DNA of 64,000 nt from an uncultured virus (IMG/VR IMGVR_UViG_3300010938_000024) (taxonomy: Duplodnaviria; Heunggongvirae; Uroviricota; Caudoviricetes): IMG/VR virus record IMGVR_UViG_3300010938_000024. One strand, 5' to 3'. Position numbers and translations under genes: made by a program. Shown piece by piece: positions 1 to 64,000 of the stretch; position 1 is the first letter of the stretch, and every line of letters begins with the position of its first letter. The notes beneath the pieces are model-generated. The model worked only from the letters and a program-made list of their open reading frames with translations, made no database searches and was not told where the DNA came from.

Positions 1-203
1 TCAATGACTTTTATTTCTGTCTCGGGTGTAAAAATTGATATTAAATCATTAATTTTGTCTTTTATATCTTCTTTATCCCCAACTGCAGGTAAAACTATTT
101 GTAGCCTTAAGTCTAAATAAACCCACCACTTATCCCCCTCCTGCTGTTCGCACAACCTCTCTATTTTCTTTTCAACTTTGTTTAAAATTATTTCTATGTC
201 CAT
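1..203 (-). CDS. hypothetical protein, partial (runs off window)
   Basis: ATG at 203 with upstream GAGG; open frame MDIEIILNKVEKK... to the window edge; not in the ORF track. Confidence 0.55.
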   Translation of the reverse strand, partial: MDIEIILNKVEKKIERLCEQQEGDKWWVYLDLRLQIVLPAVGDKEDIKDKINDLISIFTPETEIKVI

Positions 204-207
204 TTTT

Positions 208-552
208 TTAAACCTCGCCATTTATTCTAATAATTTCATTTTTATAAATATCCTCAATTGCTTCGCCTATTTTATCAATACAACATACCCCATATATACA
301 CCTCACTCCCTTCAATATTTTTACAATATCCTCAGCACTCATACATTCTTTTTGACAAATTCCACTAACTAACCTTGCTACCGTATCTAACATCGCAGTA
401 GCACATCCTCCAGCTTTGCCTAGTCTTATAAATATCTCAACTAATTTTTTATCTCTAAAATTTACAGTCAAATACACATTCCCACAATCCGTTCTAATTT
501 TTTTGGTTAAACCATACTCCACTAATTCCCTCTGCATAATTAAATCTCCCAA
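208..552 (-). CDS. stand-alone TSCPD-like domain protein (related to class II ribonucleotide reductase C-terminus)
   Basis: G-x-T-K-K-I-x-T-x-C-G-N-V-Y-L-T-V-N...EIFI.LGKAGGC...ARLVS...I.K.L.G.RC pattern. Confidence 0.75.
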   Translation of the reverse strand: MGDLIMQRELVEYGLTKKIRTDCGNVYLTVNFRDKKLVEIFIRLGKAGGCATAMLDTVARLVSGICQKECMSAEDIVKILKGVRCIYGVCCIDKIGEAIEDIYKNEIIRINGEV

Positions 553-1319
553 TTATCTTTAATATCCTGCAACAATTCATCAAAATTACATTTATTTTTC
601 TTCAATTTAGAAATCTCTATAGCTTTACAATAAGCTTGAATCTCAAAAGGACAATATTTACAAAGCCATCCAAAAGTTCTATACTCCGGAAATTTCCTTT
701 CTGAATCTTCTTTAATTTCTTTTATTTTCTTAATCATTATTTCTAATAATTCCTTCTTATTCATTATAGAACAAGAAAATTTTTTTACAGATACTAAATC
801 TGTATATATAATAAATAAATTATTAATTTCTTGTTTATATTTTTTCTCAAATAATATCTTATATATATTAACCTGCAAACTATGAGTTTTATATGGATAA
901 CTAGCTGGTATTTTACTTGTAGTTTTATAATCTATTATAGATTTATTGTATAAATTAACTTCATCTATCCTTCCATAAATCTTAACATTAGATAATTTCC
1001 CAAATACATTTAATTCAGACATAATATTATTATCATCATTCATATTCTCTAAAACTGCATGAATCCCTTTCCCTCTAAGAGCAAAAAATAAATCATCTAA
1101 ATTTACAGTATAATCAATCCTGTCTTTTAATATTAATTGCCTAGTACAAGAACCTGTAATATCCGTTACATGTATCTCCGACAGAGACCTATTCTCTGTC
1201 ATAGATTTAATCATTGAATAAGTATAATCACATAAAGGATTTCTTTTAGAACATTCTAAACAATCCCCCAGCGAAAAAATACTATTCTTTTTAGCCTTGC
1301 ATTGAATAAACTTAATCAT
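540..1319 (-). CDS. Cas4-like PD-(D/E)xK exonuclease
   Basis: G..IH, GRID, IIDYKT, Q..IY and C-terminal CKYC...C Fe-S ligands. Confidence 0.8.
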   Translation of the reverse strand: MIKFIQCKAKKNSIFSLGDCLECSKRNPLCDYTYSMIKSMTENRSLSEIHVTDITGSCTRQLILKDRIDYTVNLDDLFFALRGKGIHAVLENMNDDNNIMSELNVFGKLSNVKIYGRIDEVNLYNKSIIDYKTTSKIPASYPYKTHSLQVNIYKILFEKKYKQEINNLFIIYTDLVSVKKFSCSIMNKKELLEIMIKKIKEIKEDSERKFPEYRTFGWLCKYCPFEIQAYCKAIEISKLKKNKCNFDELLQDIKDNWEI

Positions 1320-1358
1320 CTTTTTCCTCCTAATATTTTAGTTATTAAAACTAATACC

Positions 1359-1679
1359 TTATAACAAAATATTTGTATAATAAGCTATTTGCTCTGGAGA
1401 TAATCCCATAGATAAAGCTGAATTAATTATAGAATTTAAATAATAATTTTTTGCTAATTCTGATTCCCTATTTAATAATAATTCAATATATTTACTTCTT
1501 CCACCTAAAGGAAACAATCTATCCACTAAATTCGTATAGGCTCTCATCATTCTTACATCTGGATATAATTTAGATACTTCTTCTACAACTCCAGGAAAAA
1601 AATCTTCCAAAGGAAAATACCTGGCAGCTCTACTGGAAACAACCTTTGATATTAATTCCTTACTTAATCCTGTTATCAC
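1359..1679 (-). CDS. hypothetical protein (head-gene region)
   Basis: 106-aa ORF in a co-directional cluster. Confidence 0.6.
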   Translation of the reverse strand: MITGLSKELISKVVSSRAARYFPLEDFFPGVVEEVSKLYPDVRMMRAYTNLVDRLFPLGGRSKYIELLLNRESELAKNYYLNSIINSALSMGLSPEQIAYYTNILL

Positions 1680-1691
1680 TTTAACCTTTAA

Positions 1692-2126
1692 TTAATATCT
1701 TTTGAGTATTTCTGCTTTTAATTCCTCGGGTAAATGTCTAAATAGCTGAGAACGATATTCCGGAAAAGTTCCTGTTCTATATAAATAACTTAATCTTCTT
1801 ATTTCTTCTTTTGGAATATATCTACCAGTAGATCTTCCTAAAGCTGTTGCTCCTTCTCTTACTTCTCCTTTAGAAAAATGTCCAACTATTCTCTCTAATG
1901 CTTCTGGATTAAATCTACCAGCTATTTTTAATAAAATTAATTCTTCTAATAAATCAGAAGATTCCTTTTCCAATTCCTTCATTTTTGGATAATATAAAGC
2001 TAGTATATCCTTTAATCTTAATCTTTCTCCAATATCTTCTGCTATAGATTTCCTAATCAATTTCCTATAAATTGCTTCTTCTGGAAAAAAAGCTAATTTA
2101 AATAAATTTAATAAGATTCTGTCCAT
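1692..2126 (-). CDS. hypothetical virion-associated protein with K-x-A motifs
   Basis: 144-aa ORF; LFKLA and LLKIA motifs shared with neighbours. Confidence 0.6.
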   Translation of the reverse strand: MDRILLNLFKLAFFPEEAIYRKLIRKSIAEDIGERLRLKDILALYYPKMKELEKESSDLLEELILLKIAGRFNPEALERIVGHFSKGEVREGATALGRSTGRYIPKEEIRRLSYLYRTGTFPEYRSQLFRHLPEELKAEILKRY

Positions 2127-2338
2127 TTAGGCCCCACCTTTCTATGACCAAATACAGCTTTCCTTATCTTCTGACCTAATCCTGCCTCTGAAACTGCAGG
2201 AGGCCTACCCATACCCATTCCTGTTCCTGATCCCCTACCAGGACCTTTTCCCGGCTCCACTTTAGCAATTCTCTTTTTCTCCTCTATTTGCTGAGCTTTT
2301 TTTTGCAATACTTCCTTCCAAAGATCGTAAATATTCAT
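2108..2338 (-). CDS. small basic Gly-rich protein
   Basis: SD AAGGAG; N-terminus MNIYDLWKEVLQKKA resembles that of the adjacent gene (MNFYESLWKEALEKAA). Confidence 0.65.
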   Translation of the reverse strand: MNIYDLWKEVLQKKAQQIEEKKRIAKVEPGKGPGRGSGTGMGMGRPPAVSEAGLGQKIRKAVFGHRKVGPKWTESY

Positions 2339-2353
2339 TTTTAAATTCTCCTT

Positions 2354-3610
2354 TTATTTCTTTGGTAGTCTTTTTCTCTCTCTCAATTCCGTCTTCGTCA
2401 TAGTTCTTCCAATTCTCTCCTCTTTCTTTTCCTTTAAATCAGGATACCTAGCATATACAGCTCTCCTCACTCTTTCCCTTTCTGAAGGAGTTCCATGCTG
2501 AGAAACACGAGCTAAGGCGTTCCTGGCATGAGAATTATGAACAAAAACACCCGCTGAAATTGCAAAATTATTAACTCCAGGAACTTCTAAATCATAAACA
2601 TCTGCATATCCAGCGTCTTTTACTGAAATAACTTTATGATTAGAATAAATCGCAAATTTTGTAGGATAATTCAATCTACGAAATCTTTGTTTAATAGTAG
2701 TAACACTTATATTATATTTTTTTGCAAGATTCTTATAAGATTCCCCTGCTAAATAAGCTTTATAAATTTCCCTAATTTCATCATCATTAAGCTTTAATTT
2801 CCGCTCAGTAATTTTTCTTGATATAAAGAATATTCTACCATCTTCTTTTCTTCTTTGATTTTCTCTTTTCATAAATTCAGATTGTTTCTTTTTTGCATCA
2901 GGTTTAGACCACCTGACTAATGATGCTTTGCGTGTTTTATCTGAATTATAATATCCATTAATTTCAGCATGAAGTCTGCAATGCACTGCTCTACTCATGT
3001 ATTCAAGATTATCCGGAATATTGTTAAAACTATTTAGATCTTTATGATGAACAACTTCATTTGCAGTCTTAGGTAATCCCTGAATCTCTCTACATACCAT
3101 ATGTTGTACTGGTTCCCAAAAACTGTACCAAGGTTGATAAATCTTTAAATAAGGTTTTCTACCATAAAATTTTTCAACTTTCGTAATAAAAGGCATTAAA
3201 GATGTTCCAGGAGCTAATTGATTAGCAAGAACATATTTTCCATCAATTGTTAAAAATGGATGATTATCAGTACATATTATCTCTTTATTATTGTCCAGCA
3301 CTATTTTGTAAATCTTAGCATTCTCAATAGTTTTTCTAATATTAGTAGCTTTCGCTGGAACTACTGCATGCTTATCTAAATCATAAGCATATATCCATAC
3401 TTCTTTACCTACAAGATCTTTTATAGGAACCTCTTCTCCACTTAATAAAGGAATAAGAGTATCTCCATGCAAACACTTATCATGTATCGGATATTTGCGC
3501 TCCTCAGGAATTGCAAACTCACTGGAAGAAATTCTTTCTCTTTCTTTGTATGTTAGTTTTTTAGCTGCCTTCTCTAAGGCCTCTTTCCATAAACTTTCAT
3601 AAAAATTCAT
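2354..3610 (-). CDS. small DUF6582-like phage protein interrupted by an HNH-containing intein
   Basis: Exteins FAIPEERKYPIHDK / SHARNALARVSQ join into a 104-aa protein; intein CLHGDT...FVHN in between. Confidence 0.85.
   Translation of the reverse strand: MNFYESLWKEALEKAAKKLTYKERERISSSEFAIPEERKYPIHDKCLHGDTLIPLLSGEEVPIKDLVGKEVWIYAYDLDKHAVVPAKATNIRKTIENAKIYKIVLDNNKEIICTDNHPFLTIDGKYVLANQLAPGTSLMPFITKVEKFYGRKPYLKIYQPWYSFWEPVQHMVCREIQGLPKTANEVVHHKDLNSFNNIPDNLEYMSRAVHCRLHAEINGYYNSDKTRKASLVRWSKPDAKKKQSEFMKRENQRRKEDGRIFFISRKITERKLKLNDDEIREIYKAYLAGESYKNLAKKYNISVTTIKQRFRRLNYPTKFAIYSNHKVISVKDAGYADVYDLEVPGVNNFAISAGVFVHNSHARNALARVSQHGTPSERERVRRAVYARYPDLKEKKEERIGRTMTKTELRERKRLPKK
2534..3475 (-). mobile_element. 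intein (314 aa) with HNH homing endonuclease
   Basis: Block A CLHGDT, block B T.NHPF, block F/G VYDLEV...NF...GVFVHN followed by Ser; internal VHHKD.N..NN..DNL.....H...H. Confidence 0.9.
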
Positions 3611-3626
3611 AACTAAACACCTCCAT

Positions 3627-4724
3627 TTATTTTAATTTTATTTTTTCTTCTTCTTTTATTACAGAACCATCATCTGTTAGTCTGGTAGATAATTTTCTTG
3701 CAAAAGGATCAGCTTTTATCGCATCTACTACTTGCTGTGCTGTTGCACCACCACCTACTTTTGCAAGCCAGGAATACAAATCCGTTGCTGGATTCGGGTC
3801 TGGAACTATAGCACCATTCGGAACATTCTGTGTAAGAATATGCCATTCACCCGTCTGTAAATTTATCCCTACATACAAATTCTCATAAAATCTTACCTCT
3901 GCTGTAGAACCTGGCTTTCTTTCTACAAGCACTATATCATTCGGGTCAGGAAAAACATTAGGGTCGTAACCAAAGAAAAATACACAATGATTAAATACCA
4001 TTCCTCCTAGAACCGAATTTCCTCCGTATTTAACCAGTCTTGTATTAGCATTCAGAATTAGAGTAAGAAACATACATTCCTCTGCATAAATAGAAGAGCT
4101 ATCAACATCAAGCATATTAAAAATTCCAGGAGTGGAGGGCATTCCAGAAAAAGGAATTCCTGCAATTACCACTCGCTTTAAATTCAAGTTCCATCCAGGA
4201 GAGCAAATAACAGAACATTCATTCGTATTTCCATCCAGCAATATTAAATCCACTATTAACACTCCATCTATTAAATAAAACATTGGACCATTTAAATATA
4301 CTAATGTCCTAAAATTAGGAATAACAGAACCAGTTCCTCCTGCAAATAATCCAAATCCGTGCATATAAAGTGATATATAATTTCTAAAACACGGATAACC
4401 TCCAAAATCTGCAGGTTGAAATCCTATTTCCCATAAATGGGGAGACATTAGTGGTGTAAAAAAATCACCTCTCAATGCGTTCAATAATACCATTTCCTTT
4501 GGCATATAGGAACGCATTTCAATAATTTTATTTACTACGAATCCACTTCCCCCTGTATAACTTGTATATCCTTTCAATAAAACACTTCTTGGACTGTTGG
4601 AAAAACTAGCAATACCATCCATTCTATCTAATGTTCGCACAGGACCAATAGGTGGAATGTAATCAGGAATAACCCCTTCCCATTCATCATTACCACTATC
4701 AAAATCTACATATATCTTTTTCAT
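3627..4724 (-). CDS. putative virion/tail protein, beta-helix-like
   Basis: N-terminal IYVD..SGND...G....P..TL motif typical of beta-helix virion proteins. Confidence 0.55.
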   Translation of the reverse strand: MKKIYVDFDSGNDEWEGVIPDYIPPIGPVRTLDRMDGIASFSNSPRSVLLKGYTSYTGGSGFVVNKIIEMRSYMPKEMVLLNALRGDFFTPLMSPHLWEIGFQPADFGGYPCFRNYISLYMHGFGLFAGGTGSVIPNFRTLVYLNGPMFYLIDGVLIVDLILLDGNTNECSVICSPGWNLNLKRVVIAGIPFSGMPSTPGIFNMLDVDSSSIYAEECMFLTLILNANTRLVKYGGNSVLGGMVFNHCVFFFGYDPNVFPDPNDIVLVERKPGSTAEVRFYENLYVGINLQTGEWHILTQNVPNGAIVPDPNPATDLYSWLAKVGGGATAQQVVDAIKADPFARKLSTRLTDDGSVIKEEEKIKLK

Positions 4725-5054
4725 TTATGTTTCCACCGATTTTATCAATTCTGCAATTTCCGAGAGCGTATATCCTTCCACTTGATCTTCTCGCCTTACA
4801 GTAACAAAACCACTCCCAGAAACCTCACTAACAAAACTACCTACCATATCATACTCAGTATTAAATAATACCGCATAATATCCATATCCCAACTCCATCC
4901 AATTATCCACAGTCATTATTTTAGTTCCTATAAGCCAACCATTTTTAATATATCTAACAGTAACCCCTGTATAAGGAACGCCTAATACAGGATTACCATT
5001 TGTATCCTGCAGGTAAAACACTAACCAGGTCATTGAATTTGCTTTTATTATCAT
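4725..5054 (-). CDS. putative virion Ig-like protein
   Basis: beta-rich sequence, D..G.PV.G and W.E.G.G.Y motifs. Confidence 0.5.
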   Translation of the reverse strand: MIIKANSMTWLVFYLQDTNGNPVLGVPYTGVTVRYIKNGWLIGTKIMTVDNWMELGYGYYAVLFNTEYDMVGSFVSEVSGSGFVTVRREDQVEGYTLSEIAELIKSVET

Positions 5055-5386
5055 AGCACATAAACTGCCAATTTATTTTCTACTAACAAATCATTAAGAT
5101 TTTTTCCGTCTGGTAAATATATTTCTACTAAATATCTACCATATTTATCTTTTTTATCTTTAACTGTTCTAATCTGATAGTATTTTCCAACCTCTAAAGA
5201 AGATTCAACAAATTTTTTTGCAAGATTTCCTAATTGTTCATCTTTTCCCTTCAATTCATATGCATTAATCCTGCACAATCTAAATATCTGATTTTTTAAT
5301 TCTAAATTAAATCCCAAATCAATAGATAATACAACCGTATCTCCATCTATTACTTTCTCAACCTTTGCTAAATAAGTATATAACAT
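5051..5386 (-). CDS. thermonuclease (SNase family)
   Basis: KVIDGDTV, RL..INAYE, DKYGRYL, LN..LV...LA. Confidence 0.9.
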   Translation of the reverse strand: MLYTYLAKVEKVIDGDTVVLSIDLGFNLELKNQIFRLCRINAYELKGKDEQLGNLAKKFVESSLEVGKYYQIRTVKDKKDKYGRYLVEIYLPDGKNLNDLLVENKLAVYVL

Positions 5387-5429
5387 TCTAAGTTTAATTA
5401 TATTACTAAATTATTTACAAAATCAAGAA

Positions 5430-5501
5430 TAAATAGCAATCCTGGAAAAACCAGGATTGCCCAGGAGGACTATTATGAAGAAAAAAGCAGATTAAATTAA
5501 A
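5430..5501 (-). ncRNA. candidate anti-RBS small RNA 1 (or structured 3'UTR)
   Basis: Extended -10 TGATATAAT at 5516-5508; body UUCUUCAUAAUAGUCCUCCU; 10-bp hairpin 5436-5460 followed by a U-rich tail. Confidence 0.45.
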
Positions 5502-6322
5502 CTTCTAATTATATCAGCCAATATTGCAGAAGGAGTATCAGGAACAACAATTTCATGATCAACTCTAGCCGGCAATATCTTTACTCTTATTGTAGAATTT
5601 CTAATCACATCAAAATAAACATATCCCGTAGCATCAGTTAAAAATATTTTACTATTCCAAGTTAATAATTTATCAGATGAAACTTGAGGTAATTTTACTA
5701 TATCAACTATTACTTGAACATTTTCTGCAGGATTTATCATAAAATCAATTAAATTAACATGTATCCTGCACATAGCAGGATCTGGTGCAGGACTATAAAT
5801 TAAAGGAATTCCCGTATAATCTAAATTCATATTTGCATTTAAAAACAAAGAATAAAAATTAAAAGAATATCCAGGCTTAAATCCCATTATTTTATAATTT
5901 CCTTGAGGCAATACAAATTGAACAAATCCATTAGAATCAGTCATTTTACCAGTTATAAAAATATTAGTATCATTATAAATATAAACAATTGCAAAAGGTA
6001 TTGTATTTGGAACAGGATTATTATCTTTGACTGTTATATTTAATATATAACCTCCTCCTCCTGCTTCCTGTGATATGTCTTTTACCGAAAAGGATCCTAC
6101 AGTTATATCACTTCCCCATGTAATAACATAAAAATAATTACCCACAGACAAAGTACCAGCATCAAAATAATATAAATAAAAAGTCCCTGGGATTAAAATC
6201 CCACTTCCTGAAGATATTGTATTTCCATTTAAATCTTTTATCTCTATAGTTGGAACTGGAGAAGATAAAGGAACTTCCCATATCAAAACTACATTTTCAT
6301 TTTTTAAAAAAAAGTTATTCAT
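5492..6322 (-). CDS. virion protein with Ig/carboxypeptidase-regulatory-like domains
   Basis: Repeated TD..G.V.F motifs, L..G.Y.I...K.GY. Confidence 0.65.
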   Translation of the reverse strand: MNNFFLKNENVVLIWEVPLSSPVPTIEIKDLNGNTISSGSGILIPGTFYLYYFDAGTLSVGNYFYVITWGSDITVGSFSVKDISQEAGGGGYILNITVKDNNPVPNTIPFAIVYIYNDTNIFITGKMTDSNGFVQFVLPQGNYKIMGFKPGYSFNFYSLFLNANMNLDYTGIPLIYSPAPDPAMCRIHVNLIDFMINPAENVQVIVDIVKLPQVSSDKLLTWNSKIFLTDATGYVYFDVIRNSTIRVKILPARVDHEIVVPDTPSAILADIIRSLI

Positions 6323-6328
6323 CTCTAT

Positions 6329-6823
6329 CTAATAAAATAAATATCCTGCAAAATAAGGCAAATTTTCTTTAGTTACTTTCCAACCCATACCAGGATGTAA
6401 ATACTCTGCAGCTCTATATCCATAAACATTTGCAATTGCCTCATTTATAATATCCGGCACATCCACAGATTTATATATACCATAAGCCTTTAATAAGTCA
6501 AGTGCTTTAAAAGGATTTCTCTTAAAAAGCAAATACAATAAAGCCCCTCCTGCACTTAAAGGCTTTAAAAATCTAAGAGAAGGCAAAGCCTCTACCGCAG
6601 GAAGTTCTTTTGCCGTTATTAAATGACCAACTTCATGAGCTAAAGCAGCTATATCACTTGGATCTTTTATATATATATTAGAAGGCTCTGACATAATATC
6701 CGGAGCAAATCTAATTTTATCATAAGGTCCTTTCCTAACAATAGGAGAAGGAATTCCATATTGAGAAGCTACCATATTTGCCATAGATTGCAACTGCGAT
6801 ATAGTAGATAATTTAAATAACAT
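6329..6823 (-). CDS. putative zinc metallopeptidase (HExxH)
   Basis: LAHEVGH plus downstream NEAIAN third ligand. Confidence 0.6.
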   Translation of the reverse strand: MLFKLSTISQLQSMANMVASQYGIPSPIVRKGPYDKIRFAPDIMSEPSNIYIKDPSDIAALAHEVGHLITAKELPAVEALPSLRFLKPLSAGGALLYLLFKRNPFKALDLLKAYGIYKSVDVPDIINEAIANVYGYRAAEYLHPGMGWKVTKENLPYFAGYLFY

Positions 6824-6826
6824 TTT

Positions 6827-7168
6827 CTATCCCATCTCCACTACTTTTTTCGGGTTAAATGACTTCTTCTCTTTCATAGATTTATTAATAGATTCCTCTA
6901 TTTTTATTATATCTTCAAACCCAACAGCTTTAGACCTCTCAGATACAATCATATATTCTACCAGATAAAAAACAGTATCTCTGGTATTTTGTATGCTGGT
7001 TCTTATTATATGATTTTTTGAATCATTCATAATATTCTCTAATTCTTCTCTATCTTTCGGATTCTGCAAATCTAATAAATTTATTTTATAAATATCTTTT
7101 TTAGATTCTACAGGCTTATCCTCTGATTTTTTATTTGTTATATTATCCTGTTTTTTAGGTCTTGCCAT
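6827..7168 (-). CDS. hypothetical protein (start revised to MARPKK)
   Basis: TTGAAA-17-TATAAT promoter lies 9 nt upstream of the ATG at 7168, inside the longer ORF-track call. Confidence 0.55.
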   Translation of the reverse strand: MARPKKQDNITNKKSEDKPVESKKDIYKINLLDLQNPKDREELENIMNDSKNHIIRTSIQNTRDTVFYLVEYMIVSERSKAVGFEDIIKIEESINKSMKEKKSFNPKKVVEMG

Positions 7169-7311
7169 TTTTCTAATATTATACCCCAAATAAAACTTAT
7201 TTTCAAGAAAAAATATGTTATAAGGAAAATTGTTAAACTTCTCCCGTTTTATATCCACCTCAAATTCTTTTTTTCCAAATTGAAACCCTACCCAAAAGGA
7301 GGTGATATAAA

Positions 7312-7467
7312 ATGTTCAGAGAAGTCTTAACATTGCTGGGAAGTTCATTAGGAGCCTGGCTAGGTCATGAAGTAGATTCATATATAACAAGTAAAAGAAA
7401 CCTAGACAGATATGAACCTTCCCAGTATGATGATGATGATAACCAATCCAACAACGACGAAGAGTAA
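7312..7467 (+). CDS. 51-aa protein with hydrophobic Gly-rich N-terminus and acidic tail
   Basis: SD AAGGAGGTGA, ORF MFREVLTLLGSSLGAWLGHE...YDDDDNQSNNDEE, followed by a terminator; not in the ORF track. Confidence 0.7.
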   Translation: MFREVLTLLGSSLGAWLGHEVDSYITSKRNLDRYEPSQYDDDDNQSNNDEE

Positions 7468-7493
7468 AAAACAATCTAAAAGATTGTAAAACC

Positions 7494-7530
7494 AAAAAAG
7501 GGGGAAAACTTTTCCCCCTTTCTTTTTTTT
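7494..7530. terminator. bidirectional intrinsic terminator
   Basis: A-run, GGGGGAAAA/TTTTCCCCC stem, T-run between convergent genes. Confidence 0.85.
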
Positions 7531-7538
7531 GTCTTTTT

Positions 7539-9404
7539 TCATACTATTTTAGACTCTTCACCTCTTCTTGGAGGTTTTTGCTCTGGCAAAATTTCTCCTT
7601 GTTGACCTTCTGCAGTAGTCTTCTGAACTCCTATTTTATCAAATACTTTTTTTGCCAGTTTATAAAAATTCGGCATTTTCTCTTTCATATATTCCATATA
7701 CATATTCCTTTCTGATTCTTTTAAAGTATTCATCTTAGCTATCATTTCAATTATAAAAGGAGGTAAAGACATAAATTCCTCTTTTGTAAGAGGTGATTCT
7801 GCCATTGCTAAATTCCTCATCAAATCTACATAAATAGGAGTTGTTCCTAATATTTTCTGGGATTCAATTTGAGCCTCTGCATCAGATCTTAACATAGATA
7901 TATTTAATTTTTTTATTTTATCCATATCCGAAATCATAGTGTCTATCTCCGAACTAAAATCTATACCAAATTCATTTAAAGCAGTTGTCCAACTTATCTT
8001 ATTATTCTGTGCTAAATTCATATAAAGAGTCTGTCTGGGTATATCATCCGCCATACGCATATCTGTCAAATCATATGTGTATTTGCTTAAATCTCCTAAT
8101 TCATAAATAGTAGCAATTCTGTCTTTTATAAATTTTAATAATCCCCTAAATAAAAAAGTAATATTTTTAAACTGATTCTCTAACATACGCAATGAAATTG
8201 ATGCACCAGACCAACTCATAGAACCTTCTACAAACTCCAAAGGAACTTCACATTCTCTAACTATCCTCTTTTCTAAATAATTCAATAAACCAGGAATATC
8301 CATCGTCATAGACTCATTCCCTATTAACTTAAGCTCTATAGGAATCGGCAAAAACTTCAAAGCATTCGGAAACCTCTTCCATGTAACCATAGCTTCCGCT
8401 ATTTCAGATTTCAACCTTGAATAATTTATAAATTGTGCCGGATCTCCGGCTGCTGTAGGCATAGGAAATATAAATCTGTAAGGTATAGTTCTTTCTATTA
8501 CTAACATATCCAATGTTTTTCTCAAGGCATAATAAGTAAATATATCTTTTAGACTTCTGTATGGTAGAGGCATACCCCATTTAGATTGCCAAGCAAAAGG
8601 TCCAGGTCTTAATCTGGTAAAAATAAAATCCTTTTTAAAAATAATAGACTTCTTTTCTTTAGCAGCTTGAATAATCACATAAGGAACAGTCATTAAATAC
8701 TGATTTACTATTTTTTTTGCCTCGTCTGGTGATTTAGTGCTTAATGTAACATCCACACCATAAGATAAGAAAGCACCTCCAGGCTCAACTCCTATCTTCT
8801 GCAAAAATCTTTTAGGAATTCTATAAAAATACCTGTCTTCCCCAAACTCAGTATCATCTATCTCTATATCATTAGGATTCCAAATCTTAATAATAGCATT
8901 TTCAGGAGATGATTTTATTACATCTCTTACCGAAAACTCTATTCTCTTAGAACCACATTTAGGACAATCTCCCTTAAATTTATATTCCACAAATTCAAAA
9001 TTAGGAACTTTATCCATCGGAAGCTCACCTGAACATTTCTTACAAACTAAATATCTGGTAAATCCAGGTAAAACCGAAACTCCCACAAATCCATACATCA
9101 AATAATGAATCGCAGACATTATCAAAATTGTATTTATATCTTTATCATTAAGTATTTCTAAAAAATTCCTGCTTGTCTTATCCTCAGGAGTAACTATTAC
9201 CTCTGTCACTGGATAAATAGCCATTTTTGAAATTATTGTTGATAAAAAACCATCTGTAGCTGAAAAAAACTCAATCCACCTAAATAATCTTTTTATATCT
9301 GGAACTTTTAAATATAAAGGGTCAAAAAATATATTCGGATAAAAAGCCCTTGATACATCATATATCAACTCAGGTATTTGATACGGAATCTCAGACATTT
9401 TCAA
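7539..9404 (-). CDS. portal protein (with Zn-ribbon insertion)
   Basis: 621 aa; I.K...YP, WGMP...., alpha-helical C-terminal half, CxxC...CxxC insert; head-gene context. Confidence 0.7.
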   Translation of the reverse strand: MKMSEIPYQIPELIYDVSRAFYPNIFFDPLYLKVPDIKRLFRWIEFFSATDGFLSTIISKMAIYPVTEVIVTPEDKTSRNFLEILNDKDINTILIMSAIHYLMYGFVGVSVLPGFTRYLVCKKCSGELPMDKVPNFEFVEYKFKGDCPKCGSKRIEFSVRDVIKSSPENAIIKIWNPNDIEIDDTEFGEDRYFYRIPKRFLQKIGVEPGGAFLSYGVDVTLSTKSPDEAKKIVNQYLMTVPYVIIQAAKEKKSIIFKKDFIFTRLRPGPFAWQSKWGMPLPYRSLKDIFTYYALRKTLDMLVIERTIPYRFIFPMPTAAGDPAQFINYSRLKSEIAEAMVTWKRFPNALKFLPIPIELKLIGNESMTMDIPGLLNYLEKRIVRECEVPLEFVEGSMSWSGASISLRMLENQFKNITFLFRGLLKFIKDRIATIYELGDLSKYTYDLTDMRMADDIPRQTLYMNLAQNNKISWTTALNEFGIDFSSEIDTMISDMDKIKKLNISMLRSDAEAQIESQKILGTTPIYVDLMRNLAMAESPLTKEEFMSLPPFIIEMIAKMNTLKESERNMYMEYMKEKMPNFYKLAKKVFDKIGVQKTTAEGQQGEILPEQKPPRRGEESKIV

Positions 9405-9981
9405 TCTCCAATAATTTCATCTGCTCTCTTCCCTTATTATCTTTTAATTCTTTGTATTTTTCAAGTCTAATCAAAGTAATAGCCTGAATTTCTACTGATG
9501 TAGGATTTTCAGGAAAACCATCCTGCTTAATCCTCTTAACTACAGGCTCTATAATTTTATAATTACCAAAAACATCAAGTTCCTTAGGAGAATAAATCTG
9601 ACCTTCTTCTTTAAAATTAACTTTTATAAATTCTATAACCTCCGGAGAATACTCCATATTAGGTCTTAATTTGTTTGCTACATAATTAGCAAAATAAATC
9701 TCTTCTATCATTAATTTCTGAACTTGATTGAAAAAAGCCTCTCTATCATTAAATACAACACAAACCTTCTCAAAAACATGAAAATGCTCCCAAAAATAAT
9801 CTATTTTATAAATCACTTTTAAAGCCATTATTTTGTCTTTAACCACTCTATCAAAAAAATAATTTAAAGAATTTAATTCTTTATAAATAGTTTCCGGAAT
9901 CCAAAGAATCCAACTACTCTTAAATAATTTATTTAAAAAATCATGTAGAACTAAAGGATGAATATCATCTGGAATAGTCAC
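9391..9981 (-). CDS. hypothetical protein (portal-adjacent)
   Basis: 196-aa ORF overlapping the portal start. Confidence 0.6.
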   Translation of the reverse strand: MTIPDDIHPLVLHDFLNKLFKSSWILWIPETIYKELNSLNYFFDRVVKDKIMALKVIYKIDYFWEHFHVFEKVCVVFNDREAFFNQVQKLMIEEIYFANYVANKLRPNMEYSPEVIEFIKVNFKEEGQIYSPKELDVFGNYKIIEPVVKRIKQDGFPENPTSVEIQAITLIRLEKYKELKDNKGREQMKLLEIENV

Positions 9982-9983
9982 TT

Positions 9984-11228
9984 TTATTTATATATTGAAG
10001 CCAATTTATCAAGTATCTTCCTATCATAAGGACTCATATTCTCAACTATTCCAGGGTCAATCATAATAGCATTTAATACATCTTCAGGAAATATTCTCCT
10101 AGCTATTGGATTAGAAGCCAGTTTTCTATAAGACACTTTAAGATTATTTCTATATTCAGGCTCTGCCTGCTTATAATAAGCTCCAAAAGTTAAATAGGGA
10201 TCTGGAATTCCTCTATCCCAAGATAAATATAAACCACTTTTTCTATCAAATTCCTCTAAAGCAGAAGCCAATTTGTTCAAATCATATCCCTCAGATGCTT
10301 TTTTATATATATATTTTAATAAAGTTATATCATTATATCTACCCGCATTGTCCAACTCTAAATACCTTGCATCAAAAGCTGTTTTTGTAAATGCATTAAA
10401 CCTTCTTTCTGCATAAAATCTAATAATATCAGGAACTATAAATTTGTCTTTAAATTTAGATGCTTTCTTGTATAAAATAGAACTTATCCTCATTCTTTCA
10501 TACGGAAATAAATTTTTATAAGTTCTTACAAATTTATCACAAGCTTCTTTTATCTGATTTAATCCCTCTTCTACATTCACACTTTCTGGAGATGTTGTAT
10601 CTCTGACTTTCTTTAAAGCATAACTTTTAGCTTGATCTAAAATATAAGGCTTTAGATAAACTTCATATTGCTTTGCAACTCTGGCTAAATTAAATGCAAA
10701 TCTTCCTTTTTCTTCTTCTGTCATTCCAGCTATAATATTCTGAAAATTAGTAGCATATCTCTTAACATCATCCTGCCCTGTAATAGGAAATCTCTTCTCA
10801 TCTTCTAAAACATACTGAGAAATCTCCGAAGTAGGAGAAGTAGGAGATGAAAGTTCATCAAAAACATTTGATATATTTTCATCTGAAACTGTTTCAGCTA
10901 TCTTTAAAATCAAATCTGGAACCTCTAATGAATACTTCTTTAAACTATTTTTTAAATTAACAGAAGCTACTTTCTGCGCTCCTTCTGGCAAATTCCTAAA
11001 AGTCTCTAAAAAATAATTCGCAGAAAGCCATGTAGAAGCTTTATCATATACAGGAAATTTCTTATGCACAGAACCATCAGAAGCTATTACAATCAATCCA
11101 AAACAATCATCATTTAAATCCTTCGGATCCTTCAATCTAAAATCTCTTATAAATTCAGGTAAAGTTCCACCCTTTGCTATTTTTAAAAATACTTTTCCAT
11201 CTATATCATCTGTAAAATCTACCAACAT
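9984..11228 (-). CDS. head-associated protein with DUF6582-like repeats and multiple K-x-A motifs
   Basis: FGL......KKFPVYD and VLEDEKRFPIT resemble the extein FAIPEERKYPIHD; seven K-x-A motifs. Confidence 0.55.
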   Translation of the reverse strand: MLVDFTDDIDGKVFLKIAKGGTLPEFIRDFRLKDPKDLNDDCFGLIVIASDGSVHKKFPVYDKASTWLSANYFLETFRNLPEGAQKVASVNLKNSLKKYSLEVPDLILKIAETVSDENISNVFDELSSPTSPTSEISQYVLEDEKRFPITGQDDVKRYATNFQNIIAGMTEEEKGRFAFNLARVAKQYEVYLKPYILDQAKSYALKKVRDTTSPESVNVEEGLNQIKEACDKFVRTYKNLFPYERMRISSILYKKASKFKDKFIVPDIIRFYAERRFNAFTKTAFDARYLELDNAGRYNDITLLKYIYKKASEGYDLNKLASALEEFDRKSGLYLSWDRGIPDPYLTFGAYYKQAEPEYRNNLKVSYRKLASNPIARRIFPEDVLNAIMIDPGIVENMSPYDRKILDKLASIYK

Positions 11229-11407
11229 CTTTTCGCTCCTTTAAATTTTTTGCCCATCCTGGGCTCTTTTCTATAATCTTTATATGCTGGAGAATCATTA
11301 TTATAATCATAATATCCACAAAAAAAACAATGATATGCTTCTGCATCATTAATATTTTCTGACACTATCAAAGTCTCCATCCTGGTTCCACACTTAGGAC
11401 ACTTCAT
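11219..11407 (-). CDS. small zinc-ribbon protein
   Basis: MKCPKCG...CFFCG. Confidence 0.6.
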   Translation of the reverse strand: MKCPKCGTRMETLIVSENINDAEAYHCFFCGYYDYNNDSPAYKDYRKEPRMGKKFKGAKRCW

Positions 11408-11766
11408 CTTACATAAGGAAACGGACTTATTCCAGGTAGAAACGGTCTTGAACCATCTCTACTCCTTAAAATATCTACAACCGTAGGAACTACAGGAATT
11501 AACAACGAACCTATCGCTAATATCGGAAGCAATTCATTATATACTCTGGCTCTAGCTACAGCTTTCCTTGCAATTTCAGGAGCTGCATATAAAGCCTTTT
11601 TTAATTCTCTTTGCCTTAAATAAGCTAGAGTTCCACCAGTTCCTAAACTAAGCAAAGCTCCTTTCACTAATTTATTTAATATTTCATTATATAATTCCTC
11701 CCCTGTTGGACTACGATAAGAATCTGGATACATCGGATACATAGGATATTGCGAAAATTTATACAT
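11404..11766 (-). CDS. hypothetical protein with hydrophobic segments
   Basis: 120-aa ORF, ATGA overlap with the next gene. Confidence 0.55.
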   Translation of the reverse strand: MYKFSQYPMYPMYPDSYRSPTGEELYNEILNKLVKGALLSLGTGGTLAYLRQRELKKALYAAPEIARKAVARARVYNELLPILAIGSLLIPVVPTVVDILRSRDGSRPFLPGISPFPYVR

Positions 11767-11944
11767 TCGTTGTCCTTATTAAATCATCTAAAAGCTTTAT
11801 ATTCCTCTCTATCTCTCTATACAACTGCCTAATAGATAAATTCTTAGGTGCTTTTCCATTATTAGAATTATTCTTATTCACATCATCTCCATTATGCTTA
11901 TTATTCCTATTAAATATCTTTTTTAAAAACTCCATACAAAATTA

Positions 11945-12208
11945 TTAACTCCTTCTCTTTTTATTTACTAAATTATATATCTCATCAATTCTATTATTCA
12001 ATGTCTTCAAATTATCACTAGTAGATTGCATAAACTGAGTAAATTTATTCATATATTCAAGAACTTTATTTCCTAAATATTTAGCAAAAAAATAAAGCAC
12101 AGAAAATACAAGAGTAGGAGAAAATAATTGACTTAAAAATTTATTAAATTCTTCGTTTGCCCAATCCATCTTATCTTTTATTATACTATCCTCTTTTGAC
12201 AAAATCAA
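11945..12208 (-). CDS. small membrane/coiled-coil protein (lysis-cassette region)
   Basis: One hydrophobic segment followed by a coiled coil. Confidence 0.5.
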   Translation of the reverse strand: MILSKEDSIIKDKMDWANEEFNKFLSQLFSPTLVFSVLYFFAKYLGNKVLEYMNKFTQFMQSTSDNLKTLNNRIDEIYNLVNKKRRS

Positions 12209-12213
12209 CTCCT

Positions 12214-12642
12214 TTAATTTATTTCATCACTTCCACCAAAAAATTCATTTGGCAATAAACTACAACAATCTGTTTCTTTAAAATTATTTACCTGCTCTAA
12301 AAAAATCCCATTATCATTTTTTATAATCCTATACTCAGAAATTAAAGGAACTGCATTAATAACCGAAAATACAGATATTATAGCTAACTTTTTTTCTTCT
12401 TCTTGATTCTGGTCAATATATTCCGCTTCACAAACAAAATAAACTGACTGCAATCCATTTTTAATTTCTTCCCTAACTATATTTTTAAATAAATTTAAAC
12501 CCTCTGAATCCGTAAATAATAAAGGAAAAAATTTTTTGTAATTCTTAAAAAATAAAATAGCCATAGGTATTAAATACCCAAACTTTGGATACATTGAAAC
12601 TACTTGCTCTTGAAACATTTTTGCTTCTTCTAAGTGCGTCAA
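12214..12642 (-). CDS. hypothetical protein
   Basis: 142-aa ORF with GGAGG SD. Confidence 0.55.
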   Translation of the reverse strand: MTHLEEAKMFQEQVVSMYPKFGYLIPMAILFFKNYKKFFPLLFTDSEGLNLFKNIVREEIKNGLQSVYFVCEAEYIDQNQEEEKKLAIISVFSVINAVPLISEYRIIKNDNGIFLEQVNNFKETDCCSLLPNEFFGGSDEIN

Positions 12643-12712
12643 TCTGTTCCTCCAATTTTAATTTTTAATAAATTCTCTTTTAATTTCTTTTGTTTCTTTT
12701 TCTTTTTTTTCT

Positions 12713-13459
12713 TCACCATAAATAAACCTCCATTTGTCCTCCCACATATCCTCTACTCAAAACCGTAGAACCTGCAGAAACCCCTAAACCTAAATTCTTC
12801 AAAATCCTGTAATGTAAATTTCCTCCAATCCTACTATCCTTAAAATCATTAAAATCAACTATAAATTGAACACCAATTCCTACAGGAATTCTAAATATTT
12901 TTTTCAAATTTAAAATTTCTAAACCAAAACCTAAACCTTCATGTAAATATATATCTAAATCTGCAGATATAGACCCTCTTAAAGATACCAATTTATTTTC
13001 TTCTGCCTCCATAGTCTCTAAATAAGTATCTATAATTTTTTTCCTAAAATCATTCTTCAATTCTAAATTACCAGGAACATCATCTAAACAATTATCATCT
13101 GAAAATCTCCATAAATCATTTTCTACAGTAACAGGCTTAGAATAATTTTCAAAACATACTTTACATTCCGCAGGCACTTCCTTCACAACTTCTACAACTT
13201 CACCAGATTTACTTTTATATTTCCTAATCCAGTATGTAGTAATTTCTCTCTCTTTGTTTATATCTTTTAAAGCCTTATCTAATCTACTGGACAAATCAGC
13301 TATCTCCTTTTCTTTATCTGAATAAGATACCTGCAAATTATTATACGCTCCTACTAATTTTCTATATTTTAAATAATTGTTAATTACATAATAAATTAAA
13401 AATACAACGATTATTAATACAACAGAATAAATTATTTTATTAAATAAACTCATTTGCAA
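12713..13459 (-). CDS. spanin-like protein
   Basis: N-terminal TM helix, coiled coil, C-terminal amphipathic beta strands ending in an aromatic residue; follows the endolysin. Confidence 0.5.
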   Translation of the reverse strand: MQMSLFNKIIYSVVLIIVVFLIYYVINNYLKYRKLVGAYNNLQVSYSDKEKEIADLSSRLDKALKDINKEREITTYWIRKYKSKSGEVVEVVKEVPAECKVCFENYSKPVTVENDLWRFSDDNCLDDVPGNLELKNDFRKKIIDTYLETMEAEENKLVSLRGSISADLDIYLHEGLGFGLEILNLKKIFRIPVGIGVQFIVDFNDFKDSRIGGNLHYRILKNLGLGVSAGSTVLSRGYVGGQMEVYLW

Positions 13460-14001
13460 TCACAATGCACACAATTATTTGCTCTTTCTAAAACAATTTT
13501 TAAAATTCCTAAATTCTTATCCTGACCCATAGCATAAGATATAATTTCTAATTCATCATTAATACCATTAATACCTCCTCCTATATCAAAAGCTTTACCA
13601 AAAAAATGAGGAGAAGGATTTATTACCTGCCCTTTCTTATTAACTCCGTTTTTATAATAATCCTCCAAACAAACAGCTGCATAAGGAGGATTTATTATAA
13701 CTCCTAAATTCAATAACCTACTCCAAGATTTCTGCCAGCAATAATACTCACCAATTTTTTTATCTACATCCCAATCTGTAGATACAGGAACTCCATATTT
13801 AATACAATAATCCACAATTATAGAAAGCTGCTTTTCAGGAGTTCTAACAATACTCGTTACAATTGCTTCATGATTGTATTGCTTAAAATATTTGTCTAAT
13901 TTACAAATTACCACATCTGTTACTTTAGATCTTACAACATCCTTTCCTAATGTCAAAAATTCGTTTTTCTCTGGATTATAATCTTTAGACAGAATTCCCA
14001 T
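13450..14001 (-). CDS. endolysin, peptidase M15-like
   Basis: TS..R...Q, S.H..G.A.D and terminal H.D Zn-binding motifs. Confidence 0.75.
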   Translation of the reverse strand: MGILSKDYNPEKNEFLTLGKDVVRSKVTDVVICKLDKYFKQYNHEAIVTSIVRTPEKQLSIIVDYCIKYGVPVSTDWDVDKKIGEYYCWQKSWSRLLNLGVIINPPYAAVCLEDYYKNGVNKKGQVINPSPHFFGKAFDIGGGINGINDELEIISYAMGQDKNLGILKIVLERANNCVHCDCK

Positions 14002-14353
14002 TACTTTCCTCCAACTTCTGAAATGTAATCTTTTTTAAATATATCTTAACCCAAGGATAAGCCCAAATAGCAGACACCCCTATCAAAAAACCATAACTGC
14101 CATTCTTAATTATATCTCCCACCGCTTCTTTCCATCCCTTATCTAAATTAATCCCATGCAAAATCAAATTCGCAAATATAGCTATTAACACAGGTAATAA
14201 TTTGCACATCACTACATCCCAAACAGAATCTTTTAAAACATTCATAGATTTAACCACTGATTTTAAAATCTCAGTGGCAAACCAAACAGGCAATACCACT
14301 AACACTGGAATATTACTAACAATCCATTCTGTTATTTTTAAAACATCTTCCAC
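13985..14353 (-). CDS. holin-like membrane protein
   Basis: Three hydrophobic segments, upstream of the endolysin; start moved to GTG 14353 because a TTGACT-16-TATAAT promoter overlaps the ORF-track start. Confidence 0.6.
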   Translation of the reverse strand: MEDVLKITEWIVSNIPVLVVLPVWFATEILKSVVKSMNVLKDSVWDVVMCKLLPVLIAIFANLILHGINLDKGWKEAVGDIIKNGSYGFLIGVSAIWAYPWVKIYLKKITFQKLEESNGNSV

Positions 14354-14510
14354 AACTATTATTATACACACAAAAAAATAAAAGTCAAGAAAATTTGCAA
14401 AAAAAATTATTTTTTAAAAAATTCCTCCCCTGCCAAAGGGGAAGGCAGGGAGGCTGCTGGAAAGACGCATTTATCTTTTCCAAATTTCTTATAATAAAAT
14501 TTTTAAAATC

Positions 14511-14582
14511 AAAAAAAAAGGGAGCTCCTGATTTTCATCAGGAAACTCCCCAACCACTGGAGGTAAAAATATGAAAAAACTA
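14511..14582 (-). ncRNA. candidate anti-RBS small RNA 2
   Basis: TTGACA-17-TATAAT (14617-14589); body UUUUUUCAUAUUUUUACCUCC; GAAA-loop hairpin followed by U9. Confidence 0.55.
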
Positions 14583-14755
14583 ATTTCAATTATACATAGT
14601 TTTATTAATTTTGTCAATTGCTATTAACAAATCACTAACCTCACTCCCCAAATTATTAATCCCCTCAAAATATTTTATAACTTCTATTAAATCCGGCAAT
14701 TCTATAATCTCACCATCCATTTCCAAATTTAATTCTTTTTCCTTTTTCATAATTT

Positions 14756-14962
14756 CTACTCCATTACTACCACTACAATAGCTGACATTCGGAATCTCAA
14801 CTTACAAGATTCACAATTACAATCTGCATATATCCAACCATTTTCATATTCAAATCTCAGTATAACCCAATTATCTGAATGGCATTTAGGACATTTTATT
14901 TCAAAACTTTGCCATTCAACATTTACCGGTTCCAACACTTTCTTATCTTTATGTCTTTTCAT
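14756..14962 (-). CDS. small zinc-ribbon protein
   Basis: CPKC...CESC. Confidence 0.55.
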   Translation of the reverse strand: MKRHKDKKVLEPVNVEWQSFEIKCPKCHSDNWVILRFEYENGWIYADCNCESCKLRFRMSAIVVVVME

Positions 14963-15097
14963 TTCAAAACTCCAGAAACTTAATTATTTCCTTCAATCGC
15001 TTTTTATTAACATTCAGTTCCGTAAAAAAACTTACATCAGAACCTTTCTCAAACACATTAACATCAAAATCATTTTTATTATATTCATCTACAATCA

Positions 15098-15811
15098 TTA
15101 AATTCTTATCTTTGTCTTTAATTTCAATAGTCCGCACTTAACCCTCCATTTAATTTTTTCAAATAAACTTTTATTTCTATAATCTAAATACTTCACAACT
15201 TCCTTCCCCGCAGATGATAAATAACTACAATCCTTTACAACCAAACCAGGACAGGAATTTATCTCTAATACTAAATACTTATTACCACATTTAACCAAAT
15301 CTATCCCCACAATTTCAACTTTAAAAACTTTATAAATCTTTTTAGAAATAATTTTAACCTGCTTCGGTATATGTTCAATTCTTTTAAATACAGCATCATT
15401 TCTAATTCTTCCATAATATCCACTAAATTCTTTCTTGTATAAACATATAACTTTTCCATAAACTGATACAACTCTATATTCTTCATCAAACTCAACTCTG
15501 GGAAGAATTATAGCAGGACCTTTTATTTCAGAATTTCCTACATAAACCGCTTTGTAAAAAGGGGGTTTCTTTATATAAGAATCTTCCACAATCTCAGATT
15601 CCCCCTCTCCAATAATCCTAAACTCTATACAAGGAATTTTCTCCCACTTTATCAAATTATACATAAATTCTTTATCTCTTATTCTATAATTAAAATTATT
15701 TATTACAGTTCTGGAAGATATAATAAAATTCCCTCCCCAATTCCAATCAAATTGAGGAAATCTCTCAGATAAAATATACCCTGTCTTATGATTATACGGA
15801 TTTATTAACAT
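15098..15811 (-). CDS. RimK-like ATP-grasp protein
   Basis: EYRV, GIDL....YLVLEINSCPG. Confidence 0.8.
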   Translation of the reverse strand: MLINPYNHKTGYILSERFPQFDWNWGGNFIISSRTVINNFNYRIRDKEFMYNLIKWEKIPCIEFRIIGEGESEIVEDSYIKKPPFYKAVYVGNSEIKGPAIILPRVEFDEEYRVVSVYGKVICLYKKEFSGYYGRIRNDAVFKRIEHIPKQVKIISKKIYKVFKVEIVGIDLVKCGNKYLVLEINSCPGLVVKDCSYLSSAGKEVVKYLDYRNKSLFEKIKWRVKCGLLKLKTKIRI

Positions 15812-15919
15812 ATTTTATCTCCAAACTTGAAATTAAACCCAGCATTTTATTATAATATAAATAACTTTCCATTCCATGCCTTCCCCATAAACCCTTAGAG
15901 AGGGATGAATAATCCCTCT

Positions 15920-16393
15920 CTAAATTTTTTTTAACCCCAATATATTATTTACAAATTCTATATCCTTCTTTTTAAAAACTACACTACAATATTTCCTCTG
16001 AACTAAACCAACTGGATCCACTTTCTCAAATCCAGTTAAATAAGACATAATCGCTAATCCAACCCCTACTACCCCATGCCCATCTTTATTCATAAATAAT
16101 ACATAATTATTATCTATACCCCTTAAATCCTCAAGAAAATCATTCCACCACTGAAAATTCAAAACCGATAAATCCTTGCCTACATTAACCTTAATCCTCT
16201 TATAACTTATATAACTCCTCTCCAACTTTAAACCTTCTACCTGAACTAAAGGATTTAAATTACAACCAAAATCAACTAATACCATATTGCTAAAATCCCA
16301 AACCCCATTTTTTGTTTCCCCAGCTCCATAAAACTCCAACTTAGAACCAGGATCCCTAAAAATAAATATATTGCCAGTATGACATAACATCAT
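15920..16393 (-). CDS. hypothetical protein, possibly a degenerate protein-tyrosine-phosphatase fold
   Basis: LFMNKDGHGVVG resembles CxxGxGRTG without Cys and Arg; downstream V...YC. Confidence 0.4.
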   Translation of the reverse strand: MMLCHTGNIFIFRDPGSKLEFYGAGETKNGVWDFSNMVLVDFGCNLNPLVQVEGLKLERSYISYKRIKVNVGKDLSVLNFQWWNDFLEDLRGIDNNYVLFMNKDGHGVVGVGLAIMSYLTGFEKVDPVGLVQRKYCSVVFKKKDIEFVNNILGLKKI

Positions 16394-16420
16394 AACCTCC
16401 TTATTAAAAAAAATTTTTCA

Positions 16421-16816
16421 ATCGTTGTACTGTACATGTACAACCAAAAACCCATCGTTGTACATGTACAACCAAGAACTCATCGTTGTACATGTACAAC
16501 GATATGCCTCTGGTTGTTACTAGTACAGTACAATATACTAGAACCGGTAGCTGTATAATCTAAGTACAAAAAGTAGTACGTAGTTAAGTAGTTAAGCAGT
16601 ACGTAGTACTTCTTTTCTTTGTACACTTTCTTTTCTTTAGCATTTGCTAACTATTAGCAAATGCTAACTACTTAACTACTAACTACTTAACTACTAACTA
16701 CTAACTACTAACTACTAACTACTAACTACTTAACTACTAACTACTAACTACTAACTACTTAACTACTAACTGCTTAACTACTTTTTTGGTACTTGGATAC
16801 AGTTACCGATTCCAGT
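16421..16816. repeat. palindromes, tandem repeats and long inverted repeat; putative replication origin
   Basis: 3x GTTGTACATGTACAAC-type palindromes (28-bp period, first copy imperfect), (CTACTAA/CTACTTAA)n 16668-16781, imperfect IR arms 16537-16600 and 16769-16816. Confidence 0.75.
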
Positions 16817-16838
16817 CTATTTTAGTAGTTATTTAGTT

Positions 16839-16880
16839 CCTTTAAACAACCAGCACCGGTGGGGTGCTGGTTGATAAAGG
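16839..16880 (-). terminator. stem-loop, probable terminator
   Basis: CAACCAGCACC/GGTGCTGGTTG stem downstream of the amidoligase gene. Confidence 0.6.
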
Positions 16881-16904
16881 AGATAGAATTTAGTAACTCT
16901 ATTT

Positions 16905-18518
16905 TTATAAGAAAATATTAAAGAATCCTAGTAGATAGGAGTTTATGTGATTAGTAATCCCTTTTATTATATTTTCTTTGTATTTATTAAACTCTTCTAT
17001 ATTCATTCTTACAGAATAAGGGAGTCCTATGTTACGATAGTTATCATATTCTATTAATTCAAATCCTTCTATTTTTATATTACTAACTAATCCTCTTGAA
17101 TTCTTAAACCCAAATATTGTAATAGGGGTAGGGATTACTTTGTTTGGTATTGTATATATTTTAATTAATTCATCTTCTAAAGTTTGTTTAATTTCATATA
17201 AAAAGCTATCTCTATTATTAAATAAAATTTCTATTAAGCAATTTGTATAAATAGGTTCTATCCATCTACTTATAAATAATTCATCTCTGCTTGTTTTTAT
17301 TGTTTCTATCATAGAATACATATAATCTAATTCTTCTTTATTTAATTCCCCCAAGGATATATAATCTTTTTCACTTGGGGGATCATTATATTCCAGAGTA
17401 GAGTTATAAATATAATTTTTTACTAAATTATGTACTAATTTATATATTATATAAGTTAATTTTGGATCATATAAATATGCTGATGGTATAGTTCTGTATT
17501 CAAATCCATGAGGTTTATATTCATAAGCCATTCTTTTGGCATAATCTCCTCTGGCTGAACCATTTAAACAGCAGAATATTCCTAAAAAATCATCTATATA
17601 TTTAATTATATTTGGATTTTTTATAATTTGATCATCTACTTTAGCCCCTACATGAATATGCCCTCCTAAAGAGAAATGGTCTCCTTTTACAGAAATATTG
17701 TAATTTTTTAAAGTTTTATGTGCAATAGTCAACAAATTTTTAATATTATCTACCACTTCTTCAGGGGAACCTGGGTTAGGTCTTAGCTCTAACTGAGCTC
17801 CAGACCCATCTATCCCTATACTCCCACATTCATGTCCAATACTTTCATATTCATGAGAAATAGTAGATATTATTCTTTCTGCAGAGATTACTCCTCTATC
17901 ATTAAATAATTCAAACTCTGGATCTCCCCCTAGAGTTATTTTTACATTTTTAATTTCTCTAGGTTCTCTAACCAGTTCTTTAAATATAGTCTTTATTTCT
18001 GGTAGAATTAATTCTAAAAACTGTGCTGAATTTCTATCATGACTCCAGTCAGAAGCAAATAGAAAATTAATCTCTGGATAATATATTCCTATTAAAGCAT
18101 TTCCTGGAGCATTTGATATATTTTCTTTATCATAATATAGTAAATACCCAATATTTATTTTTGGGTCTTTTACAAATGGAATATTAAAATAACTAAATAT
18201 ATCTTTATTATCAAATAAATAATTATCTGTAAGTTCATTTTTGTTACCTGTATTCCACTCAAAAAATACATATTTATCATTTACATTAAAACCTTGTTTC
18301 TTTATAATAATATTTTCAAATTTTGCAGAATATAATTTTTCCACTGTACTAAAAAACAGAGCTGTATTTGAAATTTCTCCTTTATAGAAATTAAAATGAC
18401 TTCTCATCTTTTCAAAATTGTCACATAATATATCTGCTACAAGATACAAACACTCATTGTTATTAAAATCAGGCATAAAATATTTTTTATACCCTCTCAT
18501 TTGTATTTTTTTTCCCAT
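16905..18518 (-). CDS. phiEco32-like COOH-NH2 ligase (amidoligase) 1
   Basis: LGGDPEF, IG.DG....ELRP.P, GGHIHVG, KPHGFEYRT. Confidence 0.85.
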   Translation of the reverse strand: MGKKIQMRGYKKYFMPDFNNNECLYLVADILCDNFEKMRSHFNFYKGEISNTALFFSTVEKLYSAKFENIIIKKQGFNVNDKYVFFEWNTGNKNELTDNYLFDNKDIFSYFNIPFVKDPKINIGYLLYYDKENISNAPGNALIGIYYPEINFLFASDWSHDRNSAQFLELILPEIKTIFKELVREPREIKNVKITLGGDPEFELFNDRGVISAERIISTISHEYESIGHECGSIGIDGSGAQLELRPNPGSPEEVVDNIKNLLTIAHKTLKNYNISVKGDHFSLGGHIHVGAKVDDQIIKNPNIIKYIDDFLGIFCCLNGSARGDYAKRMAYEYKPHGFEYRTIPSAYLYDPKLTYIIYKLVHNLVKNYIYNSTLEYNDPPSEKDYISLGELNKEELDYMYSMIETIKTSRDELFISRWIEPIYTNCLIEILFNNRDSFLYEIKQTLEDELIKIYTIPNKVIPTPITIFGFKNSRGLVSNIKIEGFELIEYDNYRNIGLPYSVRMNIEEFNKYKENIIKGITNHINSYLLGFFNIFL

Positions 18519-18810
18519 TTTTAACCTCCAGTTTTTTTAAAATTTCTTCATACAAACTAGCTGCTTTCTCTCCAATTGCATTATCACTATCATTTTTCAA
18601 AATCAAATGAGAAAGCTCATGCGCTAAAGATTGAACTACTTCATTTTCACTCTTATTTTTATTTAAATTTATTACTATCTCAACAGGGTCTTTTCCCCTG
18701 TCTATAATTGCAGCTCTTAATTCATCTGCTACATTCGTAGATCCATATATCTGAACCGACCTTCCTAATATCTCAGAACAAATTTTTCTTAATTTCTTCC
18801 ATCTTACCAT
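18487..18810 (-). CDS. small HExxH metallopeptidase-like protein
   Basis: SLAHELSH. Confidence 0.55.
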   Translation of the reverse strand: MVRWKKLRKICSEILGRSVQIYGSTNVADELRAAIIDRGKDPVEIVINLNKNKSENEVVQSLAHELSHLILKNDSDNAIGEKAASLYEEILKKLEVKNGKKNTNERV

Positions 18811-18936
18811 TTTTCTACCTCCTTTTTGTGATAGATTTGCCCTTCTTTTTAAAGTTTTTTAAAGGGGGTATATTACCCCCTTGCCCACCTAAAAAACTCT
18901 TTACCTGGATTAACCTGGGTAGAAATCCACCCTGTT

Positions 18937-19479
18937 TTAGACTTGTCTGGATGTATTTTTAGGGATGGATTTAAATTCCCTAATAAAATTTTCAAATTTT
19001 AAATTTAGAGTACCATAGTCCTTTGAATTTATTATACATTCTCCTACTAAATAATCCCTAATATAAAATTTTACCACATCAATATATCTACCTATATCAA
19101 TAGACATATTAAGATTATATGTTTCTGGACTAAATATCTTACTTAAAATATTATTCATTGTAAAAAGTTTTTTCAATTCTCTTATATAATAAATTCTTCT
19201 ATCATCTACAAAAAAGATTGTTGGAAATACTGTATAAATCACTTTTCCTTCAGATCTATTTTTTACAGTATCTTCAGGATAATTTTCATAATGAGTCTCC
19301 ACAAGTTCCCCAAAATCATTAATTGAATAAGTTATCCCTTTCGGATTCACAACAAATACATCAGGCTTAAAATTTATATCTATTGATCTAAAAATGTCTT
19401 TATTCCTATCCAGATACCAATTATTCCCGAACAAATAATGCTCGGAAATATGAATGTTTTTTAAACACACAGTTCGCAT
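18937..19479 (-). CDS. hypothetical protein
   Basis: 180-aa ORF with AGGAGG SD. Confidence 0.6.
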   Translation of the reverse strand: MRTVCLKNIHISEHYLFGNNWYLDRNKDIFRSIDINFKPDVFVVNPKGITYSINDFGELVETHYENYPEDTVKNRSEGKVIYTVFPTIFFVDDRRIYYIRELKKLFTMNNILSKIFSPETYNLNMSIDIGRYIDVVKFYIRDYLVGECIINSKDYGTLNLKFENFIREFKSIPKNTSRQV

Positions 19480-19512
19480 TTTTTCCTCCTTTCTTTAAAA
19501 TTATTTTTTTCC

Positions 19513-20280
19513 TTATAACAGAATTTTCAATTGCCTGGAAAAATCATAAATTCTTTTCTCGGCAACTTTACAATAATCAGAATTTATCTCAATTCCTATA
19601 TAATTCCTGTTATTTTTATAAGCTGCTAAAGGAATAGTTCCAACCCCACAGAAAGGATCCAATACCAAATCATTTTCATTAGTCCAGTATTTTATAAATA
19701 ACTCGGCTATCTTTAAAGGCTTCTGCGTAGGATGAACTGTATTGTTAAATTTAATCCTTTCTTTACCTCCTACTATCGGAACTATCATATAATCAGGCTG
19801 ATGACCTAATTGATAATTATAAACTAATTTCCCTCCTGGTTTCTGCCACAACCCAATCATTTCCCAACCAGTAGCCCATTTCACCATTCTTACTTGGGGG
19901 ACCGGATTTTTCTTAAGGTGAGAAAAATATCCTTTATTTTTAAAAGAATACTTGTTTTTCAAATAATAAGAAACAAAATTTATCTTATCTCTATCAAACC
20001 AAGTAGCAAATATCCTACCTGGCTTCAAAACCCTAACACATTCATCCACCCACAAAAAAGTAAAACTAAAATAATCATCTAAAGATAAAAAACGATCCCA
20101 ATCTCCAAAATTTAAACTTATATCCTTTCCTTTAAACTTCATTTTATTACGACCCCTGCTAATTCTAATCTCAGATGAAATATTATACGGAGGGTCTGTA
20201 AAAACCATATCTACACTCTCATCAGAAATAGATTTAAGAACTTCTAAACAATTTCCTTGAATTATTTTGTTTATTTCCAT
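19513..20280 (-). CDS. DNA methyltransferase, beta class (DPPY; probably N6-adenine)
   Basis: TDPPY, HPTQKP, VLDPFCGVGT. Confidence 0.92.
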   Translation of the reverse strand: MEINKIIQGNCLEVLKSISDESVDMVFTDPPYNISSEIRISRGRNKMKFKGKDISLNFGDWDRFLSLDDYFSFTFLWVDECVRVLKPGRIFATWFDRDKINFVSYYLKNKYSFKNKGYFSHLKKNPVPQVRMVKWATGWEMIGLWQKPGGKLVYNYQLGHQPDYMIVPIVGGKERIKFNNTVHPTQKPLKIAELFIKYWTNENDLVLDPFCGVGTIPLAAYKNNRNYIGIEINSDYCKVAEKRIYDFSRQLKILL

Positions 20281-20283
20281 TTC

Positions 20284-21069
20284 TTAAAATTCAAACCTTA
20301 ATTGTTTTAATTTATTTAAAATAATTTTATAATATTTTTCACTTAACTCAATCCCTATAAAATTCCTATTTAAATTTTTTGCAGAAATTAAAGAATTTCC
20401 CGCACCTGCAAAAGGATCCAATATAATGTCATTCTTCTTAGACCAAACTTTAATAACTCTTTCACACAATTCTACAGGAAAAGAAGCAGGATGCTCAGAA
20501 TTAGGAATATGTCTGGCTGGAATTTCCCAAATATTACCAGGACATTTGCCTTTTTTATTATATTTCCACTGCCTCTTGTCAATAGTTGCATACTTAGAAG
20601 GCAACCTAACTTCATCTTTATTAAAATAATAATCCTGTGTTTTTGCAAAATGCAAAATCCACTCAAACTTATTCACAAATCTTCTATCACTTACAACCGG
20701 ACATTTATTAGGTATAAACCAAACAATCCTCTCTATAAAAATTAAGGGAATTTTGTAAATTAAATCATCCGATATTAACACAGGAATATTATTCCTTACT
20801 ACATCCATAACATTTACTACAAAATTCCCTGTGTTTTTTAAAATCCTCTTTCCCTCTATCCCTATCTTTACTAAAGAATCTATATAATCTTTGTATGATT
20901 GATTATACCCTATCTCCTTACTGGAATCTGTATATTTATGCAAATTCCAGTAAGGAGGACTAAACCAGATTAAATCTATACTTTCATCCGGAATTTCTTT
21001 GAGAATTTCTAAACAATCTCCTAAATAAACTTTATTTAACTCTAATTGCATAGTAACAATAATCCCCAT
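20284..21069 (-). CDS. DNA methyltransferase, beta class (SPPY; probably N4-cytosine)
   Basis: SPPY, HPASFP, ILDPFAGAG. Confidence 0.92.
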   Translation of the reverse strand: MGIIVTMQLELNKVYLGDCLEILKEIPDESIDLIWFSPPYWNLHKYTDSSKEIGYNQSYKDYIDSLVKIGIEGKRILKNTGNFVVNVMDVVRNNIPVLISDDLIYKIPLIFIERIVWFIPNKCPVVSDRRFVNKFEWILHFAKTQDYYFNKDEVRLPSKYATIDKRQWKYNKKGKCPGNIWEIPARHIPNSEHPASFPVELCERVIKVWSKKNDIILDPFAGAGNSLISAKNLNRNFIGIELSEKYYKIILNKLKQLRFEF

Positions 21070-21277
21070 CTTTTCCTATAAGATATTCTTCACCTACTTT
21101 TAAATCATTAAGCTCTTCCTTAATCCCCTCTGGAAAAAAACCAGTAGTATAAAATTCCTCTACAACCTCATCTATTGTAAAATTGTGATATGTAATATCA
21201 TGATTTACAGAATCAAAATGCCTGTGTACTAAAAGCACATCAAATCTTTTAATTCTTTTTATTTTAGTTTTTTTCAT
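21032..21277 (-). CDS. hypothetical protein
   Basis: 81-aa ORF with SD. Confidence 0.5.
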   Translation of the reverse strand: MKKTKIKRIKRFDVLLVHRHFDSVNHDITYHNFTIDEVVEEFYTTGFFPEGIKEELNDLKVGEEYLIGKDGDYCYYAIRVK

Positions 21278-21951
21278 CTTTTATCTCCTTCTTGATTTAA
21301 TTTTACTATTTTTTTATTAATACTGTCTACTTCCCTTTTCAATTGTCCTAATCTATTTTTATAAAATTTATTTCTAGAAGTAATTATAAACTTCTCATCA
21401 GGAATATCTATATAATTGGTTATTTTATCTATCTGAACTTCAGAACCAAAAAATGTTCTATTGTCATATATCTCCCCTGTTTCAATATCAATTACACTAA
21501 CATCAATAGCATTACCAGAAATAAAATCACTATATAACCTTACTTCCTTTTCTAATATTTCTCTCACTTTATTAAAAGGAATTTTACTTTTTACTAAAGT
21601 TTTTTCCGTTGCAAAAATAAATCCTACCTGTCCCCAATCCCATTTTTGAGGATCAACATGATGAAATCCATAGGTATTCATCCATAGACTACTATGATCT
21701 AATAAATATAGATTTAAAGCACATGCAATTCCAAATTTTCTATCAAGATAATCATAAACCTCATCCCAATCCCTACATGTTGCTCTAACTGTAGATATTA
21801 TATCTTTAAAAAATTCATAATCACCCAACACATACTTTTTATGCAAACAAAACATTTTTCCTATATTTTCTAATTCTCTTGGATTAAGTGCATTTTCACA
21901 ATTGTTAGCTACAATTTTTATAAAATCATTTTCATAAATAATATTTTCCAT
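21274..21951 (-). CDS. conserved-looking phage hypothetical protein
   Basis: LYLLDHS...WD.GQVGFI motif; AGGAGG SD. Confidence 0.6.
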   Translation of the reverse strand: MENIIYENDFIKIVANNCENALNPRELENIGKMFCLHKKYVLGDYEFFKDIISTVRATCRDWDEVYDYLDRKFGIACALNLYLLDHSSLWMNTYGFHHVDPQKWDWGQVGFIFATEKTLVKSKIPFNKVREILEKEVRLYSDFISGNAIDVSVIDIETGEIYDNRTFFGSEVQIDKITNYIDIPDEKFIITSRNKFYKNRLGQLKREVDSINKKIVKLNQEGDKR

Positions 21952-22003
21952 TTATTAATCCTCCTTTTTTATTAAAAACCAGCAAGTATCTACTCCCTTC
22001 AAT

Positions 22004-22228
22004 TTATTGAGAGGAGCAATTACCTAACTCCTTCACACATTTCCAACAGTGAATCTTGTTATCTTTAAAGTTATATTTCCATCCACCTATTTTTAATCTA
22101 TTCCTAAGTCTAGTTTTATCATAATCCTCTATTTCTACTCCACAAATATCGCACTTTACAAAATACGGAAGCCTTGTCCCTATTGGAACATTTGAAGTTA
22201 ATCCCATTTTTTCACCTCCTTTACTCAT
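22004..22228 (-). CDS. small zinc-finger protein
   Basis: CDICG...GW......CWKC. Confidence 0.5.
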   Translation of the reverse strand: MSKGGEKMGLTSNVPIGTRLPYFVKCDICGVEIEDYDKTRLRNRLKIGGWKYNFKDNKIHCWKCVKELGNCSSQ

Positions 22229-22802
22229 CTTTATTACTTCCTTTTATTAACCCCCTCTTTTTCGCTTCTGACAATAATTTCTTTCCCAATTTATATATTT
22301 CTATATCATTTTTTTCTATGTCCGAAATATCTTTTAATAATACATCCTGTGCTAATACACCCATACCATATAATCCTACAGTTTCACTTGCTTTATATCT
22401 TCTCAAAGCATCTATCACCTGTAGTAATAAATTGTCATTCATATTACTTATTTTTGCTATAACACTATTTTTGGTTTTCTTTGGTTCTTCCTTTTTTTGT
22501 TTCAAACCTCTATTCAAAAAATCTTCTATAATTTCTATCAATCTATCTTTCTCAATCTCAAATTCCATAAAATAACTATTATCATTATCCACATTAAATA
22601 TATTTAAATTATAATAAAGTCCATCCAGTGTCCAATAACAGTCATATATCAATAACTCATTTCCACATTTAATTTCTTTCACATATGCCACATTCACATT
22701 TTTCTCTCTTTTTAACTCAGAAAGATGATTTAAAATGTCTAATACCTCAGTTCTTATATTATCATTACAATTTAATAATTCTTTTAATTTCTCACCATTC
22801 AT
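22221..22802 (-). CDS. hypothetical protein
   Basis: 193-aa ORF in operon. Confidence 0.55.
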   Translation of the reverse strand: MNGEKLKELLNCNDNIRTEVLDILNHLSELKREKNVNVAYVKEIKCGNELLIYDCYWTLDGLYYNLNIFNVDNDNSYFMEFEIEKDRLIEIIEDFLNRGLKQKKEEPKKTKNSVIAKISNMNDNLLLQVIDALRRYKASETVGLYGMGVLAQDVLLKDISDIEKNDIEIYKLGKKLLSEAKKRGLIKGSNKDE

Positions 22803-22803
22803 A

Positions 22804-23769
22804 TCATTCTCCTATAGAAACGAGATATTCTTCACCTTTTAGTTTTAGAATAACTCGTCCAATTTCATCATTCCATCTTTCTATAACTGGTCTGATAACA
22901 ATTCCTTCCCTAATCTGATTTGAGCATATAAGACTTTTCCCTTCTGCAAGAGATTTTAATTCTTTACACCATTTCCCTTCATATATTATAGGAACCAAAG
23001 GCTTATGAATTTCTTCAAGAAAAGCCTTTACTTCAGACCATGATAAATATTTTCCATTAATTCTATCCATAACATCAAAGAATGCTATGGTGTACTGTCC
23101 TTTATTCAACCCATAATGTAAGCTCTGTACCCATCCATATATTTCTCCAAATAACATCATATCTGGATAATTCTTTAAAATATCATCTAATTTTTCTTGT
23201 AGAGCAATTCTACCCCAAATATTATTAACATTTACTTTTTTCATCTGTTTATGACTGCCTACCCACAATCTATTATTAATCCAAACAAATCTCGCATTTG
23301 CACCATGTATCTTCTCGGTAATAGCTACATTCTCTCCTTCCTGCAAAATATTGGGATATGCTCTTAATCCTTCCATATCAGTATATTTAGGTATATATAA
23401 ACCTGTAGCCTCTTCTACATCATCTGAAGAAAAAGGTTCAGGTGGTTCATACTTGGTTATTCTTAATTGCTCTCTTACATCCTCGCCTTCTTTCCATTCT
23501 TCTTTTGCCGGTATCAAAAGACCCATAGAAAACACACCTCGGAACTTTCTCGCCTTAATTCTATTATGCCCATCTAGAAATGAAAATTGTGGATCATCTG
23601 AAGGAACCACTGCATCTACTGGAATATATACTGCTTTATCACCAATTCTAAAATCTTCTGTACGAATTACTACTGGATAATCTTGTATTCTTACAATAGA
23701 AAGGTTGTCAGCTCTTGGGTGCTTTTCCATATTATTAATTCTAACGACCTTGACTTTAAATTCGCTCAT
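22804..23769 (-). CDS. RNA ligase, Rnl2/DRB0094 family
   Basis: N-terminal HP.AD.L OB-like domain; TEKIHG, FGEIYG, FFDV, EGIVIR, LK. Confidence 0.9.
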   Translation of the reverse strand: MSEFKVKVVRINNMEKHPRADNLSIVRIQDYPVVIRTEDFRIGDKAVYIPVDAVVPSDDPQFSFLDGHNRIKARKFRGVFSMGLLIPAKEEWKEGEDVREQLRITKYEPPEPFSSDDVEEATGLYIPKYTDMEGLRAYPNILQEGENVAITEKIHGANARFVWINNRLWVGSHKQMKKVNVNNIWGRIALQEKLDDILKNYPDMMLFGEIYGWVQSLHYGLNKGQYTIAFFDVMDRINGKYLSWSEVKAFLEEIHKPLVPIIYEGKWCKELKSLAEGKSLICSNQIREGIVIRPVIERWNDEIGRVILKLKGEEYLVSIGE

Positions 23770-24844
23770 TCCTTACCTCCTTTGCTATTTTATAAATTTC
23801 TGCCAAAGACAAATTATCTTTGATAATAATTTTTTTGCCAGTAATTTTTTCTATCAAAATAGCTGCTTCAGATGGATTAAGTTTTCTGGTTTCAATTACT
23901 TTAAACAGTCTGCCTGGTCTTAACAATGCCTCGTCTATATGATTTATACCAGGCAAATTTGTAGTAAATATACATTTCATTTTAAAAGGAATTAATCCAT
24001 CTGATAAACTTAGTAGATTTGGCATCGCAAAATTCCCTTCTTTTCTTGGACCTAAATCAAAATCCATATCCTCTACTATGAGAAAGGAATTCTCGTTTCT
24101 ATAATTGCTCATCAATTGTGCATAAAAACTATCCTGCATAAGCAATATTCTATCTTTGATATAAGTGACCGTAGGCATACTGTCATTATTTTTCATTCTT
24201 ACATTTAATACACCTACATGCTGTAAAAGCCACCTAATAAATCTAGTTTTTCCAGTTCCAGGTGAACCTCTTAAGATAAGAACATTCTCCTGACTTTTTA
24301 TATATTCATCAAAGATATTTTCTACATTCTCCAAATAAGGATATGCTTCCGGATAAAATGTTTCATCATATTTTACTACAAAACTCTGACTTACAATTCT
24401 ATCACGTACCCATGAATACCAGAATATACATATTTTATCTGTTATATCTATTTTCCCTAAAGAATTAATTAATTCTTCTTTAAGCTTATTAAGTAGATTT
24501 TCTAAATTTTTAGGAGATGATATAATCAATTCTAATTGAATTACTTCTCTAAAATCATAATTTATGTTAATCCTACACCAAACATTTCTATATTCTTTAA
24601 TATATGTATCATCATAAGGAGTAAATCCCTTTTCTAATAACACAGTATGTATTTTATCTTTGGATTCTTGTGGCACATATACATATTTCTTTATAATACT
24701 ACTTTTTGTTCTTTTTAGAAATTTTAGAAATCTAGACTCAATATAAAAGATCTTTGCAGAGTCACTTTCTAAAACTCCTATTGCTTTTAATTCCTTTGGT
24801 TCTGCAGATATTGGTTCTGTATGTGTAAAATATACTTTTGGCAT
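23756..24844 (-). CDS. AAA+ ATPase
   Basis: GSPGTGKT, LIVEDMD, TTN, IDEALLRPGR. Confidence 0.9.
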   Translation of the reverse strand: MPKVYFTHTEPISAEPKELKAIGVLESDSAKIFYIESRFLKFLKRTKSSIIKKYVYVPQESKDKIHTVLLEKGFTPYDDTYIKEYRNVWCRININYDFREVIQLELIISSPKNLENLLNKLKEELINSLGKIDITDKICIFWYSWVRDRIVSQSFVVKYDETFYPEAYPYLENVENIFDEYIKSQENVLILRGSPGTGKTRFIRWLLQHVGVLNVRMKNNDSMPTVTYIKDRILLMQDSFYAQLMSNYRNENSFLIVEDMDFDLGPRKEGNFAMPNLLSLSDGLIPFKMKCIFTTNLPGINHIDEALLRPGRLFKVIETRKLNPSEAAILIEKITGKKIIIKDNLSLAEIYKIAKEVRNERI

Positions 24845-24899
24845 TTTATCCTCCTAAATTTTCCCAGTTTGGCTCAGCAGTTTTTAAACCAAATTTTAT

Positions 24900-26136
24900 A
24901 AAATCCTTGCCGTCTAAAACTCCTGAATTTATTCGTGGAAATATAGACGGCAATCTTTTTACTTGACATTTTAAGCAAATTTAATATATCACATAAAGTA
25001 TGAAAATAACTTACAGATACAGACTTTATCCCACAAAGAAACAGCAAACTATTCTTAATAATACTCTTGAAGAATGCCGTTGGCTTTACAACCATTTCCT
25101 TGAAGAACGCAAGAACTCATGGGAACAAGAAAAGAAATCTCTTAACTATCATTCCCAAGCCGTATCTATTGTCAAACTTAAACAGGATAGACAATCCCTT
25201 TCTGACATCCATTCTCAAGTTTTGCAAAATGTTGCAGTCCGAATAGATCTTGCTTTTAAAGCCTTTTTCCGTAGAGTTAAAGCAGNNNNNNNNNNNNNNN
25301 NNNNNNNNNNNNNNNNNNNNNNNNNNNNNNNNNNNNNNNNNNNNNNNNNNNNNNNNNNNNNNNNNNNNNNNNNNNNNNNNNNNNNNNNNNNNNNNNNNNN
25401 NNNNNNNNNNNNNNNNNNNNNNCAGCCAGAAGGAATTATTAAAACCTGCACTATCAGAAGGTCTGCTACTGGTAAATGGTATGCCACATTCTCCTGTATT
25501 GTAGAACCTAAACCACTTCCAAAATCCGATAAGGCTGTTGGGATTGATGTGGGACTTGTTTCGTTTGCAACTTTCTCCGATGGTAATAAGATAGACAATC
25601 CACGCTTCTTTAGAAAAGACCAAAAAGATATTGCCAAAGTTCAGAGAAAACTGTCCAAAGCCGAGAAGGGAAGCCCTGAAAGAGAGAAAAGACGCAAGGC
25701 AGTTGCTAAAGTGCATGAAAGAATATCCAATAGGCGTGATAATTTTTGTCATCAAGAAGCCAGAAAGATTGTTAATGCCTATGGAACTATTTGTATTGAA
25801 GATTTGTCTATTAATCAAATGGTTCATAATCATTGTTTGAATAAAAGTATTTACGATGTAGCATGGAATAAGTTTGCTCAATACCTGTCCTACAAAGCTG
25901 AAAATGCTGGTAGGATTTTGGTAAGAGTAAATCCTGCATATACAAGCCAAACCTGTAGCAAGTGCGGACATAGAGAAGTTAAAAAACTTTCTGATAGAAT
26001 CTATCATTGCTCCTGTTGTGGCTTTGTATGTGATAGAGACTATAATGCATCTTTAAATGTTTTGAGACTGGGAACACAGTCTTTAGGCTTTGTCTTAGAA
26101 GCCCCTTCCAATCTTTGATTGGTGGGGAATGTTCAC
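24900..26136 (+). mobile_element. non-autonomous IS200/IS605-family (tnpB-only) element 1
   Basis: Left hairpin TTGCCGTCTA...TAGACGGCAA after TTAT (24896-24899); right hairpin CCCC..CCAATC/GATTGG.GGGG ending in GTTCAC; no tnpA seen. Confidence 0.8.
25000..26118 (+). CDS. tnpB: TnpB RNA-guided endonuclease (contains an N gap)
   Basis: YRYRLYPT..Q HTH, GIDVG, IEDL, Zn ribbon, DRDYNAS; all three RuvC acidic residues present. Confidence 0.93.
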   Translation: MKITYRYRLYPTKKQQTILNNTLEECRWLYNHFLEERKNSWEQEKKSLNYHSQAVSIVKLKQDRQSLSDIHSQVLQNVAVRIDLAFKAFFRRVKAXXXXXXXXXXXXXXXXXXXXXXXXXXXXXXXXXXXXXXXXXXXXXXQPEGIIKTCTIRRSATGKWYATFSCIVEPKPLPKSDKAVGIDVGLVSFATFSDGNKIDNPRFFRKDQKDIAKVQRKLSKAEKGSPEREKRRKAVAKVHERISNRRDNFCHQEARKIVNAYGTICIEDLSINQMVHNHCLNKSIYDVAWNKFAQYLSYKAENAGRILVRVNPAYTSQTCSKCGHREVKKLSDRIYHCSCCGFVCDRDYNASLNVLRLGTQSLGFVLEAPSNL

Positions 26137-26538
26137 TTACCGCCTTTTAGTCTGTATTTTCCCATATATTTTCTGCCAATAACTCCATTCTGATTTGGAC
26201 ATTCTTTTTCGCATAATTTCTTCATTCCCAATATTCTTTATCCACAAATAGGCCCATTTTGGGTTTGTTATTCTTTTCATCATTATATTTCTATCTCCTA
26301 TGTCTAATGCCCAATAATAAGCCCATTCTGGATCTGTCACTCTTTTCATCATTATATTCCTATCGCCCACATAAAACCCCCAGTAATAAGCCCACATAGA
26401 AGGTATTCCCTTAGATATTTCTTCTAATGTAGCATCATTAGAAAATTTATTGACATGTTCTATAGCTTTCTTGACTTCTCTTTCACACCATCCGTATTTT
26501 TCTTTCAATATTTTCAATATATCTTTTTTTGTCTTCAT
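26137..26538 (-). CDS. Trp/Tyr-rich 21-aa repeat protein (paralog A)
   Basis: MKTKKDILKILKEKYGWCE N-terminus plus WAYYW...GDR.IM..R.T repeats; likely start overlaps the radical SAM stop. Confidence 0.7.
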   Translation of the reverse strand: MKTKKDILKILKEKYGWCEREVKKAIEHVNKFSNDATLEEISKGIPSMWAYYWGFYVGDRNIMMKRVTDPEWAYYWALDIGDRNIMMKRITNPKWAYLWIKNIGNEEIMRKRMSKSEWSYWQKIYGKIQTKRR

Positions 26539-27398
26539 TTTTTGCCTCCTACAAAAGGACATTTAATATCCTTTGGTCTGTTATTCCATATTTCTTCAAA
26601 ATTTTGTTTCAATAAATTTCCAATAGGGTTTCTAATAAAAGAACATACAAATACATTACCTAAACTATCTATATCACTAAATTTTTTTGATGCTAAACAA
26701 ACATTACATACCATTCCATCTACTGCAATTCTATATTTAGTATGTAATTGTCTAGCTAAATCATATATCTCTAATGAATCTACCTGATTTTCTATATCTC
26801 CATTTACCGGTTTATATGCAAGCAATAATACCTCTGCTTCATATTTTTCTGATAATTTTAAAATATTATCTAAATATTTCATATTATTTTTACTACATAC
26901 AAAATTTATCCCTAATTGAAATCCTTTTTTATATAAATTTTCTAATGCATCTTCAAAAAAACTTTGATTATGCCAAGAAATGTTAATTTGCTTAAAAAAA
27001 TTATTATCTGATATATCATTAAAACCATTTGTGGTCATACATACATTTAAACCTAATGAATTAGCATACTCAGCCAATTCAATATAATCATTTCTGAGGG
27101 TAGGCTCTCCACCTCCAAAAGTTATTTGAAATACTCCAGATTCTGCCAGTTGATTTATTATCTTTTTCCACTCGGCAGTAGAAAGCTCTTCTCCCTTTTT
27201 ATCAACATAACATTCCTTACATCGTAAATTACATTTATTAGAAATTTCCAGATGAACTACCTCTGGAGTAGTATCATCAGGAAATGAAGTGATATTAAAA
27301 TATTTACTAGATTCCTCCCTGCTAAATCTAAATATTGTATTAGTATCAGGTATAAACATTACAACTCCATCTGGAGTGATTTTTACTTTTTTAATCAT
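26535..27398 (-). CDS. radical SAM protein with SPASM/twitch-like C-terminus (PqqE-like)
   Basis: CNLRCKEC, GGGEP, TTNG, C...D..G.V..CSF...GN. Confidence 0.88.
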   Translation of the reverse strand: MIKKVKITPDGVVMFIPDTNTIFRFSREESSKYFNITSFPDDTTPEVVHLEISNKCNLRCKECYVDKKGEELSTAEWKKIINQLAESGVFQITFGGGEPTLRNDYIELAEYANSLGLNVCMTTNGFNDISDNNFFKQINISWHNQSFFEDALENLYKKGFQLGINFVCSKNNMKYLDNILKLSEKYEAEVLLLAYKPVNGDIENQVDSLEIYDLARQLHTKYRIAVDGMVCNVCLASKKFSDIDSLGNVFVCSFIRNPIGNLLKQNFEEIWNNRPKDIKCPFVGGKK

Positions 27399-27679
27399 AG
27401 ATCTAATTCCCGGACTTCTTTATTATATTTTCTTTTTAAAGATTTGTCTTTTTCTAAAAAACCAAAAACTATTCTTTTGAATTGATCAGCAATATACAAC
27501 CTTAATTCTTTTCCATTCCAACTAGCCGGCATCTTATCTACCTTTGATAGAATATCTCTTTTAATGGCATTAATAATACTATTAATAAATTTTATTTTTT
27601 GTTTCTTACTCATAATCATATATAGAGTTTCTGATAGCATACGATTTTTTTTATTCATTGTTTTCCTCCTTTTCAACAA
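27395..27679 (-). CDS. hypothetical protein
   Basis: Basic ORF with P..W.G.ELR motif. Confidence 0.5.
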   Translation of the reverse strand: MLKRRKTMNKKNRMLSETLYMIMSKKQKIKFINSIINAIKRDILSKVDKMPASWNGKELRLYIADQFKRIVFGFLEKDKSLKRKYNKEVRELDL

Positions 27680-28032
27680 CCTATAGGACCATCTATTACT
27701 GGAACTCCTTTACACTTTTCTATTTCTTTATACAAATTCTTATCAGATGGTTTTTTATTATTATAATAACATTTAATAGCATACTCTACTGCTTTTGCAA
27801 GATGTTCAATATCAGCTCCACCTCCAATGTTATCATAAAATATTAATGGTTCTTTGAGTGCATCCTCAAGTTTTATGTATTTCTTTCTCTCAAAATCTTT
27901 ACATGTAGTAATTATTTCATCTACAAAAGCTTTAATACTTTCTCCATCACTAGTATCCACTGATCCTGTAAATCCTTCATATCTGACTATTGCTTCCGAG
28001 CAGTTGGGGTTAAGTAATTTTTCTGTTTTCAT
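27673..28032 (-). CDS. hypothetical protein
   Basis: 119 aa, AGGAGG SD. Confidence 0.6.
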   Translation of the reverse strand: MKTEKLLNPNCSEAIVRYEGFTGSVDTSDGESIKAFVDEIITTCKDFERKKYIKLEDALKEPLIFYDNIGGGADIEHLAKAVEYAIKCYYNNKKPSDKNLYKEIEKCKGVPVIDGPIGC

Positions 28033-28259
28033 TTTATACCTCCTTTTTTGTTGTGATCTTTATCTCCTTTTGGCAAATATTCCGTATCTATATAAGGACT
28101 ATTTTCCATATCCTCTACATATTGTCCATTATAAAATGAATCATCTTCAAATCTTTCTACTGTAAATTTTTCATGCCATAATTTATCCTTACCGTTGAAT
28201 TTTATAAATACACCTGTAGCATAAAAAACATCACCCTCTTTTAAGTAATGTTTGGCCAT
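28029..28259 (-). CDS. hypothetical protein
   Basis: 76 aa, AGGAGG SD. Confidence 0.55.
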   Translation of the reverse strand: MAKHYLKEGDVFYATGVFIKFNGKDKLWHEKFTVERFEDDSFYNGQYVEDMENSPYIDTEYLPKGDKDHNKKGGIK

Positions 28260-28270
28260 TTTTTTAGACC

Positions 28271-28360
28271 TCCTTAAATATTTTGAAATTTAAAAATATA
28301 ATCTCTAGGTATCCAATCCTTAGAAGCCCCTTCCAATCTCTATTGATGGGGACCGTTCAC
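28271..28360 (+). mobile_element. orphan copy of the tnpB element 1 3' end / omegaRNA scaffold end
   Basis: CTTAGAAGCCCCTTCCAATCT identical to 26094-26114, similarity over about 85 nt, ends in GTTCAC. Confidence 0.8.
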
Positions 28361-28851
28361 CCCTCAGAGTTCCGATATGCTGATTCCAATTCTTTTACAA
28401 TTTTCATAGTTTCTTTATCTCCTAATGGTACACCAAGTTTTAATGCTTTTTCACTCATAATTTCTTTATCTCCAATAGTTATTGCCCACAAATTTATCCA
28501 TACTAAGTCTGTTACTCTATTTATCATTACATCTTTATTCCCTATAACCTTGGCCCACCAGTAGGCATATTTTGACTCTGTTATTTTATTTATCATTATA
28601 TCTCTATCACCAATATCTCTAGCCCAACAATATGCCCATGCTGAGTCTGTTATTTTATTTCTCATTATCTTCCTATCTCCTATATACAACCCCCAGTAAT
28701 AAGCCCACATTTCTGGAATTCCTTCCGCAATTTCTTCTATTGTAGCTTTGTCTGAAAAATTAGATACATATTTTATTGCTTTCCTAACTTCTTTTTCACA
28801 CCATCCATATTTATTTTCTTTTAAAATTTCTAATATTTCTTTTTTTTTCAT
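28357..28851 (-). CDS. Trp/Tyr-rich 21-aa repeat protein (paralog B)
   Basis: Clear paralog of 26137-26538; its TGA lies inside the orphan right end. Confidence 0.75.
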   Translation of the reverse strand: MKKKEILEILKENKYGWCEKEVRKAIKYVSNFSDKATIEEIAEGIPEMWAYYWGLYIGDRKIMRNKITDSAWAYCWARDIGDRDIMINKITESKYAYWWAKVIGNKDVMINRVTDLVWINLWAITIGDKEIMSEKALKLGVPLGDKETMKIVKELESAYRNSEG

Positions 28852-28866
28852 TTTTTTACCTCCTTT

Positions 28867-29595
28867 TTAAATATTTTTAAGCCTATTAAGAATTAAATTA
28901 TAATATTTTTCATCAATTTCAGCAGAAATATATTGTCTATTTAACTTTTTACACACCTCAATCTCTGAGCCACTTCCACCAAAGAGAATTAAAACAATAT
29001 CCCCTTCTAATGTACAACTTTTTATTAGCATCTCAGATAGTTTTTGTGGAATCTGACAAGGATGAAATGTTTTTTCCTTACTTACATTTTTAACTAAATC
29101 AAAATAGAACCAATCATAAGGACTTTTACCTTTTGAACCATTAGCTAATCTTTGTAAAATTCTTTTATCCGTTGGATTCTTATATGGAACTGCCACATTT
29201 TCTTTAAAAAATTTATTATCCTTTGTTTTTCTACAATGTAGAATGCTTCTATGAGCAGTAGTGAAACGCTTGGGAGAATGCCCTACATTTGTATTATAAA
29301 CCCAAACATAGTCAGTTACTTCGTAACATGCTTCATCTAAATATTTCACTCTCAAATAAGCATTCTGCTTCGGGTAATTAATTAAAAACATATTTCCCGT
29401 ATCTTTTAGAACCCTCAATGATTCTTTCGCCAATTCAATATACCACTCAATATACTCATCAAAAGTTTTGGTATAAGATTTATCACCGTATTTAATACCA
29501 ACATTGTAATCAGGATCACCATAAACCATATCAACATATTGAGAAGGCAATTCTTTTAAGAGATCCATAATGTCTTTTAGAAAAACTTTGTTCAT
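28867..29595 (-). CDS. DNA methyltransferase, beta class (DPDY variant)
   Basis: GDPDY, HPCQIP, LFGGSGS. Confidence 0.88.
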   Translation of the reverse strand: MNKVFLKDIMDLLKELPSQYVDMVYGDPDYNVGIKYGDKSYTKTFDEYIEWYIELAKESLRVLKDTGNMFLINYPKQNAYLRVKYLDEACYEVTDYVWVYNTNVGHSPKRFTTAHRSILHCRKTKDNKFFKENVAVPYKNPTDKRILQRLANGSKGKSPYDWFYFDLVKNVSKEKTFHPCQIPQKLSEMLIKSCTLEGDIVLILFGGSGSEIEVCKKLNRQYISAEIDEKYYNLILNRLKNI

Positions 29596-29597
29596 GA

Positions 29598-29951
29598 TTA
29601 AGTATATTTTATCTTTTTCATTATATTTAATATTTTATTTTTAGATATATTTTCAAAATCAGATATATCATCTATAGAATATCCTTCTTTTAACATTTTT
29701 ATAATTTCTGGATAATTAATTTCTTTTTTATTTTTATGTTTTCTTATTTCAATTTTATCAGATTTATCTGATTTAATATTTTCTAGATCTTCATAAATTT
29801 CAAAACCAGATATTTTTTGCTTTTTTTCGTTCCACAATACTCTAATAGCTTTTCCTCGCAAATCATAATTCCTATTTAGTTTTCTTTTTTTCTCTATTAA
29901 TTTCCCCAAATTATTAGAAAAAGGTAGATTTTTCATATTTTCTCCTACCAA
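29598..29951 (-). CDS. protein with C-terminal helix-turn-helix
   Basis: IIKMLKEGYSIDDIS...ISKNKI resembles a resolvase-type HTH. Confidence 0.5.
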   Translation of the reverse strand: MVGENMKNLPFSNNLGKLIEKKRKLNRNYDLRGKAIRVLWNEKKQKISGFEIYEDLENIKSDKSDKIEIRKHKNKKEINYPEIIKMLKEGYSIDDISDFENISKNKILNIMKKIKYT

Positions 29952-29960
29952 AATATTTTT

Positions 29961-30040
29961 TTTGAAAGTGCATAGAGAAAATATTTATACAATATTTATT
30001 TTATTTATTTTGTGGATTTTTAACTCTATGCACTTTCAAA
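29961..30040. repeat. 17-bp perfect inverted repeat with a 46-bp AT-rich spacer
   Basis: TTTGAAAGTGCATAGAG (29961-29977) / CTCTATGCACTTTCAAA (30024-30040). Confidence 0.9.
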
Positions 30041-30041
30041 T

Positions 30042-30806
30042 TCATAATAAAATTTCTTGAGATGTTCTTCTTATAGCACATTCTACATATTTAGGATCTA
30101 TATCAATTCCTATAAAATTTCTTTTCAAATTTTTGGCAGCTAGACAAGTAGTTCCACTTCCACAAAAAGGGTCCAATACTATATCATCTTGCCATGTATA
30201 TAATAATATCAGTCTTTTAGGCAATTCTAAAGGAAAAGGAGCTGGATGCCTTTCTCTGTTAACTTCTGGTATCATAAACCAACAATTAGTTGTATAAAAC
30301 AAAAAATCTTTTGAACTTATGTCATTTCTACCTTTTTTATCAGTTCTTTTATGGAACTCTTTGTCCATAATTAAAATTAATTCCGAAGCATCCCGTAAAT
30401 AAGGTGAACTGGGAGATCTCCAGCTTCCCCAAGAAGTTGATTTTCCAGGAACTTGCCCATAAGGAGCTTTTATCCAGGTCACCATTTCCCTATCCAGAAA
30501 TTTTAAATTTCTAAGCATTAATAAAATATCAATAGAAAGATATGCCATTCTAGACTTGGTACTCTGCAGAATAGATGATGGACAATTTACAGCAATTCTA
30601 CCACCTGGTATTAAAATTCTGTAACATTCCCTAAAAACATCTTCTAATAATTTCAAATAATCATAGTAAGGATTTCTATCTCCCACAGAATAAGGCATTC
30701 CTACATTGTAAGGAGGAGAAGTAATTATCATATGAATAGATTTATCTGGTATATTTTTTAATACTTCTCTAGAATCTCCACAGATTATTTTATTTAAAAT
30801 ATCCAT
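30042..30806 (-). CDS. DNA methyltransferase, beta class (SPPY)
   Basis: TSPPY, HPAPFP, VLDPFCGSGTT. Confidence 0.92.
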   Translation of the reverse strand: MDILNKIICGDSREVLKNIPDKSIHMIITSPPYNVGMPYSVGDRNPYYDYLKLLEDVFRECYRILIPGGRIAVNCPSSILQSTKSRMAYLSIDILLMLRNLKFLDREMVTWIKAPYGQVPGKSTSWGSWRSPSSPYLRDASELILIMDKEFHKRTDKKGRNDISSKDFLFYTTNCWFMIPEVNRERHPAPFPLELPKRLILLYTWQDDIVLDPFCGSGTTCLAAKNLKRNFIGIDIDPKYVECAIRRTSQEILL

Positions 30807-30808
30807 TT

Positions 30809-31807
30809 TTAAAATTTTAATATTTCTTGAGATAATCTTTTATTTGCTAGATTAACATAATCTGAATTTATCTCAATTCCTATAAAATTTCTTCCTAAAT
30901 TTTTAGCCACTAAGCAAGTAGTACCAGATCCACAAAAAGGATCCAATACTATCCCAGGTTCATATTTTTCATTACAATTACAACTTTTATATTTAAACTT
31001 CACTGGTCTAAAATAACAACTCCTGTCAGCTCTTAAATTTTGCTTCTTTCCTTGTTCTGAATCATAATTTTCCTTATTTTTATTTTTCATAAATTCAGCA
31101 CTTGATTCCCCCACTCTTTCTACTATTTTTTCTCTAATAAATCCACACTTTGAACATATCTTTTCAGGACAAGCAGCTTGAATTATTACTTCTACAAGCT
31201 CTTTGGGGTATGTAGCATAATGACCCACATTAAATCCATATTTTTTTCCTGAAAAAGGTACAGTGTTAATATTCCAAACACTTCTTTTTATTCTCCCCAT
31301 TACTAAATTCAAATTTTTTTTAACTAATTCTACTTTTTCTTTTTCACTCAAATTTGAATACGGCTCAAATTGAGTTTCAAAGTAATAATCCTTTGATTTT
31401 GTTAAAAATAATATAGGTTCATAATCTATTGCAAATCTATTTGTTATAGATTCTGGTATCGCATTAGGTTTATGCCATATTAATATATTTCTTAATAAAT
31501 ACATTTTTTGCAGTTTCTCTGCTAATTTATATGGCAATAATAATAAACTATTATCTTTATGAATATCATCAATTACAATAAAACAGCTTCCTGTTACTTT
31601 TAGAACTCTATAACATTCTCTAAAGATTAAATATAACTTTTCTAAATAATCAGCTGGGGTCTTTTCTATCCCCAGCTGATTTTCATGATAATAATTCCTT
31701 TGCCCCCAATATGGAGGCGATGTACAAATTAAATCTACAAAATTATCTGGAAGTTTTTTTAAAACTTCCAGAGCATCCCCTTGAATAATTGTATTAATCA
31801 TCTCCAA
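30809..31807 (-). CDS. DNA methyltransferase, beta class (SPPY) with Cys-rich insertion
   Basis: TSPPY, HYATYP, C..CG...C.C insert, VLDPFCGSGTT. Confidence 0.92.
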   Translation of the reverse strand: MEMINTIIQGDALEVLKKLPDNFVDLICTSPPYWGQRNYYHENQLGIEKTPADYLEKLYLIFRECYRVLKVTGSCFIVIDDIHKDNSLLLLPYKLAEKLQKMYLLRNILIWHKPNAIPESITNRFAIDYEPILFLTKSKDYYFETQFEPYSNLSEKEKVELVKKNLNLVMGRIKRSVWNINTVPFSGKKYGFNVGHYATYPKELVEVIIQAACPEKICSKCGFIREKIVERVGESSAEFMKNKNKENYDSEQGKKQNLRADRSCYFRPVKFKYKSCNCNEKYEPGIVLDPFCGSGTTCLVAKNLGRNFIGIEINSDYVNLANKRLSQEILKF

Positions 31808-32403
31808 TTAAAATAATCTGGAACATATTTTTTATAAGTATCAACAATACGATAGCTATGAGTAGAATTGGAAAAAAGTATTCCCTTTTCCTCTTCAAAA
31901 TCTCCATAATAACTTATAGATTTGTTATCAATTACTACAAATTTTCCTTTAATTAAAGACAATAATTCAGTTCCTAAATAATGTACAGACATAGCTATAA
32001 ATCTACTATCTGACCACGGTCCAGCAGGTATTTTTATTCTGTTTATTAAACATAAAACTATTAATTCTTGTTCCCAATCTCCATGAATTCCATTATGAAA
32101 TAAAATAGGATCAGTTCCAGAATATTCCAACGAAATTCTACTAGTAGCATCTATTATAAATGGATGAGTTAATTCTGGACATACCTCCCCATCTGTTTTT
32201 TTTCTAAAATGAATTACATGGGGTATTACATCAAAACTCCGATAGAAATTTTTAAAATCTTCTGATTTCATAAACCCTTTCTTGTATTTTACTAAATTAT
32301 CTTTATAATATCCAATTCCTACTCCATCATCATTATTTATAAATGCATTTCTAATTTCATTATCCGACATTTTTCTGTTTTGACAAATTGCTATTAAACA
32401 CAT
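31798..32403 (-). CDS. class II glutamine amidotransferase (Ntn hydrolase)
   Basis: N-terminal MC, N.DG.G, HFR..T.G, HPF, HNG, SDS. Confidence 0.88.
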   Translation of the reverse strand: MCLIAICQNRKMSDNEIRNAFINNDDGVGIGYYKDNLVKYKKGFMKSEDFKNFYRSFDVIPHVIHFRKKTDGEVCPELTHPFIIDATSRISLEYSGTDPILFHNGIHGDWEQELIVLCLINRIKIPAGPWSDSRFIAMSVHYLGTELLSLIKGKFVVIDNKSISYYGDFEEEKGILFSNSTHSYRIVDTYKKYVPDYFNWR

Positions 32404-33860
32404 TTTGATTCCTCCTTTCTTTTTATTTTAAATTTTTCTAATTCTTTTTTCAATATTTCAAAAACACAATTATATGTTTTTAAATAATATTCTAAATCTG
32501 TTCTAAATAAATAAGGAAATCCTATTTTAATATTATCTGCAATTATAATTGGAAATCCATTTATATAATTCCAAATACCAGAATTTTGAATATTTGGTAT
32601 ATTGGAAACTAATCCTCTAGATTCATTAAATCCAAAGAATATTATGTTTAAATTATCCAAAACTAAATAATTAGAAAAATATTTTTGAACTTCATTTTCT
32701 ATATCTGAGTCCCATTCATCACTAAACTTAATAACTAAATCTACAAATCTTTTTTTATGTCTATACCAACCCGCAATAAAAACATTTTTATTTCTACTTA
32801 ATTTTCTAAGTTTATTTATATTCTCTATATAAAGATCAGTTTCTTTTTCTGTAAGACCTCCAACTTCCATAAGATCTTTTCTAGTTACAGGAACAGAATA
32901 TTCTATAACCTCAGAATTAACATATTTATTTGCCAAATTGTAAGCTAATTTCAATACTATTTCAGCAATTTTTGGATTCTGAAATATGATACTAGGAGGA
33001 GTTCTATATTCTAATCCATGAGGCTGTATTCTATACTTTCCCAATGCCTTGTAATCTCCTCTAGCCTCACCTGATAACTCTATAGTAAATCTTCCTATAA
33101 AATCATCTAAAATAGGAACTAACTTTTCAAACCCTCTTCTAGCAAAAGATCCATTCTTTCTAAATCCTATATGGATATGCCCTCCCAAAGGATAAATATC
33201 CCCTTTTACACTCAACTTAGTATTATGATTTTTATAAAAATCACTAATTAATTTTTTCAATCTCCTAACTACATATGCAGGACTTCCTGGAATAGGTCTT
33301 AACTCTAATTGATTACCCCAACCATCAGTCCCAATCTCATCATCTAAAATTTTATCTCCAAAAAGATCTGATGCATCAATAACACAATACGGTCTTGTTT
33401 TGGTAAAAATTTCATATTCTGGATCACAACCTACAGTAATTTCAATCTTTTTCTCTACTTTTTTTAATCCTAATTTTTTCACTAAATAATTTGCTAAAAT
33501 ATATCTATCCAAACTAACAATTTCATTATTATTCAATAAAGGAATAAAAGAAATTAATATATTTTTTTCCGGCAAATAATACCCATAAACAGTATTGGTG
33601 AAAATATTAATTATTCTATATGCTTTTTTTCCTTTTTTAGAATTTATAATTGTAGAAAAATTATTTAAAACTAAATTTAATTTCACATTTATATAAATAT
33701 CTTTAACTATATTTAATATATAATAATTTGAATTATAAAGATCTAATATTAAAGTATTTTTACTTTCTGTTTTATCATTTGTTATAAATCTAAAATAATC
33801 TGCCAATATACACTCCTGTTCTAAACCACTGAACTCCATTTTTCCCGGTTCAATCTTCAA
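32394..33860 (-). CDS. phiEco32-like COOH-NH2 ligase (amidoligase) 2
   Basis: VGCDPEY, IGTDG....ELRP.PG, GGHIHIG, QPHGLEYRT; paralog of 16905-18518. Confidence 0.85.
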   Translation of the reverse strand: MKIEPGKMEFSGLEQECILADYFRFITNDKTESKNTLILDLYNSNYYILNIVKDIYINVKLNLVLNNFSTIINSKKGKKAYRIINIFTNTVYGYYLPEKNILISFIPLLNNNEIVSLDRYILANYLVKKLGLKKVEKKIEITVGCDPEYEIFTKTRPYCVIDASDLFGDKILDDEIGTDGWGNQLELRPIPGSPAYVVRRLKKLISDFYKNHNTKLSVKGDIYPLGGHIHIGFRKNGSFARRGFEKLVPILDDFIGRFTIELSGEARGDYKALGKYRIQPHGLEYRTPPSIIFQNPKIAEIVLKLAYNLANKYVNSEVIEYSVPVTRKDLMEVGGLTEKETDLYIENINKLRKLSRNKNVFIAGWYRHKKRFVDLVIKFSDEWDSDIENEVQKYFSNYLVLDNLNIIFFGFNESRGLVSNIPNIQNSGIWNYINGFPIIIADNIKIGFPYLFRTDLEYYLKTYNCVFEILKKELEKFKIKRKEESKCV

Positions 33861-33916
33861 AAATTAACACCTCCTTCTTTGATTTAAAATTACAATTTTC
33901 TTATAACAGAATTACT

Positions 33917-34591
33917 CTAAAATATATTCTTAGTAGAAGGAAACCCTGTCTTAGAATTAAGAGAATATAATGCTCTTATAGAACCTCCTTTTTTCATAGG
34001 GGATAAATCAATTCTAATTTGACCTTCTTGAGGAGGAGAAAAAGTTATTAAATCACTTTTTAAAGGTGATAATACTTCTTTCAATCTGGACCTAGCTTTA
34101 TTTATATCTGTATTTCTTACTAAATCCGCTATTACATAATATCCTCTACCTCCAGAATATCTAATATGAGATTTTTGAACTTCAGGTAAAGAATTTATAA
34201 TTCTATTTACAGATCTTACAACTGATAAAGTAATATTCCTATCCACATTATTAGGATCTATATCTATAACATATTGATCTGTAGGATTATCTAAAGTTTT
34301 ATGAAATTCTACAGCTCTTCTTTTAATCCAGTACATTAAATCAGAAGGATTATTTTCATCTGCACCAAATCCTGTTATTTTTATACGATTTCCTGCTTCA
34401 TTCCTTTTAAGTACCGGCTTATTCCACTTAAAATTCTGAATTATTATTGCAGGTTTATTTCCTAGATCTTCCAGTAAAGCATTTCTTACTTTAGGATTTA
34501 AATAATAATTAAATACATCCTTTTTAGTCATTTCTACATTAGGATTTTTAATTATAATTTCATCCCATTTTGAATCTTTTAAATCTTTCAT
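33917..34591 (-). CDS. LigD-type primase-polymerase (AEP) domain protein
   Basis: TK.D...YY, VEFH, IDIDP, SGGRGY, IRALYSL. Confidence 0.75.
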   Translation of the reverse strand: MKDLKDSKWDEIIIKNPNVEMTKKDVFNYYLNPKVRNALLEDLGNKPAIIIQNFKWNKPVLKRNEAGNRIKITGFGADENNPSDLMYWIKRRAVEFHKTLDNPTDQYVIDIDPNNVDRNITLSVVRSVNRIINSLPEVQKSHIRYSGGRGYYVIADLVRNTDINKARSRLKEVLSPLKSDLITFSPPQEGQIRIDLSPMKKGGSIRALYSLNSKTGFPSTKNIF

Positions 34592-35949
34592 GGTGATTTT
34601 TCATAGTGAAATGATATAAATACAGGAATTCTAAGAGCTCCAGTTGGATATTGCTCTATTGCTTTTACTTTAGCTACTTTGCCAATATAATCTTCTGGAT
34701 GCTTCCACATATCTATTCTTTCCTGTATTGAAAATCCAGATCCTACAGCTCCTAAAATAGGACCATTCGGTTCAAAACTATATTCAAATCCACCAGCTCC
34801 AATTCCTCTTAAAGAACCTTTGCCCGGAAGTATATTTCTAATATATACATCATATTCTTTTATAAATTTAGCCTTAATAGGATTCTGATACTGTATTAAA
34901 TTCTGAAAAACAACTCCTTCTTTTGTTTCTGGGATTTTCCCCCTTTTTATTTCCTCTAATAACATTCTTTTCTTATCGCCACTTATAGCATAAGTCGGAA
35001 TTTCTACAGGCAAATTATGTTTTTCTACTATATCATGTATCAATTCCAATTTATCTCCATATGGTAAGTTTTCCATATTTTTTCCTTTATATTGAACAAC
35101 ATCAAAAATAGTAGTTTTAGGTTCATATTTGTCAAGTACATTATAAGCATTCCAAGTATTCGCATTTGCAAATGCAACAATATCCTGTATAGGAGCTGCT
35201 TTTCCTTTTGTTTTATCCATTAAAATTAATTCCCCTCTAAAAATAGAATTTTTAAGACCTGGAATTTTTAAATTCATTAGTTGTGGAACTTTATAAGTAT
35301 GATCTACTAATTCTGTTTTACTGACAGATACTTTAGGAGAAAATAATTTTAAATTTCCATTATCTTTAATATAATACAAAACATGAATACCATCATCTTT
35401 TCTAAACATAACATAATTAGGGTCATCTACATAAGGATCTACTTTTGAAATATCTATTTCTTTAAATTTAGGCTTATAATCTGGTAAATCCGGAATATCT
35501 TTTCTAGTATCTGTTTGATTTATAAGAAGCCACCCTTTAGGAGTCTTAATCAAAGTAAATTCTTGAACTTCTTTTCCTTTATATAAATTAAATCTTATTT
35601 TATCCGCACTGGAAGATAAAATATGAGCTTGATCTCTATCTACTAAAGTAACTTTTCCTTCTCCATATCCTGGAGGTAATGTTCCTTCAAAATTCTGATA
35701 TTCTATACTATGAATAGGCTGAGGAATTGCTAATGCAGGTCTATCACCAGGTTCTGGTATTCTTCTTAAAGCCCAACTATAAGCACCTCCTTTAACAGGA
35801 TCTCCAAGTCTGAGATCATAATGAGGCCCAGCTCGCTTAGCTTCATGATATTGCAAAGAATATTCCCAAATATCATTTTTAGAAGGTCTTATTTTTTCTG
35901 TAATTTTGGTAGGAAAAGGAATTCCTGGTGCAAATTCTGTTTCTGCCAT
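34588..35949 (-). CDS. LigD-like 3'-phosphoesterase plus ATP-dependent DNA ligase
   Basis: Q.H.A....HYDLRL...SWA PE domain; KDDG, GEL, FDV, EGVV, VGSGF, LRIPVF ligase motifs. Confidence 0.85.
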   Translation of the reverse strand: MAETEFAPGIPFPTKITEKIRPSKNDIWEYSLQYHEAKRAGPHYDLRLGDPVKGGAYSWALRRIPEPGDRPALAIPQPIHSIEYQNFEGTLPPGYGEGKVTLVDRDQAHILSSSADKIRFNLYKGKEVQEFTLIKTPKGWLLINQTDTRKDIPDLPDYKPKFKEIDISKVDPYVDDPNYVMFRKDDGIHVLYYIKDNGNLKLFSPKVSVSKTELVDHTYKVPQLMNLKIPGLKNSIFRGELILMDKTKGKAAPIQDIVAFANANTWNAYNVLDKYEPKTTIFDVVQYKGKNMENLPYGDKLELIHDIVEKHNLPVEIPTYAISGDKKRMLLEEIKRGKIPETKEGVVFQNLIQYQNPIKAKFIKEYDVYIRNILPGKGSLRGIGAGGFEYSFEPNGPILGAVGSGFSIQERIDMWKHPEDYIGKVAKVKAIEQYPTGALRIPVFISFHYEKSP

Positions 35950-35956
35950 AAAATTT

Positions 35957-36022
35957 ATTATATCATTTTGAAAAAACTATTTTCAAATCCCTGTTGAAAT
36001 TACCTTAAATATTTGATAAAAT
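35957..36022. promoter_or_regulatory. divergent sigma70-like promoter pair
   Basis: Minus: TTGAAA-18-TATAAT 7 nt before ATG 35949. Plus: TTGAAA-17-TAAAAT 10 nt before ATG 36033. Confidence 0.65.
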
Positions 36023-36032
36023 TAAACTCATA

Positions 36033-37409
36033 ATGAACATATTACTTTTAGATGTTGCAATGTTTTCAATGATCCAAACCTTATTAGATGAAGGTAATAA
36101 AATCACTTATTTATGTCCTTCTGAAATATTAAATGAAGTCAAAAATGTATTTGGTGAAAAAATAAATATAATAGACCAAAATAAACTAAATACAAATTAT
36201 GATATTGTAATTTCCTGTGGTGTAGAAAAAAAAGTTCTTCCCATTGTTGATAAATTTAAAAAAACAGGAATACCCGTTATTGGTGCTGGAACAAGAATGG
36301 CAGCTATAGAACTAAACAGAAAATTAGGAAAACAAGTAATTGAAAAATTTGGAATTCAAGTACCTAGATACACAGAATTAAAAGCAAAAAATATTCCTAC
36401 ATACATAAAAGAAAGAAAAATACCCCAGGTTTTAAAACCGAATGATAATAAAGCTGTTTATTATACTATAGTTCCTAATACTATAGAAGATAGTATTCAT
36501 GGAGCTGAAATAATCATAAAAGACATAGGACCCGAAACCCCAGTAGAAGTAGAAGATTTTATAGATGGAATAGAAGTAGGGATTGAAACATTTATGGGAA
36601 AAGAAAATTTTATCTATCCCATAAATGTCAGTTTTGAACATAAAAAAACAAATGATTTTAATCTTGGAAGATTAAGTGGTGAGTCTGGAACCAGTATGTA
36701 TTATGAAGATAATCCAAAATTATTTCAACAAACACTTGGTAAATTAAGAGATTTTTTAATTAAAATGAGTTATATAGGAGATATTTGCACAGGATTAATA
36801 GTAAATGAAAAAGGAATTTATTTTTTAGAATTTACTGTAAGATTTGGTATTCCTGAAATAATAATGCAATTAAAAGCAATGCCTTCTTCTGGATTAACTA
36901 AATTTTTTATAGATTTATTTAGACCAGGAACTCAATATGTAAATATAGAAGATATATTTTTAAATGGAATTAGATATTATAATCCAGGAGCTCCTTATAA
37001 AGAATCTTATCAAAAAAGAGGATATGGAGAAATAATTACCTATAAAAAGAAACCAATTACTCTAGAACAAACTTATGAATTAAATAGACAAAATATAGGA
37101 TTTTTTGATTTTGATGTAGAAAATAATCAAATAATAACTCCTGGTAGTGTTGCTTCTGTTTGCACAATAGGTAAAGGAATAACTTTAACTGAAGCTATTT
37201 TAAATTCCTACAAAGAAGCATGTAATATTAGTATAAATGGAGGTTTTTATAGAACAGATATAGGATTTGATTTGGTAAATTATCAAGCTGGAGAACTCTA
37301 TAATTTAGGATATATTCCAGCAGATAAATATAAAAGAATGCATAATCCTGATTTAAATATAAGAAAATTTTTAAATTCTGTAAAAAGAGGTGAAGAATGG
37401 CTAATTTAA
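36033..37409 (+). CDS. PurD (GAR synthetase)-like ATP-grasp ligase
   Basis: E..R..GK, VLKP, EDFIDG.E, EHKK, GESGT, LEFT.RFG.PE, YRTDIG; divergent N-terminus. Confidence 0.75.
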   Translation: MNILLLDVAMFSMIQTLLDEGNKITYLCPSEILNEVKNVFGEKINIIDQNKLNTNYDIVISCGVEKKVLPIVDKFKKTGIPVIGAGTRMAAIELNRKLGKQVIEKFGIQVPRYTELKAKNIPTYIKERKIPQVLKPNDNKAVYYTIVPNTIEDSIHGAEIIIKDIGPETPVEVEDFIDGIEVGIETFMGKENFIYPINVSFEHKKTNDFNLGRLSGESGTSMYYEDNPKLFQQTLGKLRDFLIKMSYIGDICTGLIVNEKGIYFLEFTVRFGIPEIIMQLKAMPSSGLTKFFIDLFRPGTQYVNIEDIFLNGIRYYNPGAPYKESYQKRGYGEIITYKKKPITLEQTYELNRQNIGFFDFDVENNQIITPGSVASVCTIGKGITLTEAILNSYKEACNISINGGFYRTDIGFDLVNYQAGELYNLGYIPADKYKRMHNPDLNIRKFLNSVKRGEEWLI

Positions 37410-37573
37410 CTCCAGAACAAAAAAACATGATAGATCATTTTTTTCAAAAATTAAGAAAAACATTTCCTAACTTATCAGAACAAGAAGCTCTGAAAATAGT
37501 TATGGTACAATTGATACGAATTGCATATCTTCCACCTGATATAATCAAGAGATCACCTTCTCTTAATATTTAA
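37397..37573 (+). CDS. 58-aa hypothetical protein
   Basis: SD GAGGTGA; MANLTPEQKNMIDHFF...; not in the ORF track. Confidence 0.55.
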   Translation: MANLTPEQKNMIDHFFQKLRKTFPNLSEQEALKIVMVQLIRIAYLPPDIIKRSPSLNI

Positions 37574-37906
37574 TGTTTTTCTGTTAATTACAGAATCTGG
37601 TTTTATAATTACAGATTTTTCTAATTTAGAAGCCAGTTTTTTAAATTTCTCAATTTTTGCCATAATTTCTTTTTCACTGGGTTTTCCATATAAAATATCT
37701 TTTATATTTTTATGAATTTTGTTAACAGCTTCTATATTCTCATTTGTTACTGAAGCTTGAGTTATTAATAAAGCTAAATTAGAAAAAAATTCGTATCTTC
37801 GTCTGAGAGTTGCTACTGCAATAGCTTCTTGAATTTTGTTTTCAAATTTTAAATTATTTAATAAATATAATTCTGCTTTAAACCAAAAATCTTCACATTC
37901 GTCTAT
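37553..37906 (-). CDS. -1 frameshift extension of the tail chaperone (G-T-like)
   Basis: 117 open codons in the -1 frame starting at the A9 run (IDECEDFWFKAELY...), with no ATG near its start. Confidence 0.7.
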   Translation of the reverse strand: MDECEDFWFKAELYLLNNLKFENKIQEAIAVATLRRRYEFFSNLALLITQASVTNENIEAVNKIHKNIKDILYGKPSEKEIMAKIEKFKKLASKLEKSVIIKPDSVINRKTLNIKRR

Positions 37907-38331
37907 TTTTTTTTAATGTCTGAATTTAATAATTTACTAACTTCTAATCTAAAATTATCTAATAACTCAAGCATTTTATCAGTTAGAGGATAGGGAAGTT
38001 CTCTTACTAAATCCAATCTACTGCGACTTTTTGGAGGAATTGGATTGTTATTATTATCATATTCTATTTTATTTTCAAAAGGTAAATTTTCCCAATCTTC
38101 ATTACCAAATTTTTTAATAGCCATTGCTAAATATCTTAAAGAATATGTAGTAGCATTTATACCAGTCTGAGGAATATTATTTATTTGTTCTATTTCTTTT
38201 GATAATAAAGACCTAAAAATAAATTTTATTGATCCGATTTTATATTCTTTCCATACTCTTCCTTTGAATAAGAGTGATTCAATACTGAAGTCTTCTTGTA
38301 ATTCTTCTTCTTTTTTTGATTCTTCTGCCAT
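37903..38331 (-). CDS. tail assembly chaperone (G-like)
   Basis: Acidic N-terminus, ends ...DIKKK on an A9 slippery run, adjacent to the tape measure gene. Confidence 0.7.
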   Translation of the reverse strand: MAEESKKEEELQEDFSIESLLFKGRVWKEYKIGSIKFIFRSLLSKEIEQINNIPQTGINATTYSLRYLAMAIKKFGNEDWENLPFENKIEYDNNNNPIPPKSRSRLDLVRELPYPLTDKMLELLDNFRLEVSKLLNSDIKKK

Positions 38332-38401
38332 TCTTTTTCCTCCTTTAATATTATATTTTCTGCTGAACCTTCTATTTCTTTAAATAAAGCCATTATCTAT
38401 A

Positions 38402-38465
38402 ATTATAATAACAAAATAATAAATGTCAAGTTTTTATTGACTTTAACTCTTAAATCCATTAAAAT
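38402..38465. promoter_or_regulatory. divergent sigma70-like promoters
   Basis: Minus TTGACA...TATAAT; plus TTGACT-17-TAAAAT 8 nt before the tape measure ATG. Confidence 0.65.
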
Positions 38466-38473
38466 TAAAAGTA

Positions 38474-41437
38474 ATGGAAGAAACTTACAAACTCCGTATA
38501 GAACCTGATATAAGTGGGCTTACATCTCAAGTAGATTTACTTAAAGATGCTATGAATCTGGCATTTGAAAGACAATTTCCAGGACTTAGAGTTCCAGATC
38601 AAGCCAGCACACCTTTAAGAATAGGCACAGTTACTCCTTCTACAGTTCAAAGAATGGATATAATGCCTGTTTTTCATTCTCAATTTGAAGATTTTTCAGC
38701 TCCACCTATTCCTGGTCAAACACAAGAACCTACAGCTACACCTTTAACAGATATATTTCAAGCTATGCAACAAGCATGGACTAAACCTGTTGCTCTACCT
38801 ATTATTCAAAATGTTCCAGTTATAGGTCCTATTACAGGACAGATTTTAACAACAGCCAGGCAGTTTGTTTTTGGTGAACCTCCAGTTCCTCCACTAATAC
38901 AACCCTCCTTTGGTGGATTTATGGGAATTGATCCAGAAGAAATGCAGAGAAGACAAAGATTGTATAGTAGCTTTGTAAATACTAGAGGACTTCCTGCAAG
39001 ATTAATACAAGGTGGTGTTATGGCTGCAGAATTCATTCCCTTTGCTGTATCGGGACTTTCTCTTACTGCTTCAATCTTAGCCTATATGGGTCTTGGTGCT
39101 ATGGGATTTAATTTTCCTTCTGAAGCTATGTCTGAAGAAATTTCTACTAGAAATATGATTAGAAATGCAGGTATGGTTTTACCTAGGCTTACAACTCCTG
39201 CTGGATTAGGATTTGGACAAAGAGAAATAGGTGAATTAGCAAGAACTATAGGAACTATTAGAACAGAATTAAGAACCAGAGGTCCTGCTGATGTAGAAGG
39301 ATTAGAAGAAGCACCACAAGCTGCTTTTGAAACTTTAGCAATAACAGGAAGAATAGGTCCAGGAACAGGAATTTCAGAAATACAAAATATGATTAGAAAT
39401 TTAACTAATTCTATGGTTGAAATAGCCAGAGAATATAAAACCAGTGTGGCTAATGCCAGAGAAATAATAATGAGATTAGACAGAATAGGAATATCTTTTG
39501 AACAAGCTCCTCATACAATAAGACAAATGACTACAGCTGCTAGATTTCCAGGATTGTCAATGAATCAAGTATTAGTAGCAGCTGAGCAAGGAGCAGCTAT
39601 ATCAGCTGGAATGGGACTTCCTCCTGAGTTTGGTGTGAGAATGGCTACAGCTGGTGTATATTTGGGAGCTGGAATGAGAGCTTTTTCTAATCTTACAATG
39701 CAACCAGAACAATTTAGTCAACTAATTCAAAAAGAAATATATAAAACAATGGCAACTCCGGCAGGAAGATTTATGGCTTATGGAATGACTACTAATGAAA
39801 ATTTAAATTATATAAATTTAATTCAATCTGGTGGATCTATGGCTGCAAAATCTCCTACTGATTACTTAAAATTTATTGCAAGTTCAGGTGATGTAGCAAA
39901 TCAAGTTAGTTTTAATGATCTAATACAAGTGAAATCTAATTTTAGCAAACAATTATTAAAAGCTATGGGAGCTCCTATAACAGAACAAACTTTAACAGGT
40001 CTTCTTACTGTTACTGAAAATATGAATCCAGAAGAAGCAAGAGTTTTAGCTAAAACTTATATAGAACTTCCTAAGATAGAAGAAAGACAAGCTCAGTGGC
40101 AAGCATTTAGTAGAACTCAAGAAAGAGCCCAAGCTAGATATGAATTAATTCCAGGTGTTATAAGATGGGGATTAGAGACTTATGTAGGACTTAGAGCTCT
40201 TCCATATACTCTTGGAATTACCAGACAAGCTCCTCCTTTAGGATTGGAAGCACCTGGAATAACGGGAGCTGTAACTCATTTCATGGAAAGTTATAGATTA
40301 GGCAGACAATTTTATAGAGGAATTGGAAGAGCAATGGGAGAAGCTGTTGAACCTGTAGCTGAGTGGACTCGTAATATTTTTGACAGATATACTGATGTTA
40401 TGGAATCATTTAGATTATCTACTGGAAGACTTGAATATCCAACTGAATTATCCAGAGCTATTTCTATGTTGCCTGCGGGTCCTCCATCTACTTTATCCAG
40501 TGAAGAATTTAAAAAAATAGGATGGACAGATGTTGCACAATCTTTGGGCTTAAAAACTGAAAAAGCAACAGTTCAAGATTTTATGACGAAAGTAGAAAGA
40601 GTTAGAACATCAATAGGCAGAGGATCTTATGAATTAAGTAGAGAACAAGATGAGTTTTTTATGGAAGCTTTTGCAAATGCTAAACATGGAATTAATATAG
40701 GTATTGAAACTATTAACAAACTTAAATCTTATGATATGTTTGCTAATATGGATGCAGAACAAATTTCAGGATTGGTAGCTGCTTATGCAAAAAAACATAA
40801 TATTCCTGTATCTACAAAATCATTAGAAGAATTACAAGCTAGAATTGGAGATTATGGAGTTGAAAAATTAAAAAAATTCCGAGAAGTTGAAAAAGAAAAT
40901 CCTATTATTAGAAGTTTTTTGAAAGAAAAAGAATTGAGAAATATCCCAGAAGATAAAAGAGCAGTTTTATTATCGGCCATGCATACATATACAGCATTAG
41001 AAAAACTACCAGAAGATAGAAAAGAAAGAGCTAAAATATTAAGTTCTTTGGGTATAGAAATAGGTAAAGAAGAAGAATTTAGAAAAGATTTAAAATATAA
41101 AATATCTACTGAATTAACAGATGCAAAATTTAAAGGAGATTTTACAACATTCCAGAGACTTGTGGGTAAATATGAAGCTGAATATCCAGCTACTATAGAA
41201 AAATTTGTTACACAAATAAAAGAGCTTAGAGCTACTGGAGTAATAGCAGAACCTGTAACTACAGAACAAAAACCTTTGCCTGCTGAGCAAACAACTTTGA
41301 TGTCAGATAGTTTAAAAGAAGGTGTTAAGGCTCTCCAGAAAACAGCTGAAGCTGCTTCTAATTTAGAAAGAAAACTAGCTCGGAGTGAACTTAAAGAATC
41401 AGGAAAGGCAGGAATTATGTCTGGATTTTTTGGATAA
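38474..41437 (+). CDS. tape measure-like protein
   Basis: 987 aa, Ala/Gly/Met-rich helical; flanked by the frameshifted chaperone and baseplate-type genes. Confidence 0.7.
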   Translation: MEETYKLRIEPDISGLTSQVDLLKDAMNLAFERQFPGLRVPDQASTPLRIGTVTPSTVQRMDIMPVFHSQFEDFSAPPIPGQTQEPTATPLTDIFQAMQQAWTKPVALPIIQNVPVIGPITGQILTTARQFVFGEPPVPPLIQPSFGGFMGIDPEEMQRRQRLYSSFVNTRGLPARLIQGGVMAAEFIPFAVSGLSLTASILAYMGLGAMGFNFPSEAMSEEISTRNMIRNAGMVLPRLTTPAGLGFGQREIGELARTIGTIRTELRTRGPADVEGLEEAPQAAFETLAITGRIGPGTGISEIQNMIRNLTNSMVEIAREYKTSVANAREIIMRLDRIGISFEQAPHTIRQMTTAARFPGLSMNQVLVAAEQGAAISAGMGLPPEFGVRMATAGVYLGAGMRAFSNLTMQPEQFSQLIQKEIYKTMATPAGRFMAYGMTTNENLNYINLIQSGGSMAAKSPTDYLKFIASSGDVANQVSFNDLIQVKSNFSKQLLKAMGAPITEQTLTGLLTVTENMNPEEARVLAKTYIELPKIEERQAQWQAFSRTQERAQARYELIPGVIRWGLETYVGLRALPYTLGITRQAPPLGLEAPGITGAVTHFMESYRLGRQFYRGIGRAMGEAVEPVAEWTRNIFDRYTDVMESFRLSTGRLEYPTELSRAISMLPAGPPSTLSSEEFKKIGWTDVAQSLGLKTEKATVQDFMTKVERVRTSIGRGSYELSREQDEFFMEAFANAKHGINIGIETINKLKSYDMFANMDAEQISGLVAAYAKKHNIPVSTKSLEELQARIGDYGVEKLKKFREVEKENPIIRSFLKEKELRNIPEDKRAVLLSAMHTYTALEKLPEDRKERAKILSSLGIEIGKEEEFRKDLKYKISTELTDAKFKGDFTTFQRLVGKYEAEYPATIEKFVTQIKELRATGVIAEPVTTEQKPLPAEQTTLMSDSLKEGVKALQKTAEAASNLERKLARSELKESGKAGIMSGFFG

Positions 41438-41439
41438 AA

Positions 41440-42387
41440 ATGGCTAAAGAAGCAGAAATTGTAAAATTTGGTGCTAATATAGATTATTTACTTTCTTTAC
41501 CATCAGTTATTGCAGATTATTTTTTAGGTAAAGGAAAAGAAGATACAGCTGTAACTATCCCACAAACAGTTAATTATCCCCCTGCTACAAAACCAGACAG
41601 TAAAAAACCTGCTACTAAAATAGTAAAAAAACCAAAAATTGCAAGAAAAATAGAAGAACCCCCTTCCCCTTATTTAAATGTTCCTATTTCTTTGTTACAA
41701 CATAATTTCAGAGAAATTCTGGAAACATTTCCTCAAGACATTGATTATCTATGGGAAAATAATATTTGTACTATTATAGTTTCTATTTTAGACAGAAATA
41801 CAATAAAATTAAAAAAATTAATTGTATTAGTTGATTTTTTTATAACTACAATATCCCATGGAACTTCTGAAAATTATCAAATGATTAAAACATTTAAAGA
41901 TTTTTTTATAACTTTTTTTGATAGAGGTATAGGAACTTATAGAATATCGGGAATTTTAGTGGAACCTCCCAAATCTGATATTTTAGAAGCAGGGCAATAT
42001 ACTACTTTTCAGGATTTATATAATTCTATAATCAGTGGTTCTAATATTGCCAAATTATCACAACATCCAAATTATATTATAGAGAGTGGATTAACTTTTT
42101 TAAATTTTTATAAAAAAGGTTTTATAACAGATATTTCATTTGCTTTATCTTCAGCTCAGTCAAATATAGTTAATTTTTCTTTTAGTTTTATTGTTCCAAA
42201 AGAAGAAACAGGACATATTACATTATTTGATAAAACAACAGTAGATATAACAAATTTAGTTAGTGACGATCCAGATGTTATAGATAAATTACATGATCCA
42301 GATCAAAGTTATTTATTAGAAAGTTCTGGTCTAAAAATAACTAGCAGTGAAGGAAAATTATTTTTAGAAGAATCACATGCTAAGTAA
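41440..42387 (+). CDS. putative baseplate/tail-tube-initiator protein
   Basis: beta-rich, YRISGIL...FSFSF.V; follows tape measure. Confidence 0.5.
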   Translation: MAKEAEIVKFGANIDYLLSLPSVIADYFLGKGKEDTAVTIPQTVNYPPATKPDSKKPATKIVKKPKIARKIEEPPSPYLNVPISLLQHNFREILETFPQDIDYLWENNICTIIVSILDRNTIKLKKLIVLVDFFITTISHGTSENYQMIKTFKDFFITFFDRGIGTYRISGILVEPPKSDILEAGQYTTFQDLYNSIISGSNIAKLSQHPNYIIESGLTFLNFYKKGFITDISFALSSAQSNIVNFSFSFIVPKEETGHITLFDKTTVDITNLVSDDPDVIDKLHDPDQSYLLESSGLKITSSEGKLFLEESHAK

Positions 42388-44050
42388 TTTAGAATTTAAA
42401 GTATTTTTAGAAGGTTATGAAGTTCCTTTTTTTGCAGGAGAAATAAGTTGTGGCTCTATGGTTGCAAATGCAGGAATTCAAATTCCTCCAAGTGAATCTA
42501 CCAGAAAATTTCTTCCTAAGACACGAATATTAATATTATTTAAGTCTTCCAGTGATACAGAGGAAAAAGTATTATTTGATGGAGAAGTTCAAGATATTAG
42601 ATTTGATAAAGAAGCTACCAGTAGAACTACAAGTATATATGCAACAGATTGTTTTCAAGAATTAAATTATTTTCCAGCATATATAATGACTCCAGCTTCA
42701 AATGAAACAGACTTAATAATGAATGCTTATTATACAGGTGGTCAAATTCAAGTAATTCCTATTAATTTCTCAGCATATTTAAAATCTGATGAAATTCAAA
42801 ATATAAAAGATTTGAGAAATAAAATATTTAAATTATTAAGTAATGCTTTAAAAGGATCTGTTGTATTTAGCAGTCAAATTAGTCCACATAAATTTTTAAG
42901 TAGATTAATGATATTAGTGTCTCAAAAAACAGAAACTTATTTAGCACAGGATTTTGTAAAAAGTGCTTTATTTCAATTAATGAACATTTCAAATGAAGTG
43001 TCCTCTGTAGCAGAATTAATTGCTAAATTATGCCAAGTATTGGATTTGACTTATTATTCAGCCTTTCCTGGTTTCTACACTGGTAAAAACTGGTATAATT
43101 TTTTAATGTTACCAAATTTATATTTTGCGTCTGTTCCAGATTGTAATGTTTTACATTATAATATTATAAATACTTTTACCATAGCAACAAACTGGCAAAT
43201 CAGACCTACCAGAATGATGTGGAAAGTTCCTTTAACAGAATCTTCTGCAATAAATCCCACAGCACAACTTGTAAGTTCAGGAACTTCTACAGAAGAAAAA
43301 CCAGCTTCTTCTTATTTTTTTGGAATAAGACCTAAAAGTCTATTAACACAAATGCTTTCAAAAGATAAAAAAACAATAAATCAAATAGAATATTATAAAC
43401 ATTTTGCAAATAACATAGAACAAGCAAGAGGTATGGTAGAAAAATTTATTTCAGATTTTCCTTTTGCACCTACTTCTGTAGATTCGGAAGATCCTATAAG
43501 TGATCAGAAAAAAATAATATATTTAGATAAAAAAATGGATTACGAATTCCAAAAAGCTCAATATGAAGCATCTACATTTTTAGCTGCAGGACCTTTCAAT
43601 CCCTATGCTATAGCAGGTCTTCCTATGTTGTTTATAGATGATACAAAAGAAGCTACAGGGAGATTATTATTATTAGGGATAAGACATTCTTTTACATTTA
43701 ATAGTGCAACTACTTCATATCAAGGAGGATATTATCACGAAATAGACGATCCTAATACTGTACCACCAGATTATTATGATATAGTAAAACCAAAATATTT
43801 ATATGAAACTCTAATACAAACTAAAATGTCTGAATATGAAAAAAAAGTAGATAAAATATTTAATTTAAATGCTGAGGAAATTTATAAAAATATTATAAAA
43901 AGGCCTTTAATGACTTTTAAAGAATATTTAAAGTTTTTTGATTTGAAATATGAAAAAAATATTATAACTGGTAATATTTTCAATAAAACAAGACAGGATA
44001 GAATTAAAAAATACATCAATTCTATTAAAGGAAATGTAATTTTGAAATAA
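42377..44050 (+). CDS. putative baseplate hub protein
   Basis: VFLEG.EVP, LFDGEV, FNPY...G.P, I.HSF. Confidence 0.55.
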   Translation: MLSNLEFKVFLEGYEVPFFAGEISCGSMVANAGIQIPPSESTRKFLPKTRILILFKSSSDTEEKVLFDGEVQDIRFDKEATSRTTSIYATDCFQELNYFPAYIMTPASNETDLIMNAYYTGGQIQVIPINFSAYLKSDEIQNIKDLRNKIFKLLSNALKGSVVFSSQISPHKFLSRLMILVSQKTETYLAQDFVKSALFQLMNISNEVSSVAELIAKLCQVLDLTYYSAFPGFYTGKNWYNFLMLPNLYFASVPDCNVLHYNIINTFTIATNWQIRPTRMMWKVPLTESSAINPTAQLVSSGTSTEEKPASSYFFGIRPKSLLTQMLSKDKKTINQIEYYKHFANNIEQARGMVEKFISDFPFAPTSVDSEDPISDQKKIIYLDKKMDYEFQKAQYEASTFLAAGPFNPYAIAGLPMLFIDDTKEATGRLLLLGIRHSFTFNSATTSYQGGYYHEIDDPNTVPPDYYDIVKPKYLYETLIQTKMSEYEKKVDKIFNLNAEEIYKNIIKRPLMTFKEYLKFFDLKYEKNIITGNIFNKTRQDRIKKYINSIKGNVILK

Positions 44051-45280
44051 ACTACTGACAGCTAAAGCAGTCAGTTTTAAGAGGAATATGCGAAACGAAG
44101 TTCAACATACTCACATCTTTTCGGGGCTGTTTATAAAAAGCCCCCAACTGAGCAATATTCTGAGCCGCATTAACATCGGCGTTACTAACACTGCCACAGT
44201 TTGGACAAGTAAAATACTTGCCATTCCTATTACCAATCATTTTGCACACATTGCAGATTTTACTCGTATAGCGAGGATCAACTACAACAAGAGGGATACC
44301 AGCAAGTTTAGCCTTGTATTCAAGAAAAGAACGGAGTTGGGAGAAAGCCCAGGAGTGATGTCTTCGTCTTTGAGCTTTTCTTACAGGAGTTCTTTCTCTG
44401 ATGTGGGTCAAGTCTTCAATAGCAATCCCTTTTCCTTCGGTTACAGCCTTTTCTACAATTCGCTTTGCTATGGTGTGATTGGTAATAGTGGTGAATCTCT
44501 GTTCTCTGCCTTTAAGCCGTTTCAGGAGCTTTCTGCTTCCTGTTGTGCCTTTGCTTTGAACGGATTTACGCACTTTGAAATATTTATCTCTAACTTGGTT
44601 CAACTTTTCAGAATTAAAACTTGTTCCATCAGAAAGTGTAGCTATGTTGGTTATTCCAAGATCCACCCCTATAAATTCCTTAACATCTTTAACATTATCT
44701 TCAGGAACTTCAACAGTCTGAAAAAGATAAAACTTGCTTTTTTTATAAACAAGGTCTGCTTCCCCTTTGATATACGGCAGATATTTAGGATTATGGCAAA
44801 GAAAAGGTATTTTCAATCTGCCGTCAACAGACCAAATGGAGGCAATTTGTTTTTCAATATTATAAGAAAGAATACGAGAATCATAAGCAATAGCACCAAG
44901 AGGTTTAAATCTTCTCTGAATTTTTTTGTCAAGTTTATAAGCATCAACTACCTTACTAATACAACGAACAAGCATTTGGGCAGAAAGCTGAGTAACCTTT
45001 TTCAAGGGGTGATAAATGAGATGGTGAACCTTAAATTGGTTAAAAACTTTCTCTTTCCATATCACATTGGAAATTTGGTTACAGGCATTATTAGCCTCTT
45101 TAAGAGTTGTCAAAAGAGATTTTGCCTGTTTATCAGAAGGAAGAAGTTTTATTTGCAAGGTAAGTTTCATAGTGATAATATATATCAGATGTTTGAATAT
45201 GTCAAGAGAAATCTTTTAAGAAAGGAGGATGGGCAATTCATCCGCCAGCTAAAGCAGGCGGTCTCCTTGCCCTGTTTTCT
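44047..45280 (-). mobile_element. non-autonomous IS200/IS605-family (tnpB-only) element 2
   Basis: Related subterminal hairpins with a GCTAAAGC core at both ends; removal restores an ATGA stop/start overlap; predicted TAM TCAT. Confidence 0.85.
44052..45170 (-). CDS. tnpB: TnpB RNA-guided endonuclease
   Basis: GVDLG, IEDL, W.F.QL...LEYKA, YTS..C..C...CPNCG, NADVNAA. Confidence 0.93.
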   Translation of the reverse strand: MKLTLQIKLLPSDKQAKSLLTTLKEANNACNQISNVIWKEKVFNQFKVHHLIYHPLKKVTQLSAQMLVRCISKVVDAYKLDKKIQRRFKPLGAIAYDSRILSYNIEKQIASIWSVDGRLKIPFLCHNPKYLPYIKGEADLVYKKSKFYLFQTVEVPEDNVKDVKEFIGVDLGITNIATLSDGTSFNSEKLNQVRDKYFKVRKSVQSKGTTGSRKLLKRLKGREQRFTTITNHTIAKRIVEKAVTEGKGIAIEDLTHIRERTPVRKAQRRRHHSWAFSQLRSFLEYKAKLAGIPLVVVDPRYTSKICNVCKMIGNRNGKYFTCPNCGSVSNADVNAAQNIAQLGAFYKQPRKDVSMLNFVSHIPLKTDCFSCQ

Positions 45281-45991
45281 ATGAGGGAATTAAGAGAAAA
45301 ACAACAATTTGAATTAGAACAATGGCATTTGTGGAAGAAAACAAAGGATCCTGCTGTTTTAAATAATCTAATGAATTCATTTAAACCTTTAGTAAAAAAG
45401 CAAGTTAATATTTGGAGAGGGAATTTACCAGATGTTTTTTTGGAAGCAGAAGCAAATAAATTATTATTTAATGCTTTGAATACTTATGACCCTAAGAAAG
45501 GAACTGCTTTAAATACTCATATTACAAATCAATTAAAACCAATATCCAGATTTGTATATACATTTCAAAATGTTGTTAGAATTCCTTCTGAAGAAAGGAT
45601 AAGAAGGATTGGTAGATTACAAACAGCCATTAGTGAACTATCTTCAGAATTAGGAAGACCTCCCACTTCTTTGGAGTTAGCAGAAAGACTAGTCTGGAAT
45701 GTAAATGATATTGAAAAATTACTTAAAGAAATGCATACTGAAAAAATAGAATCATTTGGTTTTACAGGAAATCCTGTTTATTTTGAACCAAAAGTAAGAA
45801 GAATTCTAGAAGCAATTTATGTAGATTTAGAACCTAAAGAAAGACTTGTTTTTGAACATTTAACAGGATATGGAGGAAAACAAGTATATCCTATAGAGCA
45901 AATTAGTAGAATAACAGGAATGCCTGTTAGTGAAATAAATAAATTTAAAAAATCTATAGAAAAAAAGGTAAAAGACTTTGGCTCTTTGTAA
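45281..45991 (+). CDS. phage RNA polymerase sigma factor (FliA/SigF-like)
   Basis: Region 2 A...YDP.KG, RIP, region 3 LGRPPT..ELA..L, C-terminal HTH. Confidence 0.8.
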   Translation: MRELREKQQFELEQWHLWKKTKDPAVLNNLMNSFKPLVKKQVNIWRGNLPDVFLEAEANKLLFNALNTYDPKKGTALNTHITNQLKPISRFVYTFQNVVRIPSEERIRRIGRLQTAISELSSELGRPPTSLELAERLVWNVNDIEKLLKEMHTEKIESFGFTGNPVYFEPKVRRILEAIYVDLEPKERLVFEHLTGYGGKQVYPIEQISRITGMPVSEINKFKKSIEKKVKDFGSL

Positions 45992-47741
45992 AGCAAAAGA
46001 ATACATATCAGCTCTTACTGGTCAACTTGTAAGTTTATATAAGTCTTCTATAAATGCTATAAAAAGGCTCACTTTATTTATTAAAAATGCTGATAAAAAT
46101 GCTGGTGAAGCTATAGTAAATGCATTATTAGAAACAGAAGCTGCTAAATTAATTGCTTCTAAAATGCAAGAATATATAGATAATTCTATTAGAAATTTAA
46201 CCTCTACAGCACTATCTAAATTAGAAGGCTATATAAATCCCTATATGATGATATTAACAAAATTATTAAAATATCCTAATTTAACTATTGCTTTTCTAGC
46301 AATAATAATAATCCCCTTAGTAAAAGCTTTGGAAAAAGAAAAAGAATTATTAGAAAATTTATTAAAAGAAATAAATACTTTAATTCAAGTTTTAGATTTT
46401 TTTGAATCAGAAGGAGCTTATTCTGAAGAAATAACAGAGGATATATTAGCTGCAATAAAACTATTAAATATATCAAAAATATTTATTGAAAAAAGTTATG
46501 AAAATATAGAGATTTGTAATGTTCCTTTAATAAAAAGAAGTTTAAATACTGCAAATAATAATTTATGTGGTGCAATAGGAGTGCTTAGTGCTTCTAATTC
46601 CACTTTTGGAGTTAATACTAAAGCAGCTCTAGATATAGCAGAGTCTCCCAGTAGTGCTTTAGGTATTACAGGAGCTACCAGGCAAGAAAGAAGAGAAAAA
46701 AGAAAAAAATTATTATTTGAAAAATCCATATTGGATCCTGCTAAACAAGAATGGAATAAATATAAAGAAAAAGGATTAGATGTAGCAACAGCAGCTTATA
46801 ATATCCAATCTATTATGGGAAAATTAGTTACTAACCATATAATAATAGATTCTTCTTTAGATACAACAGGAGAAATATTAGATTCCTTTGGAGAATTGGG
46901 AACTTTAGAATGTTATTTGTTTATGCCTGTTTTAGAATTAGATTTGGATAAAAAAATAGATAATGTTATAAATGAACTTAAAGAATTAATTAATAAACCT
47001 AATGTTTTTATTGCTAAAAATCCATTTATAGTCTCTAAATTAACAACTTATAAAGATTTAATAAAACCTGTCTTAGATATAAAAACAAATCTATCTATGT
47101 TTAAAAAACCAAATCCTCCTGTAAATAAAGATGTATTTGAGTCTGAACTGGTAGATATTTCTAAAATATTAAATTATGTAACTGCAGTATCGGATATAGA
47201 AAATGCAAGAAATAGTCTAATTAAATATAGATTATCCATTTATAAGCAATTAAAGTGGGATAATGAATTAATATCTATGTATAAACCTTATACAGATGTT
47301 ACAGAAGAAAAATTAAAAGAGGTTCAAAAATATTTAGCTTTATTAGGAATTTCTATGGATGTTTTAAAATTTGCAACTATAGGAATAACCTCTGCTATTG
47401 CTATCGCTGAATTAGTTAAATGTGTCCAAAAACAACCAAAAAGTCCAAAAGAAGCAGCTGATACAGTTACTGTTAGTAGAATAGCCGGACCAGCAGAACA
47501 AAAAGAAAATGCTAGAAAAGATAATTATTATTCCAGTTCTGCTAAAAGAAATGAAGAACTAAAAACTGCTCAAGCTGATGCTGAAAAAACATTGGATAAA
47601 GTAAAAGAATTTACAATAAGTCAAAAAGAATCAGGCAAATTATCAGAAGAAGAACTTAAACAAATAAATACAGAACAATTGGAAAAACCAAAACCTACTT
47701 TAGCTAATGAGATTTATGCAAAAGCTGAAATTAGAGCATAG
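45978..47741 (+). CDS. hypothetical helical protein (tail operon)
   Basis: 587-aa ORF overlapping the sigma gene end. Confidence 0.6.
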   Translation: MALCKAKEYISALTGQLVSLYKSSINAIKRLTLFIKNADKNAGEAIVNALLETEAAKLIASKMQEYIDNSIRNLTSTALSKLEGYINPYMMILTKLLKYPNLTIAFLAIIIIPLVKALEKEKELLENLLKEINTLIQVLDFFESEGAYSEEITEDILAAIKLLNISKIFIEKSYENIEICNVPLIKRSLNTANNNLCGAIGVLSASNSTFGVNTKAALDIAESPSSALGITGATRQERREKRKKLLFEKSILDPAKQEWNKYKEKGLDVATAAYNIQSIMGKLVTNHIIIDSSLDTTGEILDSFGELGTLECYLFMPVLELDLDKKIDNVINELKELINKPNVFIAKNPFIVSKLTTYKDLIKPVLDIKTNLSMFKKPNPPVNKDVFESELVDISKILNYVTAVSDIENARNSLIKYRLSIYKQLKWDNELISMYKPYTDVTEEKLKEVQKYLALLGISMDVLKFATIGITSAIAIAELVKCVQKQPKSPKEAADTVTVSRIAGPAEQKENARKDNYYSSSAKRNEELKTAQADAEKTLDKVKEFTISQKESGKLSEEELKQINTEQLEKPKPTLANEIYAKAEIRA

Positions 47742-47743
47742 AC

Positions 47744-47779
47744 AAAAAAATAACAGAGGTAAAATCTCTGTTATTTTTT
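47744..47779. terminator. bidirectional intrinsic terminator
   Basis: AAAAAAATAACAGAG / CTCTGTTATTTTTT between convergent genes. Confidence 0.8.
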
Positions 47780-47832
47780 AATTCCCGAATCCAATTTTTG
47801 GATAAGGTTCACTTAATTATAGCTCTATATTT

Positions 47833-47931
47833 TCATATTATTGTATGCCAAATATTCCATTCCAATTCTTTTTCACACCACCCATACTCATTTTCTTTTA
47901 AAATTTTCAATATATCTTTTTTTGTCTTCAT
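47833..47931 (-). CDS. 32-aa truncated paralog C of the Trp-rich family
   Basis: GGAGG SD; MKTKKDILKILKENEYGWCEKELEWNIWHTII; not in the ORF track. Confidence 0.55.
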   Translation of the reverse strand: MKTKKDILKILKENEYGWCEKELEWNIWHTII

Positions 47932-47933
47932 TT

Positions 47934-48602
47934 TTACCTCCATTTTTCAAGATAACGAATATTTTTATTTTTCTCACACCCATATAAAATTGCAATATCT
48001 TTTGCCTCATCTATTGAATTGGGTGAGGAGGCATGAAATATTATAGGCTTGTTCTCTGGGATTTTATCTATTACCTGTTTTATTTCCTCCAGAGAACAAG
48101 TTTTATCTATCACTAGTCTATATTCATCAGCTAATGGAGATAGTTGCCACCCAGATTGTCGTTTGGGTGACAAACTAATATACAATTTCAATCCGTGATT
48201 TTTTTCATGATATTTCTGATATAATTTATCAATAATTTTTGGGTTGGTGCCATTTGTTCGCACCACCAAATACCCATCCTTTCTACAGCTTAATAACAAT
48301 TCCCTTACCAACACAGGGAATTGTTTATGAATAGTAGGCTCTTCTGTAATACATATATCTATATATCTATTTTCTAGTGAGATAGCTCTAGAAACTATAT
48401 CATAAACATAAAAATAACCATTAAATCCAAAAAACCTATTTTTATTTATATATCTATTTTCACATTCACTACACCAATCCCCGTAGTCTATTATATTGCA
48501 TCCTAGCAATTTAATAAAATAAGTGGGAACACCTACCCTTAACCCCTCATCCTGGAATGCAATATAATCTTCTAACAAAGGTAGTTTATCTTTTTTTTCC
48601 AT
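47934..48602 (-). CDS. QueE-like radical SAM protein (divergent)
   Basis: FQ.EG...G.P..FI.L.GCN...C..C, TNGT, SLSPK; the GGEP motif is degenerate (TEEP). Confidence 0.7.
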   Translation of the reverse strand: MEKKDKLPLLEDYIAFQDEGLRVGVPTYFIKLLGCNIIDYGDWCSECENRYINKNRFFGFNGYFYVYDIVSRAISLENRYIDICITEEPTIHKQFPVLVRELLLSCRKDGYLVVRTNGTNPKIIDKLYQKYHEKNHGLKLYISLSPKRQSGWQLSPLADEYRLVIDKTCSLEEIKQVIDKIPENKPIIFHASSPNSIDEAKDIAILYGCEKNKNIRYLEKWR

Positions 48603-48738
48603 TTTTTACCTCCTGGTTTTTTTTAATTTGATCTAGGCTCAAATTTATAAAAAGCCTGCTGGAGATGAGTCCAGCCCTCATAAAAAATAAATTAAATTCT
48701 AAGATATTTAAATTTCTTATAACAGATTTTCAAATCTT

Positions 48739-49071
48739 CTAAATAATCTTAAACATATAACCTTTTTTTGATCCAGTTCTTTGCCAATATATTGATTCTT
48801 CAGCATCTTCAAGAACAAAATAATCCAATGCTATATATCTTACCCCTGGAATTTTCTTCAATAATCTTATTCCTTCATAAAACTCATTATTATATGTACA
48901 AGAGTTAAAATTAACATCTACAATATTTAATACTATTCTTCCATCATCAATTTCCTTCTTTATATTTTTTTTACTACAATCTAAGTTATTGATAAGCACA
49001 TTTTTTACTTTCTCAATATTTTTACTATTATCCATATAAATATTTCCTGTGATTAAAACTGCTATTCCCAT
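48739..49071 (-). CDS. hypothetical protein
   Basis: 110 aa, AGGAGG SD. Confidence 0.55.
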   Translation of the reverse strand: MGIAVLITGNIYMDNSKNIEKVKNVLINNLDCSKKNIKKEIDDGRIVLNIVDVNFNSCTYNNEFYEGIRLLKKIPGVRYIALDYFVLEDAEESIYWQRTGSKKGYMFKII

Positions 49072-49097
49072 ATTTTAAAACCTCCTTTTTTTGATTT

Positions 49098-49460
49098 TCA
49101 AAAAGAAATATCACTCATTTCTCCAGAAATAGATATAACTCTTAAATTTACAACAATAGTATTTTCAACTTCATCTATAGAAGTTATAACTATTCTGGAT
49201 AACTTTTCTTCATCTGGTAATTCTATAGGTTGATTTTCCTTTATTTTTGTCTCTACTGCTTTTATAATAATACTAATCTGAGATCTTGTCTCTGATGTTA
49301 TATTTGTTCTTAATAGATCTGTTATATTTGGAGAATTTAGTATATTAAAAACTACTTCTTGCGCTAATTTTTCCACACCTTGCACCAAAACATTTTTTAC
49401 AAAACTATCTGCTTTGAAATAATCCTTAACAGGTATTAAATTTACAAAAGATAAATCCAT
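49098..49460 (-). CDS. baseplate wedge gp25-like protein
   Basis: G.EKL.Q.V...L...Q....P.EEKL..I...V...V....G pattern. Confidence 0.6.
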   Translation of the reverse strand: MDLSFVNLIPVKDYFKADSFVKNVLVQGVEKLAQEVVFNILNSPNITDLLRTNITSETRSQISIIIKAVETKIKENQPIELPDEEKLSRIVITSIDEVENTIVVNLRVISISGEMSDISF

Positions 49461-49461
49461 T

Positions 49462-50034
49462 TTATTTATAAACTACAAAAAAAGCCGCTTCTTTATCTTT
49501 TACTAAAGGATAAGTCATTGACATAGATGAAATATTTAAAGTTCTTAAAAATTTATTTATTAGCTCTGGGTCATATGTCAAAACACTTTCATCTCTACCT
49601 TTATAACTAAATTTATCATCTACCCATACATCAAATAAAAACAACCTTTTAGCTGATAAAAATAAATTATCTATCATTCTATATATGGATCGCCATTTTG
49701 TATAATTTTTTCTAAATGAAAAATAAGGAGTTATACCCCAAGCTACAACAATATCTGCAATAGGTTTAGAAATTTCCATATCCAAAAAATCTTTATAAAT
49801 AATTGGAACAGATTCTTGATGAAAAGACTTTAATTTTTTATTAGGTTCAATTCCTATATAATTAAATGTTCTTCCTTTTTTTATTAAATATTTATACAAA
49901 TCCAAAGTGCCTGCACCTACATCAAGTAAAGTCTCTCCATCTTTCAAAAAATGATTAGTAATATCAAATCTATATAGAGGTTGCTCTTTATTAGTCCACT
50001 CATTTTGACTAAATTCTGAAAGTTTTAAATACAT
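49462..50034 (-). CDS. class I SAM-dependent methyltransferase
   Basis: LLDVGAG, YIGIEP, DF. Confidence 0.8.
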   Translation of the reverse strand: MYLKLSEFSQNEWTNKEQPLYRFDITNHFLKDGETLLDVGAGTLDLYKYLIKKGRTFNYIGIEPNKKLKSFHQESVPIIYKDFLDMEISKPIADIVVAWGITPYFSFRKNYTKWRSIYRMIDNLFLSAKRLFLFDVWVDDKFSYKGRDESVLTYDPELINKFLRTLNISSMSMTYPLVKDKEAAFFVVYK

Positions 50035-50070
50035 CTTATTTAAAATAATATCATAAATCCAGCTGTAAAT

Positions 50071-50961
50071 TCAATCTTTTTGAAACCAACAATTCAACAA
50101 CTTTTCTAGCAAGTTTTCACAACTTAATTCTATTTTTTCTCCACTTTTCATTGTCTTTGTAATTATTGATAATCCATCCCTTGAAATATACCAGTTTTTT
50201 CCCAATTCTTTTTGTAGTTTGGTAAAATCAAATTTATAATTTTTATTTCTACTGATTACTCCTGCCCTGCCTCTTTGAGAAGAAAATATAATAGCTATTA
50301 CATTATCATATTTATCAAATATTTTTTTTGTAACATTAAAATTACTGTTATTTAAAACTATCCATTTATTATCTCCTAAATCAACAAATCTAATATACTT
50401 TCTTAAAATTTCAGAAAACGAAATAGACTCTTTAGCCAAAATGTCGGCCAGCTCAGGTTTCAGTTTAGAAAGTAATACATCACACATAGTAGTTAGATAT
50501 AAAGGATTTTCCAGAGATTTATCAGCTAAATAAGTAAATATATCTAAAAGTTCTTTATCAGATAATTCCTGGGACCGCAAAGAATATATTGTGTGAATTA
50601 AAGATCCTTGTATTTTCTCAAAAGATTGCAATTGTGATTTATCTGCTCTTGTGCAGTAATCTACTAAATTTATATATTTTTCAAAAGAAACATCTTCTTC
50701 TAATAAATATTTAAAAATCAATTTACAGGAACTCCATAATCCAGGAATTGAATGATGATCTATATCTCCTCCAGGAATATCTATATAAAAATATCCTTCT
50801 TCTTTTTTCAAAGGAAATTCTATTTTTCTAAATTCAAACCTCAAATCAGGATATTTTTTTCTCAGAAGATACAATGCACAAAGATTGTCTAAGTCTGCAA
50901 ATTGGTGGGTTATATTTATCTTCTGAGATAAATTTTTCAAAACATTTTCTGCATTTTTCAC
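50071..50961 (-). CDS. DHH/MYG1-like phosphoesterase
   Basis: TH...DLD, ID..GG..DHH, SS..LI. Confidence 0.6.
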   Translation of the reverse strand: MKNAENVLKNLSQKINITHQFADLDNLCALYLLRKKYPDLRFEFRKIEFPLKKEEGYFYIDIPGGDIDHHSIPGLWSSCKLIFKYLLEEDVSFEKYINLVDYCTRADKSQLQSFEKIQGSLIHTIYSLRSQELSDKELLDIFTYLADKSLENPLYLTTMCDVLLSKLKPELADILAKESISFSEILRKYIRFVDLGDNKWIVLNNSNFNVTKKIFDKYDNVIAIIFSSQRGRAGVISRNKNYKFDFTKLQKELGKNWYISRDGLSIITKTMKSGEKIELSCENLLEKLLNCWFQKD

Positions 50962-51232
50962 TGCCTTCTAACCTCCTATCTAGTATTTTCCATGTTACTT
51001 CTCTAATTAATATTTCATTAAACTCCAGATTTTCACAACATAAGGTTAGTAAAAAATTGGGTTTTAAAAGAAACCAGAGAGCTGTATAAAAATCTTCATT
51101 TTGAAAATCTAAAACTAAATCCTTAAAAGCCTGTTTAATTGTTCCATAAAAATAGAAATTAACATCATCCCAAGGAAAATTCTTTTTACGAATCTCCTCT
51201 AAAATAGGTCTGGCTTCTTTAGGCAGCTTCAA
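50846..51232 (-). CDS. hypothetical protein
   Basis: 128-aa ORF in the replication operon. Confidence 0.5.
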   Translation of the reverse strand: MKLPKEARPILEEIRKKNFPWDDVNFYFYGTIKQAFKDLVLDFQNEDFYTALWFLLKPNFLLTLCCENLEFNEILIREVTWKILDRRLEGSEKCRKCFEKFISEDKYNPPICRLRQSLCIVSSEKKIS

Positions 51233-51233
51233 A

Positions 51234-51806
51234 TTAATCTAATTTTATCAAAGTTAATGCTATTGCGTCAAATAAATCTTCTGCAGCTTTCCCTAAAGGA
51301 AATAGATCTAACTTCAGTTTTTTATACACAGACAAAGCTACAGCTCCTTTGTCAGCATTGCCAAAACCCGTTATTTTCTTCTTAACTACAGAAGGAGGTA
51401 TAACAGTATAATCTAGCTTGTAAAAAATCAAATTTAATTTCAAAATACTACCAAATTCAGATATAGTAGAAACAGCTCTACTTTTAAGACCAAAAGCATA
51501 TCCTTCCAATCTAACTTCTATTTTTTTATATCTCTCACTTATTATTCTTATTGCAGCCTCACTCCAACCATGAAATACCGGCAACAGTAAATCTGGATTT
51601 TCTTCAATTTCTTTATTATCTTCTACAGAATAAACATTTACATTCATTTCCTTAGCAAAATTCTCATTATATTTATTTTTATATCCATATAACCATAAAT
51701 GAGATTCTATCAATCTTTTATTCCATACAACAGCTATAGCAGTAGCTGATTTAGATAAATCTATACCTACTATTACTTTTTCTTTGTCTCCATTAAAGTT
51801 AGACAT
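51234..51806 (-). CDS. ruvC: RuvC-like Holliday junction resolvase
   Basis: GIDLS, LEGY, P...KK..TG.GNADK, D..DA. Confidence 0.88.
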   Translation of the reverse strand: MSNFNGDKEKVIVGIDLSKSATAIAVVWNKRLIESHLWLYGYKNKYNENFAKEMNVNVYSVEDNKEIEENPDLLLPVFHGWSEAAIRIISERYKKIEVRLEGYAFGLKSRAVSTISEFGSILKLNLIFYKLDYTVIPPSVVKKKITGFGNADKGAVALSVYKKLKLDLFPLGKAAEDLFDAIALTLIKLD

Positions 51807-52846
51807 GATTCCTCCAATTCACCAGACATATCCTCTAAATCTTTCCAAAAATACTTTTTCCCTTTATATAAATACCTTCCTTTGTCAACATATTCAATAA
51901 TATTATTCTGAAATAAATATTGAACCTTGTCAAAATTCGTATCAAATCCTTTTCCTAATAACAATTTTATTCTGGTCTGCCTAAAAGGAATGTGAATTTT
52001 GTTTTTCTCTGTATCTACCTTAATAATTAAATAATCTTTAGTATTTTCTAAAACTTCCATATTCATTCTTATATGACTATAAAACTTTAAAGCCCATCCA
52101 CCTGTGGTTGTTACTGTTGAAATAAAACTTTTTATAAATTTAGTTCTCAATTGGTTAATTATTAGAAAAGTAGAATTCATTTCAGAAATAACACCCATTA
52201 ATGACCTCAATTCTTCCGAAACTAATTGAGCATGATGACCTATTCTCTGCTTTTCTAATAATTCTTTCTCTTCTTCCATAGATAGATGATCCTCTATTAT
52301 TGTAATAGGAGATAAAACCGCTATTGAATCTAATACAATAAGCTTACATCCATGCCTAGATGCAACTCGTAATAAAGAAAATCCCTTCCTTATTGAATTT
52401 ACCGTAGAATACCTTATATTTTGAATATTTTTCAATCCCATAGATAATAAATACTTTTTATCTATAGAATTCTCAGCATCTAAAACAAAAGTCTTTAATT
52501 CAGTATCTTTATTGGAATTTTGTACCATGCACCACTGCCATAAAGAACTTTTACCACAACCCTCAGGTCCATATATTTCTATTATCTTACCACTAGGATA
52601 ACCACCTCCAATTATATCATCTAAAGACATAAGACCCGTAGTTAAAAAATCATATTTCTTTTTTTGATCTAATGTAAAAACAGAAATATTTAATTCTTTT
52701 TTTGCAAAATCAGAAATTCCTGTTAATATATTATCCTCTTTTATATCATCTTCTTTTTTTTCTGGTTTTACTCCAACTGATTCTACAGGAATTTCTTTTA
52801 AATCCTCTTTTTTCTTGGGAGGTCTTCCCCTTTTCTTTTTTTCCAT
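51773..52846 (-). CDS. recA: RecA-family recombinase
   Basis: TG..SLD..IGGG.P.G.I.EIYGPE..GKS, DAE, DSIA, INQLR, TGG.ALKFYS. Confidence 0.92.
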   Translation of the reverse strand: MEKKKRGRPPKKKEDLKEIPVESVGVKPEKKEDDIKEDNILTGISDFAKKELNISVFTLDQKKKYDFLTTGLMSLDDIIGGGYPSGKIIEIYGPEGCGKSSLWQWCMVQNSNKDTELKTFVLDAENSIDKKYLLSMGLKNIQNIRYSTVNSIRKGFSLLRVASRHGCKLIVLDSIAVLSPITIIEDHLSMEEEKELLEKQRIGHHAQLVSEELRSLMGVISEMNSTFLIINQLRTKFIKSFISTVTTTGGWALKFYSHIRMNMEVLENTKDYLIIKVDTEKNKIHIPFRQTRIKLLLGKGFDTNFDKVQYLFQNNIIEYVDKGRYLYKGKKYFWKDLEDMSGELEESCLTLMETKKK

Positions 52847-54442
52847 TTAAACTTCTCCTCTAATTAGATTTTTTAAATTATAATTCAAAAAATTTCTATT
52901 AAAATCTATATGTTTTTTCAAAAATTTCCAAATAGAAACATCTATACTTTTCTTTGTAAGCAAATCTATATAAGTTGCTTTTGTAGTTCCTAATCTATAA
53001 ATTCTATCCTCACTTTGAATTCTAGCTTCTACAGAAAAATCATTAGAAAAATAAATACTATAAGTTGCTTTCTGCAAATCTAATCCAAATTTGCCTAAAT
53101 GAATAGGAATAATTATATGATTTTTATATTCTAGTCCCTTATTTATAAAATTAAATCTCTCTTCTGGAGACATTTCTTTAACTATTTGAACAGATCTATC
53201 TCCTAATAACTCTTTAATTCTTTTTCCTTCTATTCTAAATCTATGCCATATTATTACTGGAGGATCCAATTCTTCCAATATTGAAACTAACTCATTATAT
53301 TTATTACTTTTAAATATTTTAATATTCCCATCATCTGTTGATAAAAAACCAGATGATATTTGACATAATTTTAATAATTTCTTAAGAAGATTTGTAGTAT
53401 CTGTAATTCTTTTATCTATAATATCCTTTTCTACAGCACTATAATATTCCTCCTGCTCTGCAGTCATAGGAATCTCAAAATACTCATAAATCTTAGGAGG
53501 CAAATCTAAACAATCCTCTTTTCTATATCTAATAGAGATAAAATTTACAGCCTTCTTTAAATAATCAGGAGTTCTACCTTTAGGAATCCATTGTGGAATT
53601 CTTAAAATTCCTCTTTTCTTAGTTCTTACTGTAAGCTCTACCTTATCAAAATAGTGTTCTCTAAATTGTTTAAAACTATTTCCAAATATATTGTTAGATA
53701 AAAACTTAATTTGCCCATAAACATCAAGCATAGATTGAGTAATTAAAGTTCCAGTCAAAATAAACCTTTTTTCACAATTGTCTATCAAAGAATAAATACC
53801 TATAGCTTGCTTGGTATTTAAATGCTTAATTCTAGTAGATTCATCTAATACCATCATTTTATATCTAAATTGCTTAAATACATTAACTTTTTCTTGATTT
53901 CTAAAAACTTCATAATTACAAATAATTATATTCTGTTTTTCTAATTCTTCTGGATCAAACTTATCCATTACATACACAGGCAAATCAGAATTTACAGCAA
54001 ATTCTTCTTTCCATTTATACTTCAAAGAATTAGGAACTACTATCAAAAATTTATCTTTATCACTGTATAAATAATTAATAGCATCTATAACACATTTTGT
54101 TTTTCCTGTTCCTGTATCCGATAAAATAGCACCTATTTTTCTATTAATTATAAATGAAGTAGTATCCCTTTGATGCTCAAAAGGAGTTAATTTATAAGAA
54201 TAATCTACTATATTATATTTTTTATAATTCATTAAAAACACACTAAATTTATTAATTGCTTCACGAGCTTTTTCAGTAAAGGGCATAGATAATTTATCTA
54301 TGCCCACAAAAAATGGAAACTCCCACCTTTTTCTATCAGGATTCCATATAGACGAATATGTTGTTTTGTATGTATATAAATGCTCATGCCCTCCTATAAA
54401 AAAGAAACAGGAATTTTTATCATCATAATCTACTTTAAACAT
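52847..54442 (-). CDS. SNF2-family helicase
   Basis: GTGKT, DEST, LTGT, G.DLQ, QSEDRI.R.G. Confidence 0.9.
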   Translation of the reverse strand: MFKVDYDDKNSCFFFIGGHEHLYTYKTTYSSIWNPDRKRWEFPFFVGIDKLSMPFTEKAREAINKFSVFLMNYKKYNIVDYSYKLTPFEHQRDTTSFIINRKIGAILSDTGTGKTKCVIDAINYLYSDKDKFLIVVPNSLKYKWKEEFAVNSDLPVYVMDKFDPEELEKQNIIICNYEVFRNQEKVNVFKQFRYKMMVLDESTRIKHLNTKQAIGIYSLIDNCEKRFILTGTLITQSMLDVYGQIKFLSNNIFGNSFKQFREHYFDKVELTVRTKKRGILRIPQWIPKGRTPDYLKKAVNFISIRYRKEDCLDLPPKIYEYFEIPMTAEQEEYYSAVEKDIIDKRITDTTNLLKKLLKLCQISSGFLSTDDGNIKIFKSNKYNELVSILEELDPPVIIWHRFRIEGKRIKELLGDRSVQIVKEMSPEERFNFINKGLEYKNHIIIPIHLGKFGLDLQKATYSIYFSNDFSVEARIQSEDRIYRLGTTKATYIDLLTKKSIDVSIWKFLKKHIDFNRNFLNYNLKNLIRGEV

Positions 54443-55171
54443 TTACAGATCTTCCTCAGAATCTTCTTCTTCCTCTTCTTTTTCCTCGTCTTCTTCCTCA
54501 TTTTCTTCGTCTATTCCTTCTTCAGATTTTTCAACTTCTTTTTCTACTTCATCTTCTAATCCCTGAGATTCTTCTTCCAAATCAATATCCTCATCTTCTA
54601 TAGACTCTTCTATTTCATCTACATCCTCTTCAGAAACTTCTTTCTTAACTTTCTTTTCAAATCCACCTATACTATTTTCAAAGTTTAATAAAATTCTATC
54701 TCCTTCTTTAATTACTTCTTCCGGAGTTACTTTACCCTCTATTGCCTGTAAGCTGTATTTATAAGTTCTACCTTTCTTAGTAGTTATTAAGGCAAAAATT
54801 GTATTCCTAATCTTGGAAATATAAGGAGAAAATAAACTAAATAAATCCGAAGCCATTGGTAATATTTGTTTTTCGTTCTCTAATAAATTCTTAACAACTA
54901 TAAAATATCTCAAAAGAGGTTTCCCTATTTCACTACAATTTGTACAATATCTGGATTCATCCATTACTTCTTTCATCATAGAATATTTTCTACACCTTTT
55001 AAATCCTCTATCCCAATGGACATAGGCTTTTACAAAACCTGAAGAAATTACCTTAAACTTAATCTTTTTACTAAATTCCTTCTTGTTAGGCCCAGCAAAT
55101 AAAAATCTTAAATTACTTCCACTAAACCCTTGACTTCCTTTTTCCTTGTTTGCATTTTTCCATGGTTTCAT
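54443..55171 (-). CDS. putative single-stranded DNA-binding protein
   Basis: HW...C...C..C Zn motif, very acidic C-terminal tail, replication context. Confidence 0.6.
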   Translation of the reverse strand: MKPWKNANKEKGSQGFSGSNLRFLFAGPNKKEFSKKIKFKVISSGFVKAYVHWDRGFKRCRKYSMMKEVMDESRYCTNCSEIGKPLLRYFIVVKNLLENEKQILPMASDLFSLFSPYISKIRNTIFALITTKKGRTYKYSLQAIEGKVTPEEVIKEGDRILLNFENSIGGFEKKVKKEVSEEDVDEIEESIEDEDIDLEEESQGLEDEVEKEVEKSEEGIDEENEEEDEEKEEEEEDSEEDL

Positions 55172-55190
55172 TTTTTTTATACCTCCTTTT

Positions 55191-55472
55191 TTAATAGTTT
55201 TTATATCCTTTAATTTTTAATTCTGATTCTATACTTGACAATATCCTAGACTGTGTACTTAATAAATTTTTCATATTTCTCATTATTTTTTCCACAAGTT
55301 TTTTTTCTTCCTTTGATAAATTACTATCATATAATTCTATTTCCTTTTGCACACAATAACTTAAATATGCCTGCAATTTTTTTAAAGATACTGATATTTT
55401 TGATAAATCTGTAGTTATACATTTAGAAGCTAAATCATGCGCTCTTATTATTTTTAATATATTAGGATCCAA
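55191..55472 (-). CDS. hypothetical protein
   Basis: 93-aa helical ORF. Confidence 0.5.
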   Translation of the reverse strand: MDPNILKIIRAHDLASKCITTDLSKISVSLKKLQAYLSYCVQKEIELYDSNLSKEEKKLVEKIMRNMKNLLSTQSRILSSIESELKIKGYKNY

Positions 55473-57726
55473 TGTTGAAATCCCTCACTTTTTCCATTTT
55501 ATCCCAGTTATATCCTACTTTAGAACTTAATATAAAAGGTATCTTTAAATCTAATCCAAATGTATTCTCTAGCATATTAAAAGTAGTATCACAAGACTTT
55601 ATAACAAAATTAAAAAATTCTTCTACTTTGTTCTCCTCTATCTCTACTAAAATACTATCATGTACAAAAGCTACAGGCTTATATGCAAATCCAGATTTTT
55701 TAATCTCATTATGTAAATTTACTACAAACAATTGAACTAAATCCGAAGCAGGAGATTGTATTACATAATTACAAGCAGATCTTCTATAAGTATAAAATAA
55801 GTCTGGCATTAACTTTAAATTATTATATTTCCTCTCTCTACCAAATATAGTAGAAACCTTTAATTTAGTTCTAATTTCATCCTCTATTTTATCCCTAAAT
55901 AATTTAATACCTGGAAATAAATTCTGAAAAGCTCCATATAATTTTTTAGCTGTCTCCATACTCACCTTCAATTCAGAAGATAGTCTTTTTATTGACATAT
56001 CATAAATCAAACCAAAAACTATTGTCTTGGCTTTCTTTCTATTCTCAGAAGTAACTTCTTCTTTCTTTAATATTTTCTGGCAAGCCCAAGTATGAATATC
56101 TATATTATTATTTATTAAATCAATAACTTTTTTATCATTAGATACTAATGCATACATTCTTACCTCCAATTGCGATGCATCAATATCTACAAAAATATTC
56201 CCTGAATCGGGAACTATACATGACCTTATAACAGGTTGAATATTTTGAGCATTTGGATTTATTGAAGATAACCTGCCCGTAGGCGTTCCGTGAATTAAAT
56301 ATTCACTATGTATCCTAGAAATAATACCCATTTTTTTAAATGGTTCTATATAGGTATTTAATAAATGAGATATTTCTCTATATTTTAATATATATTTAGC
56401 TTCTTTACTTTTTAATGTTTTTAGAACTTTATCCGATGTAGATTTTACAGGAGATTTATATTTACAAAAATTGTATAATAAATCTCCTACCTGTGTTGGA
56501 GAATTCGGATTAAATACAGATTTTTTCTTAGATAAATATTCATTGTATTTTATTACATTTGGTAAAGAATCTATTTTGTTTTTAATATCTTGTTGCAATT
56601 TAAGAGTTTCTTTTTCTAAAATATTTAACTTATTCACATCAACTCTAAATCCATTAGATTCTAATTCCAATATAACTTTAGAAGATAAAGGATTAGATAT
56701 ATATTTATAAATTTTTAATTTTTTTGATTTATTTATTTGTTTTAAATAATAATTAAATACATATAAGGAAATCCAAGCATCTCTACAATTATAATCTATT
56801 AATTTTTCAATATTTCCCGATTGTTTCTCCTCTAAAGATATATCCCAAGGATTAAATCCTAAATCCATAGCTATAGATTTCAAAGAATAAGAATCTCTCT
56901 TTTCTTCTACTATATGAACCAAAGGAATAATATCATATACAGGATCTAAAATATCAAAATATAAAGATAATAATTTAACATCAAATTTAGCATTATGACA
57001 TATTTTAATTTTAGAACTACTAAATAAAGGCTTTAATATCTTTAAATCTACTAAATCAAAATTGAAAAAATAAACATCCTCTGTATTGTCTATTGCTATA
57101 GCAAGACTTCTAATTTTATTATTTTTAGAAATCTCAAGAGAAGATGTTTCTATATCAAATACAAATTTTTCCGCATTTGATATTTTAGATAAACAATCAG
57201 ACATATTATTATTCGTTACTATTACAGGATTTATATTATATTTTATACCTCCAGAAAGATTTCTTCTAAAATCACACCTTATATGATGTATTAAATCCTT
57301 CTTTGTATTTTTTATAATCTCTTTATATCCATATGTCGCTTGAATAGACATTCCGTTGCTTAATATTGGACTTAATCTGGATTTTGCAATCTTTCTGGAA
57401 AACCCAAAAGCTTCCCCGGCTAAAGCTCCACAAATAAATATTTTAACAGGTCTTACTTCTTTTATTTCTGCAAACAAACAATTTTTACAATTTTCTAATA
57501 TTTGTTTATTTAATTTCTCCTTAATATCACACTTATATAAACTTGTTACATAGGCTAATTCTATATCTTTTACTATATTCTCCTGTTTTAATAATTTACT
57601 ATATCTATCTACTTCTTTATAATTATCCACTACAATCATAACAAGACTGGGTATCTGACCTTTACCTTTTTCAGGTTTATATTTACAAGTTTTAATTAGT
57701 TCTTGATTATAATTTAAGTTTTCCAT
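55462..57726 (-). CDS. polA: family A DNA polymerase with N-terminal UDG-like domain and 3'-5' exonuclease
   Basis: Y.T...KC/EI..V.P..I...G..A; FDIET, HNAKFD, YN..D; TGRLSS..PN.QN, DASQLEVR, K...FGLIY, VHDS. Confidence 0.92.
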   Translation of the reverse strand: MENLNYNQELIKTCKYKPEKGKGQIPSLVMIVVDNYKEVDRYSKLLKQENIVKDIELAYVTSLYKCDIKEKLNKQILENCKNCLFAEIKEVRPVKIFICGALAGEAFGFSRKIAKSRLSPILSNGMSIQATYGYKEIIKNTKKDLIHHIRCDFRRNLSGGIKYNINPVIVTNNNMSDCLSKISNAEKFVFDIETSSLEISKNNKIRSLAIAIDNTEDVYFFNFDLVDLKILKPLFSSSKIKICHNAKFDVKLLSLYFDILDPVYDIIPLVHIVEEKRDSYSLKSIAMDLGFNPWDISLEEKQSGNIEKLIDYNCRDAWISLYVFNYYLKQINKSKKLKIYKYISNPLSSKVILELESNGFRVDVNKLNILEKETLKLQQDIKNKIDSLPNVIKYNEYLSKKKSVFNPNSPTQVGDLLYNFCKYKSPVKSTSDKVLKTLKSKEAKYILKYREISHLLNTYIEPFKKMGIISRIHSEYLIHGTPTGRLSSINPNAQNIQPVIRSCIVPDSGNIFVDIDASQLEVRMYALVSNDKKVIDLINNNIDIHTWACQKILKKEEVTSENRKKAKTIVFGLIYDMSIKRLSSELKVSMETAKKLYGAFQNLFPGIKLFRDKIEDEIRTKLKVSTIFGRERKYNNLKLMPDLFYTYRRSACNYVIQSPASDLVQLFVVNLHNEIKKSGFAYKPVAFVHDSILVEIEENKVEEFFNFVIKSCDTTFNMLENTFGLDLKIPFILSSKVGYNWDKMEKVRDFNIGS

Positions 57727-58126
57727 CTTTTATCAAAGTTCCTTCTTTTAACAAAGTAAGTGATATTTTTATAGCTTCATCAGGTATCTTTGAATAAGGA
57801 TATAATATCAAAGAAGCCGCAGTCTCTATATCTAAATCCTCTAATCCAATACTAGATAATACTTTTTTATTAAATACAAACAAATCCTCTAATTCTCCTC
57901 CATTTGTTCTACATAATCTCCCTTTTGATAGAAATATATATCCTAAATTACCATCAGGCTTATAAATATAAGGTGCTATTACAAAAACTGAATACTTAGA
58001 AAATTCAGTTTTTGTTTTGATTATTTTATATAAGGCTAACTCACACAAAAGTATAGCTTCTTGGAATTTTAGCCTTATATACTTTTTTATTAAACTTTTG
58101 GGATCCATAAATTCTTTTTCCTCCAA
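57707..58126 (-). CDS. hypothetical protein
   Basis: 139-aa ORF in operon. Confidence 0.5.
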   Translation of the reverse strand: MEEKEFMDPKSLIKKYIRLKFQEAILLCELALYKIIKTKTEFSKYSVFVIAPYIYKPDGNLGYIFLSKGRLCRTNGGELEDLFVFNKKVLSSIGLEDLDIETAASLILYPYSKIPDEAIKISLTLLKEGTLIKDGKLKL

Positions 58127-58235
58127 TATCTAAAATATAAATTACCAGATTATTAAAAGACCTTTTTTCTTTTTCTGATATTTTTTTTAGTCTTTTATGT
58201 AAATCATCAGGCAACCTTATTGTTGTTTTTACCAT
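58041..58235 (-). CDS. Arc-like ribbon-helix-helix DNA-binding protein
   Basis: TTIRLPDDLH..LK.....RSFN..V..IL. Confidence 0.75.
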   Translation of the reverse strand: MVKTTIRLPDDLHKRLKKISEKEKRSFNNLVIYILDIGGKRIYGSQKFNKKVYKAKIPRSYTFV

Positions 58236-59079
58236 ACATAACCTCTTTTATGTATTTTTTTAATTTATTTACATTCTCTTCTATACAAAAAAATTCATCA
58301 GGGTCTCTGGAAATAGAAACTGTTTTAACAATAAATTCCTTCTTTAAATTTGATTTAAATTCAATAGCTCCATCCTTCCCAGCTTTATCATTATCAAAAA
58401 TAATAAACACAAATCTAGGAGCCATTTTATAAAGACTAAATAATTTTTCTTTTGAAAATCTAGTAGAAAAACAAGCACTTGCTGGAAACCCACAATCTAT
58501 CAATTTTAATGCATCAAATAATCCTTCTACTAGAATTATATAATCTAACTTGTCAAAATTAGGATATATATATCTTGAAAAATGAGAATTGTTCACTGTT
58601 TTTTCAGAAGGCAAGTGCAACCACTTAGGAGAACCACTAAATTTTCTAATAGAATATCCTACACAATTTTTACCAAAATAATTATAAAAATAAATTGGAA
58701 TAATATATCCTAACTCATTTTTTCTAACATCAAACTTCTTCAAAGTCTTTAAACTGATATTTCTTATAACAGATTTCACTGGTTTATTCTCTGGCAATTC
58801 TACATTTTTTAATCCCTCTGTATATAAAACAATAGGTTCAAAATATAATTTTCTTCCTAAATCAGCTTTTAATCCTTTGTATTTTAATTTAAATAAATCA
58901 GTTATTTCTCCATATTTTTTACACCCAAAACAATAAAAACGCCCATTAGGATACAAAGTCAAAGAAGGAACTGTATCTATATGATCTGGAAAAATACATT
59001 TTATTCTTATAATATCTCCTATTTTTTTATAACTCAATCCTTTGTTTTTAATATTATTTTCTATTATATTAATATCCAT
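58207..59079 (-). CDS. dnaG: DNA primase (CHC2 Zn finger plus TOPRIM)
   Basis: C...H.D..PS....FYCFGC; VEGLFD; FDND.AG; DP. Confidence 0.9.
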   Translation of the reverse strand: MDINIIENNIKNKGLSYKKIGDIIRIKCIFPDHIDTVPSLTLYPNGRFYCFGCKKYGEITDLFKLKYKGLKADLGRKLYFEPIVLYTEGLKNVELPENKPVKSVIRNISLKTLKKFDVRKNELGYIIPIYFYNYFGKNCVGYSIRKFSGSPKWLHLPSEKTVNNSHFSRYIYPNFDKLDYIILVEGLFDALKLIDCGFPASACFSTRFSKEKLFSLYKMAPRFVFIIFDNDKAGKDGAIEFKSNLKKEFIVKTVSISRDPDEFFCIEENVNKLKKYIKEVMYGKNNNKVA

Positions 59080-59081
59080 TT

Positions 59082-60620
59082 TTAGTCCAATAGACTTTTT
59101 GTATTTGATATATATTCATCTTCATCTATCTTTTTAATCTCCTTTTTTGTTTCTACTTTCTCCTCTGATACTAAAATAGGATTTACAATATCACACTTCA
59201 TAAATTTTAATATATTAATTAGTTGCAAATTACCTTTTTTTATATCCCGTATGTTTCTGGCTTTTATAGTATAAAAATCATATACATTGCATATCTCTTC
59301 CTCTATTCTTTTATTTTTTTCTATATCCTCATATTTAAATTTTAATTCATCTTTATTCTTTTTAGAAGTTGTATCACTATAATTAACTACTTCTACCCGC
59401 TTAGTAGAATTTTCTGATGGCTCCCATGTAAATACAGTATCTGCTGTTTCTGAAATAGCTCTGGAATATTTAACATCTTTTTCTTTAGTTTCATACTGAG
59501 CTAAAACAACTATTGGCATTTTATATGTTTTTGCTATATATTTTAAATCTAATGCTACATTCATTAAATTCTGCCACATAGGAGTTCCATTATCCCCATA
59601 TTTTATAAAATTGATATAATCTATAAATAAAATATCACACATCTTTTTTGAAACTAATTCTTTTATTTTTAAACTAATATCCGCAGTCGTTGGCTTATAA
59701 TCAAGAGAACAACAACTATAAGATGATTTTTTTAAATCATTTCTAAAATTATTCTTTACCTTCTGTATAAAATGCTCTAAACCTAACAAACATAATTCAT
59801 TTTTATTCTCTTCATGCCAAAGAAGAGCAGAAGTTCCATCTACACAAACTTCTTGTATGTATCTTCTCTGTATTAAAAATCTATCTCTAATACTCAAATT
59901 CCCAGACCTGATTTTTTCATAAGGAATTCCAGATATTAGAGATAAATACCTCGCTAACCACTCTTTTTTACTCATTTCTAAATTTAAATATACAGGATTA
60001 TGCCCTAATAAAAACATATTCCTACCTAAATTTAAAGCTAATGCACTTTTACCAGTTCCTCTTTTTGCAGAAATAACAATTAATTCTTCTTCAAAAAAAC
60101 CATTTATTAAATAATCTAAATGTTCGTATCCAGTCGGTATAAAATTTCCAAATTTGGGATCCTCAAAAGGAGTTAAATTCTGAGAACCTATAACTACAGT
60201 TCCATCAATAGAATTAGATAAATTATTCACTATATCAAATAAATATTTTTTTGTTTTAGATATATTGTTTTCTTTAATACATTGATTTATTTCATTTATA
60301 GACGGAATTATAATCCTTAATTCGCTGATTTCTTTTAATTTAGAAATAATTAATTCAAACTCATCCTGAGAAGTTTTTACTGAAGATATTCCTTCTATAA
60401 TTGATTCTATTTCTTCTTTTTTAAACTCAGAAACTAAATCTAAAGATAACGCTTTTAATCCCTCTAAATTAACAACATGATTTGTTTTAATATAATTCTT
60501 TCTAATTAAATCATATAAAGATTTGGTAATCTGATTGCTGAAAAATACAGATTGAAGCTTCCTAAAATTATTCTCATTCCCTAATGACAGGTTTAAAGCT
60601 GCAAATTCTAAACTTATCAT
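59082..60620 (-). CDS. dnaB: DnaB-like replicative helicase
   Basis: TG...LD...GF, A.RG.GKS, LEM, IDY, LAQ, AD. Confidence 0.9.
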   Translation of the reverse strand: MISLEFAALNLSLGNENNFRKLQSVFFSNQITKSLYDLIRKNYIKTNHVVNLEGLKALSLDLVSEFKKEEIESIIEGISSVKTSQDEFELIISKLKEISELRIIIPSINEINQCIKENNISKTKKYLFDIVNNLSNSIDGTVVIGSQNLTPFEDPKFGNFIPTGYEHLDYLINGFFEEELIVISAKRGTGKSALALNLGRNMFLLGHNPVYLNLEMSKKEWLARYLSLISGIPYEKIRSGNLSIRDRFLIQRRYIQEVCVDGTSALLWHEENKNELCLLGLEHFIQKVKNNFRNDLKKSSYSCCSLDYKPTTADISLKIKELVSKKMCDILFIDYINFIKYGDNGTPMWQNLMNVALDLKYIAKTYKMPIVVLAQYETKEKDVKYSRAISETADTVFTWEPSENSTKRVEVVNYSDTTSKKNKDELKFKYEDIEKNKRIEEEICNVYDFYTIKARNIRDIKKGNLQLINILKFMKCDIVNPILVSEEKVETKKEIKKIDEDEYISNTKSLLD

Positions 60621-60643
60621 TTAAATCCTCCTTCTTTTCTGTT

Positions 60644-60678
60644 AGTGGCATTATGCCACTTTCTGAAAACTATGTCAA
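60644..60678 (-). promoter_or_regulatory. sigma70-like promoter with a palindromic operator over the -10 box
   Basis: TTGACA-17-CATAAT; AGTGGCA-N3-TGCCACT palindrome at 60644-60660. Confidence 0.65.
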
Positions 60679-60719
60679 GTAGAAATTACTTTAAGTATTA
60701 ATTTTTAATAAATATATTG

Positions 60720-61268
60720 TCATTGCAATATATTTCCATCTGTAAAAACAATTTCTTTTTTAAATTCTTTATTTAATACAAATCTATATACATCCTCTGG
60801 AGAAATTAATTGCAAACTTTTATTTTCTATTATGTCTTTATATCCTAAATCTATTAAATAATCTGATACAGATTCACTACATATAATCCCATATCCAAAT
60901 ATATTACTTTTCCTTTTAATTCCAAACCACTTTCTTAATAAAATAACAATTGCAAATCCTATTAATTGCAAATAACCATATACAGTTCCACACTTTAATA
61001 ATAAGTTGTTTAAAGCCTGCTTTTTATTTTTTAAATTTTTAGGCTTATATATTTCAACAGTAACTCCTTCTTTTATATATTTATTAAAAGGAACAATTGT
61101 TAATTCAAAATCTCCTGCTTCAATAACAAGACTATTTAAATAATCTCCTTCAATCCATTTATATATTACAAATGTATGAGACCACTGACTCTTGGTGAAC
61201 CATCTAATTATTTTACTTATAAAACTTCCTTTTATTGCACTAAAACCAATACATCCTTCTAAATTCAT
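60720..61268 (-). CDS. permuted papain-like amidase (YaeF/YiiX-like)
   Basis: I...T.S.WSH, IEA, G..Y, ICSE, SP.D. Confidence 0.8.
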   Translation of the reverse strand: MNLEGCIGFSAIKGSFISKIIRWFTKSQWSHTFVIYKWIEGDYLNSLVIEAGDFELTIVPFNKYIKEGVTVEIYKPKNLKNKKQALNNLLLKCGTVYGYLQLIGFAIVILLRKWFGIKRKSNIFGYGIICSESVSDYLIDLGYKDIIENKSLQLISPEDVYRFVLNKEFKKEIVFTDGNILQ

Positions 61269-61441
61269 TTTTTTACCTCCTTCAAATAATTAAATGTTAT
61301 CTCATTTATAGGTTTATTTGATTTTATTTTTTTTATATTTGCTTCTTCCTCTACACCTTTAATAAATCCATTCTCATCTTTTATCCCTTTTTCTATTGCA
61401 TTATTTGATATAACTGATACTATTACTTTTTCAGACATGAC

Positions 61442-62083
61442 TTATCCTATATTTGTAACCCACCATAAAGCACCTTTAAAATTAATATCAACAGTTCCAT
61501 AAGATTTATATCCTATTCTATAATAAAGTCCAGGCATAAGCAACTCTGCACTTTCACTAATAAATTGAAATTCTGGATATTCTTTTACTTGCCATTTTTT
61601 AACAAATTTGGATAATTCAAACATAGAACCATATCCAAGAATGTTATCTTTATCTATAATAGAAAATTCTAAATAATCATCATCATGTACATCATTTACA
61701 TTTTTTATTTTATAAAACCCTCCTCTTAAATATGCCATTTCTGAAATTAAAATATCAAAAAAATTCTCCAATCCTGCTACTGCAGTAAATTTCAATATTG
61801 TTCCATTTGAAGCTCCTGTCCATAAAGAATTTCCTCCAAAATATGTAAATGTAGGAACATTTATTTTATATCCTGTAGTATCAAATTCTTTAACTATAAA
61901 TTGCTTAAAATTATTTTCAAAATCTGTAGCTTCATCTCCGGGTTTTATTATCTCACAACTAAAAACCATATTCCCTATATCTATCCACAAAAGATAAAAA
62001 GAATCAAAATCGGCAAATCTAATAGCCCTTTCTCCTTTAAATTGAAGTATTAAAACCTTAAATTGTTCCCAAGTCAGCTTCAT
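61442..62083 (-). CDS. putative virion structural protein
   Basis: DFENNFK motif, beta-rich C-terminus, tail-fibre region. Confidence 0.5.
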   Translation of the reverse strand: MKLTWEQFKVLILQFKGERAIRFADFDSFYLLWIDIGNMVFSCEIIKPGDEATDFENNFKQFIVKEFDTTGYKINVPTFTYFGGNSLWTGASNGTILKFTAVAGLENFFDILISEMAYLRGGFYKIKNVNDVHDDDYLEFSIIDKDNILGYGSMFELSKFVKKWQVKEYPEFQFISESAELLMPGLYYRIGYKSYGTVDINFKGALWWVTNIG

Positions 62084-63330
62084 TCTCCTAAAAACTCAAT
62101 AGTTAAATTATTTAACTTAGATTTTTTATTGAAATAAAAACCTATATCTTGCTCTCTTCTAATACTAAAAGAAACATCAATCTCTATAATGTCTTTTATA
62201 GATTTATCCAACTGCTTATTATAAATATTAAAAACTTCTATTCCATCCGCCATAATATTTATTTTAATCCAATCTCCATTAAATTCTTCATCTGGTATAA
62301 TCCTAATTTTATTAATATTAACTTGCTCTGGAATTTGATACATTTCATAAAATATATCTTTACTTGGATCAAAAGGAACAAAATTTATACCATCCGAACT
62401 AGACCATAAAGATTGAATTCCAAATCTAGAATTTCCTCCATGTAAGTAACATTTAAAATTTCCAACTAAATTTTTAAATCTTAATCCAAAATTATTTATA
62501 TTCAATAAATTGTCTGTAAAAATAGTATAAATATCAGGATAATTTTTAATATAAAATGTCTTTTTATATGAGCTAAATTCTACTATATTCGCAGGAAGTC
62601 CTTCTATAATATCTACACTTATAGGAACAACATCTACAGTTCCCATAACTCCTTCTAATAATATATTATCTATATAGACAATATTATTTGAATCACCTGT
62701 ATTTTTACAATAAAATTCTACTTTTATTACATTATTCCACTGAAAGTTTCCTTGACCAGTAATAGTCGCAGTACTAAATAAAAATTTCTTATTTACATAA
62801 GTTCCAAGTTCCTTTTCCTCTATATTAATATTCCATTCTGCCCACCTAGATCCATCACTAATCCTAAAACTAAACAACATATTTTTATCAATCTGCTTCC
62901 ATACTAAATTTATTGCACTATAAACACTCCAATCTCTAGGAGTAAAAAAAGTATTTCTAACATATCCATTTTGAGCAGTAGAATATATTGCTGTTATTCC
63001 CATTACTTTATTATTATCCTCTACTATTAATTCCGGAATTATTTTTGATAAAGATGAACTAACCCATACTGATCTCAAAGCATTTGTATTTAAATAACTC
63101 TCAAAATTATCTATTATTTCAGAAGTATTAGATTCTCCTGACATAATTAAATTTATACAATCTATCCAATTACAAATTCCTAAATATTTAATTATATCTT
63201 TTGTAGTATTATCTAAACTAATCACCAGATAATCTGCCAATTCAAAATTATTAAATAAAATAGGATGCAATTTGAACTTAAAAAAATTCATTCCATAAGA
63301 AACCTGTGCTTTTTGAGTAGAAAATATCAT
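62080..63330 (-). CDS. putative virion protein with a carbohydrate-binding-like domain
   Basis: IDNFE.Y...W, DWS.Y, YIDNI jelly-roll motifs. Confidence 0.55.
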   Translation of the reverse strand: MIFSTQKAQVSYGMNFFKFKLHPILFNNFELADYLVISLDNTTKDIIKYLGICNWIDCINLIMSGESNTSEIIDNFESYLNTNALRSVWVSSSLSKIIPELIVEDNNKVMGITAIYSTAQNGYVRNTFFTPRDWSVYSAINLVWKQIDKNMLFSFRISDGSRWAEWNINIEEKELGTYVNKKFLFSTATITGQGNFQWNNVIKVEFYCKNTGDSNNIVYIDNILLEGVMGTVDVVPISVDIIEGLPANIVEFSSYKKTFYIKNYPDIYTIFTDNLLNINNFGLRFKNLVGNFKCYLHGGNSRFGIQSLWSSSDGINFVPFDPSKDIFYEMYQIPEQVNINKIRIIPDEEFNGDWIKINIMADGIEVFNIYNKQLDKSIKDIIEIDVSFSIRREQDIGFYFNKKSKLNNLTIEFLGE

Positions 63331-64000
63331 AATATATTAAAACCTACTAAACTATTATAAGGATTTGTAAGATTAGAAACAGCATTAGCTAATTCAAATC
63401 TATTTCCCATAATAAAAGTATAATATTGCGGATTCACATAAACACCATAATTTAGATTACTAGGATTAACAGTTACTAAGCAATTGTTATTAATTACTTT
63501 ATTATAATAAGGAGTGTTAGATCCATCACCTATTCTTATATAATTATTAATACCTGCTCCTGCTGTAGCAAAATTATAAGGATAAATTGTGTTTCCTTCT
63601 ATAATATTATAATTTCCAGCTGACCCATAAATATAAATTAAAGCTATATCTTTTATACCTACTGCATCTCTAGCTATGAAACAATTCTTTATAATGTTAT
63701 ATGCCCTGCTAATATGAATAGTATGATTATTATTATAACCACCAGCAAGTGGATTCCAAGTAGCTATATAACTATTTAAAATTCTATTATAATTTCCTCC
63801 TCCGGGAGGAATAAGGACAGCTGGTCCAGACCTATTAGTGATATAACAATGATCTATAACATTGTAAGATCCTTCAATATCTAATGCAAAACTTGTATTA
63901 TCAGCATAAATATAAACATTTTTTAAATAACATAAATTTTTACCATTTTTTATTTTTACATTACCTCCAGTAACTATGTTTTCAAGATGACAATAATCAT
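63327..64000 (-). CDS. right-handed beta-helix tail fibre/spike, partial (3' end)
   Basis: Open frame DYCHLENI...YN.I..C.I repeats; TGA overlaps the next ATG. Confidence 0.6.
   Translation of the reverse strand, partial: DYCHLENIVTGGNVKIKNGKNLCYLKNVYIYADNTSFALDIEGSYNVIDHCYITNRSGPAVLIPPGGGNYNRILNSYIATWNPLAGGYNNNHTIHISRAYNIIKNCFIARDAVGIKDIALIYIYGSAGNYNIIEGNTIYPYNFATAGAGINNYIRIGDGSNTPYYNKVINNNCLVTVNPSNLNYGVYVNPQYYTFIMGNRFELANAVSNLTNPYNSLVGFNIL

Follow-up and report, generated by a model that had tools for sequence, protein, structure and literature searches.

Small RNAs that derive from the 3′ untranslated regions (3′UTRs) of bacterial mRNAs and have an internal promoter of their own are well established, the enterobacterial DapZ and MicL being the textbook cases. 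In their standard anatomy the seed is unpaired and lies immediately before the terminator, with the promoter inside the preceding gene. In low-GC Gram-positive bacteria, small RNAs with C-rich or anti-Shine-Dalgarno (anti-SD) motifs (RsaE/RoxS and the loops of RNAIII) bind G-rich SD sites, and in the icaR mRNA of Staphylococcus aureus an anti-SD motif in the 3′UTR reportedly pairs with the message's own 5′ start region. Phages, too, encode antisense RNAs that act at ribosome-binding sites: sar of P22 (68/69 nt), c4 of P1/P7 and OOP of lambda (77 nt) (PMC12197685). RNAs of ~70 nt that work in this way from their own promoter and terminator are classical in phages. T4-type phages carry PeSL promoter/stem-loop cassettes between small orphan genes, the PeSL being a repeated, conserved element of ~100 bp that ends in the SD sequence and start of the next gene (PMC2839356; PMC4122927).

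Here we describe a locus of related design in an uncultured tailed phage; coordinates are positions in the window, the whole stretch of 64,000 nucleotides that was analysed. Our preferred reading, which we offer tentatively and would call plausible rather than probable from the sequence features set out below, is a candidate 3′UTR-nested base-pairing small RNA that would cover the SD sequence and AUG of some phage mRNAs. Host RNA polymerase would start at a promoter (P1) inside the last gene of an operon and make an RNA of ~72 nt, in which 30 unpaired nt are followed by the hairpin and U9 of an intrinsic terminator (T1); the full operon mRNA would have the identical 3′ end. The unpaired part would pair across the SD sequence and start codon of a subset of SD-led phage mRNAs and would thereby block 30S binding, genes 28851 and 48602 being the best predicted targets. 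What the sequence analysis shows is the promoter, the terminator, the fold, the complementarity and their non-random joint occurrence; the production and stability of the RNA, its pairing in vivo and the identity of its mRNA targets are what we infer. If it is made, it would be a base-pairing regulator of a phage lineage without cultured or sequenced relatives, with a seed aimed at the phage's own consensus start.

The candidate resembles DapZ and MicL in having its promoter inside the upstream coding sequence (P1 lies in a 54-aa open reading frame, ORF), in using the intrinsic terminator of the parent mRNA, in carrying its unpaired seed 5′ of the hairpin, and in its expected action at the SD sequence and start codon. 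It differs in being encoded by a phage and in that its seed complements a whole 21-nt consensus start region, not the site of one gene; there is no sequence relationship. With RsaE/RoxS and RNAIII it shares a pyrimidine-rich CCUCC-type motif displayed unpaired, but in those RNAs the motif sits in hairpin loops, whereas here it is part of a linear 5′ tail that reaches over the start codon. Like icaR, it has an anti-SD sequence in a 3′UTR just before the terminator, an arrangement best fitted by another locus at 5430-5516, which is without a credible promoter; unlike icaR, its predicted pairing with the starts of its own operon is only moderate (by duplexfold, −19.4 kcal/mol at 14962 and −18.2 kcal/mol at 14750).

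Like sar, c4 and OOP, the candidate is phage-encoded, ~70 nt long and equipped with its own promoter and terminator, and its predicted pairing is at a ribosome-binding site. Each of those three has one defined target, in cis or internal to the operon, with a real product, whereas the ORF in cis to the candidate is a doubtful one of 18 aa and its best predicted targets lie in trans. The PeSL likewise combines a strong sigma-70-like promoter with a terminator stem-loop, and the segment between the second terminator (T2) and second promoter (P2) of our locus resembles a PeSL; unlike in a PeSL, P1 comes before the terminator, and a short RNA is the predicted product. The window holds no repeat family that covers 14372-14617 or links it to 5430-5516. 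An IS200/IS605-type end or miniature element was also considered and rejected, since no repeat ties the 14511-14617 locus to the transposase region.

A predicted short transcription unit at the 3′ end of a phage operon

The window is AT-rich (GC about 0.25-0.34) and its gene content is that of a lytic-looking phage. Scans against Pfam and PHROGs identified genes for a family A DNA polymerase, a DnaB-type helicase, RecA, an SNF2 helicase, an ATP-dependent DNA ligase, ATP-grasp proteins, two phiEco32-type COOH-NH2 ligases and a DNA methylase, together with a sigma-70-region-3 protein, an intein/HNH gene and a transposase-like gene. With few exceptions the genes in 1-35949 and 47934-64000 lie on the minus strand, and the plus-strand block is 36033-47741. 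There are no tRNA genes in the window, nor, across its whole length, any match to Rfam 15 at the gathering score, RsaE/RoxS-type small RNAs included; the best match within 14200-14800 reaches 19.8 bits against a cut-off of 186.

P1 (14589..14617, minus strand) consists of TTGACA (14617-14612), a 17-nt spacer and TATAAT (14594-14589), and agrees with the sigma-70-type consensus at 12/12 positions. Sites this good occur twice in the window as against 0.15 per Markov shuffle, which we count in favour of a small RNA; the other (38429-38402, minus strand) is intergenic, in front of gene 38331. Minus-strand sites of at least 11/12 number seven, five of which occupy places that call for a promoter (60678, 38429, 35986, 14388 and 7206); the remaining two are P1 itself (14617) and a site that faces an antisense ORF (45205). 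Because these sites lie mostly at expected promoter places, the phage appears to use consensus host-type (sigma-70-type) promoters.

The ORF that contains P1 (14586..14750, minus strand; stop TGA at 14588-14586) is the terminal gene of an operon in which a RimK-like ATP-grasp gene is followed by tightly packed ORFs of 57, 68 and 54 aa. It is backed by its SD sequence (GGAG-N8-ATG), by its tight spacing to its neighbours and by its status as a called protein, and its start-site score is 11.9 (training median, 12.5). P1 falls within its final ten codons (…I D K I N K T M Y N stop); the short RNA is therefore nested in the 3′ end of the operon, and 3′UTR and terminator are common to both. The preliminary description had rightly reported the TTGACA-17-TATAAT promoter, the GAAA-capped hairpin with its U9 and the short non-coding stretch that joins them; its view of the transcript as stand-alone does not survive, since the promoter is inside the 54-aa ORF and the RNA would end at that operon's terminator.

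Transcription is predicted to start at ~14582, a position inferred from the −10 box ~7 nt upstream, and to give an RNA of ~72 nt. The first 30 nt (14553..14582, minus strand), which read UAGUUUUUUCAUAUUUUUACCUCCAGUGGUU, are essentially unpaired and lead into T1 (14511..14551, minus strand), a bulged hairpin of 14 pairs with a GAAA loop (14551-14520) followed by U9 (14519-14511). The whole folds at −24 kcal/mol (z −3.6), and 0/200 shuffles fold as well. T1 is the first terminator past the stop codon of the 54-aa ORF, and the unpaired stretch is the operon's 3′UTR. T2 (14415..14455, minus strand) follows in tandem, with a stem CCUCCC/GGGGAGG and then a U-run. Past it lies P2 (14361..14388, minus strand; TTGACT-16-TATAAT, 11/12), the next operon's own promoter, which has an in-frame GTG at 14353, only 7 nt past its −10 box, and thus a near-leaderless start. 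A common operator, TGAAA-N7-TTTCA, was considered for 14572-14589 and the ligase promoter, which are 17/18 identical, but was set aside as the counts are weak and partly double-counted (the motif is palindromic).

We scanned the window for promoters scoring 11/12 or better that have a terminator (at least 5 T in its tail) downstream, at a spacing that would yield an RNA of 40-130 nt. Two such pairs are present, compared to a mean of 0.025 in 40 shuffles (maximum 1), an excess of ~80-fold, and chance is therefore a very unlikely explanation of the short unit. Judged from these elements, the locus very likely has a real, discrete transcription unit that is short, strongly promoted and ended by a terminator.

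The second pair (15827..15932, plus strand) combines a TTGAAA-18-TATAAT promoter (11/12) with a 12-bp hairpin and U8. Its 32 unpaired, C-rich nt read CCUUCCCC (…CCAUGCCUUCCCCAUAAACCC), and it folds at −19.7 kcal/mol (z −5.3). It lies 1.2 kb away, at the opposite end of P1's operon, and runs antisense to the junction that precedes gene 15811. This unit is absent from the preliminary description. Two well-formed units of ~70 nt with pyrimidine-rich unpaired 5′ parts make phage-encoded small RNAs likelier, and the C-rich unpaired 5′ part at the operon's other end is a further point for reading the P1 transcript as one.

Complementarity to phage start regions

The SD-led genes of the phage have a strong common consensus, aaaGGAGGtaaaaaaATGaaaaaa, and the unpaired stretch is the exact complement of the phage consensus start region (aaGGAGGtaaaaaaATGaaaaaa). 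Its core (14579-14559) comprises U6, CAU (14573-14571), 7 nt and CCUCC (14563-14559), and is the reverse complement of GGAGGTAAAAATATGAAAAAA (GGAGGT-N6-ATG-AAA-AAA), in agreement with the earlier reading of the locus. The best predicted target in trans is the start region of gene 28357..28851 (28843..28863, minus strand; 20/21 complementary, cofold ddG −21.9), closely followed by the start of gene 47934..48602, which encodes a QueE-like radical SAM protein (48597..48618, minus strand; ddG −21.7). The next are 55171, 18810, 61268, 22207 and 18518. Shorter matches of the stretch are found at 47931 (13/13) and 61268 (16/17), so the partial matches reported before, at these two places and at the strongly pairing 48602, are all reproduced. 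Several of those partial matches are explained by paralogy among gene 28851, gene 26538 and the truncated 47931; moreover, since the SD-led genes have the consensus in common, the 20/21 agreement with gene 28851 is agreement with that consensus.

At strict cut-offs the seed exceeds its own shuffles: cofold ddG is ≤ −15 kcal/mol with 10/69 phage start regions (mean 1.7 and maximum 4 for 30 shuffled seeds) and ≤ −20 with 2/69, namely 28851 and 48602 (0 for the 30 shuffled seeds). At a loose cut-off of −8 kcal/mol, the real seed reaches 33 start regions and shuffled seeds a mean of 35, which justifies the original caveat that the match is of low complexity. When the reverse complements of the 69 real start regions are ranked by the number of other start regions bound, the seed comes 6th. 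It is thus generic, singling out no specific target, and would match most phage genes too. The proposal that the RNA occludes SD-led initiation sites holds in so far as pairing with phage SD/AUG sites beats that of shuffled seeds; it loses force in that the sequence is generic. The generic seed and the unexceptional pairing at the loose cut-off count against a base-pairing small RNA at this locus, as does the want of a credible promoter at 5430-5516.

The pattern GGAGG-N4-10-ATGAA occurs 11 times (1.05 expected), of which nine fall on the minus strand, at gene starts or minus-strand sites, and just two on the plus strand. Those two are the units at 14511-14617 and 5430-5516, each within 10 nt of a minus-strand terminator. 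CCTCC is found four times in minus-strand intergenic gaps, three of them as CAT-N-CCTCC, and a start-site complement lies within 10 nt of two of the ~5 intergenic minus-strand terminators. Start-site complement and minus-strand terminator are linked by something non-random.

The second of these loci (5425..5516, minus strand) had been put forward as another unit of the same design. It does have the anti-start-site stretch (CAT at 5477-5475, N6, CCTCC at 5468-5464), before which come the stop of gene 5492..6322 and a U-rich run, and it does have a terminator (hairpin 5461-5435, −19.3 kcal/mol, with a U-rich tail). Its promoter fares worse: TGATATAAT at 5516-5508 is without a −35 box, and the window has 10 copies of TGNTATAAT where 10.3 are expected, a chance frequency that leaves the promoter unsupported. 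The feature truly common to 14511-14617 and 5430-5516 is not a promoter but a start-site complement that lies between a stop codon and a terminator.

Other explanations of the locus

The alternative that survives best, unlikely in our estimation but deserving real weight, is that the features are incidental. T1 and T2 would be plain tandem terminators, the start-site-like sequence an orphan or a relic (left, for instance, where a gene cassette had been inverted or replaced at a conserved start-region boundary), and P1 purposeless or a chance match. P1 indeed falls within ordinary AT-rich codons (ATT GAC AAA ... TAT AAT TGA), and the match to gene 28851 is to a consensus common to dozens of genes. 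The anti-start-site stretch at 5430-5516, standing without a credible promoter, indicates that the two features are not obligatorily linked. In addition, the minus-strand block contains a genuine small plus-strand gene (7312-7467, 51 aa, GGAGG-N9-ATG, with a bidirectional terminator at 7497-7521), so that plus-strand starts in the block can be, or were, genuine, and 14571 may be the relic of a former plus-strand gene start. Such an origin has to contend with a 12/12 promoter placed 72 nt before a strong terminator, at ~80-fold the frequency seen in shuffles, and with the recurrence of the complement beside two of the ~5 terminators; moreover, there is neither a repeat family nor homology past the 21-nt start region, unlike what would be expected of a relic. 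Should the locus prove to be just a terminator with a fortuitous promoter, it would illustrate that in AT-rich genomes with strong consensus starts any reverse-complemented start "matches" many genes.

We are considerably more doubtful of a cis-antisense pair, in which a plus-strand micro-ORF (14571..14627, plus strand; 18 aa, MKKLISIIHSFINFVNCY) would be translated and the minus-strand RNA would cover its SD sequence and AUG, in the manner of a type I toxin-antitoxin locus or of P22 sar/ant. The RNA does cover the start region of the micro-ORF, with complementarity that is perfect by construction; the site has a strong SD sequence at ideal spacing (GGAGG-N7-ATG-AAA-AAA), the peptide is moderately hydrophobic, and ribosome-binding sites are targeted by the phage RNAs sar (68/69 nt) and c4 (PMC12197685). 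Yet the ORFs are of only 18 aa here and 6 aa (MKKKAD) at 5430-5516, and the 12-residue hydrophobic run of the 18-aa peptide, which H, S and N interrupt, falls short of the length of a membrane helix. No plus-strand promoter within 330 nt of 14571-14627 is better than 9/12, and no plus-strand terminator occurs before 15895. The micro-ORF also overlaps the 3′ end of the 54-aa ORF by 42 nt, and the local GC skew of −0.51 marks the minus strand as coding and the plus strand, strongly C-rich here, as non-coding. Its start-site score of 9.4 ranks 13th on the plus strand, in a fixed-register position-weight model that is diluted by variable SD spacing and to which we give no weight. The micro-ORF is probably not a gene, and the toxin alternative raised in the preliminary description is correspondingly weak. 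Reading the minus strand, as a small RNA nested in the 3′UTR, fits better because the seed 5′ of the terminator, its place in the 3′UTR and the promoter in the preceding gene are the anatomy of 3′UTR-type small RNAs.

Two initiation classes can be distinguished among the phage genes: internal cistrons with GGAGG SD sites, and operon-first genes that begin 6-10 nt past a −10 box. Members of the second class with a seemingly leaderless or near-leaderless start number at least seven, namely 35949 (ligase), 14353 (GTG), 7168, 5386 (endonuclease), 45170, 36033 and 38474. Together with the RNA, this split between SD-led and leaderless genes would offer a simple, testable system for message sorting by initiation mode. 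The preliminary description had gone further and proposed a translation switch. As a global mechanism, this would have an abundant anti-SD RNA titrate SD-led starts in general, those of the host and of early phage messages alike, with leaderless messages taking over late in infection. We think this very improbable, and just as improbable that one or more very strongly promoted RNAs of ~70 nt progressively shut off the SD-led internal cistrons while the leaderless operon-first genes stay translated. It is true that P1 is the strongest possible promoter, that the seed complements the consensus and reaches −15 kcal/mol or better with 10/69 start regions, and that a near-leaderless class exists as claimed. 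However, the majority of phage genes, replication genes included, are SD-led and would also be affected, and titration of all mRNAs would need a stoichiometric excess. Nor were the leaderless genes identified as virion genes: they are of mixed function, the DNA ligase and endonuclease among them, and the scans identified no structural protein. If true, such a mechanism would amount to an RNA-based, class-wide switch between two translation-initiation modes, by which a lytic phage times its own translation.

Least likely of all, a constitutive P1 would feed a leader-attenuator, with read-through of T1/T2 into the downstream genes only when a phage antiterminator acts, as at lambda PR′-tR′ with its 6S RNA: a strong promoter with tandem terminators close behind and then a long run of same-strand genes would suit this, as would two matches of the IMG/VR scan described below (L023 and L051) in which a gene start lies directly past the terminator, but the downstream operon has an independent 11/12 promoter in P2, past T2, and the Pfam and PHROGs scans of neighbouring genes returned no antiterminator.

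Relatives of the phage and similar units elsewhere

In a collection of 5.8 billion proteins, the product of the 54-aa ORF is found, identical, as a called protein on two contigs, and has no homologues besides these identical copies. The longer contig has 76,889 bases, which suggests that the phage genome is probably ~77 kb. The DNA polymerase is ~24% identical to its best matches among GenBank phages, and blastn against GenBank phages and plasmids returned no close relatives. The same was true of IMG/VR protein scans with four neighbouring proteins as queries and of GTDB genome contigs, for which the polymerase and the ligase served as queries. An exact 28-mer scan of IMG/VR DNA likewise found no relative. 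With the 537-aa ligase as query, the JGI metagenomes yielded a single relative (L001), at 26% identity.

We also scanned IMG/VR for the design itself (TTGACA-N17-TATAAT-N5-30-CAT-N5-8-CCTCC), using an order-reversed pattern as the control, and clustered the matches by promoter sequence. The pattern gave at least 120 matches and the control 81. Among the matches listed, a terminator lies within 30 nt in 9/67 pattern clusters versus 3/43 control clusters, a difference that is not significant; the matches listed show no clear enrichment of such a class, which counts against the small-RNA reading. In 31 of the 120 matches listed, the antisense ORF that is faced exceeds 30 aa and probably marks a genuine gene start; in the other 89 it is short. 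Similar-looking units among the matches listed are L004, L057, L066 and L080/L085/L120.

Initiation classes and a sequence common to two promoters

At the near-consensus promoters of this phage, the first gene downstream starts 6-10 nt past the -10 box (at 35949, 14353, 7168, 5386 and 45170 on the minus strand, and at 36033 and 38474 on the plus strand), which leaves these first genes with little or no leader. Strong GGAGG sites precede the internal cistrons, and the phage thus presents two clear initiation classes. The start at 45170 is that of a 372-aa ORF (44052..45170, minus strand), 6 nt further on from a promoter matching 11 of the 12 consensus box positions (45205-45177); this ORF overlaps another long ORF, of 398 aa, on the plus strand (44088..45284).

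Two minus-strand stretches, 14572-14589 and 35969-35986, are identical at 17 of 18 bases. The former comprises the first transcribed bases, TTGAAATTAGTTTTTTCA, after P1, the full-consensus promoter of the predicted ∼72-nt RNA, while the latter comprises the -35 box and spacer of the promoter serving the ATP-dependent DNA ligase gene. Part of the matching sequence forms a palindrome (TGAAA-N7-TTTCA), and a weaker copy lies at 19158-19176; it could be an operator, for which the statistics are weak.

Promoter-to-terminator units

The window has only two strong promoter-to-terminator units. The second, at 15827-15932 on the plus strand, has a TTGAAA-18-TATAAT promoter followed by a 32-nt unpaired C-rich stretch that includes CCUUCCCC, and ends in a hairpin of 12 bp with a U8 tail; the unit runs antisense across the boundary of genes 15920..16393 and 15098..15811. 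Among the matches listed from our design scan of IMG/VR, units of ∼60-90 nt with consensus promoters were also seen on other phage contigs (L004, L057, L066, L080, L085 and L120), each ending in a strong terminator and presenting an exposed CCUCC motif, which in L080, L085 and L120 forms part of the loop of a small hairpin at the 5' end.

Other genes and repeats

The intergenic region 16394-16904 contains three 28-nt direct repeats (16431-16514), each with the palindrome TGTACATGTACA, and ∼120 nt of TAACTAC-type tandem repeats (16658-16780); these repeats may mark an origin or a set of iterons. This one phage encodes two phiEco32-type COOH-NH2 ligases together with a RimK-like and a GARS-like ATP-grasp protein (regions 15098-18518, 32394-33860 and 36033-37409), a combination that suggests a peptide or amide-bond-forming modification system. 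Within a minus-strand gene block, region 7298-7521 holds a plus-strand 51-aa ORF (7312-7467; GGAGG-N9-ATG) that matched no family, accompanied by a bidirectional terminator (7497-7521); a 46-aa hydrophobic ORF antisense to this region, crossing the terminator hairpin, is probably spurious.

A transposase-like gene (25000-26118, plus strand; phrog_506, E = 3e-103) includes a masked N run at 25286-25422. Genes 26137..26562 and 28357..28851 are paralogous (∼72% identity over 300 nt), with a truncated copy at 47931, and after all three comes a conserved motif resembling a hairpin, ccccaNcaat..agattggaagggg; stretches 26008-26136 and 28260-28356 were noted with the two paralogues.
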